NCBI GenBank assembly: GCA_964458565.1
Contig: CAYWJO010000006.1
Span: 1 to 64,000 of the forward strand
Direction of reading: 5' to 3'
Length of the DNA stretch: 64,000 nucleotides
DNA from: an uncultured archaeon
GTDB lineage: Archaea > Asgardarchaeota > Thorarchaeia > Thorarchaeales > Thorarchaeaceae
This document shows positions 1 to 64,000 of the stretch, one piece after another. A program made the position numbers and the translations under genes. How positions within the stretch are numbered: position 1 is the stretch's first letter; each line of letters begins with the position of its first letter. Under the pieces are notes generated by a model. That model saw only the letters and a program-made list of their open reading frames with translations. It was not told where the DNA came from and did no database searches.

Positions 1-531
1 ATGAATGGTATCGCAGACGGCTATGAGTACGATTTTGACGAAGACGGTCTTTCTGATGGCGAGGAATTCTACATCGAGAAGACATGGATGATGCCCCTGC
101 CCATAGCCAACGACTCCAGCGGACTCTGGCACTGGACCGCAGCCCCCGGAGGCTTCGATAACCCCGACTCGGACGGAGACGGCATAGATGATGGCATAGA
201 GGTTCATGTCTATGGCTCAGATCCGACCTCCACAGATAGTGATGGGGATGGTGTCAGCGATTGGGACGAGATACAGATGGGCGGAAATCCGATAATACCA
301 ATTACTAAGGGTATACCTACTTGGGTATTTGGTGTCATAGTTGGTGGTATCTGCTTCATCGGAGGTCTGATTGCTCCACCCATGTTACGGTTCACCTTTG
401 ACAAGCTTGGAGGACTGAAGGGAAGACTGAGAGGCAAGTCTGAGGACAAGGTGGTTGAGAAGAGCACAAAGAAGACCACGAGGAAGAAGCGGGCAAAGAA
501 GGAGCCCAAGGAGGAGGGTGATACCGAATGA
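1..531 (+). CDS. C-terminal part of a membrane-anchored surface protein with TSP3-like/DxDxDG Ca-binding repeats (5'-truncated by window)
   Basis: Repeats DFDEDGLSDGEE, DSDGDGIDDGIE and DSDGDGVSDWDE; TM segment WVFGVIVGGICFIGGLIAP; Lys-rich tail; stop overlaps next start (ATGA). Confidence 0.8.
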   Translation: MNGIADGYEYDFDEDGLSDGEEFYIEKTWMMPLPIANDSSGLWHWTAAPGGFDNPDSDGDGIDDGIEVHVYGSDPTSTDSDGDGVSDWDEIQMGGNPIIPITKGIPTWVFGVIVGGICFIGGLIAPPMLRFTFDKLGGLKGRLRGKSEDKVVEKSTKKTTRKKRAKKEPKEEGDTE

Positions 532-3500
532 AGCACCTTAAGATTAGACTACTAGCACTGACGTTTGCAGCCCTGATGCTGGTCTCACTCATGCCAGTAG
601 GGATGCTACCAGTGCGTGATGGTTCCAACCCTTTTGATGGTGGAAACGATGATATCGCGGACGCTATTGTCCAGATGGACGACTTCAACCTCACGAACGC
701 ATATGACAAGATATGGGAGCCCAACAACATCAGGGGCTCGACCCATGCCATAGCGGTCTCGGATGACAAGGAGTGGATGGCCACAGCAGGAGGCTACCTC
801 AATGACAGAGAGGTGCACATCTACCGCTGGGCGTCTAACATCTATCAGTACTGGCCGGTCTGCGATGCGGGCGACGGTATCATCATGGGAGATGTCATGG
901 ATGTGGACTTCATGGACAGTGACAATAACGGAAGGTTAGAGATTGTAGCAGGCTCGACCGATGGTCGTGTTTACGTCTTCGAGCAGCTGGGTCTCTCCAC
1001 AGACCCCTTCAACTTCTCATCCCCTGCACACCAGTGGGAGCTTGTGTGGGACAGCGGATTGTATATTGATGCTCAGATATGGTCTGTCATGGCCTACGAT
1101 ATCGACCATGACACCCATGACGAGATCATCGTGGGAGCTTGGGACAACAAGGTCTACCTCTTCGACTACATTGACAGCTCAGCATATCCCTACTGTCCCA
1201 ACGAGCACTGGATTGACTTCGATCCAGTATGGGACTCAGGGGACACCATCACAGGCCTCGTCAACTCGGTAGCTGTGGTGGACAGTGATTACGACACCCG
1301 ACTGGAGATTGTGGCAGGAAGCGAGGACAACAAGGTCTATCTCTTTGAGCAGATACCATGCCAGAAGAACTGCTATGTCCTGCGTTGGACCAGTGGAGAT
1401 GCTATCTGGAAGCCAGTACTGTCTGTCACTGCAAGCCAGAACCTAGATGACGATCCATATGGAGAGATTGTGGCGTCAGCCTACGGTCAGGGAGTCTATG
1501 TCTTTCAATACAATCCTGTCACTGAGGACTTTGACGTGAATAAGATCAGTCAGGGCATCAAGAGCTGGGAGCGAGGCATCTCATACCCACCACTCTCAGT
1601 GTATACCGGTTATGAGGCGGACGAGTATATAGACAGGAAGATATTCGGTTGGGAGGGCTATGGAGTCTTTGAGTATGACACTCCACCACCTCCATATGAT
1701 ACGGTCGCACTAGGAGGTGCATCCTGTCTGGGTGGACCCTACGACATGGAGGAGACCACCCTTGACTCTTATGAACAGTTCCATGACCAGGGACTGTGGA
1801 CGTTTGATTTTGGTTCAGAATTTGGTCAGTTTCAAGTGATGTATGACATTGCTGAGGCTCCTGATGGCACGTTCTACATCACAGACTTCTGGAACCACAG
1901 AATCACTCAGGTCACCTCATATATGGAGCCAATCATGTCGTTTGGTGCATTTGGTTCTGGACCCGGTCAGCTTGACAATCCATCAGGTGTCACTGTGGAT
2001 GAGAATGGCTCTATCTATGTTGCAGAAATCAGTAACAGCAGAGTCTCGAAGTTCACCTCAGAGGGTGTGTTCAATGGATCCTGGGGTGAGCATGGTACCG
2101 GTGATGGGGAGTTCTTTGGTGCCTATGATGTGGCTATCTGGGAGGACCGAGTATACGTCTCAGACTTCATGAATCACAGGATTCACGTCAGGAATATCAC
2201 AGATGGAGAGGTACTATTCTACATTGGAGGCCCTGGAGTAACCCCTGGACTGTTCGACCAGCCTGCAGGACTTGCATTCGATGACAAGGGTATGCTCTAT
2301 GTTGTCGACCAATTGAACAACAGAATTCAGAAGTTTGATGCAGATGGTAACTATGTCCTACAGTTTGGCTTGCCAGGCGTTATCCCAGGTTCGTTCGATA
2401 TACCTGCCTTCGTAGTGGTCGATGATGACAATCGTGTCTATGTTTCGGATATGAACAATAGTCGTGTACAGAAGTTCAGCCCCTCAGGTGAGTTTGAGTC
2501 ACTGTTTGGCAGCCTAGGAAGTGATCCAGGACAGTTTGATGCACCAGCAGGAATGGCGTTCCACCCAGAGGGCGGAATACTTGTTCTAGATCCAACCTAC
2601 AACCGTATCCAACGATTTGGCGTACAGGAGTACGAACTCCTTGAGGTCTTCAATGCACACACAGACCAGTCTGGAGCGTATGACATTGCATTTGACTCGG
2701 AGGGTAACTTCTATGTGACAGACCATCTCACTCCCAATGTCTTCAAGTTCTCATCCACTGGTCAATGGCTATTGAACTGGACACTACCCGGTACGGGTTT
2801 TCGAGCTGCATGGGGTGTTGAGATAGATGAGGACGACAACGTGTTCGTGTATGACGCTGGAAACAGCAGGATACACCGCTATGATACTGAGGGTAACCTT
2901 GTCCTCAGCTTTGGGTCCATTGGTCCGGATCCTGGACAGCTGAGAGGCATGCGTGACATGGCTGTTGGGCACTATCAGATCTATGTGACAGAATATGTGA
3001 ATAACCGGGTCTCTGTCTTCGACTACGATGGAAACCACAGATACTCATTTGGTTCCACAGGGACTGGACTGGGAGAGTTCTCCGGGCCCTTCGGTATCGA
3101 GATAGGTCCAGATGACCTACTCTATGTGTCCGAGGACATAAACCAGAGAGTCCAGAGGTTCCGCATAAATGGAGATGTGGTTGATGAATGGGCTACTACA
3201 GCCTCTGATATGTACATGGCATTCGACGATCAAGGATTCCTGTACATGTCAGGACTAGGATTTGACTCTATCAAGAAGTATTCACAGGATGGAGTCTTGT
3301 TAGATGTACTGGACTATGCAGTAGGCAATCCAGAACTGGAGTACCAAGGACTAATAGATAGCTATGGTATCATATGGAGATCCGAGAACCAGAGCCTATT
3401 CGTGTGTGATGGTACTACCGGTAAGATCTTCATGATGCGTCCTTATATTGACCTCAGAAACTTGGCAACCGCTGTTGTCGACTTTGGTCAGTGGGAAGAG

Positions 3501-6404
3501 ATTGGGGGCGATGCCACCGACAACTATGACCTCAGGATGATCTTTGATGAGGACATCGACATTGAGAATGTTGAACTCTATATCTCAGCTGATCTAGACA
3601 CTTGGCAACCTCTGAACCTATCAGACCAGTACATGAGCTACGCCTATAGTCTGCACATCACTCTAGGTTGGGTTGGCATCCTTTGGATGGATGTTGACCA
3701 CGCTCTACGAGAGGCTCACTGGGATGAGTTCAGATACCTGAAGATTGGGGTCAAGGGTGGTGAAATCTATCATGTTGATGGAGCAGACGGCAGAGTCGCC
3801 CGTCCGATAAACACTGCACTTGTTGTGTCAACGGGATTCATCCGCATTGGAGATTCCAGTGATACACAGGAGAAGATCATCATCGGGACCATTGATGGAG
3901 AGATCATGGCATATACGGGTGATGGTGAGATGGTGTGGGAGAGCCAGGCAGACCAACCCAAGTTCTCCCTCGGGACCTCCATCTGGGACATTGTTCAGGT
4001 CAATGGTAAGGCCCTGGTTCCAACATGGTTCTTGGATGGCTATCTCATAGACGACGCTATCATGACTACATACATTCCCGGGTTCGTAGACTTCCTCTCC
4101 TACACACTGATCAATATCGATGGAACCACTGCCCTTGATCTTGTGGCCACTACAGCAGAAGGAATAAACTCGAGACTTGTCTATTTCAGAAACACTGGGA
4201 CAGACGACTTTCCAATATTTACCTATGTGGCTAACTACTTCCCAGATCATAGTACACTTTCAACAGACTTACTCAGCACGTATTCCACTGTGACAGTGGG
4301 AGACTTGGATGGCGATCTAACAGGAGATCTGGACCTAATAATAACTGAAGCAGAGGAGCAAATTGATTCCACATGGACCTATGATATACGCTACTTTGAA
4401 CAGACTGCAGCTCTAACATGGACTGAACAGAGTGGTTATCTCTCAGACCTTGAGCCCACAGTCTTCTTTGGTGATTTCTTATCGCGATTGTCACTCATCG
4501 ACATGGACTTTGATGGGGACCTAGATATCACACTTTCGCAGAACAAACTCTACTTCTTCGAGCATAAGTCATACATATCAGGCTCTGGATTCTGGTTCGA
4601 GCTTGACGAGTCGGTATATGCGGACATTAACTTCGACAAGAAGAACGAGACCGTGTTTGGTAAGGTGACCTATTGGGACTTTGACCTAGACGGGGATATT
4701 GACGTCATAGTACCTCACTCAAGTGAGAATATTACTGGAAAAGGCTACAATTGTAATCTGGGCCGTTTCACATACTGGAGAAACACTGGTGACCGATTCA
4801 ACATTGAATGGACAAAGACTAGATCCATGTTCGAGCCAGACTTCACTGGCACCTTGTTGGATCCTGAGCATGGATATGACTATCCTGAGTTCAGGGACAT
4901 GAATGGTGATGGTATCCTTGACCTTGTCTGTATGAGGGATGACTCAATAGACCTCTTCCTAGGTGATATGGACCATGACTCGTTCCTCTGTGCAACGTAT
5001 CCCTATATCCACATGGTTGAGGTTGACAAACGTCTCCAAGATGATGGCTATTGGGGTTATGAGGCATATGACTCCTGGACAAACTACCGTATCTTTGAGT
5101 TTTGGTCAATGTCCTTGGAGTATGGTGACGTGGACCAGGATGAGAAACCGGAGGTGTTCGTAGGCTCGTTCGACAATAACCTGATTGTCTTTGAACAGGT
5201 TACAAAGAACACCTATCGACGGTCATTCAGGTCGCAGGACTTCTTCCTGAACGAGGTCGCGGGAGCTGCAACACCATTTCAGATAAACATCTTCGATATG
5301 GTCATTGGCGACCAGGACCAGGATGGCAAACAGGAGATCATACTCGCAAGTGGACTCAACATCTACGTCTTTGAGGTTGTAGGTAACGATATGTATGATC
5401 TAGTCTGGGTCTCGGATCCCCTGGCCTTCTGGGTGGAGGGTCAGAGTGCGGATGAGGACCCAACTCCGAAGATTCCATTCGTAGTCACTGTGGATGATGA
5501 CCTTGATTCAGATAATAGGTCAGAAATCATAGTTGGTGCCCAGGACTTCCTAGTCATCTTTGAGAACGTTGGTGACAACAACTACAACATGGTTGCAAAC
5601 TATGAGTTTGAGGTGCTTGAGCTGGGCAATCCATTCATCCGCGACATCAAGACCGGTGACGTCAATGAGGACAGAGTTCAAGACATTGTCATAGTTGGAA
5701 CAGAGGACATGATCAGCGGAGGCGACTTCTTCTCAATGGGATGGGTTCGATACTACACAAATGTGGTAGGAGAACTAGGTCCAGATGACAACAACTACAC
5801 CGAGCTCTACAGAGACCAAGATCTGGAGTCTGCATACTGTGTCGATATAGCAAATCAGGATGCAGATGTGTGGTTAGACATCTTCATCGGTGCAGCTGAT
5901 GGTGTTAATATCTACGAGTTCGATGATGGCGGAACACCCAAGTTTGAGAAGCTCCTACCCACTACTGAACCAGTGTATGCTGTAGTAGCTGGTAACACAG
6001 ATGGGGACAGTTGGTATGAGGTTGTTGCTGGAGTTGGAAAGAACATCACTGTGTTTGAGCAGAACTATACTGAAGAGGATAGAGGCCTCCATATGTACGA
6101 CCCTGTTTGGACTAGTGGAGAACTCCATGAGAGAATCTCAGATATTAAGCTGGGTGACTCCAACGTCAACGGTAGAACAGAGATCATTGCAACCGCATTG
6201 AAGGGCTACCTGTATGCCTATGAGTGGATTGCGAACTCCTCAGCCGTTCCAATAGGCCCGTTCTTCTACACAGCATCAACAGGTTCTGACACGGCCATGG
6301 AGTCAGAGCCTTCACATAACGATATCATGGTATTCGTGAATGACATTCACAGTGAGCTCGAACGGTTTCTGCAAGATAGAATGAGGAGGTTTAGCATCTG
6401 TTAA
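528..6404 (+). CDS. Large secreted protein with FG-GAP/VCBS-like repeats and two six-bladed NHL beta-propellers
   Basis: Signal peptide; many DxDxDGxxEIxxG motifs at both ends; 12 NHL-like repeats (GxGxGQFxxPxGxAxDxxGxxYVxDxxNxRIQKF) at about 1800-3440; no C-terminal TM. Confidence 0.85.
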   Translation: MKHLKIRLLALTFAALMLVSLMPVGMLPVRDGSNPFDGGNDDIADAIVQMDDFNLTNAYDKIWEPNNIRGSTHAIAVSDDKEWMATAGGYLNDREVHIYRWASNIYQYWPVCDAGDGIIMGDVMDVDFMDSDNNGRLEIVAGSTDGRVYVFEQLGLSTDPFNFSSPAHQWELVWDSGLYIDAQIWSVMAYDIDHDTHDEIIVGAWDNKVYLFDYIDSSAYPYCPNEHWIDFDPVWDSGDTITGLVNSVAVVDSDYDTRLEIVAGSEDNKVYLFEQIPCQKNCYVLRWTSGDAIWKPVLSVTASQNLDDDPYGEIVASAYGQGVYVFQYNPVTEDFDVNKISQGIKSWERGISYPPLSVYTGYEADEYIDRKIFGWEGYGVFEYDTPPPPYDTVALGGASCLGGPYDMEETTLDSYEQFHDQGLWTFDFGSEFGQFQVMYDIAEAPDGTFYITDFWNHRITQVTSYMEPIMSFGAFGSGPGQLDNPSGVTVDENGSIYVAEISNSRVSKFTSEGVFNGSWGEHGTGDGEFFGAYDVAIWEDRVYVSDFMNHRIHVRNITDGEVLFYIGGPGVTPGLFDQPAGLAFDDKGMLYVVDQLNNRIQKFDADGNYVLQFGLPGVIPGSFDIPAFVVVDDDNRVYVSDMNNSRVQKFSPSGEFESLFGSLGSDPGQFDAPAGMAFHPEGGILVLDPTYNRIQRFGVQEYELLEVFNAHTDQSGAYDIAFDSEGNFYVTDHLTPNVFKFSSTGQWLLNWTLPGTGFRAAWGVEIDEDDNVFVYDAGNSRIHRYDTEGNLVLSFGSIGPDPGQLRGMRDMAVGHYQIYVTEYVNNRVSVFDYDGNHRYSFGSTGTGLGEFSGPFGIEIGPDDLLYVSEDINQRVQRFRINGDVVDEWATTASDMYMAFDDQGFLYMSGLGFDSIKKYSQDGVLLDVLDYAVGNPELEYQGLIDSYGIIWRSENQSLFVCDGTTGKIFMMRPYIDLRNLATAVVDFGQWEEIGGDATDNYDLRMIFDEDIDIENVELYISADLDTWQPLNLSDQYMSYAYSLHITLGWVGILWMDVDHALREAHWDEFRYLKIGVKGGEIYHVDGADGRVARPINTALVVSTGFIRIGDSSDTQEKIIIGTIDGEIMAYTGDGEMVWESQADQPKFSLGTSIWDIVQVNGKALVPTWFLDGYLIDDAIMTTYIPGFVDFLSYTLINIDGTTALDLVATTAEGINSRLVYFRNTGTDDFPIFTYVANYFPDHSTLSTDLLSTYSTVTVGDLDGDLTGDLDLIITEAEEQIDSTWTYDIRYFEQTAALTWTEQSGYLSDLEPTVFFGDFLSRLSLIDMDFDGDLDITLSQNKLYFFEHKSYISGSGFWFELDESVYADINFDKKNETVFGKVTYWDFDLDGDIDVIVPHSSENITGKGYNCNLGRFTYWRNTGDRFNIEWTKTRSMFEPDFTGTLLDPEHGYDYPEFRDMNGDGILDLVCMRDDSIDLFLGDMDHDSFLCATYPYIHMVEVDKRLQDDGYWGYEAYDSWTNYRIFEFWSMSLEYGDVDQDEKPEVFVGSFDNNLIVFEQVTKNTYRRSFRSQDFFLNEVAGAATPFQINIFDMVIGDQDQDGKQEIILASGLNIYVFEVVGNDMYDLVWVSDPLAFWVEGQSADEDPTPKIPFVVTVDDDLDSDNRSEIIVGAQDFLVIFENVGDNNYNMVANYEFEVLELGNPFIRDIKTGDVNEDRVQDIVIVGTEDMISGGDFFSMGWVRYYTNVVGELGPDDNNYTELYRDQDLESAYCVDIANQDADVWLDIFIGAADGVNIYEFDDGGTPKFEKLLPTTEPVYAVVAGNTDGDSWYEVVAGVGKNITVFEQNYTEEDRGLHMYDPVWTSGELHERISDIKLGDSNVNGRTEIIATALKGYLYAYEWIANSSAVPIGPFFYTASTGSDTAMESEPSHNDIMVFVNDIHSELERFLQDRMRRFSIC

Positions 6405-6417
6405 GGAGGAATGAATC

Positions 6418-8220
6418 ATGAAGAAGAATACAAAATATCTGATCTGTCTATTGGTAGTATTTGGAATAACATCGGGGATCATGACTCCTCCAGGGCAACT
6501 TGCCATAGCTACAGTCTTTGACTCAAACGCCTTGAGAGAGCATCTTCTGGACTTCATTGATGCATGGCAACTGACCACAGAGCGTGATCAAGGCGAATAC
6601 ATGAATGAGATATATGCCCAGGCAGATATGGTCAAGAAGTTCTCACCAAGCGCGGTCGGTTTCAACTGGCATCATACCTTCAACTTTACGAATGCTCAGA
6701 AATATTTGGGCCCCATCGTCATGGAGTCAGAGGAGGTAGGGGACAACCTTAGAAACTATATGTTTCAATTGCTCTATGGTGATATTGAGGCGGCATGTGA
6801 GGTCAGTGTGCTTGATATCATGCTCACAAGAGTATTCGATTCTCTGATAGTTAGTTGGTTAGAAACCGAAACCAAAGGTTTCTGTGGAGGATTCGCTCAA
6901 GCGGCGAGGGACTACTACAATGATCCCGCTAAGATCCCTCTAGGTCGTAATTATGCACATCTACTTCCAGACCCTAACCCAGATCCTGACATTGCTGAAC
7001 AAAATGGTGGTGATATGACAGAGGCAGCTCTCAAGGAGTACGTCCTTTGGAAGGGGTCGGCTGCCTTCTTCAATCCAAATCATCTTCTCAATTTTATCAA
7101 GATATTCCTTGGCATACCAGGACCACAAGGAGGGATAACTAACTCTCAAGAGCTTCAGAAGATAACACAAGCTATGCTCCCTGGTTCACCACACTATACT
7201 CCTGTTGTGATTCTACTAGCTGCACCATGTTGGGAGTCTGCCTCAGCAACTGATGCTCACTTTGTAAATGCAATTGACTACGAAGTTCTTGGTGATAACT
7301 CCATCAAGTTGTACATCTATGATAACAGAGAACAATACAATGAAACACGGGATGTGTATGATGACTGGATTCTGTTCGATTCTGAGGGTAACTTTGAAGG
7401 AACCCATATGAATCCCGATGACTCCTACACAAGAATCTCATACTATCCTGAGACAGGCGAATACAATAGCATCCTCAGTGCTCTAATGGACCTACTTCCA
7501 CAAGTTATTGGCATGGGCATATTCAGTCCTGTTGATGTGGAAATCACTGATCCCCTAGGTCGTACTATCTCAATCGATGATGAGGGACAGACGCAATACG
7601 GATTTCCAGCATTAATGGTGGAGGATGATGGGGAGAAGCATATGCTGTTCCCATTCACTCCAGGACTCCCGTATACAATCAACCTGACTGGAACGGATGT
7701 AGGAGATTATAGAATGGAGGCAAATCGAGTTATTGATGGTGAGATAGTGACCGAGAATATCACTGGTAGTACCGAACCCGGTCAGAATGATATCTTCACC
7801 GTTACTTTGGATGAGGCAGGAATCAGTGTTGCAGAAATAGGGGTTTACCTTAAGGCTCCAACAATTCTCTCAGGTTCTGCTGTCGAGTTAGAGTGGTCAG
7901 AGTACCATGGTTCAGACCCATTTGCAGCTTATGAGGTGTACTACTCAAAGCAGCCCAATAAACTGGGCACCCTCTACAAGACAATAGAAGATATTACTAC
8001 TACATCCACAACCGTAGGCGGTCTTACAGGGGATACAACCTATTTCTTCACTGTCAGAGTTTTGACTAGTGGAGAAACCATCTATGACTCGAACAGAGTT
8101 GGAGCAATGCTTCCTGAGGACTACAGTCTCCTGTTATATGCTGCTTTAGGTATCGGGGGTTTCGCCGCTCTCCTTCTGGTGTTAATAGTCTTCAGAAGAA
8201 GGAGGGGACAGACCGAGTAA
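6418..8220 (+). CDS. Membrane-anchored surface protein with putative papain-like (Cys-His-Asp) peptidase domain and FN3 domain
   Basis: Signal peptide; GFCGGFA (C156), AHFVNA (H281), IYIYDN (D302); FN3 motif (VELEWS...YEVYY...GLTGDTTYFFTVRV); C-terminal TM followed by RRRR; AAGGAGG RBS upstream. Confidence 0.65.
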   Translation: MKKNTKYLICLLVVFGITSGIMTPPGQLAIATVFDSNALREHLLDFIDAWQLTTERDQGEYMNEIYAQADMVKKFSPSAVGFNWHHTFNFTNAQKYLGPIVMESEEVGDNLRNYMFQLLYGDIEAACEVSVLDIMLTRVFDSLIVSWLETETKGFCGGFAQAARDYYNDPAKIPLGRNYAHLLPDPNPDPDIAEQNGGDMTEAALKEYVLWKGSAAFFNPNHLLNFIKIFLGIPGPQGGITNSQELQKITQAMLPGSPHYTPVVILLAAPCWESASATDAHFVNAIDYEVLGDNSIKLYIYDNREQYNETRDVYDDWILFDSEGNFEGTHMNPDDSYTRISYYPETGEYNSILSALMDLLPQVIGMGIFSPVDVEITDPLGRTISIDDEGQTQYGFPALMVEDDGEKHMLFPFTPGLPYTINLTGTDVGDYRMEANRVIDGEIVTENITGSTEPGQNDIFTVTLDEAGISVAEIGVYLKAPTILSGSAVELEWSEYHGSDPFAAYEVYYSKQPNKLGTLYKTIEDITTTSTTVGGLTGDTTYFFTVRVLTSGETIYDSNRVGAMLPEDYSLLLYAALGIGGFAALLLVLIVFRRRRGQTE

Positions 8221-8243
8221 CAACAATCCTGGAGAGACCTCTC

Positions 8244-8444
8244 ATGGATACCCTAGACAGACAAATTCTTGATGAGTTGGCATACCAGTGGAGGGTTTCG
8301 TTTTCAAAACTAGCTGAGAAGTTCGATGTTTCTCTGAATACTATAAAGAACCGTGTAGAAGCACTCGTGGAAGAGGATGTGATTCGTAAATTTGTAGTGC
8401 AATTGAGTCTTGAAGCTCTAAATTTTCGGAATTGTATATTCTAA
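8244..8444 (+). pseudogene. Truncated Lrp/AsnC-family regulator (HTH only)
   Basis: MDTLDRQILDEL...VSFSKLAEKFDVSLNTIKNRVEALVEEDVIRKF is an AsnC HTH; the ORF stops before the ligand-binding domain. Confidence 0.7.
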
Positions 8445-8490
8445 GATTCAGTGATTTTGGGGATTGAGTTCTTTCAAAAGAAAATAGTAG

Positions 8491-8505
8491 GGGGATTGCA
8501 TCCCC
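8491..8505 (-). terminator. Hairpin followed by a T-rich tract, probable terminator of the 8520 gene
   Basis: GGGGAT-TGC-ATCCCC; minus strand continues CTACTATTTTCTTTTG. Confidence 0.55.
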
Positions 8506-8519
8506 AATTTTGTTGTAGA

Positions 8520-11500
8520 TTATTTCTTCTTCTTTGCTTTGGATGTCTTCTTAGCACCCTTCGTTCCTGCTTTCGAGGAACCTGAACTAGCTCCAGCTGC
8601 ACCAGCTCTTCGTCTTATAAGGACAGTTCCGCCAGCGTACACAAGCACGACCGCAGCCGCTCCAACAAAGAACCCATATTGTGACATAACGTTTTGTAAT
8701 CCCTCAACTAATCTTTCAAAACCAACAGGATTTTGAACCATGTATTCCAACTCGATGCTTGCAGTATTGCCTGCATTGTCATTCGCAGTGAATGTTAATG
8801 TGTAGTTACCATTTTCAAACTCAAGTGTATTCCATGAAATGATATCTCCAGTTGTTGTGGTTTCAAGAACACCGTCAACACTGAGCTCAATTGAGCTTAT
8901 TCCGCTTCCGAGGTCCGTAGCAGACACAGCGAAGTACACGGTATCTCTGACAGCATCAAATGTTGGAGGTCCATTTACACCTAGTTCAGGTGCAACTGAA
9001 TCAGTAACCGTAAAGGAAAGAGGCGTACTCTCAGTTCCAATTGCATATGATTGTTCATAATAATCGTACGCAACAATATAGAATTCGAATACTGTATCGA
9101 AAGGATATCCTTGGAATGTCCTATAGTACAAAGCTCCATCGTGTGGCATACCAATTGTGTCCCAGTATGGACCTATACCATGGTAATGAATTGTTACATT
9201 CAGAAGTTCTGATGCATCAGTGACTCCTACAAATATAGTAAAATCTTGGTCATACTGAGGTTCTGTTGGATTAACAACAATATGAGTCAAAACTGGTGGT
9301 TCAACATCATTCTGGACATCAACCGAGATCGAGTCAGTTTCAGTATTACCAGCGAAATCGTGAGCTATTGCTGTGACAACTCTCGTTCCATTCAGAGATG
9401 TGCGTGAATCCCAATAGGTCTGATATGGTGCAGTATCATCGATTCCAACTGAAATACTGTCAACCTGAAAATCAACATAGTCGACGCCTGCTGCAATATC
9501 ATCAGCTATTGCCTCTAATAGCACGAAATCAGACACTTCCTGACCACTGTTTATTCCGGTCAGATTAACCGTCGGATCAATATCATCTCCTACAGTATAG
9601 GAGTAGTAAGAACCTCCATTGTCATTGATTCCGATGGTTCCAGTCCAATCAGTTGCGTACAGATAATACTCTACAAATGTCCCATAGCTCAACATAGGAA
9701 TCTCAGCAGAATAGAGGTCACCAACATTTGAACATTCAACTGCAATCCAATTTCCGCCATCAAGACGATAATAGAGCTCAACTCCCATAACGCCTGAAAG
9801 CGCATCAGTTACTACTGCGTCGATTGCGGTGATTTCATAGTACTTGGGATCACTGGTTTGTGATGGTGTTTCAATGACAGGAGGTACTGCATCAGCAAAT
9901 CCGATGTCGTCAAAGATAATAGAGATGTTTTCCCCTGCACCTGTCTGGGCTTCGCAGACAAATCTATTCAGGTAGAATGTTCCAGCACCAAAAGCCACCT
10001 CAAGGTCAGCTGAGATATTACGATACGTGTTAACCCAGACTCCAGTCGTATTTAATCCGTCAAGATGGATATGTGCGCTGGTGGAAGTATTGGCTGGATT
10101 GTAACTGAAATCCTTTGCCAAGTAGTAGTAAATTGTGTACGAATAGTTGAATTCCAGTCTAAATCTTCCATAGAAGAAGCTTGAGGATCCATCAGAAAAG
10201 TAATCCGTCCTCCACCACCAATCTGTGACCATAGATGGGTCGATAGTTGTTTCGAAATCAGCCCGATATACTCCACCAGCAAGGTTGTTCGCGACAGTAA
10301 TATTACATGCATAGAGACCTGAATGAGCATCAGAAGTTCTCGTAATCGATGGACCCATTGACCAAAGAGGCCATGTGCCCAATGGCGGATTTACTCCATC
10401 CCATAGATCAATCTCGAAACCAGGGTCTCCAGTGGTGAATGTGTTAACTTGGAAGTCATCAATCAGAAGTTCTATTGATGCGTTCGCGTAAGTCCCCAAG
10501 CTAATATAGAACCTGAATTCATAGGCAGTTAGGTTCGTCCAACCTACCTCATCAAGTCCCGCAGAAACATCAAATGTTTCATGTTCCCAAGTATCTCTAG
10601 ACCCAAATGCATCATTGAAGCAGTAGATGTTGGTTGAAGAGTTTGTGTAACCTTTCCAATCCGTATCTTGTCCAAAATAGTTATACCAGTAGAAGTATCC
10701 TGTCTCATTTCTAAATCGTAGACGCATATAGGCTAGAGAATTGCCGCCATTCCAAGTGTCTGAGTACCTCCAATCGTATTCGATTTTCATAGAATTAGGG
10801 AGGAATGGATAGAAGCTCTCCCATGGATAGGACTTACTCTCGTACCAACCCAAATAACCCGTAGAACCTTCCCTGATTGCAGTGCAACTCAAATTCAATG
10901 AATACATACCGTGAGTAGCATCAGTACTAGTACCAACAGTAGCTGGAGAGTAACTTTGCTCTGTCCAACCGCCGCTTGACTCGAAGTCACCATTGATAAC
11001 GAATTCATACCCAGTTCCATTGACCATGCTTACATCATCAATAGCCCATGTCGATGGGTCAGTAACACGAATTTGTACATTTGAATAGAAATAGAGTGCA
11101 TTAATTCTCCTTGTTGTATCTCCAGCCCAGAAATCCGGATAGGCGAGATAGTCCTCAGTGACATTCTGGCTAAAGTGATTCCATTGACCAATAGTTTCAT
11201 TCATGTAGTAATAGACGCCATTTGTGTAATTGTTTGGATTATAGGAACCATGACAAAAAATGTAGTTGATACCCTGCCATTGGTTAGTTGAATTTACCGT
11301 TTCAACATACAAGTATATGTATGAGCCTTGGTCAATTGCACCGGGTTCCTCTATGTAGTAATAAAAATCCAAAATGTGGCCATCTAATATGTACGTAAGG
11401 GTTGAACCAAAACTCTGTTGCAGGGCCATCCAGCTTCCCGAGGATGTCGAGCCCCATCCCTTAATTTGACCTGAGTATGAGCCGGCGTACACTTCACCTT

Positions 11501-11786
11501 GATAATACGGATCTGACCAACCACCAAAAGATCCATAGTAGCTGTAGCCTGTAGGAGTCCCGTAGGAATAGCGTTCTTCAAAACTGGGATTGTTCATGAT
11601 GTTTGTGAGTAAAGGCCCAGTTTCATTGGTTAACGCCAATTCATTCTCTTGTATCAGCGGAGAGATTTGAATTTCATTATCTATAGTCAAATCACTCTGT
11701 GGTGTTGGCAATGGTGCCATTACAGCAGCCAGAGGAAGTAGCAGACTCAAAATTGTAATCAATGCGATAAGGTGTTGTTTGTTCAT
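8520..11786 (-). CDS. Cell-surface protein: three CBM/galactose-binding-like domains, Ig-like domains, C-terminal TM and Lys-rich tail
   Basis: NPSFE/NGDFE/DPGFE...(I/F)DD repeats; Ig-like motifs (AxDxAGN); start MNKQ at 11786 follows GGAGGT; paralog of the upstream gene. Confidence 0.8.
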   Translation of the reverse strand: MNKQHLIALITILSLLLPLAAVMAPLPTPQSDLTIDNEIQISPLIQENELALTNETGPLLTNIMNNPSFEERYSYGTPTGYSYYGSFGGWSDPYYQGEVYAGSYSGQIKGWGSTSSGSWMALQQSFGSTLTYILDGHILDFYYYIEEPGAIDQGSYIYLYVETVNSTNQWQGINYIFCHGSYNPNNYTNGVYYYMNETIGQWNHFSQNVTEDYLAYPDFWAGDTTRRINALYFYSNVQIRVTDPSTWAIDDVSMVNGTGYEFVINGDFESSGGWTEQSYSPATVGTSTDATHGMYSLNLSCTAIREGSTGYLGWYESKSYPWESFYPFLPNSMKIEYDWRYSDTWNGGNSLAYMRLRFRNETGYFYWYNYFGQDTDWKGYTNSSTNIYCFNDAFGSRDTWEHETFDVSAGLDEVGWTNLTAYEFRFYISLGTYANASIELLIDDFQVNTFTTGDPGFEIDLWDGVNPPLGTWPLWSMGPSITRTSDAHSGLYACNITVANNLAGGVYRADFETTIDPSMVTDWWWRTDYFSDGSSSFFYGRFRLEFNYSYTIYYYLAKDFSYNPANTSTSAHIHLDGLNTTGVWVNTYRNISADLEVAFGAGTFYLNRFVCEAQTGAGENISIIFDDIGFADAVPPVIETPSQTSDPKYYEITAIDAVVTDALSGVMGVELYYRLDGGNWIAVECSNVGDLYSAEIPMLSYGTFVEYYLYATDWTGTIGINDNGGSYYSYTVGDDIDPTVNLTGINSGQEVSDFVLLEAIADDIAAGVDYVDFQVDSISVGIDDTAPYQTYWDSRTSLNGTRVVTAIAHDFAGNTETDSISVDVQNDVEPPVLTHIVVNPTEPQYDQDFTIFVGVTDASELLNVTIHYHGIGPYWDTIGMPHDGALYYRTFQGYPFDTVFEFYIVAYDYYEQSYAIGTESTPLSFTVTDSVAPELGVNGPPTFDAVRDTVYFAVSATDLGSGISSIELSVDGVLETTTTGDIISWNTLEFENGNYTLTFTANDNAGNTASIELEYMVQNPVGFERLVEGLQNVMSQYGFFVGAAAVVLVYAGGTVLIRRRAGAAGASSGSSKAGTKGAKKTSKAKKKK

Positions 11787-11820
11787 TCCTTTTACCTCCA
11801 TTCTTCGACTAGAAATCATT

Positions 11821-14800
11821 CTAGGCGGCCCTCCGTTTTCTAAGCAGAATTTGGATGACAATCAAGAGTACCACAGCAGTTCCAGCACCAATGATGAAAC
11901 CGTACTGTGCCATGATATCTCCCAAAGCAGATACAATTCCTTCAAGTCCTACAGGATTGTGGACAGTGTATTCAAATTCAAACACAATGATCATGCCAGC
12001 ATTATCGCTCACAATGAAAGAGATTGTATGAATTCCATTCTCAAGTGTCAGAGTGTCAAGATTGAATACTTCATTTACGAGAACAGTTGCTGCTTCTGAA
12101 ACAACTGTAACGCCATCTAGCTCTATGATATAGTTAGCAATGCCGCTTCCAGCATCGGATGCACTCACATAGAATTGAGCAGTGCCACTGAGAATTTCCG
12201 ACATTGAAGGTCCTGACACACTGAGAACTGGTGTAGTATGATCTTCAACGACATATCCAAGGGGGTCAGTTAAGTTACCAACCATTGTTGATTGCCCATA
12301 TGTGTCGTAGGCGACGATGTAGTAGTCAATCTCTACACCCCAAGGTCGCCCCCAAATCTCAGCAGTGAATAGAATGCCTGCTCGAGTCATTTCAATGGGA
12401 ATCCAAGTGTCACCATCAACACTGAGATAGAGTGTAACGTTGTCTATCGCTGTATAGTCAGTTACAACAACCGAAACCTCTACAGCTAGATTATAGGTTG
12501 GAATTTCAGGATTCTGAATGACATCAGAGATAACTGGTCCTATAACGTCATTGTCAACAGTGATTGTCACATCATCACTATCAGAATTCCCTGCTACATC
12601 ATAGACAATAGCTTGAATGTTGTGCGTTCCATTCACCAGCAGCCAGCTATCAACATCCAGAACCCACGGTGAAGAGGGTATAGTTCCTAGAAGAGTAGAC
12701 CCGTCCCAAATCTCGACATAGTCAACTCCACTAGATCCTGCATCAGGATCATCAACAGTTACTTCAATTGAGAACTGATCATCAATTACTTGATCTTCCC
12801 AAGGTAGATCGATAACGACTGTTGGATTGACATCATCGCTAGGTGTATAGTGATAATCCAGTCCACTATTATCTTCCCAAGTTAGTAGTCCTCCAGTATC
12901 ATTTGCCACGACTGCGAACGCAACATCGGTTCCGTACGGTGCAGGTGTGATCCAGGCCTCATACCGAGCTCCTGTATATATCATTTCAACACTATACCAA
13001 GATCCATTGTTGAAAGCAAGCATGACCTTGTCGAGTGCAATATCAGTTGCTTGAGCGCTAATTAAGACAGGGTCATAGTACATCGGAGAAGCAGTTTCTC
13101 TAGTAACAGAGCTTATCACAGGAGCATGTGTGTCTACGACAAAATGCATGTCATCAAATAAAATGGAAATATTAGATCCTAAAGACGAGTCAGCATTCAT
13201 TCTGATTTGAGTTAGATTCCATTGTTTTGACCCATAGTAGTCAGTCAAGTCATTCCATGGATTTCTAACTAGGTTTGTCCAGACTCCTGGCTGGTTGAAC
13301 TCATCCACGAGATAATACACATGGTTAGACTGGTTAGTGAAACCTGAGCCTGCCGAAGCTCCAAGAACATAGTGGAGGAAATCATCACCTGAATCAGTTT
13401 CGAATTCCAAACGTATTTCTCCTATAGCATAGCTTTCTCCATTTACGTAATCTAGGCGCCACCAAAAGTCAGTATAATGGTTTGGACTGAGAGGTACAAA
13501 TTGGCTTCTATATACACTCGTTTCTGGTCCTTCCCAGACTGTGAGATTTGCGGCAAAATCACCAGAGTGCGAATCTGTTGTTATATTTTGATATGGATAG
13601 GAGCTTCCCGTTCTATACCAACCAACTATCGAATTCCCTGTACTCCAATACCAGTCTTGCTCAAAGCCGGGATCATAAGCAGGATATGTGATGAGCTTGA
13701 AATCATCAACAAACAGATTGAGTGATGAATTTTCCTGACTACCACTGGATGCGTCCCAATACATATCATCGAATACGCCTATTGTCAAATTGAATTCTAT
13801 TACAAGTTCATATAGGTCAACAGCGAAATGATGCCAAACATCACGCGTCCCAAATCCAGGCGTCATGATATGCTTTTGATAGGTCGAATTTGTATACGAG
13901 AAGAAATCAGTATCACTTCCAAGGTGATATATTATCTGACAATAGTAGCTTAGGTTCTCGAAATATATAACAAAATGCGATTGTTGCCCTGTACCACCTC
14001 CAGCAACATCTGAATACATCCAATCAAATTCAATCGAACCCTCACCAGGTGCATTTATAGCTAAGCCTTCATAATATCCGATCCATTCCTCAGCAAATGC
14101 ATAGCTACTTGATGAATGTGACATAGATGCCACAGTTAGATTCATTGACCTTTCTCCATCAGTCTTGAGTGCCGTTGTTGCCATAATGTAACCGGGAGCT
14201 TCATTGCTGTAGGACCACATACCAACGCCTTCGAAATCGCTATTTTGAAGGAAATTGTAGGAGGTGGAGTTTCTTAGCTGCGTATTGTCAATAAGCAAGT
14301 CCACAAAGTCAGTTTCTCCCTGATCAGATACTGCATAGAAGTAGCACATTCGCACATAGGCAGTAGAAGTTGGAGCGCCAAAGGATTCCGTATATGCTGC
14401 GGTGACGTCAATAAATCCATTATTCCAAGAACCAACAGTTCCGTTATCCATGACATATACATAATTTGTGCCATTGCCCGGGTACCAATTACCGTATAAG
14501 AGCACATAGTACATATCTCGGTATTGTCCTGAAACGCTATCATGAAGTTGGAAGTAAACATAAAGTCGATTTGACCCTTGCAAAGTGGGCATTGATGCAG
14601 CTTTCCAAAAGAAGTCCAATGTTATGCCTTCGTTGATATGAGGCCTATTGGGTTCTGAAGGCATAAATTGGTTGATATATGCCTGAGTGGATTGTTGTTC
14701 ACCCTTTGCCCTAATAAGTGCTGAATAGCTGTCAGCGTATACATCATCTTGGTATGTAATGTTCTGATATTTGTATGATGTACTATAATACCCCCAATCC

Positions 14801-15027
14801 GCTGGCTGTCCTAAATTTCCAACCACTTCAAAACTTGGATTTTCAGCCACATTGGTTACTAGATGATCTTCGCCAAACGCTCCAGCAATCTGTAGATCAT
14901 GAACAGGACCGGGCTCATCACTAGCATTTGTCTTCTCTGAAACATTAGTAATTGGTGCTAGAATTCCAAGCATCGGAGCTATTAGTATAAATGTTGCAAA
15001 TACAACTAAGACATGAATCCGTCTCAT
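11821..15027 (-). CDS. Cell-surface protein, tandem paralog of 8520-11786 (CBM-like x3, Ig-like domains, TM)
   Basis: Same domain order (NPSFE, NSDFE, DPGFE; DSHSGDFAANLTV vs DAHSGLYACNITV; QYGFIIGAG vs QYGFFVGAA). Confidence 0.8.
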   Translation of the reverse strand: MRRIHVLVVFATFILIAPMLGILAPITNVSEKTNASDEPGPVHDLQIAGAFGEDHLVTNVAENPSFEVVGNLGQPADWGYYSTSYKYQNITYQDDVYADSYSALIRAKGEQQSTQAYINQFMPSEPNRPHINEGITLDFFWKAASMPTLQGSNRLYVYFQLHDSVSGQYRDMYYVLLYGNWYPGNGTNYVYVMDNGTVGSWNNGFIDVTAAYTESFGAPTSTAYVRMCYFYAVSDQGETDFVDLLIDNTQLRNSTSYNFLQNSDFEGVGMWSYSNEAPGYIMATTALKTDGERSMNLTVASMSHSSSSYAFAEEWIGYYEGLAINAPGEGSIEFDWMYSDVAGGGTGQQSHFVIYFENLSYYCQIIYHLGSDTDFFSYTNSTYQKHIMTPGFGTRDVWHHFAVDLYELVIEFNLTIGVFDDMYWDASSGSQENSSLNLFVDDFKLITYPAYDPGFEQDWYWSTGNSIVGWYRTGSSYPYQNITTDSHSGDFAANLTVWEGPETSVYRSQFVPLSPNHYTDFWWRLDYVNGESYAIGEIRLEFETDSGDDFLHYVLGASAGSGFTNQSNHVYYLVDEFNQPGVWTNLVRNPWNDLTDYYGSKQWNLTQIRMNADSSLGSNISILFDDMHFVVDTHAPVISSVTRETASPMYYDPVLISAQATDIALDKVMLAFNNGSWYSVEMIYTGARYEAWITPAPYGTDVAFAVVANDTGGLLTWEDNSGLDYHYTPSDDVNPTVVIDLPWEDQVIDDQFSIEVTVDDPDAGSSGVDYVEIWDGSTLLGTIPSSPWVLDVDSWLLVNGTHNIQAIVYDVAGNSDSDDVTITVDNDVIGPVISDVIQNPEIPTYNLAVEVSVVVTDYTAIDNVTLYLSVDGDTWIPIEMTRAGILFTAEIWGRPWGVEIDYYIVAYDTYGQSTMVGNLTDPLGYVVEDHTTPVLSVSGPSMSEILSGTAQFYVSASDAGSGIANYIIELDGVTVVSEAATVLVNEVFNLDTLTLENGIHTISFIVSDNAGMIIVFEFEYTVHNPVGLEGIVSALGDIMAQYGFIIGAGTAVVLLIVIQILLRKRRAA

Positions 15028-15205
15028 CTTCCATTTCTCCCTACGCGCGCTTCGAACTCACTTATAAAGCATCAAAGCTAGTGGGAAATGGATGCAATAA
15101 GCCTTATTTTTGTTGTGACAAGGTGTTTAATCTAACATGTTGTTGACCAAATAGTAAACTAATTACGTAACAACAAAAATCTCACCATCATTGATGATGA
15201 TTCAT

Positions 15206-15484
15206 CAATCTCTGCAACTCGTGATCTTTCGTGAATACTGCTGTTGAGAATTCAATTTATTGAAGAGGTCATTCTATAGAATCGTATACAATTGTAATTA
15301 ATGCGTCAGATACCTTCCAGAAGAGAATTGGAGCTAATAGCTTACTAAAGAACTGAGCGGCTGATTTGATTCGTACTAATCTCACAACTATGGTGTCATC
15401 AATCATCTGGACCTGTCTGGTTATAACGGGATTCAAGTAATATTCTGCTTGCTCAAGACATTCAAAGTATATTCGAATCTCCAT
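15206..15484 (-). pseudogene. Decayed gene downstream of the methyltransferases, probable restriction endonuclease remnant
   Basis: ATG at 15484, 2 nt after the MTase stop; the frame runs through TGA (15269-71) and TAA (15257-59) into PLQ*IEFSTAVFTKDHELQRL. Confidence 0.5.
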
Positions 15485-15486
15485 TA

Positions 15487-16686
15487 CTATTCCCCACACT
15501 CCTTCCTTAGAAGAATGATATGCTCCTTCTTATTCTTGTTCCTGAATGCTTTATTGAATGTTTTACTCGCAAAAGACAGGTCATATTGAATGCTGTCAAG
15601 GAAAACAAAACCTGCAGGTTCAGAGATCTCCTTGATAAGATCATCACCAGGTATCAATTTCTTTCGAATAATGGAGTCACCCATGACAAAGACAGCGTTT
15701 GATCCATGCTTGGTGATTCGTGATAGTTGCATGAAACAGTCCTTCATATCAGTCACAAATTCAGCTATTGGTTCCTTCCTGCTTGAGTGGCGTAATCGCG
15801 AACCAATCTCCTCCGCTTTCATGTGTTCCCATTTTAGATCTAGGAAGTTCATTCGATACTTGTGATAGAGATAGTAATCATAGGTATTTGGATAGGGGGG
15901 AGAAGTCATTATGAAATCCACAGAGTTGCTCTCAATGAAGTCAACGTATCTGGTATCTGCTTCAAAGACTTGGGCTTGACGGTCACTGGCCAATTTATTG
16001 AATTTATACATCGCATCGACCATGTTTTGCACTCTTTTCTTGAAAAGAGTGAATGCCTGGAAAGGGGGGATATTCTTCTCTATAGCTGCATAGCGAGTTT
16101 CACTCTCTTGGTTTGAAACTGGAACTATAACACTTGAGAATCCAATGTGGAGAAACTCTTTAGTTTCGGGTGAGAGGGGGGACTTATCAATTTGGGACTT
16201 AATTATGGATAGTTCATGTAGAACATTCTTCTGGAACCAATGGTCTCGGTTCTTGAAATCAGGGATTGTGTAATCTGATTTTATTTGTGAGTCCTCCTCG
16301 ATAGAAGACAAGAATGTTTCATCTTCGAGTTCTCTCTGGACATACAGACTAACATGTTTCTCAATCTCACTAACAAGAGCGGAAATTTGAGAGAGTTCCT
16401 TTGATGGCAATTTGGTTGTCTTTACCCGGGACATTAGTACACCCAAAGGATGGAGGTCTATTCCAATCGAGGAACGGTCAAGCAATTTTGCTTCAACTAG
16501 GGTGGTCCCACTACCACAAAAGGGGTCAAGAACAGTGTCACCAATTTCTGTAAATCGCTTAATGAAGAAATTAGGAATCTGTGGCACAAACTTTGCAGGA
16601 TAAGGATGAAAACCATGTGTCAAGTAGGAAGTATCACCTGCGTTCATGATAAAGTCCATTGTTTCTTCCTTTACATCCTGAAGCAA
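15487..16686 (-). CDS. Site-specific DNA methyltransferase, N4-cytosine type (motif I before SPPY)
   Basis: THGFHPYPAKF, VLDPFCGSGTT, IMTSPPY. Confidence 0.9.
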   Translation of the reverse strand: MLQDVKEETMDFIMNAGDTSYLTHGFHPYPAKFVPQIPNFFIKRFTEIGDTVLDPFCGSGTTLVEAKLLDRSSIGIDLHPLGVLMSRVKTTKLPSKELSQISALVSEIEKHVSLYVQRELEDETFLSSIEEDSQIKSDYTIPDFKNRDHWFQKNVLHELSIIKSQIDKSPLSPETKEFLHIGFSSVIVPVSNQESETRYAAIEKNIPPFQAFTLFKKRVQNMVDAMYKFNKLASDRQAQVFEADTRYVDFIESNSVDFIMTSPPYPNTYDYYLYHKYRMNFLDLKWEHMKAEEIGSRLRHSSRKEPIAEFVTDMKDCFMQLSRITKHGSNAVFVMGDSIIRKKLIPGDDLIKEISEPAGFVFLDSIQYDLSFASKTFNKAFRNKNKKEHIILLRKECGE

Positions 16687-16700
16687 AGATTTTCACTCTC

Positions 16701-17543
16701 TTATTTTGGTGGTTTTCTAAGCACTACAAGATAACTGTGATTTTGGTTTACATAGAAAACCGATGGGTAGCCAAGTAAGACAAGACTTCTCTGGTCATTC
16801 TGATCCCATATTATAAGGTCATGATATAAGAATCCAACATCATTCCCGGTGCGTCCAATATCTGAATGCAGATCAATGAATGGAATGCCGGCTTTTGTGT
16901 CTCTATGGTCTTTGACAACCCAGATATTGTACCCTCCGGGTTTGGTAACTCTGAATAGATCGGACATGAGGAACTTTATCTCATCGAGATATGTTTCGTA
17001 TGCGAGGTTACCGAAATCACGTTCGTCCTCCCCATATTGCTTCACTACTGAACGGTTATCGAAAACCAATCTAGATGTCTTATGAGTCGTTTTCCTGTCC
17101 TCAATAGAGCGTTGGATAAAGTCCGCATAAGGAGGCGATGTGAAAACAAGCTGCACAGTGTCAGGCTCAACCCATTCGAGTAGATTTCTGCAATCTCCGT
17201 GATAGATCTGTACATCACTAGGTCCTTCTAAGGTCTCTTGGCTCAACACTTCATTTGATATATCTACAAACTTCTTGTACAGCTCGATTCCAATTCCCTT
17301 TCTACCAATCTCTCTTGCAGCTTGTACTGTTGTGCCAACACCTGAGAATGGATCCAAGACTGTATCTCCCTTTTTGCTGTACATCTTAATTGCTCTCTTT
17401 GCTAGAGCTACTGAGAATGTAGCACCATGTTCCAAATGGTGCTGTTCACGGGGAGAACTCACTTCTCTGGACTGCCAAACACTTCGACTCAGTTTTGTCC
17501 ATTCTTTTGCTGTAAGACCATTGAACACTTCCTTTTTTCCCAT
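16701..17543 (-). CDS. Site-specific DNA methyltransferase, N4-cytosine type
   Basis: HGATF, VLDPFSGVGTT, FTSPPY, RVTKPGG. Confidence 0.9.
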   Translation of the reverse strand: MGKKEVFNGLTAKEWTKLSRSVWQSREVSSPREQHHLEHGATFSVALAKRAIKMYSKKGDTVLDPFSGVGTTVQAAREIGRKGIGIELYKKFVDISNEVLSQETLEGPSDVQIYHGDCRNLLEWVEPDTVQLVFTSPPYADFIQRSIEDRKTTHKTSRLVFDNRSVVKQYGEDERDFGNLAYETYLDEIKFLMSDLFRVTKPGGYNIWVVKDHRDTKAGIPFIDLHSDIGRTGNDVGFLYHDLIIWDQNDQRSLVLLGYPSVFYVNQNHSYLVVLRKPPK

Positions 17544-17824
17544 TCATTTGTCCTCATAAATTCAGATTCGTTACAGACCTCTCAGAGGCGGTTATATTGT
17601 TTTATTGGTTCCTCTTCTTCTGGACCAGCATAATCCTAGAAACGGAATCTCTTCTTGGGATTGATTTGCACCCAACTCCCAATTAACAAGTATGTAAATC
17701 TTTTTCATTAGTTATTTTCTCATTGACGCCGAGCTTTATTTAATGGATTTTCTATTAATAGCATACACTGGTTGAAAAAAAACCAGACGAAACAGGTTGA
17801 GAGGCGTGACAACCTTTGGATAGC

Positions 17825-18196
17825 ATGAAGATTTACATAGCAGGACCATACTCAGGAGAATCCATTGAACAGATTGAATGTAATGTTCAGAAGGCAATTG
17901 ATGCAGGTATAGAGATATGGAAAAGGGGGCATTTCCCATTTATTCCTCATTTACTTCATTGGGTTGATTTACGTGCAGGTGAGTTGAACGTTTTAATGGA
18001 TTGGGCAGATTATATGCTATGGGATGCTCCATGGTTAGATGATTGTGATGCACTTTTCCTACTAGCTGAGTCGAAAGGAGCACTTCTAGAATATCATAGG
18101 GCAAAGGAAGAGGGAAAGGTCCTCTTTCATTCAATCGATGAGATACCTACAGTAAAGAGATTCTCAACTTGGGCGAATAAACACACTGACAGTTAG
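17825..18196 (+). CDS. DUF4406/DUF1937-like protein (nucleoside 2-deoxyribosyltransferase-like fold)
   Basis: KIYIAGPY, PFIPH, CDALFLL..SKGALLE...A. Confidence 0.75.
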   Translation: MKIYIAGPYSGESIEQIECNVQKAIDAGIEIWKRGHFPFIPHLLHWVDLRAGELNVLMDWADYMLWDAPWLDDCDALFLLAESKGALLEYHRAKEEGKVLFHSIDEIPTVKRFSTWANKHTDS

Positions 18197-18207
18197 AAGA
18201 CTCTTGC

Positions 18208-18996
18208 TTATGCGACTTGTTTGATAAACCACTCAACAATAATGTCCATAGTAATTTCGTATGTTCTCGGATTTGAGAGTTCATGGTCTGCACCATCTAC
18301 TATAACGAGATCTTTGGGTTCACCCGCAAGTTCGTAGAGTCTTTTCACTCCAGCTAGATCAATACCAATATCTTCACTTCCATGAACAATTAACATTGGA
18401 CGGGGTGATATCCTTGAGACCTCTGTCATTGGATTGTGCACAGCTGATTCCTCAACCATTCTCTTAAGGAGGCCATTTTGGATTTGAGGGTCCTCAATTC
18501 CTCTAATCTGCGTAGGGTCTGTTTCTACGATGTATTCAACTGCAGGGCGAATCATTGGTGATTTAGCAAACCATAACGTATCATATACTGGTGCCCTTAG
18601 GCACACCGCATTGATTCGTTTGTCCCTTGCAGCAGCACAGACTGCAACTGCACCACCATAACTTGCACCATAGACACCCACCCACGAATTTGTTGTCATC
18701 TCAGATTCAATGAGATGACCAACTGCAACCTCAGCATCCACAATCTCTCCTGTTAAACTGAACAGTCCATCACTCTTTCGAAATCCTCTGAAGTCAAACG
18801 TTAAAACTGCAAAACCTGCAGTGGCAAGCTTGGTTGCTAGTCCACTCACTTGATCTGGACCTCCAGGGAGTCCGTGAAACTTGCAAACACCTGGAAAAGG
18901 GCCATCTCCTTTCGGAACCACAAAGTTACCTCGAATCGTTTCATCATGCGAAACAAACTCAGTAGGAACTACCTTTACATCGGACAACATTCTCAC
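18208..18996 (-). CDS. Alpha/beta fold hydrolase (S9-like)
   Basis: HGLPG, FDFRG, GASYGG nucleophile elbow, HGSED, GADH. Confidence 0.85.
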   Translation of the reverse strand: MRMLSDVKVVPTEFVSHDETIRGNFVVPKGDGPFPGVCKFHGLPGGPDQVSGLATKLATAGFAVLTFDFRGFRKSDGLFSLTGEIVDAEVAVGHLIESEMTTNSWVGVYGASYGGAVAVCAAARDKRINAVCLRAPVYDTLWFAKSPMIRPAVEYIVETDPTQIRGIEDPQIQNGLLKRMVEESAVHNPMTEVSRISPRPMLIVHGSEDIGIDLAGVKRLYELAGEPKDLVIVDGADHELSNPRTYEITMDIIVEWFIKQVA

Positions 18997-19130
18997 CCTT
19001 CCTTTGAACCGTTAGTCCCATAGCCTTTTCGTTTTTTTTACGCTTCAACTTTATACACTGAATCTTTTAATCGATAGATAGTATATTTGCAAGAGAAGTA
19101 CTTCGTTGTATCTAAAGGAGTGGTTAGATA

Positions 19131-19448
19131 ATGGTTAAAATAAGCCCCTTTGTTAAACTTCTTAGGGGTGAATACGAATTAACTGTGATTCTCCTGCTTA
19201 AACGTCTTGGTGGAAAAGCCAGAGCAGATGAAATTATCAAAGCGGGAATGAAGACTAAAACGCTTCCAGCATTGAATGGTGCGAGAGTAGCAAGTGTACG
19301 CAAATTTCTCTTAGATAACGAACTTGTCACAATCGAAAAGGAAGGTAACGAGATTATACATACTCTCACCAAAAGAGGAGTTAAATTAGGGAGTCTTCTA
19401 GATTCAATAGCCAATTTCATTGTCAAGGACCTGAAATGGATGCGTTGA
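19131..19448 (+). CDS. Winged-helix DNA-binding protein
   Basis: LLDNELVTIEKEGNEIIHTLTKRG wing motif. Confidence 0.6.
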   Translation: MVKISPFVKLLRGEYELTVILLLKRLGGKARADEIIKAGMKTKTLPALNGARVASVRKFLLDNELVTIEKEGNEIIHTLTKRGVKLGSLLDSIANFIVKDLKWMR

Positions 19449-19644
19449 AGTCAAAGGGTGTGCTCCTGGTGGTAAATTTACTAGATGTGTAGACCATTAG
19501 GAATCTGGATAATTCGAGATTAGAATGAATTTGATAAGCCAGAGAACATTTTAGTCACGACATCACTAGAGATTGATTACATTCCTCATCTATTGTATAA
19601 TCTGAATTCAGCTAGATGATTTATACAAACAGGCCAGGGAGACA

Positions 19645-22600
19645 TTGAAGATGAAGTTCAAAGAATCACTTCGAAAAGCCCTATTACTTGAGGTCGAGGA
19701 CATACAGGACAGATATGGGGCAACTTTCGAAGAGGATGGACCACCTGAAGTCGCAATAAAAACGAAAAAAGGAGGTGCTTGGTTATGGGTCAACTCTAAG
19801 GCAGATTATTCCGGTGCAACATGGGATCCATCTACTGATCGTTTGAGTGGAGATCCTTATTCTGCTCATGTATACCATGATTGGGTTGGCGATCTCAAGG
19901 AGGCTCCCAAAACAATAGCAAGTGTTGATGAACTCAATAGCTGGGCGTTGTTACATACAAGGTACAAACGTCAATATACTGATGTAGGGAGTTGGGGTGT
20001 ACATTCAGGACGCTGGGTTGATGATATAACTTCTGAGGGGATTGTCAAACTGCGAGTTGAGTCCAAAATGACGTTTCAGGATGTGTCACCAGTATCTGAA
20101 ACCACTTCACATGAGGTTGACTTGAGTGCCTTTAGTGAACGGTCTCTAGATATACTTCTGAAATTATTGAAGGATGATAATCCATTTGTCCGTGAGATTT
20201 CAGCTAAACTTCTGGGAACGCAGAGAGACGTCAAAGCAGTTGGTGCATTAATTGAGACTACCGATGATGAGTCCAGATACGTTCAGGCAATGGCAATTAT
20301 AGCATTAGGCAAAATTGGTGGAGATGAAGCATTTGGAAGACTCAAAGCAATGCTATTTAATGACAGTCATCACCTCGATTTGATAGTAAAAGCATTGATA
20401 GAACTTGGTGAATCCATATTGGATGAGCTCGTTCCCGCTTTTGAGATTGAAAATGAAAGAGTCCCCATGGCTTTTATTAGAATTCTAGAGGGGATTGGCA
20501 GCAATAAGGCAATCAGCATATTGCATCAGTACTTGAGCGACGAACGAATCTCTATTCGAGCACGCATAATAAAAGCTCTGGGACAAATTGAAAGCAGTAA
20601 ATCGATTGATGTCTTAATCAAAGGTCTTGAGGATATAGAACCAGAGGTTCAGCGATTAGCAGCCCAGGCTCTTGGTAAATTGAAAGACAAACGTGTAGTT
20701 GAACCACTTGTTAAGGCACTCCTAGCAAATTACAAGTGGGTACGAAGTGATGCCGCTAAATCTCTTGAGGTTCTTGGTTGGCAACCATCCAACTCTGAAG
20801 AAAATATATGGTATATCTATGCAAAACAGGAATGGAAGAAACTCGTTGCCCTTGGGGAATCAGCGACTGAAATGATTCTGAGAGCGATGGATGATGATGA
20901 TCGTTATGTTCGGGGAGAGCTGCTTAGGCCAATTAGTAAAGCTGCTGTGCCCTTCACGGACCCAAGAATAGTTGAATCAATTATCAAAATCTATTCCGAT
21001 AAAGAAACCATGAGCTATAGACTACGAGATGCAATAAAGGCATTAGGAAATTTACCAATTCTCAATTCAACAGAATTTCTGATATCAAAATATTTGCAGG
21101 ATGAGGCTGATTCGTTAGGTCTACGTGGCGTCATAGTTGATTCTATCACAGACCATCTAATTTCAGGTTTAGCAGTTGCAGATACATTGATTCACATACT
21201 GAAGAAGAAAAAGATAGAGAATCTAACAAAGAGTCAAATCGAAATCGCTCTCGAACTTTTTAATTTAATTCCCATTTCTCACGACCAAATCAAAGTCATA
21301 AAACCCTGGTTGGAGTGGATCGATGAACAGAAGTATGATTACAAGTCAAGTACAAAACCAATTATTTCTGGTCTGTTTGATCTTGAATACTTGACACCTG
21401 ATCTCTCTAATGATGATATTAGAGTACGAGAGAAAGCAATTGGGTTAATTAGCAAAATCAAAATTCCCTCAGTAGCGTTTCCGCTTATCTATGCTCTCGA
21501 GGATGATAATCCACTAATCCGTGAGCGAGCTGCTGCTGCTTTGTCCAAACTTGGAGTTGGTCCCTTATCGATTTTACTTACAGCACTATCAAATGAAGAG
21601 GCCCATGTCAGAATCGGAGCTGCAGAAGCTTTGGGTGGAATTCGAAATGCACGTGCAGCAAAATATCTATTGAAAGCCCTTAGAGATAAACATAGAGTTG
21701 TAAGGCAAAATGCAGCTTGGGCGTTGGGAGAGCTATATCTCGCACGTGAAGAGTATAATGAACTTCGTAAGAAGATAATCCAAGCATTAACCAAGAGGAT
21801 GAGGACAGATGACTACTTCCCTGTACGTTTCAATGCAGTCTATGCCCTTTCCAGGATTAACGACTCACGAGCCGTTATACCACTCCTTGAAGCAATGGAT
21901 AATCCAGCAGTAGAGTTCAGATTGAATGCATCTTTTGGATTCATAAAGATGTCACAAGTTCTCAGGAAACCATCCAAACTTCAGTCTAAGATTATAGATA
22001 GACTCATCCTTGCACTATCAGATGAGGTGGACCGAGTCCGATACAATGCTGTTGATGCACTCCGGATGTATGGAGGGAAAAAAGCCCTTATTGCTTTAAC
22101 TGCCTTAAAGAATGATGATGACATCGAGATGCGTCAATTAGTGGAGAGAAGTATAGAGGAAATCACAGAGCTGGGAAAGAAGGAACGACGGTCATGGCAA
22201 TATAGTGTCCGAACTCACTACGAACTTAGATACCCAGATGTTATAGAGGATTACATTCACCTTCTATGTGACGATGACGAGAGTGTTCAGCTGGAAGCTC
22301 AAAAAGCGCTTGGTAGATTTGGACAATTAGCTTTTGACCGTTTGATGGAAATCCTTCAAGACGAAAACGAGGTTTGGTTGAAACGAGAAGGCGCAGCTGG
22401 CGCACTGGGAAGAGTAGGTGACAAGAGGGCAGTTAAAATATTGATTAAAACATTGAAGGACGACAATGAGATGGTCAGATGCAACTCAGCATGGGCTCTC
22501 GCTGAGCTGAAAGACAAACGTTCATTGAAAGCCTTACTAAAGGCCACGAAGGATAAATTCTGGATGGTCCGCGTTAATGCAGCAGCAGGCGTAGGTAAAT

Positions 22601-22806
22601 TAGGTGGCCAGGCTGCACTTGATGTTCTTCTGGAAATGGTTGATGATGAACGTCCAGAAGTAAGGGTGATAGTGACCAGCTATATTGCTCAGTTCAAGGA
22701 CTCGCGAGTAATTCCTGCTCTAAGAGAACGGCTGAATGATGAGAGTGAAGAGGTTCGGAAAATGGCAGAACAGTGGCTTGGCCATCTGGAAAAGAAAGAA
22801 TCATAG
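19645..22806 (+). CDS. HEAT-repeat (PBS lyase-like) alpha-solenoid protein with an unknown N-terminal domain
   Basis: Numerous LxxxLxDxxxxVRxxAAxALGxxxDxRA repeats. Confidence 0.9.
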   Translation: MKMKFKESLRKALLLEVEDIQDRYGATFEEDGPPEVAIKTKKGGAWLWVNSKADYSGATWDPSTDRLSGDPYSAHVYHDWVGDLKEAPKTIASVDELNSWALLHTRYKRQYTDVGSWGVHSGRWVDDITSEGIVKLRVESKMTFQDVSPVSETTSHEVDLSAFSERSLDILLKLLKDDNPFVREISAKLLGTQRDVKAVGALIETTDDESRYVQAMAIIALGKIGGDEAFGRLKAMLFNDSHHLDLIVKALIELGESILDELVPAFEIENERVPMAFIRILEGIGSNKAISILHQYLSDERISIRARIIKALGQIESSKSIDVLIKGLEDIEPEVQRLAAQALGKLKDKRVVEPLVKALLANYKWVRSDAAKSLEVLGWQPSNSEENIWYIYAKQEWKKLVALGESATEMILRAMDDDDRYVRGELLRPISKAAVPFTDPRIVESIIKIYSDKETMSYRLRDAIKALGNLPILNSTEFLISKYLQDEADSLGLRGVIVDSITDHLISGLAVADTLIHILKKKKIENLTKSQIEIALELFNLIPISHDQIKVIKPWLEWIDEQKYDYKSSTKPIISGLFDLEYLTPDLSNDDIRVREKAIGLISKIKIPSVAFPLIYALEDDNPLIRERAAAALSKLGVGPLSILLTALSNEEAHVRIGAAEALGGIRNARAAKYLLKALRDKHRVVRQNAAWALGELYLAREEYNELRKKIIQALTKRMRTDDYFPVRFNAVYALSRINDSRAVIPLLEAMDNPAVEFRLNASFGFIKMSQVLRKPSKLQSKIIDRLILALSDEVDRVRYNAVDALRMYGGKKALIALTALKNDDDIEMRQLVERSIEEITELGKKERRSWQYSVRTHYELRYPDVIEDYIHLLCDDDESVQLEAQKALGRFGQLAFDRLMEILQDENEVWLKREGAAGALGRVGDKRAVKILIKTLKDDNEMVRCNSAWALAELKDKRSLKALLKATKDKFWMVRVNAAAGVGKLGGQAALDVLLEMVDDERPEVRVIVTSYIAQFKDSRVIPALRERLNDESEEVRKMAEQWLGHLEKKES

Positions 22807-22956
22807 GAAATAGAATCACTATCAAATGCTTGAAATGGACGCATTGAGAATCGTAGAGTAGGAAGAGAGTTGTCATCTGCAAAAGTAAGTGGATAATGAA
22901 GAAAAAAGGGAGATGCTCCATTACGGAATCAATGACATCTTGCTCCAAGATTGCGT

Positions 22957-23298
22957 TTATTGGGATTCTCTCTCAAGCAACTCATCCGGTATATTCTCTA
23001 AGAGGCTCTTTAATTTCAAGATGTACTTTTGAAAAGACCCTGATCCCGTTGGGGTGATTTCAACGATAATTAATGGTCGCCAAGATATAATTCGACGGTT
23101 TTTCACAAATCCGGCCTCTTCTAGTTTTCTAAGGTGATGATCGAGATTCCCCGGAGTAAGCCCTAATAATTTTGTAAGTTCAAGAAAGCCAACTCGCCTC
23201 TTCAAGAAGAGGAGGTATATTATAGAGAAGCGAGGCTGCGACTGAAAGACCTTTTCCTCTTCAGTTAGTATCAGAGGTTCTTTCAGAGTGATTCCCAC
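22957..23298 (-). CDS. Winged-HTH transcriptional regulator (ArsR/HTH_34-like)
   Basis: FLELTKLLGLTPGNLDHHLRKLEEAGFV...ITPTG. Confidence 0.85.
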   Translation of the reverse strand: MGITLKEPLILTEEEKVFQSQPRFSIIYLLFLKRRVGFLELTKLLGLTPGNLDHHLRKLEEAGFVKNRRIISWRPLIIVEITPTGSGSFQKYILKLKSLLENIPDELLERESQ

Positions 23299-23309
23299 CT
23301 ACGTTGGTC

Positions 23310-23939
23310 CTAATTCGAGCTCTGCAGAGTTGCATTAGCTATTTGATGCATGAAAAGACCTCCTACGATGAAACACATCGAGAAGGCAATAAGCGCTAGA
23401 TATCCGGATAGAACGAGGTCCGTTATGATCAGTAGGGGTAGTGACACTAGTCCTAACATGATTCCAAGGTATAAAATAACCCTCTCTTGGATATGCGAGG
23501 CAGTCAATCTAAGAACGAGATAAGACAAGAGACAGGCAATACTTGCAGCCCAGAGTAATGACACCATTCTGAAAGGGTCCGGAACAAAGTTCAGGAGCGT
23601 AAAACTCACAAACCAAATGATGGCAATTATTGGCCCGTGGCTAGCTCCATTTGATTCTTGGTCAGTCTTCTGTCTCATCGTTCGCCAGGCATTAAAAAAC
23701 AGCGAAGCAACAAGGCCCCAGCAGAGCAGGACTGTTATAATACTCGCAATAAGAAGTAGGAGAGTAGCATCCAAACCCGTGGACAAGGCGAGGATTTGTA
23801 TATTGATATCAATGAATACACCTAGAGGAAATATTATGCCTATGATAATTAGTGCTCTTCCCCAAGCTCGCTGAAAGAGATACTCTTCGTAGCGTTCAAC
23901 AACGCTCAATGCCTCGAGTACCTTGTCGATTGTTTCCAA
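23310..23939 (-). CDS. Six-TM membrane protein, co-transcribed with the HTH regulator
   Basis: Hydrophobic segments; 11 nt upstream of the HTH gene. Confidence 0.75.
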   Translation of the reverse strand: METIDKVLEALSVVERYEEYLFQRAWGRALIIIGIIFPLGVFIDINIQILALSTGLDATLLLLIASIITVLLCWGLVASLFFNAWRTMRQKTDQESNGASHGPIIAIIWFVSFTLLNFVPDPFRMVSLLWAASIACLLSYLVLRLTASHIQERVILYLGIMLGLVSLPLLIITDLVLSGYLALIAFSMCFIVGGLFMHQIANATLQSSN

Positions 23940-23993
23940 TACGAATCACTCCTATCTATATTAGCCATCATACAGGGATAAATGATGACCCTG

Positions 23994-24008
23994 TTCTGTA
24001 CTACAGAA
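23994..24008. promoter_or_regulatory. Palindromic operator candidate
   Basis: TTCTGTA-C-TACAGAA perfect inverted repeat in the divergent gap between the regulator operon and the ABC operon. Confidence 0.55.
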
Positions 24009-24049
24009 TTGTTTCATGTTTTATTTAGACTTGCGTCTTTATTATTACT

Positions 24050-25006
24050 ATGACAGATCTTTCGACTATAGCAATAGACGTAGAAAATGTATCAAAAGGA
24101 TACAATGAAACAGTTGTGTTACGTAGTGTTTCTCTCACGATCAGAAGGGGTGAGTTCTATATCCTGATGGGACCAAATGGATCAGGTAAGAGCACTCTCA
24201 TGTCAATTATCGCTGGTACGAATCATTTCGACTCTGGTTCAGTCAAGATTCTTGGTGATGATATTCTTGAGAAGAAACTACTAGCCAGACAACACATTGG
24301 GTATGTACCTCAGGAGAACTACTGTTCAGCGTTCCTGACTGGAAGAGAGAACCTCAGGTATTTTGCCAGACTATTAGGACTTACAGGTTCGGATTCGAAG
24401 AAGCTCATTGACCATCTCCTAGAGATGATGGAACTGACTGATGCTGCTGATAAGAGGGTTGCAGAATACAGTGGTGGGATGAGAAAGAAACTCGAAGTTG
24501 CCACTGCATTGTTAGGAGATGCTGAAATATTATTACTTGATGAGCCTACAACAGGTCTTGACCCTGGAGTGAGGAAGGAATTTCTCAAACTACTCTGCCG
24601 CATAAACAGGCAGGGAACCACAATCCTACTTGTCACACACATTGGTGAAGATGCTGAGATGGCATCACGAATTGGATTCATGGTTGATGGGTCGATAATT
24701 GCTGAGGACAAGCCAGAATTACTCAAGGAAAAAAGTGGTGTGCAGGGCTCGATAGTTATCAATGCAATTCCCAGAGATCAGAACCTGAGCTTACTGCTTG
24801 CTAGTCTTGATGATGATTGTATTGTGATAGAACACGAGGATGGTTTTGAGATGGCATGTGAGAAAGCAGTTGGATTAATCCCAGTAATCATAGAGGCACT
24901 CAAAGAAGCAGGATATCAGTTGGTCAGTATTGATACCAATCCTCCGAGTCTTGAAGATGTATTCTATCGGTTGACTGAAGTCCTAGTTCGTGGTGATGTG
25001 CAATGA
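24050..25006 (+). CDS. ABC-2 type exporter ATP-binding protein
   Basis: GPNGSGKST, YSGGM, LLLDEPT, VTH; C-terminal PSLEDVF. Confidence 0.95.
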   Translation: MTDLSTIAIDVENVSKGYNETVVLRSVSLTIRRGEFYILMGPNGSGKSTLMSIIAGTNHFDSGSVKILGDDILEKKLLARQHIGYVPQENYCSAFLTGRENLRYFARLLGLTGSDSKKLIDHLLEMMELTDAADKRVAEYSGGMRKKLEVATALLGDAEILLLDEPTTGLDPGVRKEFLKLLCRINRQGTTILLVTHIGEDAEMASRIGFMVDGSIIAEDKPELLKEKSGVQGSIVINAIPRDQNLSLLLASLDDDCIVIEHEDGFEMACEKAVGLIPVIIEALKEAGYQLVSIDTNPPSLEDVFYRLTEVLVRGDVQ

Positions 25007-25779
25007 TATTCATGGAGCAGATTATTGCATCATTCTCCAGGTCAATGAGAATCTTTCTCCGAGACAAGGCAATCTTTGGGTCTTCGATATTCGTCCCCAT
25101 TTTTTTCCTGTTGATTCTCCCCCAAGTTATGTTCTATAATGCACCAGCGGAGGTCATGCCTGGATTGAAAGGATATCTCACAATTGCCATGATAATCCTA
25201 CTCACAATGACAACAGGTATGAGCAATCTTGCAGGATCTATCGCAGGAGATAGAGACCACGACCTATATTCCAAGCTCTCATCAATGCCTATCAGTCCGT
25301 GGTCAGAGAGTATCGGGCGTATTATCACGGTCATTGTCTTTTCGTCAATAGGTAGTATTATCATACTCAGCCTAGGATTACTAACTGGAGCTGAGCTCGT
25401 TGTTGGAATGATTGATCTGCCATTGATAATCTGTGTGTGGTTCTTCATCGTTCTCATAAGTGCAGGTTTCGGTTTCATCATATCGTCCTTTGTGAGAAGT
25501 GAATCAGCAGCATCTCATGTAGGAGTAGCAATAGTTCTGAGCAATTATTTCATCGGGATTGCGGTCCCATATGGAGACCTACCAGAAATGCTCAAGGGAT
25601 TTGCCAGATTCAATCCTATCTCTGCAGGTAACAATATGATAGCCTCAATAGTCTACGGACAGGATTTTGTTGGATATGATCCTTTGATCCTCATTGACTT
25701 GGGGTTGATGTTTATCTTATGTAGTGTAATCTTCGTGATTGGAATGCTACTTTATTCAAGATGTTGCTGGCGAAGGTAG
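25003..25779 (+). CDS. ABC-2 type exporter permease
   Basis: Six TM segments, LPEMLKGFARFNPIS; ATGA overlap with the ATPase gene. Confidence 0.9.
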   Translation: MIFMEQIIASFSRSMRIFLRDKAIFGSSIFVPIFFLLILPQVMFYNAPAEVMPGLKGYLTIAMIILLTMTTGMSNLAGSIAGDRDHDLYSKLSSMPISPWSESIGRIITVIVFSSIGSIIILSLGLLTGAELVVGMIDLPLIICVWFFIVLISAGFGFIISSFVRSESAASHVGVAIVLSNYFIGIAVPYGDLPEMLKGFARFNPISAGNNMIASIVYGQDFVGYDPLILIDLGLMFILCSVIFVIGMLLYSRCCWRR

Positions 25780-25833
25780 TGCGAGGTAAGAGTGAGATTG
25801 ATTGTTGATTGTGGTAGCCCTATAACTCACTCT

Positions 25834-26394
25834 TCATTCTCTCACCTTGTCTACAAGTTCAGTTGCCCAGCTTCGAATTTCATCCCAGTCACGAGTGTCA
25901 TATACATCAGGCGCAGTCTGCGGAATTCCAGCTTCTTCCAATAACAGTTTGAATGGCCCCATTGTTTTTCGAAAGAAGAAACCCATCTTATTGAAGTCCC
26001 AGACACCTCCAAACATTGCCATTGCAATGGGATTCAGATTGTACTTCACTGTTTTTTCAACAAGATAATCCTGCCATGCTTTTTCCATTTCTTCTGTTTT
26101 CCCTTCATACTCAAGTGTTGCCTGAGCTGCAGAAGACACAAAGATAGCCAACTTCTTTTGTATGAACGCGTCTTGGAATTTCTTCAGAAATCCTTCAGCC
26201 TCACCGGTCCATCTGAAAATCTTCATACCACTTCCAACGATGACAAGATCATATTCAGAGATGTCGGATATCTTCGTCTTTTTCGTATTAACAACATCAA
26301 CATCGAAATCCTCCTGACGAAGTACCTTAGCAATCTCCTCAGAAGTGCTAGCTGTTGCACCATATCTTGTACCATATGCGATTAGTGCTTTCAC
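25834..26394 (-). CDS. Flavodoxin-domain protein (HemG/Flavodoxin_5-like)
   Basis: IAYGTRYGAT FMN loop, YDLVIVGS, FGG, DTRDWDEIRSWA. Confidence 0.85.
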   Translation of the reverse strand: MKALIAYGTRYGATASTSEEIAKVLRQEDFDVDVVNTKKTKISDISEYDLVIVGSGMKIFRWTGEAEGFLKKFQDAFIQKKLAIFVSSAAQATLEYEGKTEEMEKAWQDYLVEKTVKYNLNPIAMAMFGGVWDFNKMGFFFRKTMGPFKLLLEEAGIPQTAPDVYDTRDWDEIRSWATELVDKVRE

Positions 26395-26523
26395 ACGATT
26401 TACCTCATGAGAGGAAAATCTAGAGATTCTAATAAATCATAGTTCCTAAACCATCACGAATTCTACATTTCATTGAATAGGACAGGTTAGGTAATGTGTC
26501 AATGTTCTCGCTAATGATTAATC

Positions 26524-26973
26524 TCAGACAAAACCGTGCCAGATTCTATAGACCTCCGCCCAGAGGAATGAACAACCTAATGTCCCAAGTACAAGAGCAA
26601 ATACATTGTGTACACCAAAGGAGAAGCTGACAGTAAACATGTAGAAGACAAAGATACCGGTGAAGAAGACTGCGTAAAACACTGTCCGAGGGATTATCTT
26701 CTCCTTTATAAACAAGAAATTATCGAGAAAACCAATATCAGCCTTTGGATGAATTTTGTACTCGCCATGAACACTCTTCTCAAGCAATTCTAGCTCAATT
26801 AGCTTCTCAAGATGATAGAGAGCCACACTTGGACTACTGAGGTCCATATGCCTAGCTAGATCTCTTGGACCAATGAATGTCTTCAAGCCGATGAGAGTCA
26901 CTAGGACCCTCCAGGTTGTTGAGCCCAAGTCCATTATCAGTGGTCGTCCATTTTCTTCATTGCCTTTGTTCAA
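26524..26973 (-). CDS. Membrane-tethered winged-HTH regulator (HTH plus two C-terminal TM), copy A
   Basis: GPRDLARHMDLSSPSVALYHLEKL...GEY; IPR followed by two TM helices; start overlaps the upstream stop. Confidence 0.8.
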   Translation of the reverse strand: MNKGNEENGRPLIMDLGSTTWRVLVTLIGLKTFIGPRDLARHMDLSSPSVALYHLEKLIELELLEKSVHGEYKIHPKADIGFLDNFLFIKEKIIPRTVFYAVFFTGIFVFYMFTVSFSFGVHNVFALVLGTLGCSFLWAEVYRIWHGFV

Positions 26974-28877
26974 TTCGACCCACCAGCTGAATTATCCTTG
27001 ACTGACCTAAATCTATTGTATGTATAAATCAGTAACCCAGCGACTGGGACCATTAAAATCATGTAAGCACCTATTGAAAGTGAGATCACCACACCTAGAT
27101 AATCTGAGTAGAGAATCAGGGATACAAACATGATTAATGGCCCGATCAAACTGTAGAGGAAGGTCAGATTGTTTTTCGGAGGTTCCATAAACGAGCGGAT
27201 TATTAGAATCAGGGGTAACCAAATTGTGAATATTACAGCTGGTAAAAATGGCCAGATAGGAAAATTGACAGGTAGAATTAGACTTCCACCACTTCGTGCA
27301 AAGATAATGAGGAGGGCGACGAAAGCCACGTACTCTATGGTGTAGGTCCCTCCAGCAGTATCAATACTCTGCGAGAGCGTGAACCAAGGTACGAATAGGC
27401 TTCCAACGAGAAAAAGGAATGATACACTAGGTGCATCTCTACCGAGATGTTCCCAGATTTGAATATCGGTGTTACGCCATAGAAGCACAAAACCTGCAAG
27501 AATGATAGCTATAAGGAGTGAGAACACGATGGTTTCGCCTGGTGCCAAAGCCAGACCAAGGAATTCGAAATAGGGAAGTTTGATGTCCATGGTAAGATCC
27601 GTTACGCCATCAACTCCACATTCATAAAATTGGGTGAAATAACTGGAACTGAATAAGTCAGCATCCCATGACGTGACATCTATCAGAAGGTCGCCGTCGA
27701 TAAGAGGAATATAAAGTGAAATTGGAGTTGACTCTACTAGGTGCGAGAAAGAGTAATACCAATAGGAATAACTAACACCATCTTGTGGCGTGATTGTGAC
27801 TCTAGATTGAGGGTCTCGAAATCTCATCAAAATTTGAAGACTAGGCACATTTGGAGATACAACAACGGTCACTTTGATAGTCGGAATCTCAGGTTCTATT
27901 ATCGTTATTGCATTCTCTTCGATGGTAAAGTCTATTGAAGTAGTTGCATTGAACCGAGCTGGGAGGTTCCAACCAGCGGTTCCATTGTATTCTCCAAGAG
28001 GCAGATAGAATGTATCATTTGCTGCTTTGATTATTGCAAGAGAGAAATTGTTGGTGGCATTATTGGTAATGTTGAGAAATGGACTCGGGTTCAGGTAAAT
28101 AGAGTATGGATTTGCATAGATGCTTGTGCCTCTAGTGGTCATTGGATCAATTTGGACTGGAGAGACCTCAGTTGAATATTCAGCTTCAATTCGTACTCCT
28201 TTGACTATGATGGTGCTGGGGGAGAGTGTGATGAGAATGACTCTAAACTCAACTTGTAAAATCCAATCATCTGTTGCATTTCTAATCATATCTAGAGGGG
28301 AGTCTATGCTTAGTGTATCACGCTCATTATCTTCAAAAGACCTCTCAATAGAATAGTGTGTCAAGTCCCAGAGTGTGTTGTTAACGCGTACACTCATCAA
28401 ATCGCCCAATCTTCTGAAGCCTGTATATATTGCAACATCAGTGGTTCCAGATACACTCTCTAATTCGACTGTGAATGACAGACTAGTAAGATTCTGAAAA
28501 CCTACGTTGAGGTCTGTCCTATATGTAGTTTCAGAATGACTCGATGAAATATGTTGCCCATCAGCAGCAATGATTGCCTCGTATTCTGAACGACCTTCAT
28601 GACTGACTACCTGCTGAATCCAATCAATATCACCGGGAAAAGGAGTAACATTGAGGATGCACCCATTGAAAGTACTATCGAGTGATTCGATTCGCGTTGA
28701 ACTCTCTGGGTGCATTGGGATATTATCTGACTCAATCAAACTCACCACAGGTGATGGTGTTGTTGGTACAAAGACAACTATGATAGATCCAAGAACGATG
28801 GATAAGACCAAGCCAAGAAAAATGCTCGTCATTATCTTTTTTGTGAATAGTGATTGCTTCCTTCGCATCTCAGGCAC
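26970..28877 (-). CDS. Membrane protein: N-terminal TM, ~400-aa extracellular beta-rich region, ~6 C-terminal TM; copy A
   Basis: Hydropathy by eye; multiple NxS/T sequons; homologous to 37719-39566. Confidence 0.75.
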   Translation of the reverse strand: MPEMRRKQSLFTKKIMTSIFLGLVLSIVLGSIIVVFVPTTPSPVVSLIESDNIPMHPESSTRIESLDSTFNGCILNVTPFPGDIDWIQQVVSHEGRSEYEAIIAADGQHISSSHSETTYRTDLNVGFQNLTSLSFTVELESVSGTTDVAIYTGFRRLGDLMSVRVNNTLWDLTHYSIERSFEDNERDTLSIDSPLDMIRNATDDWILQVEFRVILITLSPSTIIVKGVRIEAEYSTEVSPVQIDPMTTRGTSIYANPYSIYLNPSPFLNITNNATNNFSLAIIKAANDTFYLPLGEYNGTAGWNLPARFNATTSIDFTIEENAITIIEPEIPTIKVTVVVSPNVPSLQILMRFRDPQSRVTITPQDGVSYSYWYYSFSHLVESTPISLYIPLIDGDLLIDVTSWDADLFSSSYFTQFYECGVDGVTDLTMDIKLPYFEFLGLALAPGETIVFSLLIAIILAGFVLLWRNTDIQIWEHLGRDAPSVSFLFLVGSLFVPWFTLSQSIDTAGGTYTIEYVAFVALLIIFARSGGSLILPVNFPIWPFLPAVIFTIWLPLILIIRSFMEPPKNNLTFLYSLIGPLIMFVSLILYSDYLGVVISLSIGAYMILMVPVAGLLIYTYNRFRSVKDNSAGGSN

Positions 28878-28971
28878 TAAGTATAGACTTAATCAATTCT
28901 TACTTCAATCTACGCCTTAGAACGGTGTTCTGATTTGTAGAACACTAGATAGAACGAGGGTTCCTTGACGT

Positions 28972-29391
28972 TTATTCGCCAATAATTTTGATTAAGACTC
29001 GCTTGTTCCGACGACCATCGAACTCTCCATAGAAGATTGCCTCCCAAGGTCCGAGATCTAATCTACCACTGGTTATAGCAATCACAACTTCACGCCCCAT
29101 GATTTGTCGTTTGTGATGAGCGTCCCCATTGTCTTCGCCAGTCCGGTTGTGTTGATATCGACTGTGTGGTTCGTTGGGGGCGATTTCCTCAAGCCAGCGT
29201 TTATAGTCCGCATGAAGTCCACTTTCATTATCATTAATGAACACACTGGCAGTGATATGCATAGCATTTACCAGACACAGTCCTTCCTGGACACCACTTT
29301 CTGTAACTGCTGCTTCCACTTGAGGGGTTATATGAACAAAGTCCATTCGAGCTGGAACATTGAATGTAAGGTATTTTGTAAGGCTCCTCAT
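28972..29391 (-). CDS. yjbQ: YjbQ/UPF0047 family protein
   Basis: [15 protein letters not shown]...[24 protein letters not shown]. Confidence 0.9.
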
Positions 29392-29643
29392 ACCAGAATG
29401 TATTTGCGGTGTTCCGTAAAAACATTATTGACTTTTCAAATGGGGAATATCCACAAGGTCTCTGAGTGCAGTTCCTAGTATTGGATGATTGGTTTACTTC
29501 AAGGACGCAGAACGCAATATGAGGGGAGTTGTGCAGGGTACCTCTGATTCCATAACAAATCTATCTCTACCAACTGACAAAAGCCTGATTAGGAGGCATC
29601 TGTTTTCATTACTCTCTATTGATATGAAAGAGGTGTCCATCAA

Positions 29644-30501
29644 GTGAAAGGGATTCGTGAACTTGTTTTTCTTGGGACAGGAGTTTCAGCAGGTGTCCCT
29701 GTATGGTTTTGTAATTGCGAAGTATGTGAAGCTGCAAGGATTGATTCAACACAGTACCGAACAAGATCTTCATTGGCACTCCTTGGTGAGGAAACAACCC
29801 TGATAGATGCAGCACCAGACATCTCGTTTCAGTTGAATAGAGAACGGATTCATCGGGTAGATCAAGTTTTCCTGACTCATTGGCACCTGGATCACGTATA
29901 TGGATTGGGATTTCTTGGAGAAGCAGTTATGCTTACGGGATGGAATCCAATTGATGTCTATATACCAGAAGGTGATATACAATACTTCGAGAGGCAAATG
30001 CACTTTATGGAGCGATTTGTCAAAATACATCCCGTACAACCAGGAATGACCATTGAACTTGCAGATGCGACATACGAGGTTGTAAAGACTCAGCATACAG
30101 AAGCTAGTGTAGGATATATTGTGAATTCAGGAAAGAGATTTGCATACTATCTAGATACAGGATATCCCACACCGGAAATGATTGAGCAGTTGACAGATAT
30201 CGACTTCTTGATTGTTGAAGCCACACTGGATTTCATAGAACAGACAGGTGTTTCGTCTGGAATGGATATTAAGAAACTCCATCTTGGTATGGATGATGCC
30301 TACAGGTTATGGAAAGACGTTGGTTGTCCAGAATGCATCTTCACTCACTTTGCATGTCATGGATTCAGGGGTGATATTGGAGATAATCCATTTGTTCAAG
30401 GGTTCACTCACAAAGAGAGATTAGAATATGCAGCGATGAGACCTGGACTAACGATTGCATATGATGGGATGAGAGTTGGCCTCCCTCTAGAATCGAATTA
30501 G
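29644..30501 (+). CDS. Metallo-beta-lactamase-fold hydrolase, PhnP-like
   Basis: FLGTG..GVP..CNCEVC, RTRSS, THWHLDH, DTG, THF. Confidence 0.85.
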   Translation: MKGIRELVFLGTGVSAGVPVWFCNCEVCEAARIDSTQYRTRSSLALLGEETTLIDAAPDISFQLNRERIHRVDQVFLTHWHLDHVYGLGFLGEAVMLTGWNPIDVYIPEGDIQYFERQMHFMERFVKIHPVQPGMTIELADATYEVVKTQHTEASVGYIVNSGKRFAYYLDTGYPTPEMIEQLTDIDFLIVEATLDFIEQTGVSSGMDIKKLHLGMDDAYRLWKDVGCPECIFTHFACHGFRGDIGDNPFVQGFTHKERLEYAAMRPGLTIAYDGMRVGLPLESN

Positions 30502-30612
30502 AAAGAAATTAACTGCATATTCCTAAATTTGAGACACATCAGAAAAACCACTATAAGCAATCTCAATAATAGAAACAATTGCGCCGCCTTCGAGGAACGG
30601 AGGACAAAACAT

Positions 30613-31749
30613 ATGATGAGAGGAACTCCCCGGAGGCAATTCAAGGTTTGCCTTATCGGAGATGGTTTTGTCGGAAAAACAAGTATACGTAGGAAATATT
30701 TGGGAATAGGTTTCAAACGTAGTTACATCCCAACTCTGGGTGTGGATTTTGCCCAGAAAACATTGATGTTTGATAACATCCCAACTAATCTGGTGATTTG
30801 GGATATTGCGGGGCAGGACCAGTTCCAGAGTCTCAGGAAACGGTACTATGATGGTTGTAGAGGAATTATCCTCGTTTACTCCGTGGTAGATCGTGCAGGT
30901 TTTGACAATGCTGTCAAGTGGCTAGTTGAGGCTCATGATTATATGGGGCAGCTACCAGCGTTGATAATCGCTGGAAATAAAATCGACTTAAGACCTACGA
31001 AACCACCTGAGGAAACCGTTTCATATGAGGAAGGCAAAAGATTCACTGAGAATATAGGTACTAAGTTGAACACACCCACCATATTCATTGAGACCTCAGC
31101 TTTGACTGGTGAAAATATCGATGATGCCTTTTCCAAATTGGTCGAGATGATGTTAGATATAGCCATGAAACGACGTACTCCGTCTGAAGAAACAGCACCA
31201 GCAGCAAGTCCTCCTGGAAGCGTCTCATACCAAACACCAACGGTAGATACGAGTGAATCTCAGTCCCCTCAACCAAGCCAACCCTCTGAAGCTAGTGCCA
31301 GCATGAGTACTGCATCTCAAAGCGATGTTGAAAGGCATACCGAGATTACACTAGATCCGATTATTGCATTACCAGCGGATTCGCCATATCTACAAGAGGA
31401 TCAAATCGGAAAAGATATGACAAAGCTTGTCAGCCTTCGCAATGAGCTTAAGATTATTGAACAAGACCTCGCAAATATCACATCGGATATAGAAACAAGT
31501 CTACTGAATCTGAGGAATATTATCCATGTCAAGAGAATCATGTATGAACACCTGAAGAAACAGTTACAGGAAACCAGAAAAGAGTGGGCGGATGCATATG
31601 AAGAATATCTAAAGACAGAGAAACGTAAGAAAGAAGAAATTGGGAAGAAAAGCAAAGAAATCGAACATATTAGAAGTAACATCGATACGATTGGTAAGAG
31701 CATCAGATCTCGTGTAAGTGAATTAGAATTGAAGAAGATGAGAGAGTGA
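30613..31749 (+). CDS. Rab/Ras-family small GTPase fused to an S/P/T-rich linker and a C-terminal coiled coil
   Basis: G1 GDGFVGKTS, G2 YIPTLGVDF, G3 WDIAGQ, G4 NKID, G5 ETSAL; heptad-rich last ~115 aa. Confidence 0.9.
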   Translation: MMRGTPRRQFKVCLIGDGFVGKTSIRRKYLGIGFKRSYIPTLGVDFAQKTLMFDNIPTNLVIWDIAGQDQFQSLRKRYYDGCRGIILVYSVVDRAGFDNAVKWLVEAHDYMGQLPALIIAGNKIDLRPTKPPEETVSYEEGKRFTENIGTKLNTPTIFIETSALTGENIDDAFSKLVEMMLDIAMKRRTPSEETAPAASPPGSVSYQTPTVDTSESQSPQPSQPSEASASMSTASQSDVERHTEITLDPIIALPADSPYLQEDQIGKDMTKLVSLRNELKIIEQDLANITSDIETSLLNLRNIIHVKRIMYEHLKKQLQETRKEWADAYEEYLKTEKRKKEEIGKKSKEIEHIRSNIDTIGKSIRSRVSELELKKMRE

Positions 31750-31856
31750 CTCCTTCCTTCTCCATATAATGTGAACCAGTCAGTTTCTCAACCGCCCAGA
31801 AAGCTTATCAAAGCTCAAACGCAAATAGTGTCACGACTCGGATTGAATGGGAGTAG

Positions 31857-34800
31857 GTGTATGTGGTAAGGTTCCGTTCAATTATATTGTTATCAGTCAT
31901 GATAGTACTGATGGTCCCCACTGTAACCATTGATGCATCTACACTCCAATCAGAGTATTCAGGACCATATGTTGACAAGATTCTGTATAAGGTGATAGAC
32001 AGTGATGATCAGCAAGTTCTCGCTCTTTTAAACAACGAAGTGGACCTCATGGGGGACTGGATGGACCCTGTCCATCGTCTTACGTTGGAAGAAGCAGAAG
32101 ATGTTGAGGTGGTTGAACACCTCCGAAATGGATATGGATACCTCACCATTAACACTGCAAAGAATCCATTCAATTATACAGCATTCAGACGAGCATTTGC
32201 CTTTGCATTAGATAAGGAAGCTGTTGCTGAATCGGTCTGGGATGGTTTGTCTGTCCCCCTAGATTCCTGTATTCCAAGGATGAATCCGTTCTCATGTGAA
32301 GGGTTACTTCCGTACACCTATTACGAGAGCAATATCGAACTGGGAAATGCGTTGCTGGATGATGCGGGTTTTCAAATAGATGGTATGACTGGTTTCAGAA
32401 CCGACCCTCATGGTAATCCATTCAGCGTAATATTGGAGTTTGCCCAACCAGGTAGTACCATAATAGAAGGAATGCAACTTGCTGCTGAAGCATTACAAGC
32501 ACTATATGTGAATGCAACCTCAGAACCAACTGATTTCTACAACTATCTAAATCGGCTATACTTCCATGGTGACTATGATATGGTTTTTCTTGGCGATGAC
32601 TTCGATAACTTTGATGTTGACTGGCTCGCTACCGAGTATTGGTCAGAAACTGTAGATGAGCCATACCATAACTTCCCAAATTGGGTAAACTCTACGTATG
32701 ATAGCTGGAGAGACCAGCTCCTCCATGCAACTGATTTCGAGGATGTCTATGAGGCAGCTTTCAAGATGCAGGAGATCTGGGTCCATGCGTGTCCGATGAT
32801 TATAATGTATCAAAACACATTGCTCTCTGCCTATAGAACTGACAAGTTTGAAGGGTATGTCAATGATGCACTACAAGGCGTAGCAGGTTGGTGGACGAAT
32901 CAGAAAATACACCTTATTGAATCAGATAGAGGGCTCTATGGGGGAACATTTCGTTGGAGTAATCCTCTTGACCTTGATACGTTTAACTTCATGGCAAGTA
33001 CTTCGTCATATACGCAAAACGTGCTCCAGATGCTCTATGACAGTCTCTTCAGGTATGATGCCCAAGGTAATATGATACCTTGGCTTGTTGAATCGTATGA
33101 CATAGAAACAAACGAAGATAATCCAAATGTAGGAGTGGGAAACACGAGATTTTCAATTGAGATAGTGAAAAATGCGACGTGGAGTGATGGTGTGCCTCTT
33201 TCTGCACAAGATGTGGCATACACGTACAATTTCTATCGGGAGGGAGAGGATAATCCATATGGAGAAGATTTGGTTGATCTACTCTCAGCATATGCTCCAA
33301 CAGACTATACATTCATTATAGAGTTTGAGGGTGAATCATATTGGCATATTTCTAAACTTGTGAAACCAATTCTTCCAAAACACTATCTTCTTGATGTCAG
33401 TCCTGAGAATTGGAGTCGATGGGTGCCCGATAATGAGGTTCCAACTCTCGTGACATCTGGACCATTCTATGTTAATGATTATGTTGCGGGTGAATATACC
33501 GAACTTGCAGTCAATGAATATTACTTCAGAAGCACAAGATGGAGAGAGGGTGATGAAAATGACGATGCTTTCAAGATTCTATCGAGTGATGGTATCACCA
33601 AGAATAATCCGATAATTATCGGAGAGATAGCACCTTATGCTGCTTCTGAAGGGCAATCAAGCTTGCAGGGAACATCCAGACAGTTTGTATCAATGGACAT
33701 GGTCGTTGCTGAAGACGAGGATATTAGCCTAACATGGACAGCCAATGACAACCATATACCTTCAGAACTATTCAGTGGAAATATTGTAGATGGAGATCAT
33801 ATCCTTGTAAATGCAAGCTATAATCCGGGCAATGCCTTGAATATGACATTAGATTTTATTTCTGGTATATATTTCAATGAGACACAATCATTAGTAATTC
33901 CGGATTCTTCCTATGACATATTCTCGGGGATGATCGATGAATCACAATATTCATGGATGACTGTCGAAGGAATCAAAGCTGGTGATATCGTTTTCATCAC
34001 TGCAAACTTCACAAATGGCGATAGCGATTTCTTGGCATGGTGGAATGATACCGATAGCTCTACCTGGAGTTACTCAAATAACCTTCTAGGATCGGATATG
34101 AGCTCAGGTGCCAAACCTGAAACCATCTATTTTCAAGCTGAAAGAGACGGAACTCTAAGAGTTGCCTGCTTCTGCTATGACCTCGAACCAGGATTCTGGA
34201 CATTGGTTGTGGATACGCAGTCTATAGTTTCAGTAGAAAACGAAGGTAGTTGGGTAACCTTCGACACGTACGAGTTTGAGAAAAACGTGACTGTCGCTCT
34301 TAGGGTCTCTGGATATAATGAAACTGAACATTATTTCGAAACAGAGTATGATTCCATCAGATTCAACAATTTCTTTGCTCCCGTGGTCGATCTGATTAGC
34401 CCATGGGGAGGGGAAATAGTAAGTGGCATTAAACTGATTCTCTGGGAGGCCACATCAAGAAACATTAATCATGATTTTACACATGAAATATTGATATCAA
34501 ATGACGGGGGACAGAGTTACCAACTTTTTGCGACAGGACTTGTAATAGAAAACAGAGTATGGTATGCTGATAACTGGAAGTTCTCGAATCAGTACATGTT
34601 GATGGTACGAACATATGATAGAGGGATGGTTGGAATAGACGTGACCAATACAACATTCTCTGCTGGAAATCCGGACCTCATTGATACTGAAGCACCTTGC
34701 ATTATTGGAATAGACCAAATGGTAATGGAATATGGGTCAGTCAATAACACACTCGTATGGTTGGTCATTGATTTACATCCTGGTTGGTTCTCAGTTTATG

Positions 34801-35186
34801 TAAATGAACAGTTACAAGTTGCAGCAAATCTATCGTATACTAGAAGTGTATTTGTGGTCAATTGTGACGATTTCGAGGTAGGTGTACACAATGTATTCCT
34901 ATCAGTCGTAGATGAATACGGAAATGCAGCTTCATCATCAGTATGGGTTGGAGTTTTAGGACCTACTTCAACCACTCAAACCTCATGGGAACCAACATCC
35001 ACCACTTCAACCACAACAGTACCGACTTCATCCTCGGTAACAACATCTTACACTACTCATGACACAACAACTCCCACAGGCTTCTGGGAAGGTCTCACCC
35101 AAATGATACTATTAGCAATAACATTTGGTTCTGTAACTATAATTATCGTGTTCTCAGTTCTCATTATCAAAAATAGAAAGAGCTAG
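31857..35186 (+). CDS. Family-5 (Opp/Dpp-like) solute-binding protein, circularly permuted, with extra beta domains, a Thr-rich linker and a TM anchor
   Basis: RRAFAFALD, GGTF...LDTFN, WSDGVPLSAQDV, SGPFY; C-terminal T/S-rich stretch followed by TM. Confidence 0.85.
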   Translation: MYVVRFRSIILLSVMIVLMVPTVTIDASTLQSEYSGPYVDKILYKVIDSDDQQVLALLNNEVDLMGDWMDPVHRLTLEEAEDVEVVEHLRNGYGYLTINTAKNPFNYTAFRRAFAFALDKEAVAESVWDGLSVPLDSCIPRMNPFSCEGLLPYTYYESNIELGNALLDDAGFQIDGMTGFRTDPHGNPFSVILEFAQPGSTIIEGMQLAAEALQALYVNATSEPTDFYNYLNRLYFHGDYDMVFLGDDFDNFDVDWLATEYWSETVDEPYHNFPNWVNSTYDSWRDQLLHATDFEDVYEAAFKMQEIWVHACPMIIMYQNTLLSAYRTDKFEGYVNDALQGVAGWWTNQKIHLIESDRGLYGGTFRWSNPLDLDTFNFMASTSSYTQNVLQMLYDSLFRYDAQGNMIPWLVESYDIETNEDNPNVGVGNTRFSIEIVKNATWSDGVPLSAQDVAYTYNFYREGEDNPYGEDLVDLLSAYAPTDYTFIIEFEGESYWHISKLVKPILPKHYLLDVSPENWSRWVPDNEVPTLVTSGPFYVNDYVAGEYTELAVNEYYFRSTRWREGDENDDAFKILSSDGITKNNPIIIGEIAPYAASEGQSSLQGTSRQFVSMDMVVAEDEDISLTWTANDNHIPSELFSGNIVDGDHILVNASYNPGNALNMTLDFISGIYFNETQSLVIPDSSYDIFSGMIDESQYSWMTVEGIKAGDIVFITANFTNGDSDFLAWWNDTDSSTWSYSNNLLGSDMSSGAKPETIYFQAERDGTLRVACFCYDLEPGFWTLVVDTQSIVSVENEGSWVTFDTYEFEKNVTVALRVSGYNETEHYFETEYDSIRFNNFFAPVVDLISPWGGEIVSGIKLILWEATSRNINHDFTHEILISNDGGQSYQLFATGLVIENRVWYADNWKFSNQYMLMVRTYDRGMVGIDVTNTTFSAGNPDLIDTEAPCIIGIDQMVMEYGSVNNTLVWLVIDLHPGWFSVYVNEQLQVAANLSYTRSVFVVNCDDFEVGVHNVFLSVVDEYGNAASSSVWVGVLGPTSTTQTSWEPTSTTSTTTVPTSSSVTTSYTTHDTTTPTGFWEGLTQMILLAITFGSVTIIIVFSVLIIKNRKS

Positions 35187-35427
35187 AATCGAATGTGATA
35201 ATATAAATTTAAGGGATTTTATTCGAAGACGTGTTGTTTTCAGGAATTGCGACAGGGAGCTTGATACACCGATTAATCAGGAGGCATAGTCACAATCAGA
35301 TATGCACAATATGAAAGCCTATTATAGCAGTTTATCTATACTTAAGAGAACAAATCAGACCAATGGGTGCTCACCCTTTTTATAATTGCACAAACTTGGA
35401 CTGAGATTGTTCGAAGGTGTTCAACAA

Positions 35428-35679
35428 ATGAGAAGAGGCAGTTTGAAGGGTTTCGAGGGGTCTATCACAAGAGTTGTCAAAACAAAAGGATCGCATAGGG
35501 AGTATTTCATAAAGGGAGAGCCAGATACATCGTTCAAGGATGCATTAATCGAGTCATGGCCGTTCATTGATCACAATGACGATGAGAAATGGAAGATTGT
35601 CACTCCATCAGGGGAAGACATCACTGAAAAGACTCTCTCTAGCCACGAAGGGACAGTTATCGTCGAATTTCTCAAGTGA
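35428..35679 (+). CDS. Small hypothetical protein, possible beta-grasp (ubiquitin-like) fold
   Basis: 83 aa; KGEPDTSFKDAL...WKIVTPSGEDITEKTLSSH pattern. Confidence 0.55.
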   Translation: MRRGSLKGFEGSITRVVKTKGSHREYFIKGEPDTSFKDALIESWPFIDHNDDEKWKIVTPSGEDITEKTLSSHEGTVIVEFLK

Positions 35680-35740
35680 CAGTCATTTATAGATTGTCAA
35701 TGATACCAGCTATGCCATTCGGTCGAAAATACCGATGCAT

Positions 35741-36637
35741 CTAATCAGCATACTTTGCAATTCCGTTTGTTAGGACTGATTGACCCGCAGGATTCTTGGT
35801 TTCAAATCGAATCACGTGTTGTCCGTTTTCATCAGTTGCAGCATCATAGACCACGGTAGTAAGCGCCTCTCCCATTAGCACAGGTTTAGAGAAGCGAACC
35901 TTTATGTATCGAAGTCTTTTTGGGTCTCCATCTAGTAGCTCATCCACAATTGTCTGTGATGCAAAAGCCATCGTACAGAGACCATGAAGTATTGAGCTAG
36001 GTAGTCCGACGAATCGGGCTATATCATCGTCGATGTGAATTGGATTGTAATCACCTGAAGCTTCTGCGTATATCTTACCTTGATCAGCCGAAACGATGAT
36101 TGTACGTTCGGCAATTTTCTCGCCATATGATTGGGTTTTCTGCTTCAGTTTTTGCACTTTCTCGTCCTTCTTGACCCCCCTCATCATCAAACGATATTGC
36201 ATCTCAACAAGGGTAACTCCTTCATGTTTACACTCTATATGTAAATCCAATAGCTCATTCACACCACGTTGTTCCATGTTTACAATCTTCGTAGTGGTGA
36301 TAACCTCAGCCCCAGGAAGAATCCTACCCTTCCACCACATCTCCTGTTCTGCATGGACCACACGCAAGAGGTCAAGATTCATATCTTCCGCTTCTTCAGC
36401 GAGTTTGTCAATGATTTCGCGAATAAAGACCACAGGATATAGAGGAGAATGTGACACACCTTCAGGAGATTCTGTGTCATAGTAAAGTGGATTGGTTTCA
36501 TTGGTTGCTCTCGCATATTTAATCATAGACTCTTCTGTTGCAATTTGAACACCACTCGAATATTCCTTACCAATGTAGCTCCTATCTAATTTGGATTCCA
36601 ATCTCAAACCTCCGAAGTACCGAAGTCGGAAATTCAA
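35741..36637 (-). CDS. Double hot-dog MaoC-type (R)-enoyl-CoA hydratase
   Basis: YARATNETNPLY, VVHAEQE, YAEASGDYNPIHID, ILHGLCTMA, VRFSKPV. Confidence 0.9.
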   Translation of the reverse strand: MNFRLRYFGGLRLESKLDRSYIGKEYSSGVQIATEESMIKYARATNETNPLYYDTESPEGVSHSPLYPVVFIREIIDKLAEEAEDMNLDLLRVVHAEQEMWWKGRILPGAEVITTTKIVNMEQRGVNELLDLHIECKHEGVTLVEMQYRLMMRGVKKDEKVQKLKQKTQSYGEKIAERTIIVSADQGKIYAEASGDYNPIHIDDDIARFVGLPSSILHGLCTMAFASQTIVDELLDGDPKRLRYIKVRFSKPVLMGEALTTVVYDAATDENGQHVIRFETKNPAGQSVLTNGIAKYAD

Positions 36638-36747
36638 TTTAACAAGTTTCCATTCTCATACACCTAATCAGTCTATGGGAGCTAAATTATGAACTAAGTC
36701 TATGGAATGGAAACCACTCAGAACTGTTATTATCCAGTTTAATCTAT

Positions 36748-37098
36748 ATGAAAAACAGCGAGGTATTGAAAGTGAGTATTCATGACAAGTACGAGGAAGA
36801 GATGCGAAAAATATGTGAAGAATATTACAAATTGGATAAAGAGAGAGATGCTCTTGAAGAGCAGTTAGAGCATTTGCATGAATATATGGAGATTACCATG
36901 CGTAAATATGACAAGGATGAGTTTGATGATCCCGAAGTCCCTGTCAAAGTGACTAGACTCTCATATACCAGTGAACGAATGAAGAGTGGTGGAAAGGATA
37001 AACTGAAGGAAATCTTGACACAGGAACAATGGTCGGAAATTTATGAGGAGCCTGAGGAGATAGAGCGTATCAGAGTGACTCCACGTAAGATGAAATGA
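36748..37098 (+). CDS. Hypothetical acidic protein with an N-terminal coiled coil
   Basis: Clean ORF with protein-like composition. Confidence 0.65.
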   Translation: MKNSEVLKVSIHDKYEEEMRKICEEYYKLDKERDALEEQLEHLHEYMEITMRKYDKDEFDDPEVPVKVTRLSYTSERMKSGGKDKLKEILTQEQWSEIYEEPEEIERIRVTPRKMK

Positions 37099-37282
37099 TA
37101 TTTCATTACTCGTGAGGTCAGACACTAAGAGGGGAGATGCTGTCACCGGATATATGCATTTTGTGTTTGTTTTCGTTTGCAATTATCAGTCCTAGTGGTA
37201 GTGCTATAATTAATCACAAACTGTCATTCATAGAGCGTGTATGCAGTGATTTCCGAAATGGAAATTTCCAGAATGAACCATT

Positions 37283-37735
37283 CTATTGTATTCCAGACCA
37301 GATTCTATATACCTCCGCCCAGAAGAAGACCACTGAGATTGATCCGATGGTCAGCGCAAAGAGACTATGTATACTATAATCGAATCCAACAAATGTAGCA
37401 TAGAATAGCAACAAGCTTGTAACAATAATTGCGTATACAAATACTCTAGGAATTACCTTAAACCTAACAAAGAGAAAATTGTCGAGAAACCCAAGGTCCG
37501 CGTTAGGGTTCACCTGATATTCACCTGTAGATGTCTTCTCAACTAGATAGTGGTCTTGTAGTTTCTCTAGGTGGTAAAGTGCTACGGTATGACTACTCAT
37601 ACCAAGGCGACGCGCAATTTCCCTTGGTCCAAGAGGTTCTCTAACGGCTAAGAGCTTCATGAGGACTTTCCATGTTGCAGGACCGAGCTCAAAAATGAGA
37701 GGCAGCTCGATATCATCTTCATTCAGAATCATCAA
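37283..37735 (-). CDS. Membrane-tethered winged-HTH regulator, copy B
   Basis: GPREIARRLGMSSHTVALYHLEKL; shares ADxGFLDNFLF, IPR and WAEVYRIW with 26524-26973. Confidence 0.8.
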   Translation of the reverse strand: MMILNEDDIELPLIFELGPATWKVLMKLLAVREPLGPREIARRLGMSSHTVALYHLEKLQDHYLVEKTSTGEYQVNPNADLGFLDNFLFVRFKVIPRVFVYAIIVTSLLLFYATFVGFDYSIHSLFALTIGSISVVFFWAEVYRIWSGIQ

Positions 37736-39566
37736 CCTCTGTCTGCGATAACCTTTCTGTCTTATATGATTTATATCTTAAGAACAATACTTCAAGAACT
37801 ATCACTACAAATGCCAAAAATGCAAGATGCGCCCCAATTTCTGCATTTTGGTTATATGGACCAAAAAACATCAAACCGATTCCACCGATAAAACCCAATA
37901 TTCCTGGAATCGCAGGTGGTAGCAGAGTCTTCAAGTTCAAATCCAGAGACTCATCAAAGAGAACCTGTTTTAAAATGAAAAAGAAAGGTATCCAAAAAAT
38001 CATAATAATCCAAAGAAGAGTGCTGATGTCCGGGATGAGGTGCACCAAAGTTATCCCTGGTATATGAGTGACATACTCTAACCCTAACGCAGGTGTATAG
38101 CTTCTGACGGTGGGATTCTGACCAATGTAAGTGAAAGAGAAACCAAAGCTAGATTGCCAAGGGAGAATATAGCTTGCAAGCAGGAGAGATAGCGAGAGGG
38201 TCCTTCGATTAGTAACCAAAGCCCGCAATGGGATTGGGGACATAGCATGCCGCAGACTAATGATAGATATGACCACTAATCCAATTATAATGACTAGTAT
38301 CAGTAACTGAACTAAATCAAGGCCATAACCAAAGACAAGGAAGATTGGAAAGGTAATCGTTAGCTCGAGATGATTCGTCAACCCGATTTCAAATTCTGAA
38401 CTGAATCTCGGATTTGAGAGACCATTGATCCGTACGGTCACTGAGAATGAGCTCATCCCAGAGGGTAAGATTAGATATGAGGAAAATTCAGTCAGGAAGA
38501 GAATGGAACCAAGATACGAATAGTAAGATGTTTCTGGAAACTTATAGTAGAGGTCAAGTATGATTTGGGTGTTCAAATTCACATCGACATAGAGACGAAC
38601 AATGTCCATCCTGATTTCTACGTACACCTCAGAATCAGGCGTTATATTCAAAATGAAGTCACCCTCTCTCGGATACTCCGCAGAGATATACCATCCATAT
38701 GTTGCAGCATATTCCCCGGGTGGTAAGAAAATGGTTTCATTGATTGTGGAAGGTAAGATGTACGAAGGCTCAGAGTGTGAATCTGAAGTAATATTGACAT
38801 ATGGCGTAAAGATAGACCGTCCATCTAATCTTCCAAAAAATGTGGCATTCTCAGCATCCTTGAAATTGAGTTTCGTTGGAATCAATAATTCAGGAGATAA
38901 AGCCTCCACTCTTGCATCTCTGATTTGTACTATACCAATTTCAGGAAATTGAAGTATTATCTCAAATTTGACATATACAATCCATTCTTGTGTGATTCCC
39001 TTATAATAATCCAAGGGAACTTCAAAATTGAAGATCCCATCATTATCACCCCATGTGATAATCTCCTCTATCTCTGTAAGTGGATTCCAACCCTCTTCAA
39101 ACACCAACCGAATCCCAACTCTGATGGGACCATTAACAGGTCGAACTATGAAAGAGAAATTGACCGTATCATAGTCATCAATCAATATGTTCAGATATCG
39201 ATACATCCTAAAGTCGATATTAGAACCTGACAACTGTATACCATTTGTGCCATTTTCAAAAAGGATTGCGCCTTCCTCATTGTACTTGTTTTGAGAATAG
39301 CGCCATCCAGATGTCATAGAGAAATCATTCGTTCTCAAGAGATTGAATACTGGAGAAATTGTGTAATTCTCATGGAGTATATCAACTCCAGAAGTACCGG
39401 TGATTTCTGCACCTTGATCTACACTGATTGCTTCATAGCTATATCCAGGTGCAACGATCAGGATAACGGATCCAATAACCATGGAGATTATAATTCCAAT
39501 AATTACTCGTTGAACTAATATCTTACGAAACTTTTTTTGATGGGATGAATGTTCTGCGTCGATCAT
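37719..39566 (-). CDS. Membrane protein with a large extracellular region and C-terminal multi-TM domain; copy B
   Basis: NETIFLPPGEYAATYGW vs NDTFYLPLGEYNGTAGW in copy A; same topology. Confidence 0.75.
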   Translation of the reverse strand: MIDAEHSSHQKKFRKILVQRVIIGIIISMVIGSVILIVAPGYSYEAISVDQGAEITGTSGVDILHENYTISPVFNLLRTNDFSMTSGWRYSQNKYNEEGAILFENGTNGIQLSGSNIDFRMYRYLNILIDDYDTVNFSFIVRPVNGPIRVGIRLVFEEGWNPLTEIEEIITWGDNDGIFNFEVPLDYYKGITQEWIVYVKFEIILQFPEIGIVQIRDARVEALSPELLIPTKLNFKDAENATFFGRLDGRSIFTPYVNITSDSHSEPSYILPSTINETIFLPPGEYAATYGWYISAEYPREGDFILNITPDSEVYVEIRMDIVRLYVDVNLNTQIILDLYYKFPETSYYSYLGSILFLTEFSSYLILPSGMSSFSVTVRINGLSNPRFSSEFEIGLTNHLELTITFPIFLVFGYGLDLVQLLILVIIIGLVVISIISLRHAMSPIPLRALVTNRRTLSLSLLLASYILPWQSSFGFSFTYIGQNPTVRSYTPALGLEYVTHIPGITLVHLIPDISTLLWIIMIFWIPFFFILKQVLFDESLDLNLKTLLPPAIPGILGFIGGIGLMFFGPYNQNAEIGAHLAFLAFVVIVLEVLFLRYKSYKTERLSQTEVDDSE

Positions 39567-39699
39567 TTATGTTCATGCTAGTAATAGATGAAAATCGTCT
39601 TTAGTCTAGAGTTTAGACCACCTATCATCATCGAAACTTCTTGTTCTATTCTGTAGTATTATATCCAAATTCGTGTAATTTGATAGCGGAGAACTAAGA

Positions 39700-40248
39700 T
39701 TGAATCAGAAACTCGCTGCATTAGTGCTTATTGTCATATCATTAACTGGTATAGGAGCATTCTCCTTTATTGCACTTAATGCAAATTCACAACAAATCCC
39801 ACCCCCATTTGTACCTTCCACCTACGATATTGAACCAGTATCATCTGGAGCCCTGATTCTTTCAGCTGAAGCAATATTCTGGCTGGATTTCATGCCATCT
39901 GTTCCTGAAGAAGGTCCTCCGTTTTATGTTGTCATAAAAATCAACATTACTAACACAGGTAGCTCGATTATTGGTAATTTCAGCGCACCTCGTACAACAC
40001 TCTATTACAATGGTACTCTAACAGCTTTTGCTACACTCGAACTAGAATCTGCAGTGCAATACTTCAAAGCTGTTGAGGTTGGACCTGGTGAAAGCTTTGT
40101 CATGGAGTTCATAAATGAGAGAAGTACGATTTTCTCACCGTCAGTAGATGAGGGAACGGGGCTGTACGCTAGAATTTTCTTCGTTTGGGAAAATGTGAAT
40201 GGGGTAATCCTAACTTCACCACCTGCAGCTGTAGGTTACACATACTAG
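39700..40248 (+). CDS. Hypothetical N-terminally anchored extracellular Ig-like protein
   Basis: Signal anchor; WLDFMP; INITNTG. Confidence 0.65.
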   Translation: MNQKLAALVLIVISLTGIGAFSFIALNANSQQIPPPFVPSTYDIEPVSSGALILSAEAIFWLDFMPSVPEEGPPFYVVIKINITNTGSSIIGNFSAPRTTLYYNGTLTAFATLELESAVQYFKAVEVGPGESFVMEFINERSTIFSPSVDEGTGLYARIFFVWENVNGVILTSPPAAVGYTY

Positions 40249-40307
40249 CAGTTTCAGAGTACGGACATGTTTGAAATTCTTATGAAAAATTCAATCAATA
40301 TTTGACA

Positions 40308-40901
40308 TTAATAGTACGATATTACGCGCTTAACACGTTTAGCAATGAGAGGATTCAATCTTAGAATTTCATCTATATAATTCGAATCGCGGATATTGAG
40401 AATAACTGTATCCAGACTAGGAGAAATATCCACTACTGAGATCGCACGCTCCAACGGAGTTGGTCCTGATGCATAATAGGTCCCAATACCAATGAAAATC
40501 ACGATACCCAACAATAGAAAGGCATTCGAATCGAGAGGAGTATAGGCAGCATAGCCGAGTATTATCCAAATGCAGATTACAACAGCCAGTAAGACCATCA
40601 AACCACTACAGAGAGCTAAAGGGCCCCGATAGCGTGCTGCTTCCTCAAATGTGATACCATGTTCATCACAGGTTGGAACAAAGAATCGGGATATTGAACC
40701 AAGACGAGGCATCAATCTAGGAGAAGAATGAGCACCATAAGGACCAATCCTTACATCCTGAGCCATAGCCTTATGTCGCTCCAGTTGTGAGATTGCAGGA
40801 ATTGCTCCTTCTGTTGTCACTGGGGCGCCGCAAACAGGACAAAATGAAGGAAATATCACCGTACCGTGTTCAAACTTGATTAGCTGTCCTACACGAAGCA
40901 T
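40308..40901 (-). CDS. Hypothetical two-TM membrane protein with a putative C3H zinc site
   Basis: FPSFCPVCG...VPTCDEH followed by two TM helices. Confidence 0.65.
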   Translation of the reverse strand: MLRVGQLIKFEHGTVIFPSFCPVCGAPVTTEGAIPAISQLERHKAMAQDVRIGPYGAHSSPRLMPRLGSISRFFVPTCDEHGITFEEAARYRGPLALCSGLMVLLAVVICIWIILGYAAYTPLDSNAFLLLGIVIFIGIGTYYASGPTPLERAISVVDISPSLDTVILNIRDSNYIDEILRLNPLIAKRVKRVISYY

Positions 40902-41131
40902 GTGGCTATCTCCAAGATTGTTCTTTGTCGCTATTAGTAAGTAGGTTGTAGTATCTGCATCAATTAGCAGAAGAGCCAAGTTCCTATAAAATATGAGGTT
41001 CGTATTGGAATCCTCCGCTGGACCTCCACCTTACTGAGCCTCCAGTTCGATATAAGGCCAAACAATATAGTTGTACTAGATAGCAAAGTTAATCGGCATA
41101 ATGATTCATAGTGATATACGGTGACGTGAAG

Positions 41132-41374
41132 ATGATGAATCGTTTTCAAGACCTCATGCGTAACAAGTCGGTGGTCCGGATTATTGTGGACACTGTCGTC
41201 GATAAGGCATATGTACAGATAATTGAAGGAACCATAACTCAAGTAGGTAATAGTTACCTTGAGATTGAGAGAGATGCCACACCTGATGAAAAATCTCGAC
41301 ATAAGGGGGAGAGAGTGAAGGTCCTCGTTCCATTCTCGAGGATTAGCGAAACCATTTGTTATGGCCATTGTTAA
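41132..41374 (+). CDS. Small protein, possible Sm/Hfq-like fold
   Basis: Helix followed by VRI...IEGTITQVGNSYLEI...VLVPFSRISET. Confidence 0.55.
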   Translation: MMNRFQDLMRNKSVVRIIVDTVVDKAYVQIIEGTITQVGNSYLEIERDATPDEKSRHKGERVKVLVPFSRISETICYGHC

Positions 41375-41418
41375 ACCTTCAATGCTTCAAATATGAAAGA
41401 TTTAAGAACTGAAGACAG

Positions 41419-42246
41419 GTGAGAGTGCCAACTGGATATGGTTCGGAAATAGCAAACCAGATATTAATTCACAGATTAATGGTCGTGAATAGCGTGGTGT
41501 TAAATGAGAATCCTGATCAACTTGAGCCCTTTGAAACTAAAGCACTGAGCAAGATTATTGCAATCGGTACAATGATAGCAGCACTCTATGCAGTTTTGGT
41601 TTTCCTACCTATATCAGCATTCATTGGTGCCGGAAGTATCCTCAGCGCTGCAATATTCATCGCCCCGCTATTTGGAATCCTTCTTGGACCAAGGTATGGA
41701 GCGATTTTCGGGTTGATTGCAGGCCTTATTGCAACTGTATTTTCTGCACAAATCGGAGGCCTCTATCTCGCTCTTCCACCAATTATTTTTGGACCTGCAA
41801 TATCAGGGTTCCTAACAGGTCTCTGCTTGGAGCGAACAACTACTCTAGGTTCATTAAAAATTCCAGGACCTATGATAGCTGGGTTCTATCTCGTTTTAGT
41901 TGTCATACTGTACCTAATCCCTAACTATAGTGGGTGGTGGTTCATTATTCCTTATGCACTTGCAGCGGTAATTGCATTTGGTCTACAGATATTTGCGGTA
42001 GATATTACCTCCACGTCTAAAATGAAAGCAACCACAGGAATAGTGTTACTGGCAATAATTGGTACTATGACTGACTTCTCCATGATGACCATGGCTTCGG
42101 TATATCAGCTTCAACTGGATGCATACACATTCGGTGTCGTTATCTTTCCAATTATGCTAATCGAGAGAACCGCTGCGGTTATCATTAGCTCCATCATAAT
42201 TGGGGTTTTGTTAGCTGCTTTCAAAGATGAATTACCAATCAGATAA
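41419..42246 (+). CDS. ECF-transporter S-component-like membrane protein (true start probably further downstream)
   Basis: AALY, APLFGILLGPRYGA..GLIAG, ER motif in the last TM. Confidence 0.65.
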   Translation: MRVPTGYGSEIANQILIHRLMVVNSVVLNENPDQLEPFETKALSKIIAIGTMIAALYAVLVFLPISAFIGAGSILSAAIFIAPLFGILLGPRYGAIFGLIAGLIATVFSAQIGGLYLALPPIIFGPAISGFLTGLCLERTTTLGSLKIPGPMIAGFYLVLVVILYLIPNYSGWWFIIPYALAAVIAFGLQIFAVDITSTSKMKATTGIVLLAIIGTMTDFSMMTMASVYQLQLDAYTFGVVIFPIMLIERTAAVIISSIIIGVLLAAFKDELPIR

Positions 42247-42272
42247 GAAAACAGTGTATGAATAAAAAGAAT

Positions 42273-42294
42273 TGAGTGTGTGATCACACACTCA
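42273..42294 (-). terminator. Perfect 22-bp palindrome followed by a T-tract on the minus strand
   Basis: TGAGTGTGTGATCACACACTCA; minus strand continues ATTCTTTTTATT. Confidence 0.6.
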
Positions 42295-42310
42295 TTACAT
42301 CATTATGGTT

Positions 42311-42385
42311 TTAATTTCCGGGCTTGATTGGCGATGGAATCCAAGGCCATTCAGGACTGGTCGGGGGTGTGCCGTATTGTATCAT
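42311..42385 (-). CDS. Putative 24-aa Pro/Trp-rich small peptide MIQYGTPPTSPEWPWIPSPIKPGN
   Basis: Translated by hand; GC-richer island in an AT-rich gap; followed by a terminator-like palindrome; divergent from the CARF-HTH gene. Confidence 0.45.
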   Translation of the reverse strand: MIQYGTPPTSPEWPWIPSPIKPGN

Positions 42386-42535
42386 CCTAATCGAGTTAAC
42401 AGCACATCATTTACTGACAAGTTACTACCCTGCAATTTTACATTTGAAATGAAAGTTGAATTAAAAATGGAAACATTTCTTCAAATACGAAGGTTTATCG
42501 AAGAGTTTTGCAGCGTACCCCATTTGTGTTTGTAG

Positions 42536-43192
42536 TTGAGGAAACGGTTACATATCGCAACACTTGGGCTCCATCGTAACATACTAGTGGAGCACATCAT
42601 AGCCAAACGCGGAGCAGACAAGATTGCAATCATCTATACAGAACAGAACAAAGAAGCTGTAGAAGAGCTCAAGAGAAATAACGAATCCAAGGGAGTACCT
42701 GTAGTAGGAAAAAAGGTAGACGCATGGGATTACTACAATGTACTCTGTGGAATTCTTGAGATAGTTTCTGATCATGAGGATTACGAGATTGAATACAGCA
42801 TATCTTGTGGAACACGCGTAATGACATCAGCTGCATTTCGTGCAGCGCTGTTTACAGATTCTCCAGTCTACTTCGTGACCACACCAGCGGATGTCGAGAT
42901 CGGAGAAATAGTCACAATAGAACCAATCTCGGTTGTAATTCTAACAGAACCGAAAAGAAGAATATTAGAAAGGCTTGAAGAATTGGGAGGTGGAGCAAAA
43001 TCTCAAAGAGAGTTAGGATCGAGAGTTGATCTTGGTGCTAGCTCTATCTCAAAACACCTCAATTCATTGGATGACGCGGGTTATGTGAAACGGAAGAGAG
43101 ATGGTAGGAACTACTTTGTCGAAATCACAGAACTTGGCAAAATTGTGCTCAATTTAAAGGAGTTCAGGAAAGAGAAAGTATGGGGTGAATGA
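42536..43192 (+). CDS. CARF-domain winged-HTH transcriptional regulator (Csa3/DUF6293-like)
   Basis: HIATLG first strand, DKIAIIY, SISCGTR CARF motif; HTH SQRELGSRVDLGASSISKHLNSLDDAGYV...ITELG. Confidence 0.8.
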   Translation: MRKRLHIATLGLHRNILVEHIIAKRGADKIAIIYTEQNKEAVEELKRNNESKGVPVVGKKVDAWDYYNVLCGILEIVSDHEDYEIEYSISCGTRVMTSAAFRAALFTDSPVYFVTTPADVEIGEIVTIEPISVVILTEPKRRILERLEELGGGAKSQRELGSRVDLGASSISKHLNSLDDAGYVKRKRDGRNYFVEITELGKIVLNLKEFRKEKVWGE

Positions 43193-43311
43193 AGGAATCT
43201 AAGAGGGAAAATTCAATCAAACCCCATAGGAGAAGGTTGAGAGGTGTCCCTACTTAGTAGGATAAGCAATCTTTAAGTTGCAATAAAAGCTCATAACGTA
43301 GAGGAGCTGGG

Positions 43312-43564
43312 ATGACAACTATAACTGTCCACATTCCAGATTACACAATCCCCATTACTCAAGGCATCTGGAAAGGGTGTAACGCGATCTGAACTGATAA
43401 ACTCTGTAACATCTTTGAAGGAGCAAGGTGATGAGAAATGGATCAATATTCCAATGAACAAACTCCCAAATCGTATTGATGAGGCAACCAAGTATCTACT
43501 TCGACGCGTAATGATTCGGAAAGACCGGGGAGAAGAGGATGATACTTTCTTTCCTCGAGAATAA
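43312..43564 (+). pseudogene. Small (~83 aa) gene split by a single-base insertion
   Basis: GAGGAG RBS and ATG at 43312; MTTITVHIPDYTIP, then the +1 frame LLKASGKGVTRSELI...FFPRE*; 253 nt = 3n+1; shift at the CCCC run near 43350. Confidence 0.5.
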
Positions 43565-43660
43565 TGCAATGAATCTTTTCTTGATTTGATTACAACGCAG
43601 AATTAGCGTGCTTCAATATTGTAATATACACGCATGCGTTGATGATTATGCTGAGGGTTT

Positions 43661-44011
43661 ATGGACGCATCGAGAATAAGAACTGAGGAAGATTTGAGAG
43701 AGGCCTTAAAGGGACATAGTGAATTTGAGATTGAGGTCTATGTCACTACTTTCAAAATTCCAAAAGGGAAAGTAAGTACCTATAGTAGAATTGCCAAGTT
43801 GGTAGGACGCCCAAAAGCATTCCGTGCAGTTGCGAATACGCTCAATAAGTGTTCTTTGTGGCCTATCGTTCCATGCCATCGTGTTGTGGCTTCAAACGGA
43901 CGTTTCACAGGAACTGAGAAAGGTGCAGCGAGTAGAAGAAAACTAATCCGTGATGAGGGTGTTCCGATAAAAGGTGGACGAGTAGTAATCAGTGATGATA
44001 TATTGTTCTGA
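43661..44011 (+). CDS. ogt: Methylated-DNA-protein-cysteine methyltransferase (MGMT C-terminal domain)
   Basis: IPKGKVSTYSRIA, RAVA, PCHRVV. Confidence 0.85.
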   Translation: MDASRIRTEEDLREALKGHSEFEIEVYVTTFKIPKGKVSTYSRIAKLVGRPKAFRAVANTLNKCSLWPIVPCHRVVASNGRFTGTEKGAASRRKLIRDEGVPIKGGRVVISDDILF

Positions 44012-44173
44012 CATGCGAAACAAACACTATGCCCTTCGTCAACTAATTAGTGATAGAAGCACAAATCTTCGAGGATTACTCATGAGATATATGGAATAAG
44101 CAGAGTTTTCTATTACCCTACATCAAAATCTCCATGTACAAGTGATTGGTATTAAGAAAATGGAGGAAAAATC

Positions 44174-45538
44174 TTGATACACCCTATTGATTATCGATAC
44201 AAAGTAGATGAGCTGGAGGATTATATTGCACCAAATGCGTTGATGCGATATCAACTGCGTGTGGAGATAGCCTACATTGAAGCACTATCGAATGCGGGAG
44301 TATGCTCTAATATTGTGTTTAAGGAGTATGAAGAAGCTGAGAAGAGGGTAAAACTCGATAGAGTGTTGGAATTGGAGAAAACATTGAAACACGATGTTAG
44401 ATCTATGGTAGAGGCATTGAGAGAACAAGTTTCTCCTGAGGCGAAACCATATTGTCATCTGGGACTGACATCATATGATATTGTAGTAAATGCCAACGCA
44501 CTGATTATTCGAGACGTTACAACCAATCTAATTCTTCCCGCTTTGAAGGGACTCATAACCCGACTCATCAATATTGCTCGAGAAACCAGAGATGTCGTTC
44601 AAATTGGCAGAACACATGGTCAGCATGCTGAACCAACGACTTTTGGTTATGTTATTGCGAATTATATAGAACGAATTGGTAGGGGGTATCAGCTAATCCA
44701 GGATGCGCAATCAAGATTCAGAGGAAAAATCGCGGGAGCTGTGGGGACTAAAGCAGCTATCGATATTATAGGAGATGCCAGAAAAATCGAAGCCGATACC
44801 CTTGCAGTATTGAAACTGCCAAGAGTTGAAGCCCCAAGTCAAATAGCGAATCAAGAGGAGTTAGCCAATTACTATAGTCAGTTGGTCATCCTCCTAGGTA
44901 CTCTTTCTGACTTAGCTAATGATTTTCGCCAACTTCAGCGAACTGAGATTTCAGAGGTTTTCGAACAAACAAATGATCACCAGGTTGGGTCTTCCACTAT
45001 GCCACAGAAGAGGAACCCAATTGGATGGGAAAATATCATTTCTCATTACAAGACGATAATTCCGAGACTCATCACTTCTTATCTGAATATTATCTCTGAA
45101 CATCAGCGGGACCTTACTGATTCAGCTGCAAACAGGTATCTCTTGGCTGAGATGCTGAATACGTTTCTATATTGTGTCATACGTGCTACTCATCTACTTG
45201 AGAGACTTGGAATCGATTCGAAACGAATGCGAGAGAATATTCTTACAAATGACTTCCTCGAACTAGCAGAACCCGCGTATATCATCTTGTCGCTCCATGG
45301 AGAAGAGAATGCGTATGATCTTGTCAGAGGATTGGCAAGAGAAGCACGTGATACGGGTAAATCATTCAAAGAGTTACTTCATAGAAACGAATCATTTAGA
45401 AAGCAACTCGAATCATTCACAACTGCTCAAAAAGAGGTGTTTGAGGACTCATCCAAATACATTGGAGGTGCATCTGAGATTACAGAGTCGGTTTGCGGGT
45501 TATGGGAAGGAGTTCTCGAGGAGAGTAAAAACGACTAA
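44174..45538 (+). CDS. purB: Adenylosuccinate lyase
   Basis: HDV, HLGLTSYD, GRTHGQHAEPTTFG, GSSTMPQKRNP. Confidence 0.95.
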   Translation: MIHPIDYRYKVDELEDYIAPNALMRYQLRVEIAYIEALSNAGVCSNIVFKEYEEAEKRVKLDRVLELEKTLKHDVRSMVEALREQVSPEAKPYCHLGLTSYDIVVNANALIIRDVTTNLILPALKGLITRLINIARETRDVVQIGRTHGQHAEPTTFGYVIANYIERIGRGYQLIQDAQSRFRGKIAGAVGTKAAIDIIGDARKIEADTLAVLKLPRVEAPSQIANQEELANYYSQLVILLGTLSDLANDFRQLQRTEISEVFEQTNDHQVGSSTMPQKRNPIGWENIISHYKTIIPRLITSYLNIISEHQRDLTDSAANRYLLAEMLNTFLYCVIRATHLLERLGIDSKRMRENILTNDFLELAEPAYIILSLHGEENAYDLVRGLAREARDTGKSFKELLHRNESFRKQLESFTTAQKEVFEDSSKYIGGASEITESVCGLWEGVLEESKND

Positions 45539-46800
45539 TGCCATCAGTTGTTATTGTCGGAGCCCAGTGGGGTGACGAAGGTAAGGGAAAAATAGTAGAC
45601 TTCTGTGCAAAGGATGCAGACTGTGTTGTCCGCTATCAGGGAGGCGCAAATGCAGGTCACACCATAATTGCCGATGGTAGGACACTCAAGCTTCAAATTC
45701 TACCCTCTGGCGTTCTGTATAGCAAGCAACTATTGATTGGAGCCGGTGTTGTAATAGACCTTCAAATACTGTCTAATGAGATTGAACAGGTGAAGTCGTT
45801 AGGAATCGATGTGAACTTGGTGATATCAGGAAAAGCACATGTGACGCTACCATATCACAATGCCCTCGACCAAAAGTGGGAAATATCCAGAGAGGAGAAG
45901 AAGATCGGTACTACTGGACATGGAATCGGTCCAACTTATGCAGACAAAATGAGAAGACACGGAGTCCGTATGGAAGAACTGACTCGTGAAGACTACCAAG
46001 AAAAGATCAGAATAAACATAAACATTGCAAACAAGATTCTTCACCACATTTTGAATGATGATCAGTATATCGACTTTGATGAGATTATGAGGTATATTCG
46101 TGAAGTGGGTCCTCGAATGAGGGATTATATAGGAGATGTCAGCAAAATAGTTAATGAAGCACTGGATAATGAACAAAATGTTCTATTTGAGGGCGCTCAA
46201 GCAACCATGCTGGATATAGACCATGGTACATACCCATATGTGACATCATCAAACCCTATTGCGGGAGGAGCATGTACAGGAGTCGGTGTTGGACCAACCA
46301 GAATTGACCAAGTCCTTGGTATCTGCAAAGCATACACAACTCGGGTTGGAGCAGGTCCATTCCCAACAGAATTAATTGGTCCAATAGGCGAAAAGCTCCA
46401 AGTTGTCGGAAAAGAATTTGGCACCGTTACAGGTCGACCACGAAGGTGTGGATGGCTTGATCTGAACATGATAAGGTATGCAAAGAGAATCAACGGACTT
46501 ACAGGTCTCGCATTAACGAAGATGGATGTATTGAATGGTTTTGACAAAGTGAAAGTATGTAATTCATACCTTATTGATGGTATAGAAACAGAAAACGTTC
46601 CAATTCAAGACCTCGAAAGATGCAAACCAATCTATTTCGAACTTGATGGTTGGAACTCTCTGTTTGAAGGAAACGTCCTGTGTCAAGAAGCAAAAGAATA
46701 CGTTAAGAAAATCGAAGAAATTGTTGGAATACCTATCTATTACATATCAACAGGTCCCGGGAGAGAAGAAATAATATGTCTAAGAAACGTGTGGTCATAG
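45538..46800 (+). CDS. purA: Adenylosuccinate synthetase
   Basis: GAQWGDEGKGK, GGANAGHT, EGAQ...DHGTYPYVTSS, EFGTVTGRPRRCGWLD. Confidence 0.97.
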   Translation: MPSVVIVGAQWGDEGKGKIVDFCAKDADCVVRYQGGANAGHTIIADGRTLKLQILPSGVLYSKQLLIGAGVVIDLQILSNEIEQVKSLGIDVNLVISGKAHVTLPYHNALDQKWEISREEKKIGTTGHGIGPTYADKMRRHGVRMEELTREDYQEKIRININIANKILHHILNDDQYIDFDEIMRYIREVGPRMRDYIGDVSKIVNEALDNEQNVLFEGAQATMLDIDHGTYPYVTSSNPIAGGACTGVGVGPTRIDQVLGICKAYTTRVGAGPFPTELIGPIGEKLQVVGKEFGTVTGRPRRCGWLDLNMIRYAKRINGLTGLALTKMDVLNGFDKVKVCNSYLIDGIETENVPIQDLERCKPIYFELDGWNSLFEGNVLCQEAKEYVKKIEEIVGIPIYYISTGPGREEIICLRNVWS

Positions 46801-48134
46801 TTGGAGGCGGCCCAGCTGGCCTCTTTGCGGCACGCAAACTAGCAAATCAAGCAGATGTGACGATTCTAGATGCTGGAAAAATACCGAGTCAGCGTAATTG
46901 CCCATCTCAACAGACATTGATATGTCATAAATGCAATCCTTGCAATGTGGTAGCAGGTTTTGGTGGAGCAGGGCTTCTCTCATCAGGCCTCTTGAATCTT
47001 ACTACGGACATCGGGTTTCCTGATAAGACCATAGAATCTATAGGACGAGAGAACGCGGAGAAACTCATCAAAGAAGCGGATCAGACTTTTCTTGACTATG
47101 GTGCTCCGAAATCGTCCTTCGATCCAGACGAGAGATTCAATTGTTGGGAGCGTAGGGCAGCTCAAGCAGGCTTGAAGTTCGTTGTAGCAAAGCAACGTCT
47201 AATTGGCACTGATAATTCCACACCATTAATAGAGTCATTTATTGAGCACCTGAAGAAAATGGGTGTAAGCATCGACTCGAGAAGAAGAGTAGAGGAAGTT
47301 CAAGAGAGACGGGTGATAACTGACAAGGGAGTCTATGAATTCGATATGTGTCTGTTAGCTCCTGGAAGATATGGAATGCAATGGTTAGCTAAGACACTTG
47401 AGAGGTTAGGAGTGAAGTTGTATCATTCACCTGTAGATCTAGGAGTCAGAGTAGAGGTTCCCTCAATGATTATGGAGAATTTGTGTTCATTACAAAGAGA
47501 TCCAAAGATTTTGATGCGTTCGCAGAGTTATGATGATCAGGTTCGAACATTTTGTGTGAATCATAATGGATGGGTTGTGCGAGAGCAGTACGACACTCAT
47601 GCTTGTGTTAATGGCCATTCGTTCTCAAACAAGAAGTCCGGTAACACAAATTTTGCATTTCTGGTGAAGGTACATCTCACAAAACCTACTGAGGATACTA
47701 CAAAATATGCAAGAACAATAGCTGAACAAGTGACACTTCTTGGTGGTGGAAAACCGATAGTCCAAAGAATTGCAGATCTAGAGAATTACAGGCGGTCGAC
47801 ACCGGAACGCATCAGAAATGCGAACATCGTACCAACCTTACAAGATGTTACACCAGGCGATCTCTCAATGGTATTTCCCAAACGAATCACCGACAATATA
47901 ATGGAAGGCCTTCAGAGCCTCAATAATATGATTCCGGGTATTTATGCAGGAACGACCCTGTTGTATGCACCAGAGATAAAGTATAGTGCCATGACAGTTG
48001 AAACGAACAAACACTTTGAAACTCCTGTTGAGGGAATTTACGTTGCGGGGGATGGTGCTGGACTGAGTAGAGGAATCGTTCCTGCAGCAGTAACTGGTCT
48101 ATGGACTGCAGAAGATATGCTCACAAGACTCTGA
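46776..48134 (+). CDS. FAD-dependent oxidoreductase (COG2509-like)
   Basis: IVGGGPAG, CxxCxPC, GFGGAG, GVRVE, VRTFC, VNGHS, YAPEIK, GDGAG. Confidence 0.85.
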   Translation: MSKKRVVIVGGGPAGLFAARKLANQADVTILDAGKIPSQRNCPSQQTLICHKCNPCNVVAGFGGAGLLSSGLLNLTTDIGFPDKTIESIGRENAEKLIKEADQTFLDYGAPKSSFDPDERFNCWERRAAQAGLKFVVAKQRLIGTDNSTPLIESFIEHLKKMGVSIDSRRRVEEVQERRVITDKGVYEFDMCLLAPGRYGMQWLAKTLERLGVKLYHSPVDLGVRVEVPSMIMENLCSLQRDPKILMRSQSYDDQVRTFCVNHNGWVVREQYDTHACVNGHSFSNKKSGNTNFAFLVKVHLTKPTEDTTKYARTIAEQVTLLGGGKPIVQRIADLENYRRSTPERIRNANIVPTLQDVTPGDLSMVFPKRITDNIMEGLQSLNNMIPGIYAGTTLLYAPEIKYSAMTVETNKHFETPVEGIYVAGDGAGLSRGIVPAAVTGLWTAEDMLTRL

Positions 48135-48146
48135 CCAATATTGGAA

Positions 48147-48338
48147 TTACTCGATGACAGGTAGCGTTATCCTGAATGTTGCTCCCTTATTGGTCGTACT
48201 TCGATCAAGTTCGATAAAGCCCCCACAAGCGATAATTATTTGTCGGGTAAGATATAAACCAAGACCGTTTTCCCTACTTGGATCACTTCTATTGAATTCA
48301 TCTATACTGATTGATTGTATGTCTGGGTAATCCTCAAT
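48147..48338 (-). pseudogene. C-terminal remnant of a histidine-kinase HATPase domain
   Basis: Hand translation: ...ENGLGLYLTRQIIIACGGFIELDRSTTNKGATFRITLPVIE* (G2 box and GxTFxIxLP end); no start codon or H-box. Confidence 0.75.
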
Positions 48339-48339
48339 A

Positions 48340-49692
48340 TCAAGATAACTGTTTTATTTCCTCCTTCAGGAGTTGAATTATATTTCTAATTGTTTGCATT
48401 TTTTTTATATCAGGATTTTTTTGAACCTCTTTGAATATAGGGGAATCTGCAAATTGATCACCATCTATCTCTAATATTGCACAATAAAGCAAGAAAAGAA
48501 TTGATTTCAAATAACCAGCTATATGAGACTCTCGTTCTTCCTCGGACCATGTTTCGTCTGAAATATTCATTGAAAAAGGATCTCGAAGAAGTCTTGGAGA
48601 GATGCGTCCAATAGAGAGCGGATGCTTGAAGCTGGTGGTGATAATCTGTAAAGATGGCTTCACACCTCGCAAAAACTCAATATAGGTTGCAACCCCATCA
48701 TGTGGATTTTCATAAAAAGCAGAAACAATCATTTCGATCTGTGGAATGATTCGTTTTGTAAGGTCTAGAGCAAAGGCTGAGAGACCCTTCCTATCTAGAC
48801 CGCTTATTTTATACTGTTGCTCGTCGTCCTGCAGATTTAATTCACTTCTACGATTACCAGATATGAAAAATAAACCCCTCTGGCCAACATCTCTTCCATG
48901 ATCATGGTCATCGGCATATGATACGATGACACTCCATCCATTCGATGCAAAGAATGAAGGAGCATCGTCTTTCTCCATCCCCCATTTGAAGTGCATCATA
49001 AAGGGACCAAACTTAGCATCAGCCAATCCGGGAACACAAAAATCTGCGAAGATTTGGCTATTCGAAGAACTGAGTTCATGGAGTATTTGCAGAAGAGTAA
49101 CTACCTCTTTCCGGTCGAGATAGTAGGCTATGCCTTCTAGAATCCAAAATGTAGGTGTCTCTTTCGAGAATCCCCTATCTAGAAGTTGTCTAGGCCATTC
49201 CGAATGTAAAATATTCGATGATATCCGCTCAAGTTTACAAAGAGGCGTTTTATCATGCAAAACCTGTTCTTTGTATCTGTTGATAACCGGAAAATCCAGT
49301 TCGAATATGATGTGCTTGTATTTTCTCAATGGCTCGAAACGATAAGCACGGGTATCTAATCCAGAACCTATTAGAACAATTTGAGAGATGGTATGACTTT
49401 CACACCACAGACGGAGTAATGTGTTTTCTATGTAATAGGAACGAATTACTGGATAATCACCTGTTCTTTCAAGGTGAGATTCGAAATATGACGACATATC
49501 ACCTGCGAGTAATTTCGCATAAGGATCAAGAAGTAGTGGATTCACCCGCTCGCTCTCTTTGAATCGGTAATACGCAGTGAGACGAGCTGTGAATGGCACT
49601 GCATCACTGCTTGAATCAATCTCATGTTTGGATTGATGTCTTGAGCCTTTCATCCGACAATCCACTATAGAAGGAAGGATATCTGTAGACAA
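48340..49692 (-). CDS. SAM-dependent methyltransferase, LCM/TIGR00027-like, with a C-terminal extension
   Basis: TARLTAYYR, DPYA, QIVLIGSGLDTRAYR, FELDFP, PTFWILEG. Confidence 0.85.
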   Translation of the reverse strand: MSTDILPSIVDCRMKGSRHQSKHEIDSSSDAVPFTARLTAYYRFKESERVNPLLLDPYAKLLAGDMSSYFESHLERTGDYPVIRSYYIENTLLRLWCESHTISQIVLIGSGLDTRAYRFEPLRKYKHIIFELDFPVINRYKEQVLHDKTPLCKLERISSNILHSEWPRQLLDRGFSKETPTFWILEGIAYYLDRKEVVTLLQILHELSSSNSQIFADFCVPGLADAKFGPFMMHFKWGMEKDDAPSFFASNGWSVIVSYADDHDHGRDVGQRGLFFISGNRRSELNLQDDEQQYKISGLDRKGLSAFALDLTKRIIPQIEMIVSAFYENPHDGVATYIEFLRGVKPSLQIITTSFKHPLSIGRISPRLLRDPFSMNISDETWSEEERESHIAGYLKSILFLLYCAILEIDGDQFADSPIFKEVQKNPDIKKMQTIRNIIQLLKEEIKQLS

Positions 49693-49705
49693 AACTGTTT
49701 CTTAT

Positions 49706-50533
49706 CTAAGTATTTGCACCTTCTAAGAGCCAATTACAGATTCGGAACATAAAATCCCATTCGGAGTCAGGATCTGTTAGCGTGTCCCATGTTTCAACAT
49801 TATCTCTCATACTGCCTTCTTCATATTCAGGATGTGGACTGGACAGAAATACTCGTCCATTCCCATAGTCAAAAGAAATCATACATGGCAGACCAGTATC
49901 AGTGTAAGTACAGATTGGAGTTATACCCGTCATATTTACAGCCTCGAAATAACCTGATGCTTCATAGAGTAATGTATAGGATTCCTGTTCGTCTGATAAG
50001 TCGGGCTGCATCGAATTTGTATTCACATTAACTTCCAGAAGATAGGTTTCAGATCCATTCGAATCTGGCCAGAAAGTCCCATGGAAAATGTCCAAACGCC
50101 ATGCGGTCGCATATGATGCACCCCCATCAATTCCAAAATATGCACCGCCATTCGCGATAAACTGGCGAATCGCGTTCTTCGCTAATGAACCAAGAATCTC
50201 GCAACGCTCAGTACACCAACAGCCACCTGGCATGACAATAATATCGTAATTTCCGAGTGTTCCATTTAATATGACGCTTTCATCAATTATTGTGACATCC
50301 GCACCCATCCATTCAAACATACTAACGAGAGCGGCTCTACTTGATGCTCTAATCCCTCTATCAGTATAGACAGCAGCTTTAGCACCATCCATGAGATCTA
50401 TTGTAGTTTGTGTTGTCGTTTGTGTCGTACTATCGTCAGGGATAGTCGGTAATGATGTGAAAATGAGTGCAATAGCGACCATAGTTATCACTCCGGTCGC
50501 AATGATACCCAGAAAGATTGGTTTTTGTTGCAT
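49706..50533 (-). CDS. Membrane-anchored BPL-N / class I glutamine-amidotransferase-like protein
   Basis: N-terminal TM and Thr-rich linker; AAVY, MPGG, FIANGGAYFGIDGG, YGNGRVFLSSPHPE. Confidence 0.75.
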   Translation of the reverse strand: MQQKPIFLGIIATGVITMVAIALIFTSLPTIPDDSTTQTTTQTTIDLMDGAKAAVYTDRGIRASSRAALVSMFEWMGADVTIIDESVILNGTLGNYDIIVMPGGCWCTERCEILGSLAKNAIRQFIANGGAYFGIDGGASYATAWRLDIFHGTFWPDSNGSETYLLEVNVNTNSMQPDLSDEQESYTLLYEASGYFEAVNMTGITPICTYTDTGLPCMISFDYGNGRVFLSSPHPEYEEGSMRDNVETWDTLTDPDSEWDFMFRICNWLLEGANT

Positions 50534-50729
50534 ATAGAACTACCTCTCAACCTTCGCGTATAATATCATAAATATTCGCTATATTAAACAGACTTATTGA
50601 AGCATCATATCAAAAATGATAATTGCATTTTGAGGAGAGCATATATTTCTTCGAAGTAACTTGAAATAAAATCAAGAGGTTGGGTTTACGTTCCCTGATA
50701 AAGAAAACATTGCAGCCTTCCAACAGAAA

Positions 50730-51503
50730 GTGATGGAATGGTGGAAAGAGAATAAACGGGATTTGCCATGGAGAAGAAATCCCACACCATACCAGGTCTT
50801 GGTTTCTGAAGTGATGCTTCAGCAAACTCAAGTGAATCGTGTTATCTTGAAATACAATGAGTTTCTCCAAGAATTTCCATCCCTAGAGGCGCTAGCTAAC
50901 GCGAATAACAGAGATGTATTGCGGGTCTGGAGTGGATTGGGATATAATCGAAGGGCTCTATGGCTTAAAGAAGCTGCTAAAGAAATTGTCAAGCTTGAGA
51001 AGTTTCCTCAATCTGTAGAACATCTTCGCAAATTGAAAGGGATTGGACCATATACGTCCAAGTCGATTTTGATATTTGCATTCAATGCGGACCTCGCAGC
51101 AGTTGATACAAATATTAGGCGTGTCTTAATAGCTGCTGGTTTTGCAACACGAGAGATGTCACCTAGCCAGATTCAGAGGATAGCGGATGAAATGGTATTA
51201 GAAGGACGGGCAAGTGATTGGCATAACGCATTGATGGACTACGGTTCTGAAGTACTTACATCGAGCTCGACTGGCATTCCACCTCTAACATCTCAGTCAT
51301 GTTTTGAAGGCTCCAATCGCCAGATTCGAGGCGCAATTCTTCGGCTATTGACATATAGTCAATCTATGTCTCATTCAGACCTTATTCAACGGTTGGAGCT
51401 TGAAAAGTGCAATAATGAACAAATAAGTCAGACAATAGAACAATTGATTCAAGAGAACATCATTGAAGAAACGTCTTATGGCAGATACATGATAACAAAT
51501 TAA
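50730..51503 (+). CDS. mutY: HhH-GPD A/G-specific adenine glycosylase, MutY-like, lacking the Fe-S motif
   Basis: RDLPWR, VSEVMLQQT, WSGLGYNRRA, KGIGPYT, VDTNIRRV, ALMDYG. Confidence 0.8.
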   Translation: MMEWWKENKRDLPWRRNPTPYQVLVSEVMLQQTQVNRVILKYNEFLQEFPSLEALANANNRDVLRVWSGLGYNRRALWLKEAAKEIVKLEKFPQSVEHLRKLKGIGPYTSKSILIFAFNADLAAVDTNIRRVLIAAGFATREMSPSQIQRIADEMVLEGRASDWHNALMDYGSEVLTSSSTGIPPLTSQSCFEGSNRQIRGAILRLLTYSQSMSHSDLIQRLELEKCNNEQISQTIEQLIQENIIEETSYGRYMITN

Positions 51504-51550
51504 GAAGTCAAGCTGGATCATTACATACCTTGGATACTTAGGTGGAGTAT

Positions 51551-51775
51551 TTACCTAAATGTTGACAGAGCATCTTTTAGGCGGGTTTTGAAGCCTTCAC
51601 TGTCCTCCTCAAGACGCTTCCTTACCAACTTCCACGTTGCTGCACAATTTTTATAGTCAACACTCAACATTTCATGAATTATCTCATCGATAGCCCTTTT
51701 GTTCTCTTTTGTTACTTCAACACCAATATCGTCGAAAAGCTCAATCATTCTTGAATTCCTGAAGTAACAGGTCAT
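51551..51775 (-). CDS. Small conserved hypothetical protein (paralog of 62142-62357)
   Basis: MTCYFR...GVEVTKENK..ID..IHE...V.YKNC...WKLV. Confidence 0.8.
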   Translation of the reverse strand: MTCYFRNSRMIELFDDIGVEVTKENKRAIDEIIHEMLSVDYKNCAATWKLVRKRLEEDSEGFKTRLKDALSTFR

Positions 51776-51942
51776 GGTATCACGTTCGCTAAAAGATTTC
51801 GCCAAGTATTGATAAGTTTCCCTAATGGATCATTCAAAGTCTAATTGTGTTCACTAATAATTCTAGCGTGGTGAGGCTAATTTAGTATAAAACTGTAGCA
51901 CACCTTTATCTGATTTCATGGATAATAACTAATTGAGAAGGA

Positions 51943-52182
51943 ATGATTGAATACATTGTGATTGCAGGCGTTGTGATTTTTATTATTGCCATATTATTGA
52001 TTCCAAAGAGTGATAGACATAGCTATAATCCCAGAGATGCAAAGCAAGCAGAAGCAATGACTTCTATGGTTTTCCTTGAGAATGACATGGACAGAGCTAT
52101 TGAGTATGAACACAGATTCTCTGGCTCACGGACTGGAATGGTTCTAAATCGTCGAGGATATCGTGTAAGAAAGCGTAGGTGA
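51943..52182 (+). CDS. Small single-TM hypothetical protein
   Basis: N-terminal TM, basic C-terminus, GAAGGA upstream. Confidence 0.6.
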   Translation: MIEYIVIAGVVIFIIAILLIPKSDRHSYNPRDAKQAEAMTSMVFLENDMDRAIEYEHRFSGSRTGMVLNRRGYRVRKRR

Positions 52183-52187
52183 GTCTT

Positions 52188-52418
52188 TCAGATACCCACA
52201 CAGGTTTCGGTTCTAATGACTCCATCTATATCGTGAATATTGTTTACAAATTTGCGAAAATCGCCTCTTGATGGTAAATCCGCGTAAACAATCACGTCAT
52301 ATGGACCTGTCACGATATGCACTTTATCGACATACTCAATCTTCTTCGCTGCAATGTATACAGACTCTGCCATCTTGGCTTGGATTTGTATCAAGACTAT
52401 TGCTACTACCATCTCCAT
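52188..52418 (-). CDS. Stand-alone Lrp/AsnC ligand-binding (RAM) domain protein
   Basis: HIVTGPYDVIV...IHDIDGVIRTETCV. Confidence 0.9.
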   Translation of the reverse strand: MEMVVAIVLIQIQAKMAESVYIAAKKIEYVDKVHIVTGPYDVIVYADLPSRGDFRKFVNNIHDIDGVIRTETCVGI

Positions 52419-52666
52419 ATCTCCAAAATTATTTCTGTTAGATATTATACCTATAGCCTGAAAAATCTACTTACTCGAAAGAAATGCAGATTTGAGTGAA
52501 AAACCCATCATGCAAATGTAGAAGATACGAATTGTATATTACACAGATAATGAAATTGCAATTGAGCTAGGTCAGAAAAGAAATTATACATCAGCAGATC
52601 TTGAAACATCAGGTTGGTTTGCCTTTACAAAGATTATGAACTATGTGGATGAAAGAGGACGTTGAT

Positions 52667-53107
52667 ATGATGAAGAAAGACCAAAGTCGTATCTATTGGG
52701 CAAATGCATTATTCTCTGAAGCTGATAGAAAGTTCAATGAGTCATGTGCAGAAATCCTTAGATCTGTTGGCTACTCCGTTTTTCTACCTCAAGAAACACC
52801 AATGACGTTTGATAAGCAACCAAAGAACAGCGAGATATTCGAAATAGATACTGAAGAGATTCGCGTCTGTGATGCCCTGATTGCCTGTATAGATCAATTC
52901 CCCATTGACAGTGGAGTAGCCTGTGAAATTGGTATAGCCTATGCATTGAAAAAAACCGTTATCGGACTCTATACTGATATCAGAAGCAAGAGAGAAGGTG
53001 AAGGCAGGATGTACAAAAACCAGTACGTGATGGGAGCTATCGAATCAGCAGGGGTGATTGTCGATACCATCGACCAGCTTCTGCAAGTCCTACCTAAATA
53101 TGTATGA
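52667..53107 (+). CDS. Nucleoside 2-deoxyribosyltransferase family protein
   Basis: IYWANALFS, VFLPQE, IFEID, DSGVACEIGIAYA, YTDIR. Confidence 0.85.
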   Translation: MMKKDQSRIYWANALFSEADRKFNESCAEILRSVGYSVFLPQETPMTFDKQPKNSEIFEIDTEEIRVCDALIACIDQFPIDSGVACEIGIAYALKKTVIGLYTDIRSKREGEGRMYKNQYVMGAIESAGVIVDTIDQLLQVLPKYV

Positions 53108-53120
53108 GTGGTTTGTGCCC

Positions 53121-56100
53121 TTAGAGAATCCGCTTTCTCTTCAATATTTCAACTACTGCAAAGAACCCTACAAATACAAGAGCCCATGTAGCGATTATAA
53201 TAATCCAGGAACCCATAACATAGGGAGGAAGTGGTGGGGGTGTTACAGGAGGACCAATGTTTGTTGGTGTGCTTTCAGTAGGACCACTTGAAGTAGGTTC
53301 TGTAGTTGGTTCGGTTGTTTCTCCGGTTGTAGTGATAATATCAGTGACTACTACATTGACGTAGTCAGATACCGAGTTTCCGCCAACATCTGAAATTAAA
53401 ATTGTGTAATTATAACTTCCAACTGAAAGACCATCAAGTGAAATTACGATTGAACCAGAAGACCATGTATCATTCTCAACCACCAAACCATCTCTGAAAA
53501 TCAGATACTCGGATGGATGCAAGTCTGAGGCAGACCAGCTGATTGATTCTCCTGTTTCACCAACTACAAATTCAACATCGGATGGACTGTCAAGAAGTGG
53601 TGCGGTTACATCGAGTACTGTTACCTTTACACTATCATAGGCAGTGTTGTTTACAATGTCATATACAATCAATACTATCTGATAGGTTGAAAGTGTCAGG
53701 CCATCAAGTGAAATCGATATTGGCTCATCACTGGAGTTCCAGACACCGGCCTTGACAAGGTTCCCATCTATGAATATCTCGTATCTAGAGGGATGTAAAT
53801 CATAAGGAATCCATTCGATATCATCGCCTATCTCTCCCTCTCCAACAGAGAAATCATCAATTGCATCAATTGTTGGGGATGTACCATCGTAAATTGTGAC
53901 CTGAACAAGGTCAGTAGCATTGTTACCACTCTCGTCAAAGACAATCAATGAGAAATTATATTCTCCTAAAATCAATGTGTGCAGAGGAATTACTATACTC
54001 TCGGAACTTGAATTCCAGAGTCCGGATTTTATTACGATTCCATCCTGAAAGACAGTATAATTGTACGGATGCAAATCGTAGGGAGTCCAAACGATTTCAG
54101 ATCCAAGTGTGCCTTCAGCGACGGAGGGTTCTGCAATCGAGTCGATAATTGGAGCAATTGCATCCAATACCGTGACCAGGACCGTATCGTTACCAGAATT
54201 CATCCCTATATCATATACGACCAAGGTGTAATTATACGACCCCGCAGAGAGGCCTGTGATTGAGATACTGATTGATTCAGCACTTGAGTTCCATGCTCCA
54301 AACTTGACAATGATACCATCCTTCAGGATTTCGTAAGATATTGGATGTAGGTCAGTAGGATTCCATGTGATTGAACCACCTGGATCGCCTTCATTGTACT
54401 CAACGTCTGGTTGGTCATCTACAACAGGATGTGTACCATCAAGAACTGTGACATTCACTGAATCTGTTACTGTATTGCCATGATCGTCAATGGCCCAAAA
54501 TGTGTAGTTGTACACCCCATAAGCAAGTCCACTAACAGACACAGAGAATGACTGTGCATTCGAATTCCAATTGCCAGAACGAATCTGGGTTCCATCTCGA
54601 TAGATTCGGTAGGAATTCGGATACTTATCGTAAGGCTGCCAAGTAAGGGACCCTGCAGACTCACCTTCATTATAGAATACATCAGCAGGACTATTTACTG
54701 TTGGAGCTGTTCCATCATATGTGGTGACCAAGACATAATCGTCCGCAGTATTGCCATCCTCATCGTAGACGACAAGTCTGTATGTACGTGTTCCCAAGTT
54801 AAATCCATCAAGTGAAATCGAGATTGTTTCTGATGGGTCATTCCAAAGCCCAAATTGCACAGGAGTTCCATCACGATATATTGTATAGTTCTTAGGATTC
54901 AAATCCAAAGGATGCCAGACAAGTAGATTTCCAACAGAATCTTCGATGATAAATTGATCAGAAGGATGATCAACATAAGGTAGGTCTGTGTCAAAAACTG
55001 TTACAAATACTGTGTCGAATGCAGTAGTTCCTCCTACATCAGTAACAGCTAATATGAAGTTGTGTAAAGCAATTGGTAATCCACTCACATCAAAGAATAT
55101 GTTCTCGCCACTACTATTCCATAAACCAGATTTTACTGATGAACCATTTGCCAATATGCTATAACTAACTGGATGGAGATCAAATGCAGACCATGTAATA
55201 TTAAAGCCAGCTCCTTGACCCACAGCATAGTAGGAATCATCCGGGTGAGTTGTTGTTGGAGCGGTTCCATCAAACACAGTCACAATGACCGTATCAGTGT
55301 CACTTAGCCCAGTTTCGTCATAAACAACGATTGTGAAGTTCCAATCACCCAAAGTCAATCCATTCATAGATATCGAGATTGACTCTGTACTAGAATTCCA
55401 GAGTCCAGATTTTACTGCTAAATCCTCACGATAGATGACATAATTCGAGGGATGGAGGTCGAAAGGACTCCAGGACAACATAGTTCCAACACTACCCTCA
55501 ATCACTTCGAAGTCATCAGGACTATCGAGCACGGGTGCTGTATCATCATAGACTGTGACCATCACTGTGTCAGATGCAGTATTGTCGTTCGTATCGTACA
55601 CGATTATTGTAAAATTCCAAACACCTGTAGTAAGTCCATCTACTGAAACAACAATGGGACTCGCACTCCAAGTATTAGTATAAACTAGTTCTCCATTTCG
55701 GAGGACCTCATAGGATGAAGGATAGAGATCAAATGGGTTCCATGAGATTGAATTTGATGAGGTGTCTTCAGCATAGGAGAAATCACCGGGGCTGTCAATG
55801 GTTGGAGGTGTGATATCATTCACATGAACAAATACTGTATCAAGCACTGTGTTAGCATCTGTATCTGTAACTGAGATGGTATAATTATATGACCCTGGCG
55901 AAAGGCCATCCACGGAGACATTGATTGTTTCGTCACTTGCATTCCATGAGTTAGATTTAATCACAACACCTTCAAAATAGACAACATAGCTTTCTGGAGA
56001 AGCATCATAGGGGGTCCAAGTTATCGAATTACCAGTTTCACCCTCATCATAGATGATATCGGCGGGATGATCGATAGTCGGAGAATCGCCGTCAGCGACG

Positions 56101-56831
56101 GTAATCACGACAGTGTCTGAGTTGGAGTTATCAGCATCATCCCAGACTGTCAACACAATATTGTGAACACCAATTGTAAGAGTATCAAGCATGACGGTAA
56201 TAGAAGAGCCAGACCATGGTCCGCTTCTCATGAGAGCACTGTTGTCTGTAATTTCATATCGATTCGGATTCTCGTCATAAGGATTCCATGTTATACTCTC
56301 AGTAGGGTCGCCAAGAGCAATTAGCTTGTCAGGGGGGCTGTCTATTGTAGGTGGTGTGCTATCACCGGATAAAACCTCGACTGCCACATCCAAGCTTGTT
56401 GCCAAATCATCTGCAGCCGCCACCCAGATTCTGATAGTGAATGAGCCTGTTGAGAGCGGAGTGAATTCAAACGACGCAGTGATTGCATTTAGACTCGAGT
56501 TCGTATCACCGGTACCTTGATCTTGTATCTCACTTGCTGTGAAGGAAAATTCATCGTTGTCAGCCCAACCAGCCTGAAGACTGATTGCGTAGAGGGTATC
56601 ACCGTCTAAATATCCTGTAGAATACACCTCAAGGGTAAAGGGGATATCAATTGTTGCTGCGATTGTCCCACCTGCATCTGAAGTCAATGTCAGGACACCG
56701 GATGTATTATGACATCCACCACATTCTGCTGTATATCCAAGTCTTGCTAGCGAGAGTGACGCAAGTCCAAGAACAGAAATTGCGATTATGCCTGCTAGTG
56801 CTATCAATGTAATCCGCTGAATCCTTTGCAT
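53121..56831 (-). CDS. Surface protein: N-terminal CxxCH domain, 11 tandem Ig-like repeats, T/P linker and TM anchor
   Basis: Signal peptide; CGGCH at 56709-56723; repeats DxTxPxIDxPxD...WxPxDLHPxxY...GxYNxTxxVxD; C-terminal TM followed by KRKR. Confidence 0.85.
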   Translation of the reverse strand: MQRIQRITLIALAGIIAISVLGLASLSLARLGYTAECGGCHNTSGVLTLTSDAGGTIAATIDIPFTLEVYSTGYLDGDTLYAISLQAGWADNDEFSFTASEIQDQGTGDTNSSLNAITASFEFTPLSTGSFTIRIWVAAADDLATSLDVAVEVLSGDSTPPTIDSPPDKLIALGDPTESITWNPYDENPNRYEITDNSALMRSGPWSGSSITVMLDTLTIGVHNIVLTVWDDADNSNSDTVVITVADGDSPTIDHPADIIYDEGETGNSITWTPYDASPESYVVYFEGVVIKSNSWNASDETINVSVDGLSPGSYNYTISVTDTDANTVLDTVFVHVNDITPPTIDSPGDFSYAEDTSSNSISWNPFDLYPSSYEVLRNGELVYTNTWSASPIVVSVDGLTTGVWNFTIIVYDTNDNTASDTVMVTVYDDTAPVLDSPDDFEVIEGSVGTMLSWSPFDLHPSNYVIYREDLAVKSGLWNSSTESISISMNGLTLGDWNFTIVVYDETGLSDTDTVIVTVFDGTAPTTTHPDDSYYAVGQGAGFNITWSAFDLHPVSYSILANGSSVKSGLWNSSGENIFFDVSGLPIALHNFILAVTDVGGTTAFDTVFVTVFDTDLPYVDHPSDQFIIEDSVGNLLVWHPLDLNPKNYTIYRDGTPVQFGLWNDPSETISISLDGFNLGTRTYRLVVYDEDGNTADDYVLVTTYDGTAPTVNSPADVFYNEGESAGSLTWQPYDKYPNSYRIYRDGTQIRSGNWNSNAQSFSVSVSGLAYGVYNYTFWAIDDHGNTVTDSVNVTVLDGTHPVVDDQPDVEYNEGDPGGSITWNPTDLHPISYEILKDGIIVKFGAWNSSAESISISITGLSAGSYNYTLVVYDIGMNSGNDTVLVTVLDAIAPIIDSIAEPSVAEGTLGSEIVWTPYDLHPYNYTVFQDGIVIKSGLWNSSSESIVIPLHTLILGEYNFSLIVFDESGNNATDLVQVTIYDGTSPTIDAIDDFSVGEGEIGDDIEWIPYDLHPSRYEIFIDGNLVKAGVWNSSDEPISISLDGLTLSTYQIVLIVYDIVNNTAYDSVKVTVLDVTAPLLDSPSDVEFVVGETGESISWSASDLHPSEYLIFRDGLVVENDTWSSGSIVISLDGLSVGSYNYTILISDVGGNSVSDYVNVVVTDIITTTGETTEPTTEPTSSGPTESTPTNIGPPVTPPPLPPYVMGSWIIIIATWALVFVGFFAVVEILKRKRIL

Positions 56832-57050
56832 AGTTCTATCCCACTGGAATGATGCGTTAGCCAATTTGGTAATTATATAAAGATTGTTTGAGATGCTTTT
56901 AAGAATTAGAAAAGGATATTCGGTTACAATTTGTAATCAATCAGTATTAAAAATTAAAAACGTGTGAAGCACAAAAATAATAATTTGCGAAGACTAGTTT
57001 AAATAGCTCTCTTGTACTATACAAACTATTCCATTATTGGAGATAAGAAA

Positions 57051-57269
57051 ATGGGTAAGGGTGCTGCCATCCTAGGATTGATTCTCATCATTGTGGGAAT
57101 TCTGCCTATCATATTAGATATGATAGGGCCCGGCTTTGAAATGATCACAGACTACTTCTATATGCTCAACATCTACACCTTAGAACTCGGAGGATTCTTC
57201 TTCTCCGAAATCATGTTGATTCTTATAGTATTAGGCGTGATCCTACTCATTGTTGGTGCCGTTAGTTAG
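57051..57269 (+). CDS. Small two-TM membrane protein
   Basis: Two hydrophobic helices; GGAG upstream. Confidence 0.7.
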   Translation: MGKGAAILGLILIIVGILPIILDMIGPGFEMITDYFYMLNIYTLELGGFFFSEIMLILIVLGVILLIVGAVS

Positions 57270-57341
57270 GCATTACTAGGAAAAAAAAAAACATGGGAAC
57301 ATAATCATATAGAGGATTCTATATTTCCCGTAGGGAAGATT

Positions 57342-58178
57342 ATGATGGCAAATTCAGTAGTAATCCTAGAAAACACGGGGAGCATCATCGATATTCTTAG
57401 AAAGGGCATTGAGATGATAGGAGGATTCAATCTCCATACCGGACCTGTATTGATAAAGCCCAATATTTGTACGGTCTCTGATAATACCGGACATTCTGTT
57501 ACAGATGTAAGGGTTGTTGAAGCTGTGATTGATTTGCTTCTTGAAGAAGATAAGTCATTATCAATAAGGGTCGTAGAATCTGACAGCGAGAGTAAGTATG
57601 CAGATGAAGCATTCGATAAATTTGGCTATACTAATATGACTACTTCAAAGCGCGATATTGGATATGATGTGAATGTTGTGAATCTCAGTAAATCGCAACT
57701 GAGAAAGGTGGAGTTTGAAGGGCTTTATTTCAATAGACCTGAATTACCCGCTGAAATTACTAATCATTCGTACTATATATCGATTGCAATCCCAAAAACA
57801 CATTATCTCACTCATATAACTGGAACTCTAAAGAATCAGTTTGGTCTACTCCCCAGAAAAGCACAGGGAACATATCACTCAGATATCCAAGAGATTATTA
57901 TTGATCTCAATCAATTGGTAAAACCAGATCTATGCATATTCGATGCAAGGGTTGGTGTGGAGAGATGGAATGGACCTAAGACTCATCAGATGGACCTTTT
58001 CGTTGTGGGGAGAAATGCGGCATCCACAGATGCGATTATGGCACGATTAATGGGATTCAATCCAGAGGAAATCGATCATATCAGAAAGGCAAGTAAGCAA
58101 GGTGTTGGGAACATAAATCCTGAAGTTCTAGGTAAAGCAATTGAAGATGTGTGCGTCCTGTTCAAATCACCCAAATAG
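57342..58178 (+). CDS. DUF362 domain protein
   Basis: VLIKPN, TD.RVV, PKTH, TGTLKNQFG, DAIMARLMGF. Confidence 0.85.
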   Translation: MMANSVVILENTGSIIDILRKGIEMIGGFNLHTGPVLIKPNICTVSDNTGHSVTDVRVVEAVIDLLLEEDKSLSIRVVESDSESKYADEAFDKFGYTNMTTSKRDIGYDVNVVNLSKSQLRKVEFEGLYFNRPELPAEITNHSYYISIAIPKTHYLTHITGTLKNQFGLLPRKAQGTYHSDIQEIIIDLNQLVKPDLCIFDARVGVERWNGPKTHQMDLFVVGRNAASTDAIMARLMGFNPEEIDHIRKASKQGVGNINPEVLGKAIEDVCVLFKSPK

Positions 58179-58261
58179 ACGCACTATAATACGAGTTTAC
58201 TATTGTGAATAGATTTATATAGTAATTATATTATTATTTCTGTTAATATAATAATAATTAG

Positions 58262-58519
58262 GTGATGTCGTTGTCGATAGAAGGGGATTTCACCCAACTA
58301 AGAAAGATTCACAACCTGACAAAGAGTCAAGCAGCAATACTAAGGATCTTGCAGAATAAAGGAGAGAAAGGAATCACTCCAAAGCAACTAGTCGATGATG
58401 TATCTTTTGCACCACGAACAGTGCGATATGCTCTACGAACCTTACTCAAAAAGAGATTGATTAGAAGAATACCATGTCTCTTGGATATGAGACAATATAT
58501 TTACCTCCCCCTAGAGTAA
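58262..58519 (+). CDS. Small winged-HTH protein
   Basis: ITPKQLVDDVSFAPRTVRYALRTL...PCLLDMRQYIY. Confidence 0.8.
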   Translation: MMSLSIEGDFTQLRKIHNLTKSQAAILRILQNKGEKGITPKQLVDDVSFAPRTVRYALRTLLKKRLIRRIPCLLDMRQYIYLPLE

Positions 58520-58575
58520 AACGAAAATAATTCTATTCTCAATGAGTTTTTTTTATGCTCATCCAAACAAATTGG

Positions 58576-59058
58576 TTACTCCAGTTGGAGAAAGTCAGAG
58601 AGCCCTACTCTAACACAGACAGTTTCACCCATTGCAGTTTTGATACCATCTGAATACAAATCACAACTAACACGAATCCGATTCTCACTCTTTTCCTCAA
58701 CTCGAGCACGCAATGTTATGGGTTTGTCCAATGGAGTTGGTTTCAGAAATTTTACAGAAAGAGAGCTGGTAACATACATGAAGTGATCCACATCGCTCAA
58801 TTCATGGTGTGCTGCTGCATTCGCTGTACCTGTAGTATGACAGTCAATCAATGTTGCGATGATGCCTCCATTAAGAATACCAGGAAAGGCTAGATGATGT
58901 TCTTTTGGAGTCCAAATAGCAACTGTCTCCTCACCATCCCAGTAACTTTTCAGTTGGAGACCATGCTCATTATTCCTACCACAACCCCAACAGAAAGTCG
59001 CTTGCTCAGGCCATTGATCTTGAATGGTTTCATTATTCATCGCGGTCACTTCCACCAT
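58576..59058 (-). CDS. PaaI-family hot-dog thioesterase
   Basis: CWGCGRNNEHGL, GILNGGIIATLIDCH, LKPTPL. Confidence 0.85.
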   Translation of the reverse strand: MVEVTAMNNETIQDQWPEQATFCWGCGRNNEHGLQLKSYWDGEETVAIWTPKEHHLAFPGILNGGIIATLIDCHTTGTANAAAHHELSDVDHFMYVTSSLSVKFLKPTPLDKPITLRARVEEKSENRIRVSCDLYSDGIKTAMGETVCVRVGLSDFLQLE

Positions 59059-59189
59059 GGATGATACTCCGGTCTATCAACTTGATGGTATGTTCGTTAT
59101 AATTGATTCAACTTAATAATGTTAGAAGAGATATAATGAATGATTTAAGACGGTGTTCGACGTTTATTCGCATAGCGGGGGTTGATAAC

Positions 59190-60140
59190 ATGGAGTATCA
59201 CAAATATACAATCAATGATGTCGACAAGAGTGCGATAGCGCTTATTCTACTTGAACAAAGGAAATCACAAGGCGATTGGGAAGATGTATCGCCTTCACGT
59301 GTAGAAGAGGTTATTCAGCAAAACTTCGAGGGAACAGAAGATGTCTTCATATGTGCAGAGTCAGGTTCGGAACTATTAGGCTTCTCAGTGATACATTTCG
59401 ATAGTGACAAATCTGCACAATTGAATCCTTGGTTCCTAGGAGGAGTACCAGTAGTAACATCAAATGAGAGAGATGATATGATACATACAGGTCTCTTTGA
59501 TCACGTAATGGAGCACATCCGGAGTACAAATGTGAATCGTGTTGAAATATTCTTTACACCTGAGAAGCATGAGGGCTCTCTAATAACTATACTCAGCAAG
59601 TATGGATTCAAACTAGTTGAGGAAATTGTCCATCTACGGGAAGCCATTTCTGAATTAAAATTGAAGGCTGATAAGATATCACCAGATATTGATGTTAAGC
59701 CACTGTTCGCAATAGACCGCGAAGAGTTATACTCGACCTGGCACAATACATTTCTTGATGGTGAAGACAGGAGTTTTCTTGATAGGAATGAGGAACAGAG
59801 AAGAGAATTTTTTGATGACCTATTTGATGAATCGGAATCTTATGTTGAAGATGCAACTATAGCAATAGTCCAAGACTCTGTGATTGCAGGATTCATTATC
59901 ATTAGGCTGACACACGGAGAGAATAATGGTCATGTATGGCTGGTAGGAATTAACTCAGACTATAGGAGAAAGGGGTATGCCAAAATGTTGCTTGCTCAAG
60001 GGAAGAAGACATTGACAAATCTCGGCATGAACACAATGAGTGTCAACGTTGATTATAATAACAAACCAGCATACAAACTATACACGTCTCTGGGATTCAA
60101 AGAGGAATGGCGACAAATTTGCTATGGTTGGGAGAGGTAG
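59190..60140 (+). CDS. Tandem GNAT N-acetyltransferase
   Basis: VGINSDYRRKGYAK, NKPAYKLYTSLGF. Confidence 0.85.
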   Translation: MEYHKYTINDVDKSAIALILLEQRKSQGDWEDVSPSRVEEVIQQNFEGTEDVFICAESGSELLGFSVIHFDSDKSAQLNPWFLGGVPVVTSNERDDMIHTGLFDHVMEHIRSTNVNRVEIFFTPEKHEGSLITILSKYGFKLVEEIVHLREAISELKLKADKISPDIDVKPLFAIDREELYSTWHNTFLDGEDRSFLDRNEEQRREFFDDLFDESESYVEDATIAIVQDSVIAGFIIIRLTHGENNGHVWLVGINSDYRRKGYAKMLLAQGKKTLTNLGMNTMSVNVDYNNKPAYKLYTSLGFKEEWRQICYGWER

Positions 60141-60247
60141 GATGTTGAATTTATATGTCAACATGAAAAAATCTCTAACGCAGAGCCGCTAATAGTAATA
60201 AATAATATAAAATAATATCTACAATTCACTTATATTATCATATTCCT

Positions 60248-60697
60248 TTGTATTATTGTGCCGAGATGGTTAGCTCAATCTCATACTCCGATAGCATAGA
60301 AAGACGGACTATGATGGCGAGAAGTAAACATCAAGAAGCGGGGACACATGCTATGGGAAGCCACATGTCAGAAACCAATCCAGCAGAGTCATCGTTTAGT
60401 AGTTGTTCCAATCAGTGTGGGAAATCCAGCTGTGTGACATTCTACGGAGGCGAACAATGTTTCTTCTGTGAACCAACCAAGGGGATGTTAAGGGACATGC
60501 TCTCTCAGTTCCAAATCCCGTTCACATGTGTTCTTCAAGTTGATGTGGATGAGGAAGAAACTATAACAAAAGAAGAGAGTATACTTGCATTACCGACAAT
60601 CAAAATATGTGGAGAAACGATTGTAGGACTACCGGATGAGGGGACTATCCGGGATGCAGTTGTTCGTGCATTAATGAATGAATGTTTCTGCATCTGA
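60248..60697 (+). CDS. Thioredoxin-fold protein (CFFC), Cys-rich; true start probably later
   Basis: TFYGGEQCFFCEP, VDVD, ILALPTI (cis-Pro loop), GLP. Confidence 0.7.
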   Translation: MYYCAEMVSSISYSDSIERRTMMARSKHQEAGTHAMGSHMSETNPAESSFSSCSNQCGKSSCVTFYGGEQCFFCEPTKGMLRDMLSQFQIPFTCVLQVDVDEEETITKEESILALPTIKICGETIVGLPDEGTIRDAVVRALMNECFCI

Positions 60698-60818
60698 GAT
60701 TTGATATATATACATGAGGCTCATTTTTACCACATGTTATCCAGAATCATCTTTTTGAAACAGATGACTCTATGATAATGTCTTTAGACAGATTTGCACA
60801 TCCTGAAGTTGATCAAAG

Positions 60819-61655
60819 ATGGAACCATGGGAGAGAGAGAAACTCATTATTGCGAGGACAAATGAACCGATAACAAGAAACAGAATAATCACCGATCTGA
60901 AGACTCTTGGTGTTGAACCAGGAGATACCCTCTTTGTCCATTCGTCAATGAGCAAGATTGGCTGGATAATTGGAGATGTAGTCACACTCATACAAGCACT
61001 CATGGAAGCTGTAGGAGAAAATGGTACTCTGATGATGCCAGGAGAGTCGTCGGGAAATGGAGAACCATCTCATTGGCAATATCCAGCAGTTCCAGAAACT
61101 TGGTGGGAAATAATTCGTCAGGAAATTCCATCATATGACCCAAGAATAACACCAACGAGAAGAGTAGGAAAAGTACCAGAAGCCTTTCGCTCGTTTCCAG
61201 GGGTGCTGAGAAGCTCCCACCCACAAATTTCATTTCAGGCGTGGGGAAGATATACTGAATATCTAGTGCAAGATCATCCATTGGAAAACCCACTTGGGGA
61301 AGAGAGCCCTTTAGGCAGACTGTATGAACTAGATGGAAAAATCTTGCTTCTTGGTGTGAATCATGACTCCAATACATCAATTCATCTTGCAGAAGATAAA
61401 GCAAGGATTCCAGGATTCCCGACTAGAAGAAAAGGCGCTGTAATATTGGAAGATGGAGATCGAGTGTGGAAGACATGGACCGAACTTGATTACGACTCCG
61501 ACGACTTCATTCTGGTTGGAGAAGCATATGAGGCAACCTTGACCTACAATCGAGGATATATTGGTCAAGCGGAGTCAAGGCTTTTCAATATGCGGAGTAT
61601 TGTGGATTTCGCTATAGGATGGATGCGAAAAAACCGACATTATGATACGTCATAG
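60819..61655 (+). CDS. AAC(3)/YokD-family N-acetyltransferase
   Basis: VHSSMSKIG, GTLMMP, RSSHPQISF, LLLGV...NTSIHLAE. Confidence 0.9.
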   Translation: MEPWEREKLIIARTNEPITRNRIITDLKTLGVEPGDTLFVHSSMSKIGWIIGDVVTLIQALMEAVGENGTLMMPGESSGNGEPSHWQYPAVPETWWEIIRQEIPSYDPRITPTRRVGKVPEAFRSFPGVLRSSHPQISFQAWGRYTEYLVQDHPLENPLGEESPLGRLYELDGKILLLGVNHDSNTSIHLAEDKARIPGFPTRRKGAVILEDGDRVWKTWTELDYDSDDFILVGEAYEATLTYNRGYIGQAESRLFNMRSIVDFAIGWMRKNRHYDTS

Positions 61656-61702
61656 AAGAACCATTTCGAAGAGGTCTTAAGCAAATTTTCAATAGTTAAT
61701 TT

Positions 61703-62098
61703 ATGACTGAAGAAATTAAGAAGTCCGAACAGGAATGGAAACTATCTTTATCCTCGGAGCAGTTTAAAATATTAAGACAGTGCGGAACAGAACCTCCATT
61801 CTCAGGCAAATATGTCAATCACAAAGATGACGGGACATACGTATGTGCTGGTTGTGGTAATGAGTTATTCTCATCTGATACTAAATTTGAATCTGGCAGT
61901 GGTTGGCCTAGTTTCTGGGAGAAAATGTCAGAGGACAGTATTGAATTCAAAGAAGACAAAAGCTACGGGATGAGAAGAACTGAGGTGGTATGCAAGAAAT
62001 GTGGAGGACATCTAGGTCATGTTTTTGATGATGGTCCAAACCCGACAGGGCTGAGATATTGTATCAATTCCATGTCGCTTGATTTCAAACCACTGTAA
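61703..62098 (+). CDS. msrB: Peptide-methionine (R)-S-oxide reductase
   Basis: [44 protein letters not shown]. Confidence 0.97.
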
Positions 62099-62141
62099 TT
62101 GCATTCTAGATTACATGTGATAGGTAAAGGCAAAACCGAAC

Positions 62142-62357
62142 CTATGAATTGCTTAATTTGGACCTCAAAGCTTGGATGAAGTTCGCACGATCCTGCGCAA
62201 TTATGGTCTTAACCAATTTCCAAGCTTTGGAGCAGTTCTTGTATTCAACACCCACGATCTCATGAATTGCTGTATCGATTTCGAGTTTGTTTTCTTTTGT
62301 GATTTCGATTCCAATTTCTGCAAAGAAATCATCTAAGTGTCTGAAGTAGCAGGTCAT
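62142..62357 (-). CDS. Small conserved hypothetical protein (paralog of 51551-51775)
   Basis: MTCYFRHL...YKNCSKAWK. Confidence 0.8.
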   Translation of the reverse strand: MTCYFRHLDDFFAEIGIEITKENKLEIDTAIHEIVGVEYKNCSKAWKLVKTIIAQDRANFIQALRSKLSNS

Positions 62358-62367
62358 TATTCAATCC

Positions 62368-63021
62368 TCAGTCAGGTAATATAATGCGGTCTAGTGTCAG
62401 TGTATAATTATATTCTCCACAGCAATAGTCAGCATATTTCCAAAGGCTGATAGAGTCAGGCATTCCGGTTGAATATGATACATACGCAAACCACATTTCA
62501 TCAGCGTTCACGAGTGATGTCCTATGGCCAATCACGAAATATTCGTTTTTAGCCTCTGAGAAATAGGTATTATAGAAGGTTTCATTCTCATATTCATCAA
62601 GATGCGGATAAAAGCCATCTATTACATCCCAAGCTCCAATTGGGAGTAAACATCGGGATATCAGATATTCAATCTGCTGCATCTCAGACGTTAAATTTCC
62701 AGCAAGGTATGACACCTTGAGTGTTTCAATTGTCTTACTAGAAAAGATGGTCCCGTTCTCCAGATCTATAATTGGTAATGATGTAATTGTTACACAAATT
62801 GTCGTTAGATTAAGAGCTGTAAAAGGAATAGGATATGGAACTCCTGCTTCAATTTTATACCCAGTTACAATTAGTGAGTAGTGATATTCTTCGTTCACTT
62901 GAACAAACCATTCGATTGGTAAAACAGGGTCACTCGTGAGTAAAGGGATTATCATCAGACTACTGACAATAATGAGTAGACAGCTAGAGGTAACAACCCC
63001 AATTCGTGTACTCATTTTCAT
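62368..63021 (-). CDS. Hypothetical N-terminally anchored/secreted protein
   Basis: Hydrophobic N-terminus, several NxT sequons, LLPIGAW. Confidence 0.65.
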   Translation of the reverse strand: MKMSTRIGVVTSSCLLIIVSSLMIIPLLTSDPVLPIEWFVQVNEEYHYSLIVTGYKIEAGVPYPIPFTALNLTTICVTITSLPIIDLENGTIFSSKTIETLKVSYLAGNLTSEMQQIEYLISRCLLPIGAWDVIDGFYPHLDEYENETFYNTYFSEAKNEYFVIGHRTSLVNADEMWFAYVSYSTGMPDSISLWKYADYCCGEYNYTLTLDRIILPD

Positions 63022-63151
63022 CTCAGACCACAATAAGGGTATGGTGTTACATCGCCATAAAGCCTCTTGTGTGCTCCAAATCACTTCAGAAAATCGCTAC
63101 ATTCACAAAAGGAATAAGATTCTCCGTTTTAATTATTCATGGTTGATGACT

Positions 63152-63535
63152 ATGAAGAGAGTCTTAGGAATTGGTGGTGTATTCTTCAAAGTTAAGGATC
63201 CAAAGAAGCTTCAAAAATGGTATGAGGACCATCTGGGAATTGAACCGGATTCTGAGGGTTATATCACATTTCAATGGAAAGAGTTGGAGAAGAAGACTGG
63301 AAAGGCGTATACTCTCTTGGGATGATTCCCGCCAGACACCGAATATTTTCAACCAAGCGAAGTCCCATTCATGATAAATTTCCTTGTAAGGGACTTAGAC
63401 GGACTGTTGGAGAACTTACGTGAGAAAGGAGTTCAAATTGAAGATAAGATAGAGGAACATGAAGAGGGCCGCTTTGCATGGTTTATAGATCCCGAGGGTA
63501 ACAAAGTAGAGCTCTGGGAGCCACCTGAAGGGTAG
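63152..63535 (+). pseudogene. VOC/glyoxalase-family gene interrupted by an in-frame TGA (63323-63325)
   Basis: MKRVLGIGGVFFK..DPKKL..WY...YTLLG*FPPDTEYFQPSEVPFMINFLVRDLD...GRFAWFIDPEGNKVELWEP*. Confidence 0.85.
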
Positions 63536-63739
63536 CTCATACAACAACGGTTGCTGAACTACTAGCAATGTAATCAAAGTAAACTGACAAAGTGTATTGA
63601 TTCTTCTTTACACTCTTATCACAACTGAATCCAAAACGTGAGCGAATAGTACTCTTTTGTACATCGCAGCAGAAGAAATGCTCTATAGTATCGTATAAAT
63701 ACAAGGAAAGTTAACTATAGTGATGAAGGAGACAGTCTA

Positions 63740-64000
63740 TTGAAGTATAGAAAAGTTGGCAAAAGTGGATTAAAGATAAGCGAAATATCTCTTGGTTCTT
63801 GGCTTACGTATGGTGGTAGTGTTGATGACACCACTGCGAAAGAGTGTATGAATACAGCAATTGAGAATGGAATCAATTTTATCGACTCTGCGGAGATTTA
63901 TGCGAGAGGAAGAACTGAAGAGGTAATTGGTGAATGGCTCAAAGGCGAATCCATAGATCGAAAGAATCTGGTTCTCTCTAGTAAGGTCTTCTGGCCAACA
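63740..64000 (+). CDS. Aldo/keto reductase, Kv-beta (AKR6)-like; 3'-truncated by window
   Basis: TTG start after AAGGAG; KYRKVGKSGLKISEISLGSWLTYG, GINFIDSAEIYA.G, SSKVFW. Confidence 0.9.
   Translation, partial: MKYRKVGKSGLKISEISLGSWLTYGGSVDDTTAKECMNTAIENGINFIDSAEIYARGRTEEVIGEWLKGESIDRKNLVLSSKVFWPT

Follow-up and report, generated by a model that had tools for sequence, protein, structure and literature searches.

Transmembrane transcription regulators are defined by the combination of a DNA-binding domain with at least one membrane helix (PMC10269533). In the ToxR/ToxS and VtrA/VtrC systems, an overlapping two-gene cassette encodes a membrane-tethered winged helix-turn-helix (wHTH) regulator and a fast-evolving partner, which signal without a kinase; the regulator has a CadC-like HTH, a single helix and a periplasmic domain engaged in a lipocalin pairing (PMC9214523). 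ArnR and ArnR1 of Sulfolobus, archaeal regulators that control surface structures, have an N-terminal HTH, HAMP and sensor domains and two C-terminal membrane helices, and are associated with an inverted repeat with a 5-bp spacer (PMC6396743). In the Thermococcales, TFB-RF1 (PF1088) binds TCTG-N5-CAGA and is encoded with PF1089, a protein with four helices, in a self-activating operon, having a small regulon (PMC5937170).

The window analysed here, a 64,000 nt stretch of a contig from an uncultured member of the Thorarchaeales, twice contains a gene for a large predicted surface protein (L) followed by one for a small membrane-tethered regulator (H). The relevant features, in window coordinates, are as follows:

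26524..26973, minus strand: H1, 149 aa; wHTH (residues ~15-75) and C-terminal transmembrane hairpin; Pro-type recognition helix
26970..28877, minus strand: L1, predicted 635-aa six-helix surface glycoprotein
26985..27437, minus strand: modelled claudin/TARP/MP20/DUOXA-like fold, L1 residues 481-631; four helices and an extracellular beta sheet
27579..28166, minus strand: two all-beta, probably Ig/Cna-B-like stalk domains, L1 residues 238-433 (whole-model matches)
28176..28670, minus strand: modelled CBM-like (galactose-binding-domain-like) jelly roll, L1 residues 70-234
28764..28823, minus strand: first transmembrane helix of L1, with a small-xxx-small-xxx-small packing motif
28909..28921, no strand: operator 1 (predicted), palindrome TCTA-N5-TAGA, T-flank type, upstream of L1
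28929..28941, no strand: second, imperfect predicted operator of L1, 20 bp, or roughly two helical turns, upstream of operator 1
37283..37735, minus strand: H2, 150 aa; wHTH and transmembrane hairpin; His-type recognition helix
37719..39566, minus strand: L2, 615 aa, paralogue of L1; same architecture, judged by alignment
39605..39617, no strand: operator 2 (predicted), TCTA-N5-TAGA, G-flank type, 38 nt before the L2 start
39645..39657, no strand: variant of this class of site, directly next to a TATA-like box and 42 nt upstream of D
39700..40248, plus strand: D, divergent 182-aa membrane-anchored protein

With a DNA-binding domain and two helices, H falls within the definition of a transmembrane transcription regulator. 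The likeness to ToxR/ToxS suggested by the first-pass annotation extends to the organisation, an adjacent and overlapping partner gene, but not to the CadC-like HTH, single helix or periplasmic domain, all absent from H, which is instead ArsR/Lrs14-like, with a hairpin, no outer domain and an operator that points at the partner gene. ArnR resembles H in its arrangement of HTH and membrane helices, in the spacing of its repeat and in its link with surface structures; however, its box is different and it carries HAMP and sensor domains (PMC6396743), neither of which is present in H, and H has a dedicated partner gene. In layout and motif the cassette resembles TFB-RF1: in both systems the gene for a membrane protein precedes that for the regulator, a 13-bp palindrome whose halves are 5 bp apart lies upstream at a conserved distance, the operon is controlled by its own product and the regulon is small, the last two being predictions in the case of H. 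The H motif, TCTA-N5-TAGA, differs by one base in each half-site, and H carries a membrane hairpin, its predicted target being a 620-aa six-helix glycoprotein. No description of the H-L cassette or its operator was found in a literature search of incomplete coverage.

The repeated L-then-H order on the minus strand (28877-26524 and 39566-37283) had been correctly recognised from the sequence; the overlapping stop and start codons described for both pairs are present in the first (4 nt), whereas the second overlaps by 14-17 nt. The likely start codon of L1 is the ATG at 28868, 40 nt past operator 1. The L1/H1 junction is not an assembly artefact, as it is bridged, at even read depth, by contigs from two salt-marsh DNA runs, neither of them marked as the source. 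The module had been described as duplicated, but a recent (tandem) duplication is ruled out, the two copies lying in different subclades of both the H and L trees.

H1 and H2 are as well conserved as first thought (49% identity over 144 aa), and both have the expected wHTH and two-helix hairpin. Their profile matches were ArsR/Lrs14-like only, that of H2 to HTH_20 (E 7.4e-6) being slightly below the curated cut-off. The two helices are joined by a loop of ~6 residues, and only ~20 residues separate the wHTH from helix 1. There is no sensor domain and no extracytoplasmic domain, hence any input would have to arrive through the membrane. H belongs to a family of wHTH-2TM proteins found in 89 of 151 Asgard genomes, as well as in Bathyarchaeia and Nitrososphaeria, within which those linked to L form one clade (support 100/100). 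A related palindrome precedes 13 of 55 family members outside this clade, against a shuffle expectation of 0.26, which gives a widespread, unnamed archaeal family a likely binding motif. All five wHTH-2TM paralogues in this genome adjoin anchored surface proteins; as a rule for the whole family such a position was unsupported (14/53, against a background of 19%).

L adjoins 22 of the 23 H-clade members, the exception being at a contig end, and none of 60 relatives outside the clade; hence the suspicion that such homologues mostly lack the large partner is true of the wider family but not of the H clade. Across 86 family genomes, 25/27 H-clade members are next to L, and the adjacency persists when the gene order is swapped. 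Ten longer homologues that were scanned contained no Rosetta-stone fusion between H and a domain of L. The check on co-occurrence proposed at the outset thus identifies a dedicated, co-inherited unit, and the H-L pair is a Thorarchaeota cassette, L itself being found almost only in this group. A word-based homologue search retrieved only two L proteins, the remainder coming from genome searches. There are at least 15 genes of the L family without H, five of which come after a soluble HTH of an unrelated kind, and the broken copies L120 and L158 have lost the partner. The H and L phylogenies are correlated (Mantel rho 0.54), but matching trees do not demonstrate contact, because linked genes are co-inherited anyway.

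Absent from the first-pass annotation was the palindrome TCTA-N5-TAGA, found upstream in 16 of the 17 cassettes with L first (at most 3 by shuffle), in most loci 36-40 nt from the L start. Where the gene order is swapped it still precedes L, and it was recovered there in three held-out swapped loci; following up motif matches blind turned up five more L genes. Of 16 unlinked L genes, 15 showed no such palindrome in front of them. In this genome the L promoters hold the two highest-scoring sites (29.6 and 29.0; the next scores 16.6). L005 has no good operator (score 7.9) and L013 had no upstream sequence to score. The difference at the start of the recognition helix (SSPSV or SSHTV), already remarked upon, proves meaningful, since it tracks the base flanking the palindrome: Pro occurs with T in 10/10 cases and His with G in 11/11, the His/G change probably being a single event. 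A sigma-70 promoter scan, which is unsuited to archaea, returned nothing.

L1 and L2, thought to share only short blocks, are homologous along most of their length (21% identity over 503 aa, E 7.7e-18). The N-terminal helix originally described is present, whilst the expected six or so C-terminal helices number five in the model, giving six in total; the hydrophobic stretch around residues 510-537 of L1 is a modelled beta hairpin. The reported richness in sequons is upheld (10 against 4.3 when shuffled for L1, 7 against 3.4 for L2 and 135 against 54 across 19 homologues). Searches of Pfam, NCBIfam and PDB sequences found nothing significant for L, and it matched no known transporter or enzyme family, an identity that had been named as fatal to the original model. 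Matches in an atlas feature search were all below 0.9, and those in an atlas fold search below a TM of 0.41. The model of L1 residues 70-234 aligns with CBM61 (Z 13.0, rmsd 2.5, 129 aligned), with many CBM4/16/22 rows as well, consistent with a galactose-binding-domain-like fold, although this jelly roll also occurs in Eph and MAM domains. SdrD, pilin and prealbumin-like matches to residues 238-433 come from a search with the whole model. No lipocalin appeared in the fold lists for residues 70-234 and 481-631.

Residues 481-631 are modelled (pLDDT 89.9) as a four-helix bundle in which an extracellular beta sheet follows helix 1, the arrangement typical of claudins and TARPs. This region matches claudin-4 (Z 11.3, rmsd 3.4, 138 aligned) and TARP gamma-2 (Foldseek E 7.7e-5); the top 12 matches in the fold search all belong to the claudin/TARP/MP20/DUOXA/LHFPL group (Z 9-11), and DUOXA1 aligns over 178 residues, extra helix included. 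It differs from that group in following a jelly roll and an Ig-like ectodomain within one fused protein. Claudins carry a signature of a GLW motif and a cysteine pair in the first loop; amongst 29 L sequences, the motif is present in none and the pair in one. Identity to claudin-fold proteins is 6-12%, with no significant Pfam or PDB profile match, a level at which common descent is neither shown nor excluded. It is unlikely, in our estimation, that the domain is a true homologue of eukaryotic claudin, TARP or DUOXA that gates a membrane-tethered transcription factor by helix packing; were it so, Asgard archaea would have a two-protein loop leading from a glycan-responsive receptor to a promoter, and the role of claudin-fold proteins as regulatory partners of other membrane proteins would have a precedent in archaea. 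As L is almost confined to Thorarchaeota, it does not by itself bear on the eukaryotic ancestor. The fold has recently been reported in bacteria, in the lipid transporter LetA, in a paper that does not mention archaea (PMC13017536); the models would extend it to an Asgard surface protein. The incomplete literature search found no claudin-type fold described in Asgard archaea.

The reading we tentatively favour is a control loop that is complete in itself, uses no kinase and serves one surface protein. Very probably, given the operator data, a membrane-tethered H dimer binds TCTA-N5-TAGA before L and controls it and, with equal assurance, H itself where this is the second gene of the operon. 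H would probably activate, as does TFB-RF1, because the predicted site is followed closely, at a constant spacing, by a BRE-like purine run and a degenerate TATA zone. L would be an N-glycosylated surface receptor or adhesin in which, according to the models, an Ig-like stalk raises a jelly roll of glycan-binding type over the claudin/TARP-like membrane domain. Since H itself lacks a sensor domain, L may report its state to H through the packing of membrane helices, likeliest via the first helix of L, a step put forward with some reserve. Ligand binding would then raise L production, and Pro or His in the recognition helix would tune each copy to its own operator. In this cassette the regulator, predicted 13-bp site, predicted specificity residue and single target are all testable without culture.

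Contact between L and H within the membrane is what we infer from two features of these helices and from the loss of the partner in broken copies (L120 and L158). The triple small-residue motif in the first helix of L is present in 17/19 linked L proteins against 1/14 unlinked ones and 14% of background anchors, and in 6/6 held-out L sequences; in H, helix 1 and the juxtamembrane linker hold nearly invariant residues that occur in 21-23 of 23 clade members and 0 of 60 proteins outside. Counting against the proposed loop are the L-family genes without H; the H hairpin is also conserved in relatives without L, and a test of whether the linked L proteins share one origin did not reject this (p-AU 0.35), such that the first-helix motif may represent one event. 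A complex prediction with L1 residues 434-635 and H1, from which the first helix of L was left out, gave no answer (score 0.00, mark 0.32) and carries no weight here.

A real, if somewhat doubtful, alternative is that control runs one way, with H acting as a one-component transmembrane regulator: it would respond to membrane state, proteolysis or a different partner by turning L on or off, and L would be only an effector, such as an adhesin or envelope protein, that makes no contact with H. All the operator evidence fits this equally well, and ArnR, which controls surface structures and has two membrane helices, sets a precedent (PMC6396743). The wider family manages without L and lies next to other anchored surface proteins that have a related palindrome, and L genes are also found under another HTH. 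Furthermore, at L174 an H-clade member appears to drive a different, 286-aa membrane gene via the same predicted operator, which also tells against the two-protein loop. However, one-way control leaves unexplained why the first-helix motif is confined to linked L, why H has clade-specific juxtamembrane residues, and how a 149-aa protein manages without any sensor domain.

The model originally proposed, in which L is a variable sensor and H relays its signal to unlinked genes, as ToxR does, is improbable. It would suit the contrast between fast-evolving L (median identity 19%) and conserved H (49%), a related site precedes D, and weak sites could be missed. However, motif searches of this genome and eight others did not find a second H target: in the eight, 9/16 exact matches are at L genes and the other 7 are no excess over a reversed-pattern control (10), and a relaxed pattern gave 24 promoters in this genome against 25 in the control. 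Genomes in which no member of the L-linked clade was found have D-type sites too. The flow of information as first written is not supported: the only recurring operator is in front of L, making L the output gene, and it appears from the sequences to be the regulatory target of H, not only a sensor. More improbable still is that L is a LetA-like protein handling lipids or small molecules, regulated by H according to membrane composition: the claudin/TARP fold is also that of LetA (PMC13017536), which comes up in row 13 of the fold search (Z 7.9, rmsd 5.1, 130 aligned), but LetA has two claudin-type domains, zinc ribbons and an MCE partner (PMC13017536) where L has a single domain of this type, no conserved gene for a partner transporter was seen for L, and eukaryotic claudins and TARPs score above LetA.

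D is not an obligatory part of the cassette, and its regulator is probably one of the wider wHTH-2TM family. The related site before it overlaps the BRE position, which would fit repression and so counts against activation as the mode of control. Elsewhere in the window, at 22957-25779, where proteins of 113 aa and 209 aa are encoded within 22957-23939, is a closer likeness to the TFB-RF1 layout.

Each of the two gene pairs in the window, comprising a large surface protein (L1 or L2) and a winged helix-turn-helix (wHTH) regulator with two membrane helices (H1 or H2), was confirmed as the first-pass annotation had described it. The predicted operators and one divergently transcribed gene, D, are included here:

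26973-26524, minus strand: H1
28877-26970, minus strand: L1
28909-28921: predicted operator
37735-37283, minus strand: H2
39566-37719, minus strand: L2
39605-39617: predicted operator
39700-40248, plus strand: gene D

The genes overlap by 4 nt in pair 1 and by 14-17 nt in pair 2, and the DNA is present at even depth in salt-marsh metagenomes. The names of homologues assign the genome to Thorarchaeota. H1 and H2 are 49% identical, and L1 and L2 21% identical across 503 residues (E 7.7e-18); as the two copies fall in different subclades of the trees, either the duplication is old or they were acquired separately.

H consists of an ArsR/Lrs14-like wHTH followed by two membrane helices with a loop of around six residues between them, and hence is by definition a transmembrane transcription regulator (PMC10269533). 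The unnamed wHTH-2TM family comprises 646 clusters at 50% identity. It matched 89 of the 151 Asgard genomes, extends to Bathyarchaeia and Nitrososphaeria, and is present seven times in the studied genome. A single clade (support 100/100, branch 1.83) holds both H1 and H2; in the tree set, 22 of its 23 members adjoin an L gene, the remaining one lying at a contig end, and none of 60 members outside it has such a neighbour. Across 86 genomes of the archaeal family, the clade's 27 members (25 adjacent to L, one at a contig end, one with a different neighbour) are spread over 22 genomes and 11 of 16 genera, indicating that the cassette is accessory and unevenly distributed; swapped order, with H preceding L, occurs at several loci. 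The five other paralogues in the studied genome (contigs C1, C2, C14, C25 and C47) all adjoin membrane-anchored extracellular proteins; that on C14 is divergent from a 755-aa gene with a family-like site 31 nt upstream. Some longer family members (P0060, P0092, P0112, P0127 and P0137) have extra N- or C-terminal membrane segments, and some also a small outer domain.

A palindrome, TCTA-N5-TAGA, predicted to be the operator, lies upstream of 16 of the 17 cassettes in which L comes first (shuffled sequences, at most three). The matrix trained on these palindromes finds a site in three held-out loci of swapped order, each between H and L (16.4, 26.7 and 19.5), and an additional weak site (10.7) in front of H at locus L092; scanning L-family genes without H gave no site in 15 of 16 cases, the other scoring 10.4. 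Within the studied genome, the highest scores are those of 39605-39617 (29.6) and 28909-28921 (29.0), followed by 16.6. Motif matches elsewhere revealed five more L genes, and in eight other genomes nine of 16 exact matches are at L genes, the other seven not exceeding the control count of 10. In most loci the operator ends 36-40 nt ahead of an in-frame start; behind it come a run of purines and a zone rich in A/T. A further site occurs in several loci at 20, 31 or 64 bp upstream. Next to the core, the flanking base varies with the recognition helix, proline occurring with T in 10/10 cassettes and histidine with G in 11/11; H1 is of the former type and H2 of the latter. This co-change, probably one evolutionary event, ties the operator to H even if it happened once. 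Among 55 wHTH-2TM members outside the clade, 13 have a related palindrome in front of them, against 0.26 by shuffle. These sequence comparisons show a dedicated linkage, a conserved predicted operator before L and a matched change in protein and DNA.

Two loci are decaying cassettes: L120:1537-3189 has a broken L and an intact operator with no H nearby, and at L158:2158-2511 the operator directly precedes a truncated H, L being missing. At L174:1871-3597, a clade regulator is followed by the operator, then by a membrane gene that encodes 286 aa and has no relationship to L, and by a fragment of 99 aa similar to the H hairpin. Gene D encodes a 182-aa protein anchored at its N-terminus and is present in 32 of the 86 genomes; many copies (L176-L205 among the loci) have tandem operator-class sites at a spacing of 21 bp that adjoin a clear TATA box, and these include copies in genomes that yielded no L-linked regulator.

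Of 26 genomes of the archaeal family, 18 contain L, as does one further Asgard genome; family profile searches gave no match for L. In its model (pLDDT 84), three beta domains lie between an N-terminal and a second helix, after which comes a domain of four helices, giving six membrane helices. Residues 70-234 resemble carbohydrate-binding jelly rolls (CBM61, Z 13.0, rmsd 2.5, 129 aligned), and whole-model matches suggest, more weakly, Ig/Cna-B stalk domains at 238-433. Sequons are 2.5-fold enriched over the family, supporting an outward-facing ectodomain. Modelled by itself (pLDDT 89.9), the C-terminal part retrieved twelve top entries all from the claudin superfamily, led by claudin-4 (Z 11.3, rmsd 3.4, 138 aligned), including TARPs, MP20, DUOXA1 and GARLH4, and extending down to Z 9.1. 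Although a shared arrangement of helices can yield scores below about 13, the consistency of the leading matches and the corresponding beta sheet favour a common fold, and Foldseek supports this (TARP gamma-2, E 7.7e-5). Identity to these matches is 6-12%, the claudin signature was missing from L sequences in a motif check, and profile searches with this domain gave no match; we therefore describe the modelled domain as claudin-like in fold and do not claim homology. The fold is already known from bacteria through LetA, in an account that does not mention archaea (PMC13017536).

We propose that H would bind as a dimer from the membrane, controlling L and, in the usual gene order, itself. By operator spacing and operon type, it would work most like Pyrococcus TFB-RF1, a regulator that turns on its own operon of membrane gene and regulator through TCTG-N5-CAGA, located immediately before a weak BRE (PMC5937170); as the predicted operator here likewise keeps a constant distance to weak promoter elements downstream, activation is the probable sign. 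Tentatively, we favour a closed loop in which L, the output, may be the input as well. In favour of this, H has no sensor domain, and its clade has residues of its own close to the membrane. In the first helix of L, three small residues spaced four apart occur in 17 of 19 linked proteins, against one of 14 unlinked ones and 14% of anchors in the background set; they also occur in 6/6 held-out proteins, some close kin of the training set. Likeness in this helix is 0.23 among linked proteins versus 0.13 between linked and unlinked, an excess missing from the soluble and claudin-like domains. Points against the loop are that a single origin of linked L is not rejected (p-AU 0.35), that relatives lacking L conserve the hairpin, that one clade member serves another gene, and that some L genes have no H or follow a soluble HTH unrelated to it. 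One-way control of L by H is a somewhat less probable alternative. The first-pass annotation had made L a sensor controlling H: the dedicated unit stands, but as no further target was detected, L is taken as the output, and a sensor L with H acting on a distal regulon is improbable. A LetA-like transport role is less probable still, LetA ranking only after the twelve claudin-superfamily entries (Z 7.9).

Five L-family genes (L107-L110 and L117) lie immediately downstream of the gene for another HTH protein, which is soluble, about 155 aa long and, outside the HTH, unrelated to H. Four unlinked proteins (L114, L122, L123 and L124; 750-840 aa) have three to six extra C-terminal helices and adjoin a quinolinate-synthase-like gene, judged by reading its N-terminus.

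No paper describing the cassette was found in the literature searched. Its logic is similar to that of ToxR/ToxS; membership was rejected as HTH class and helix number differ and the periplasmic domain is missing (PMC9214523), and ArnR was rejected because of its HAMP and sensor domains and its different box (PMC6396743). The cassette is a novel form of the known membrane-tethered, self-regulated two-gene cassettes, adding a predicted operator and specificity code, and, as modelled, an Asgard surface protein with a claudin-like fold.

Neighbouring loci in the window include a separate system around 750 bp from a cassette, whose gene set and motif match TFB-RF1 more closely than L/H does:

19645-22806: 1053-aa HEAT-repeat protein (read from sequence)
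22957-25779: 209-aa membrane gene and 113-aa soluble wHTH (HTH_34), divergent from an ABC-2 ATPase and permease
23995-24007: exact TFB-RF1 motif, TCTG-N5-CAGA
30529-31749: Rab-like small GTPase fused to a low-complexity linker and C-terminal coiled coil (read from sequence)
31857-35186: between the cassettes, 1109-aa family-5 solute-binding-like protein with a C-terminal anchor

The system at 22957-25779 mirrors the Pyrococcus pf1089/tfb-rf1 and pf1011/1012 regulon, and in 10 of 11 homologous loci the motif recurs and the three genes stay together.
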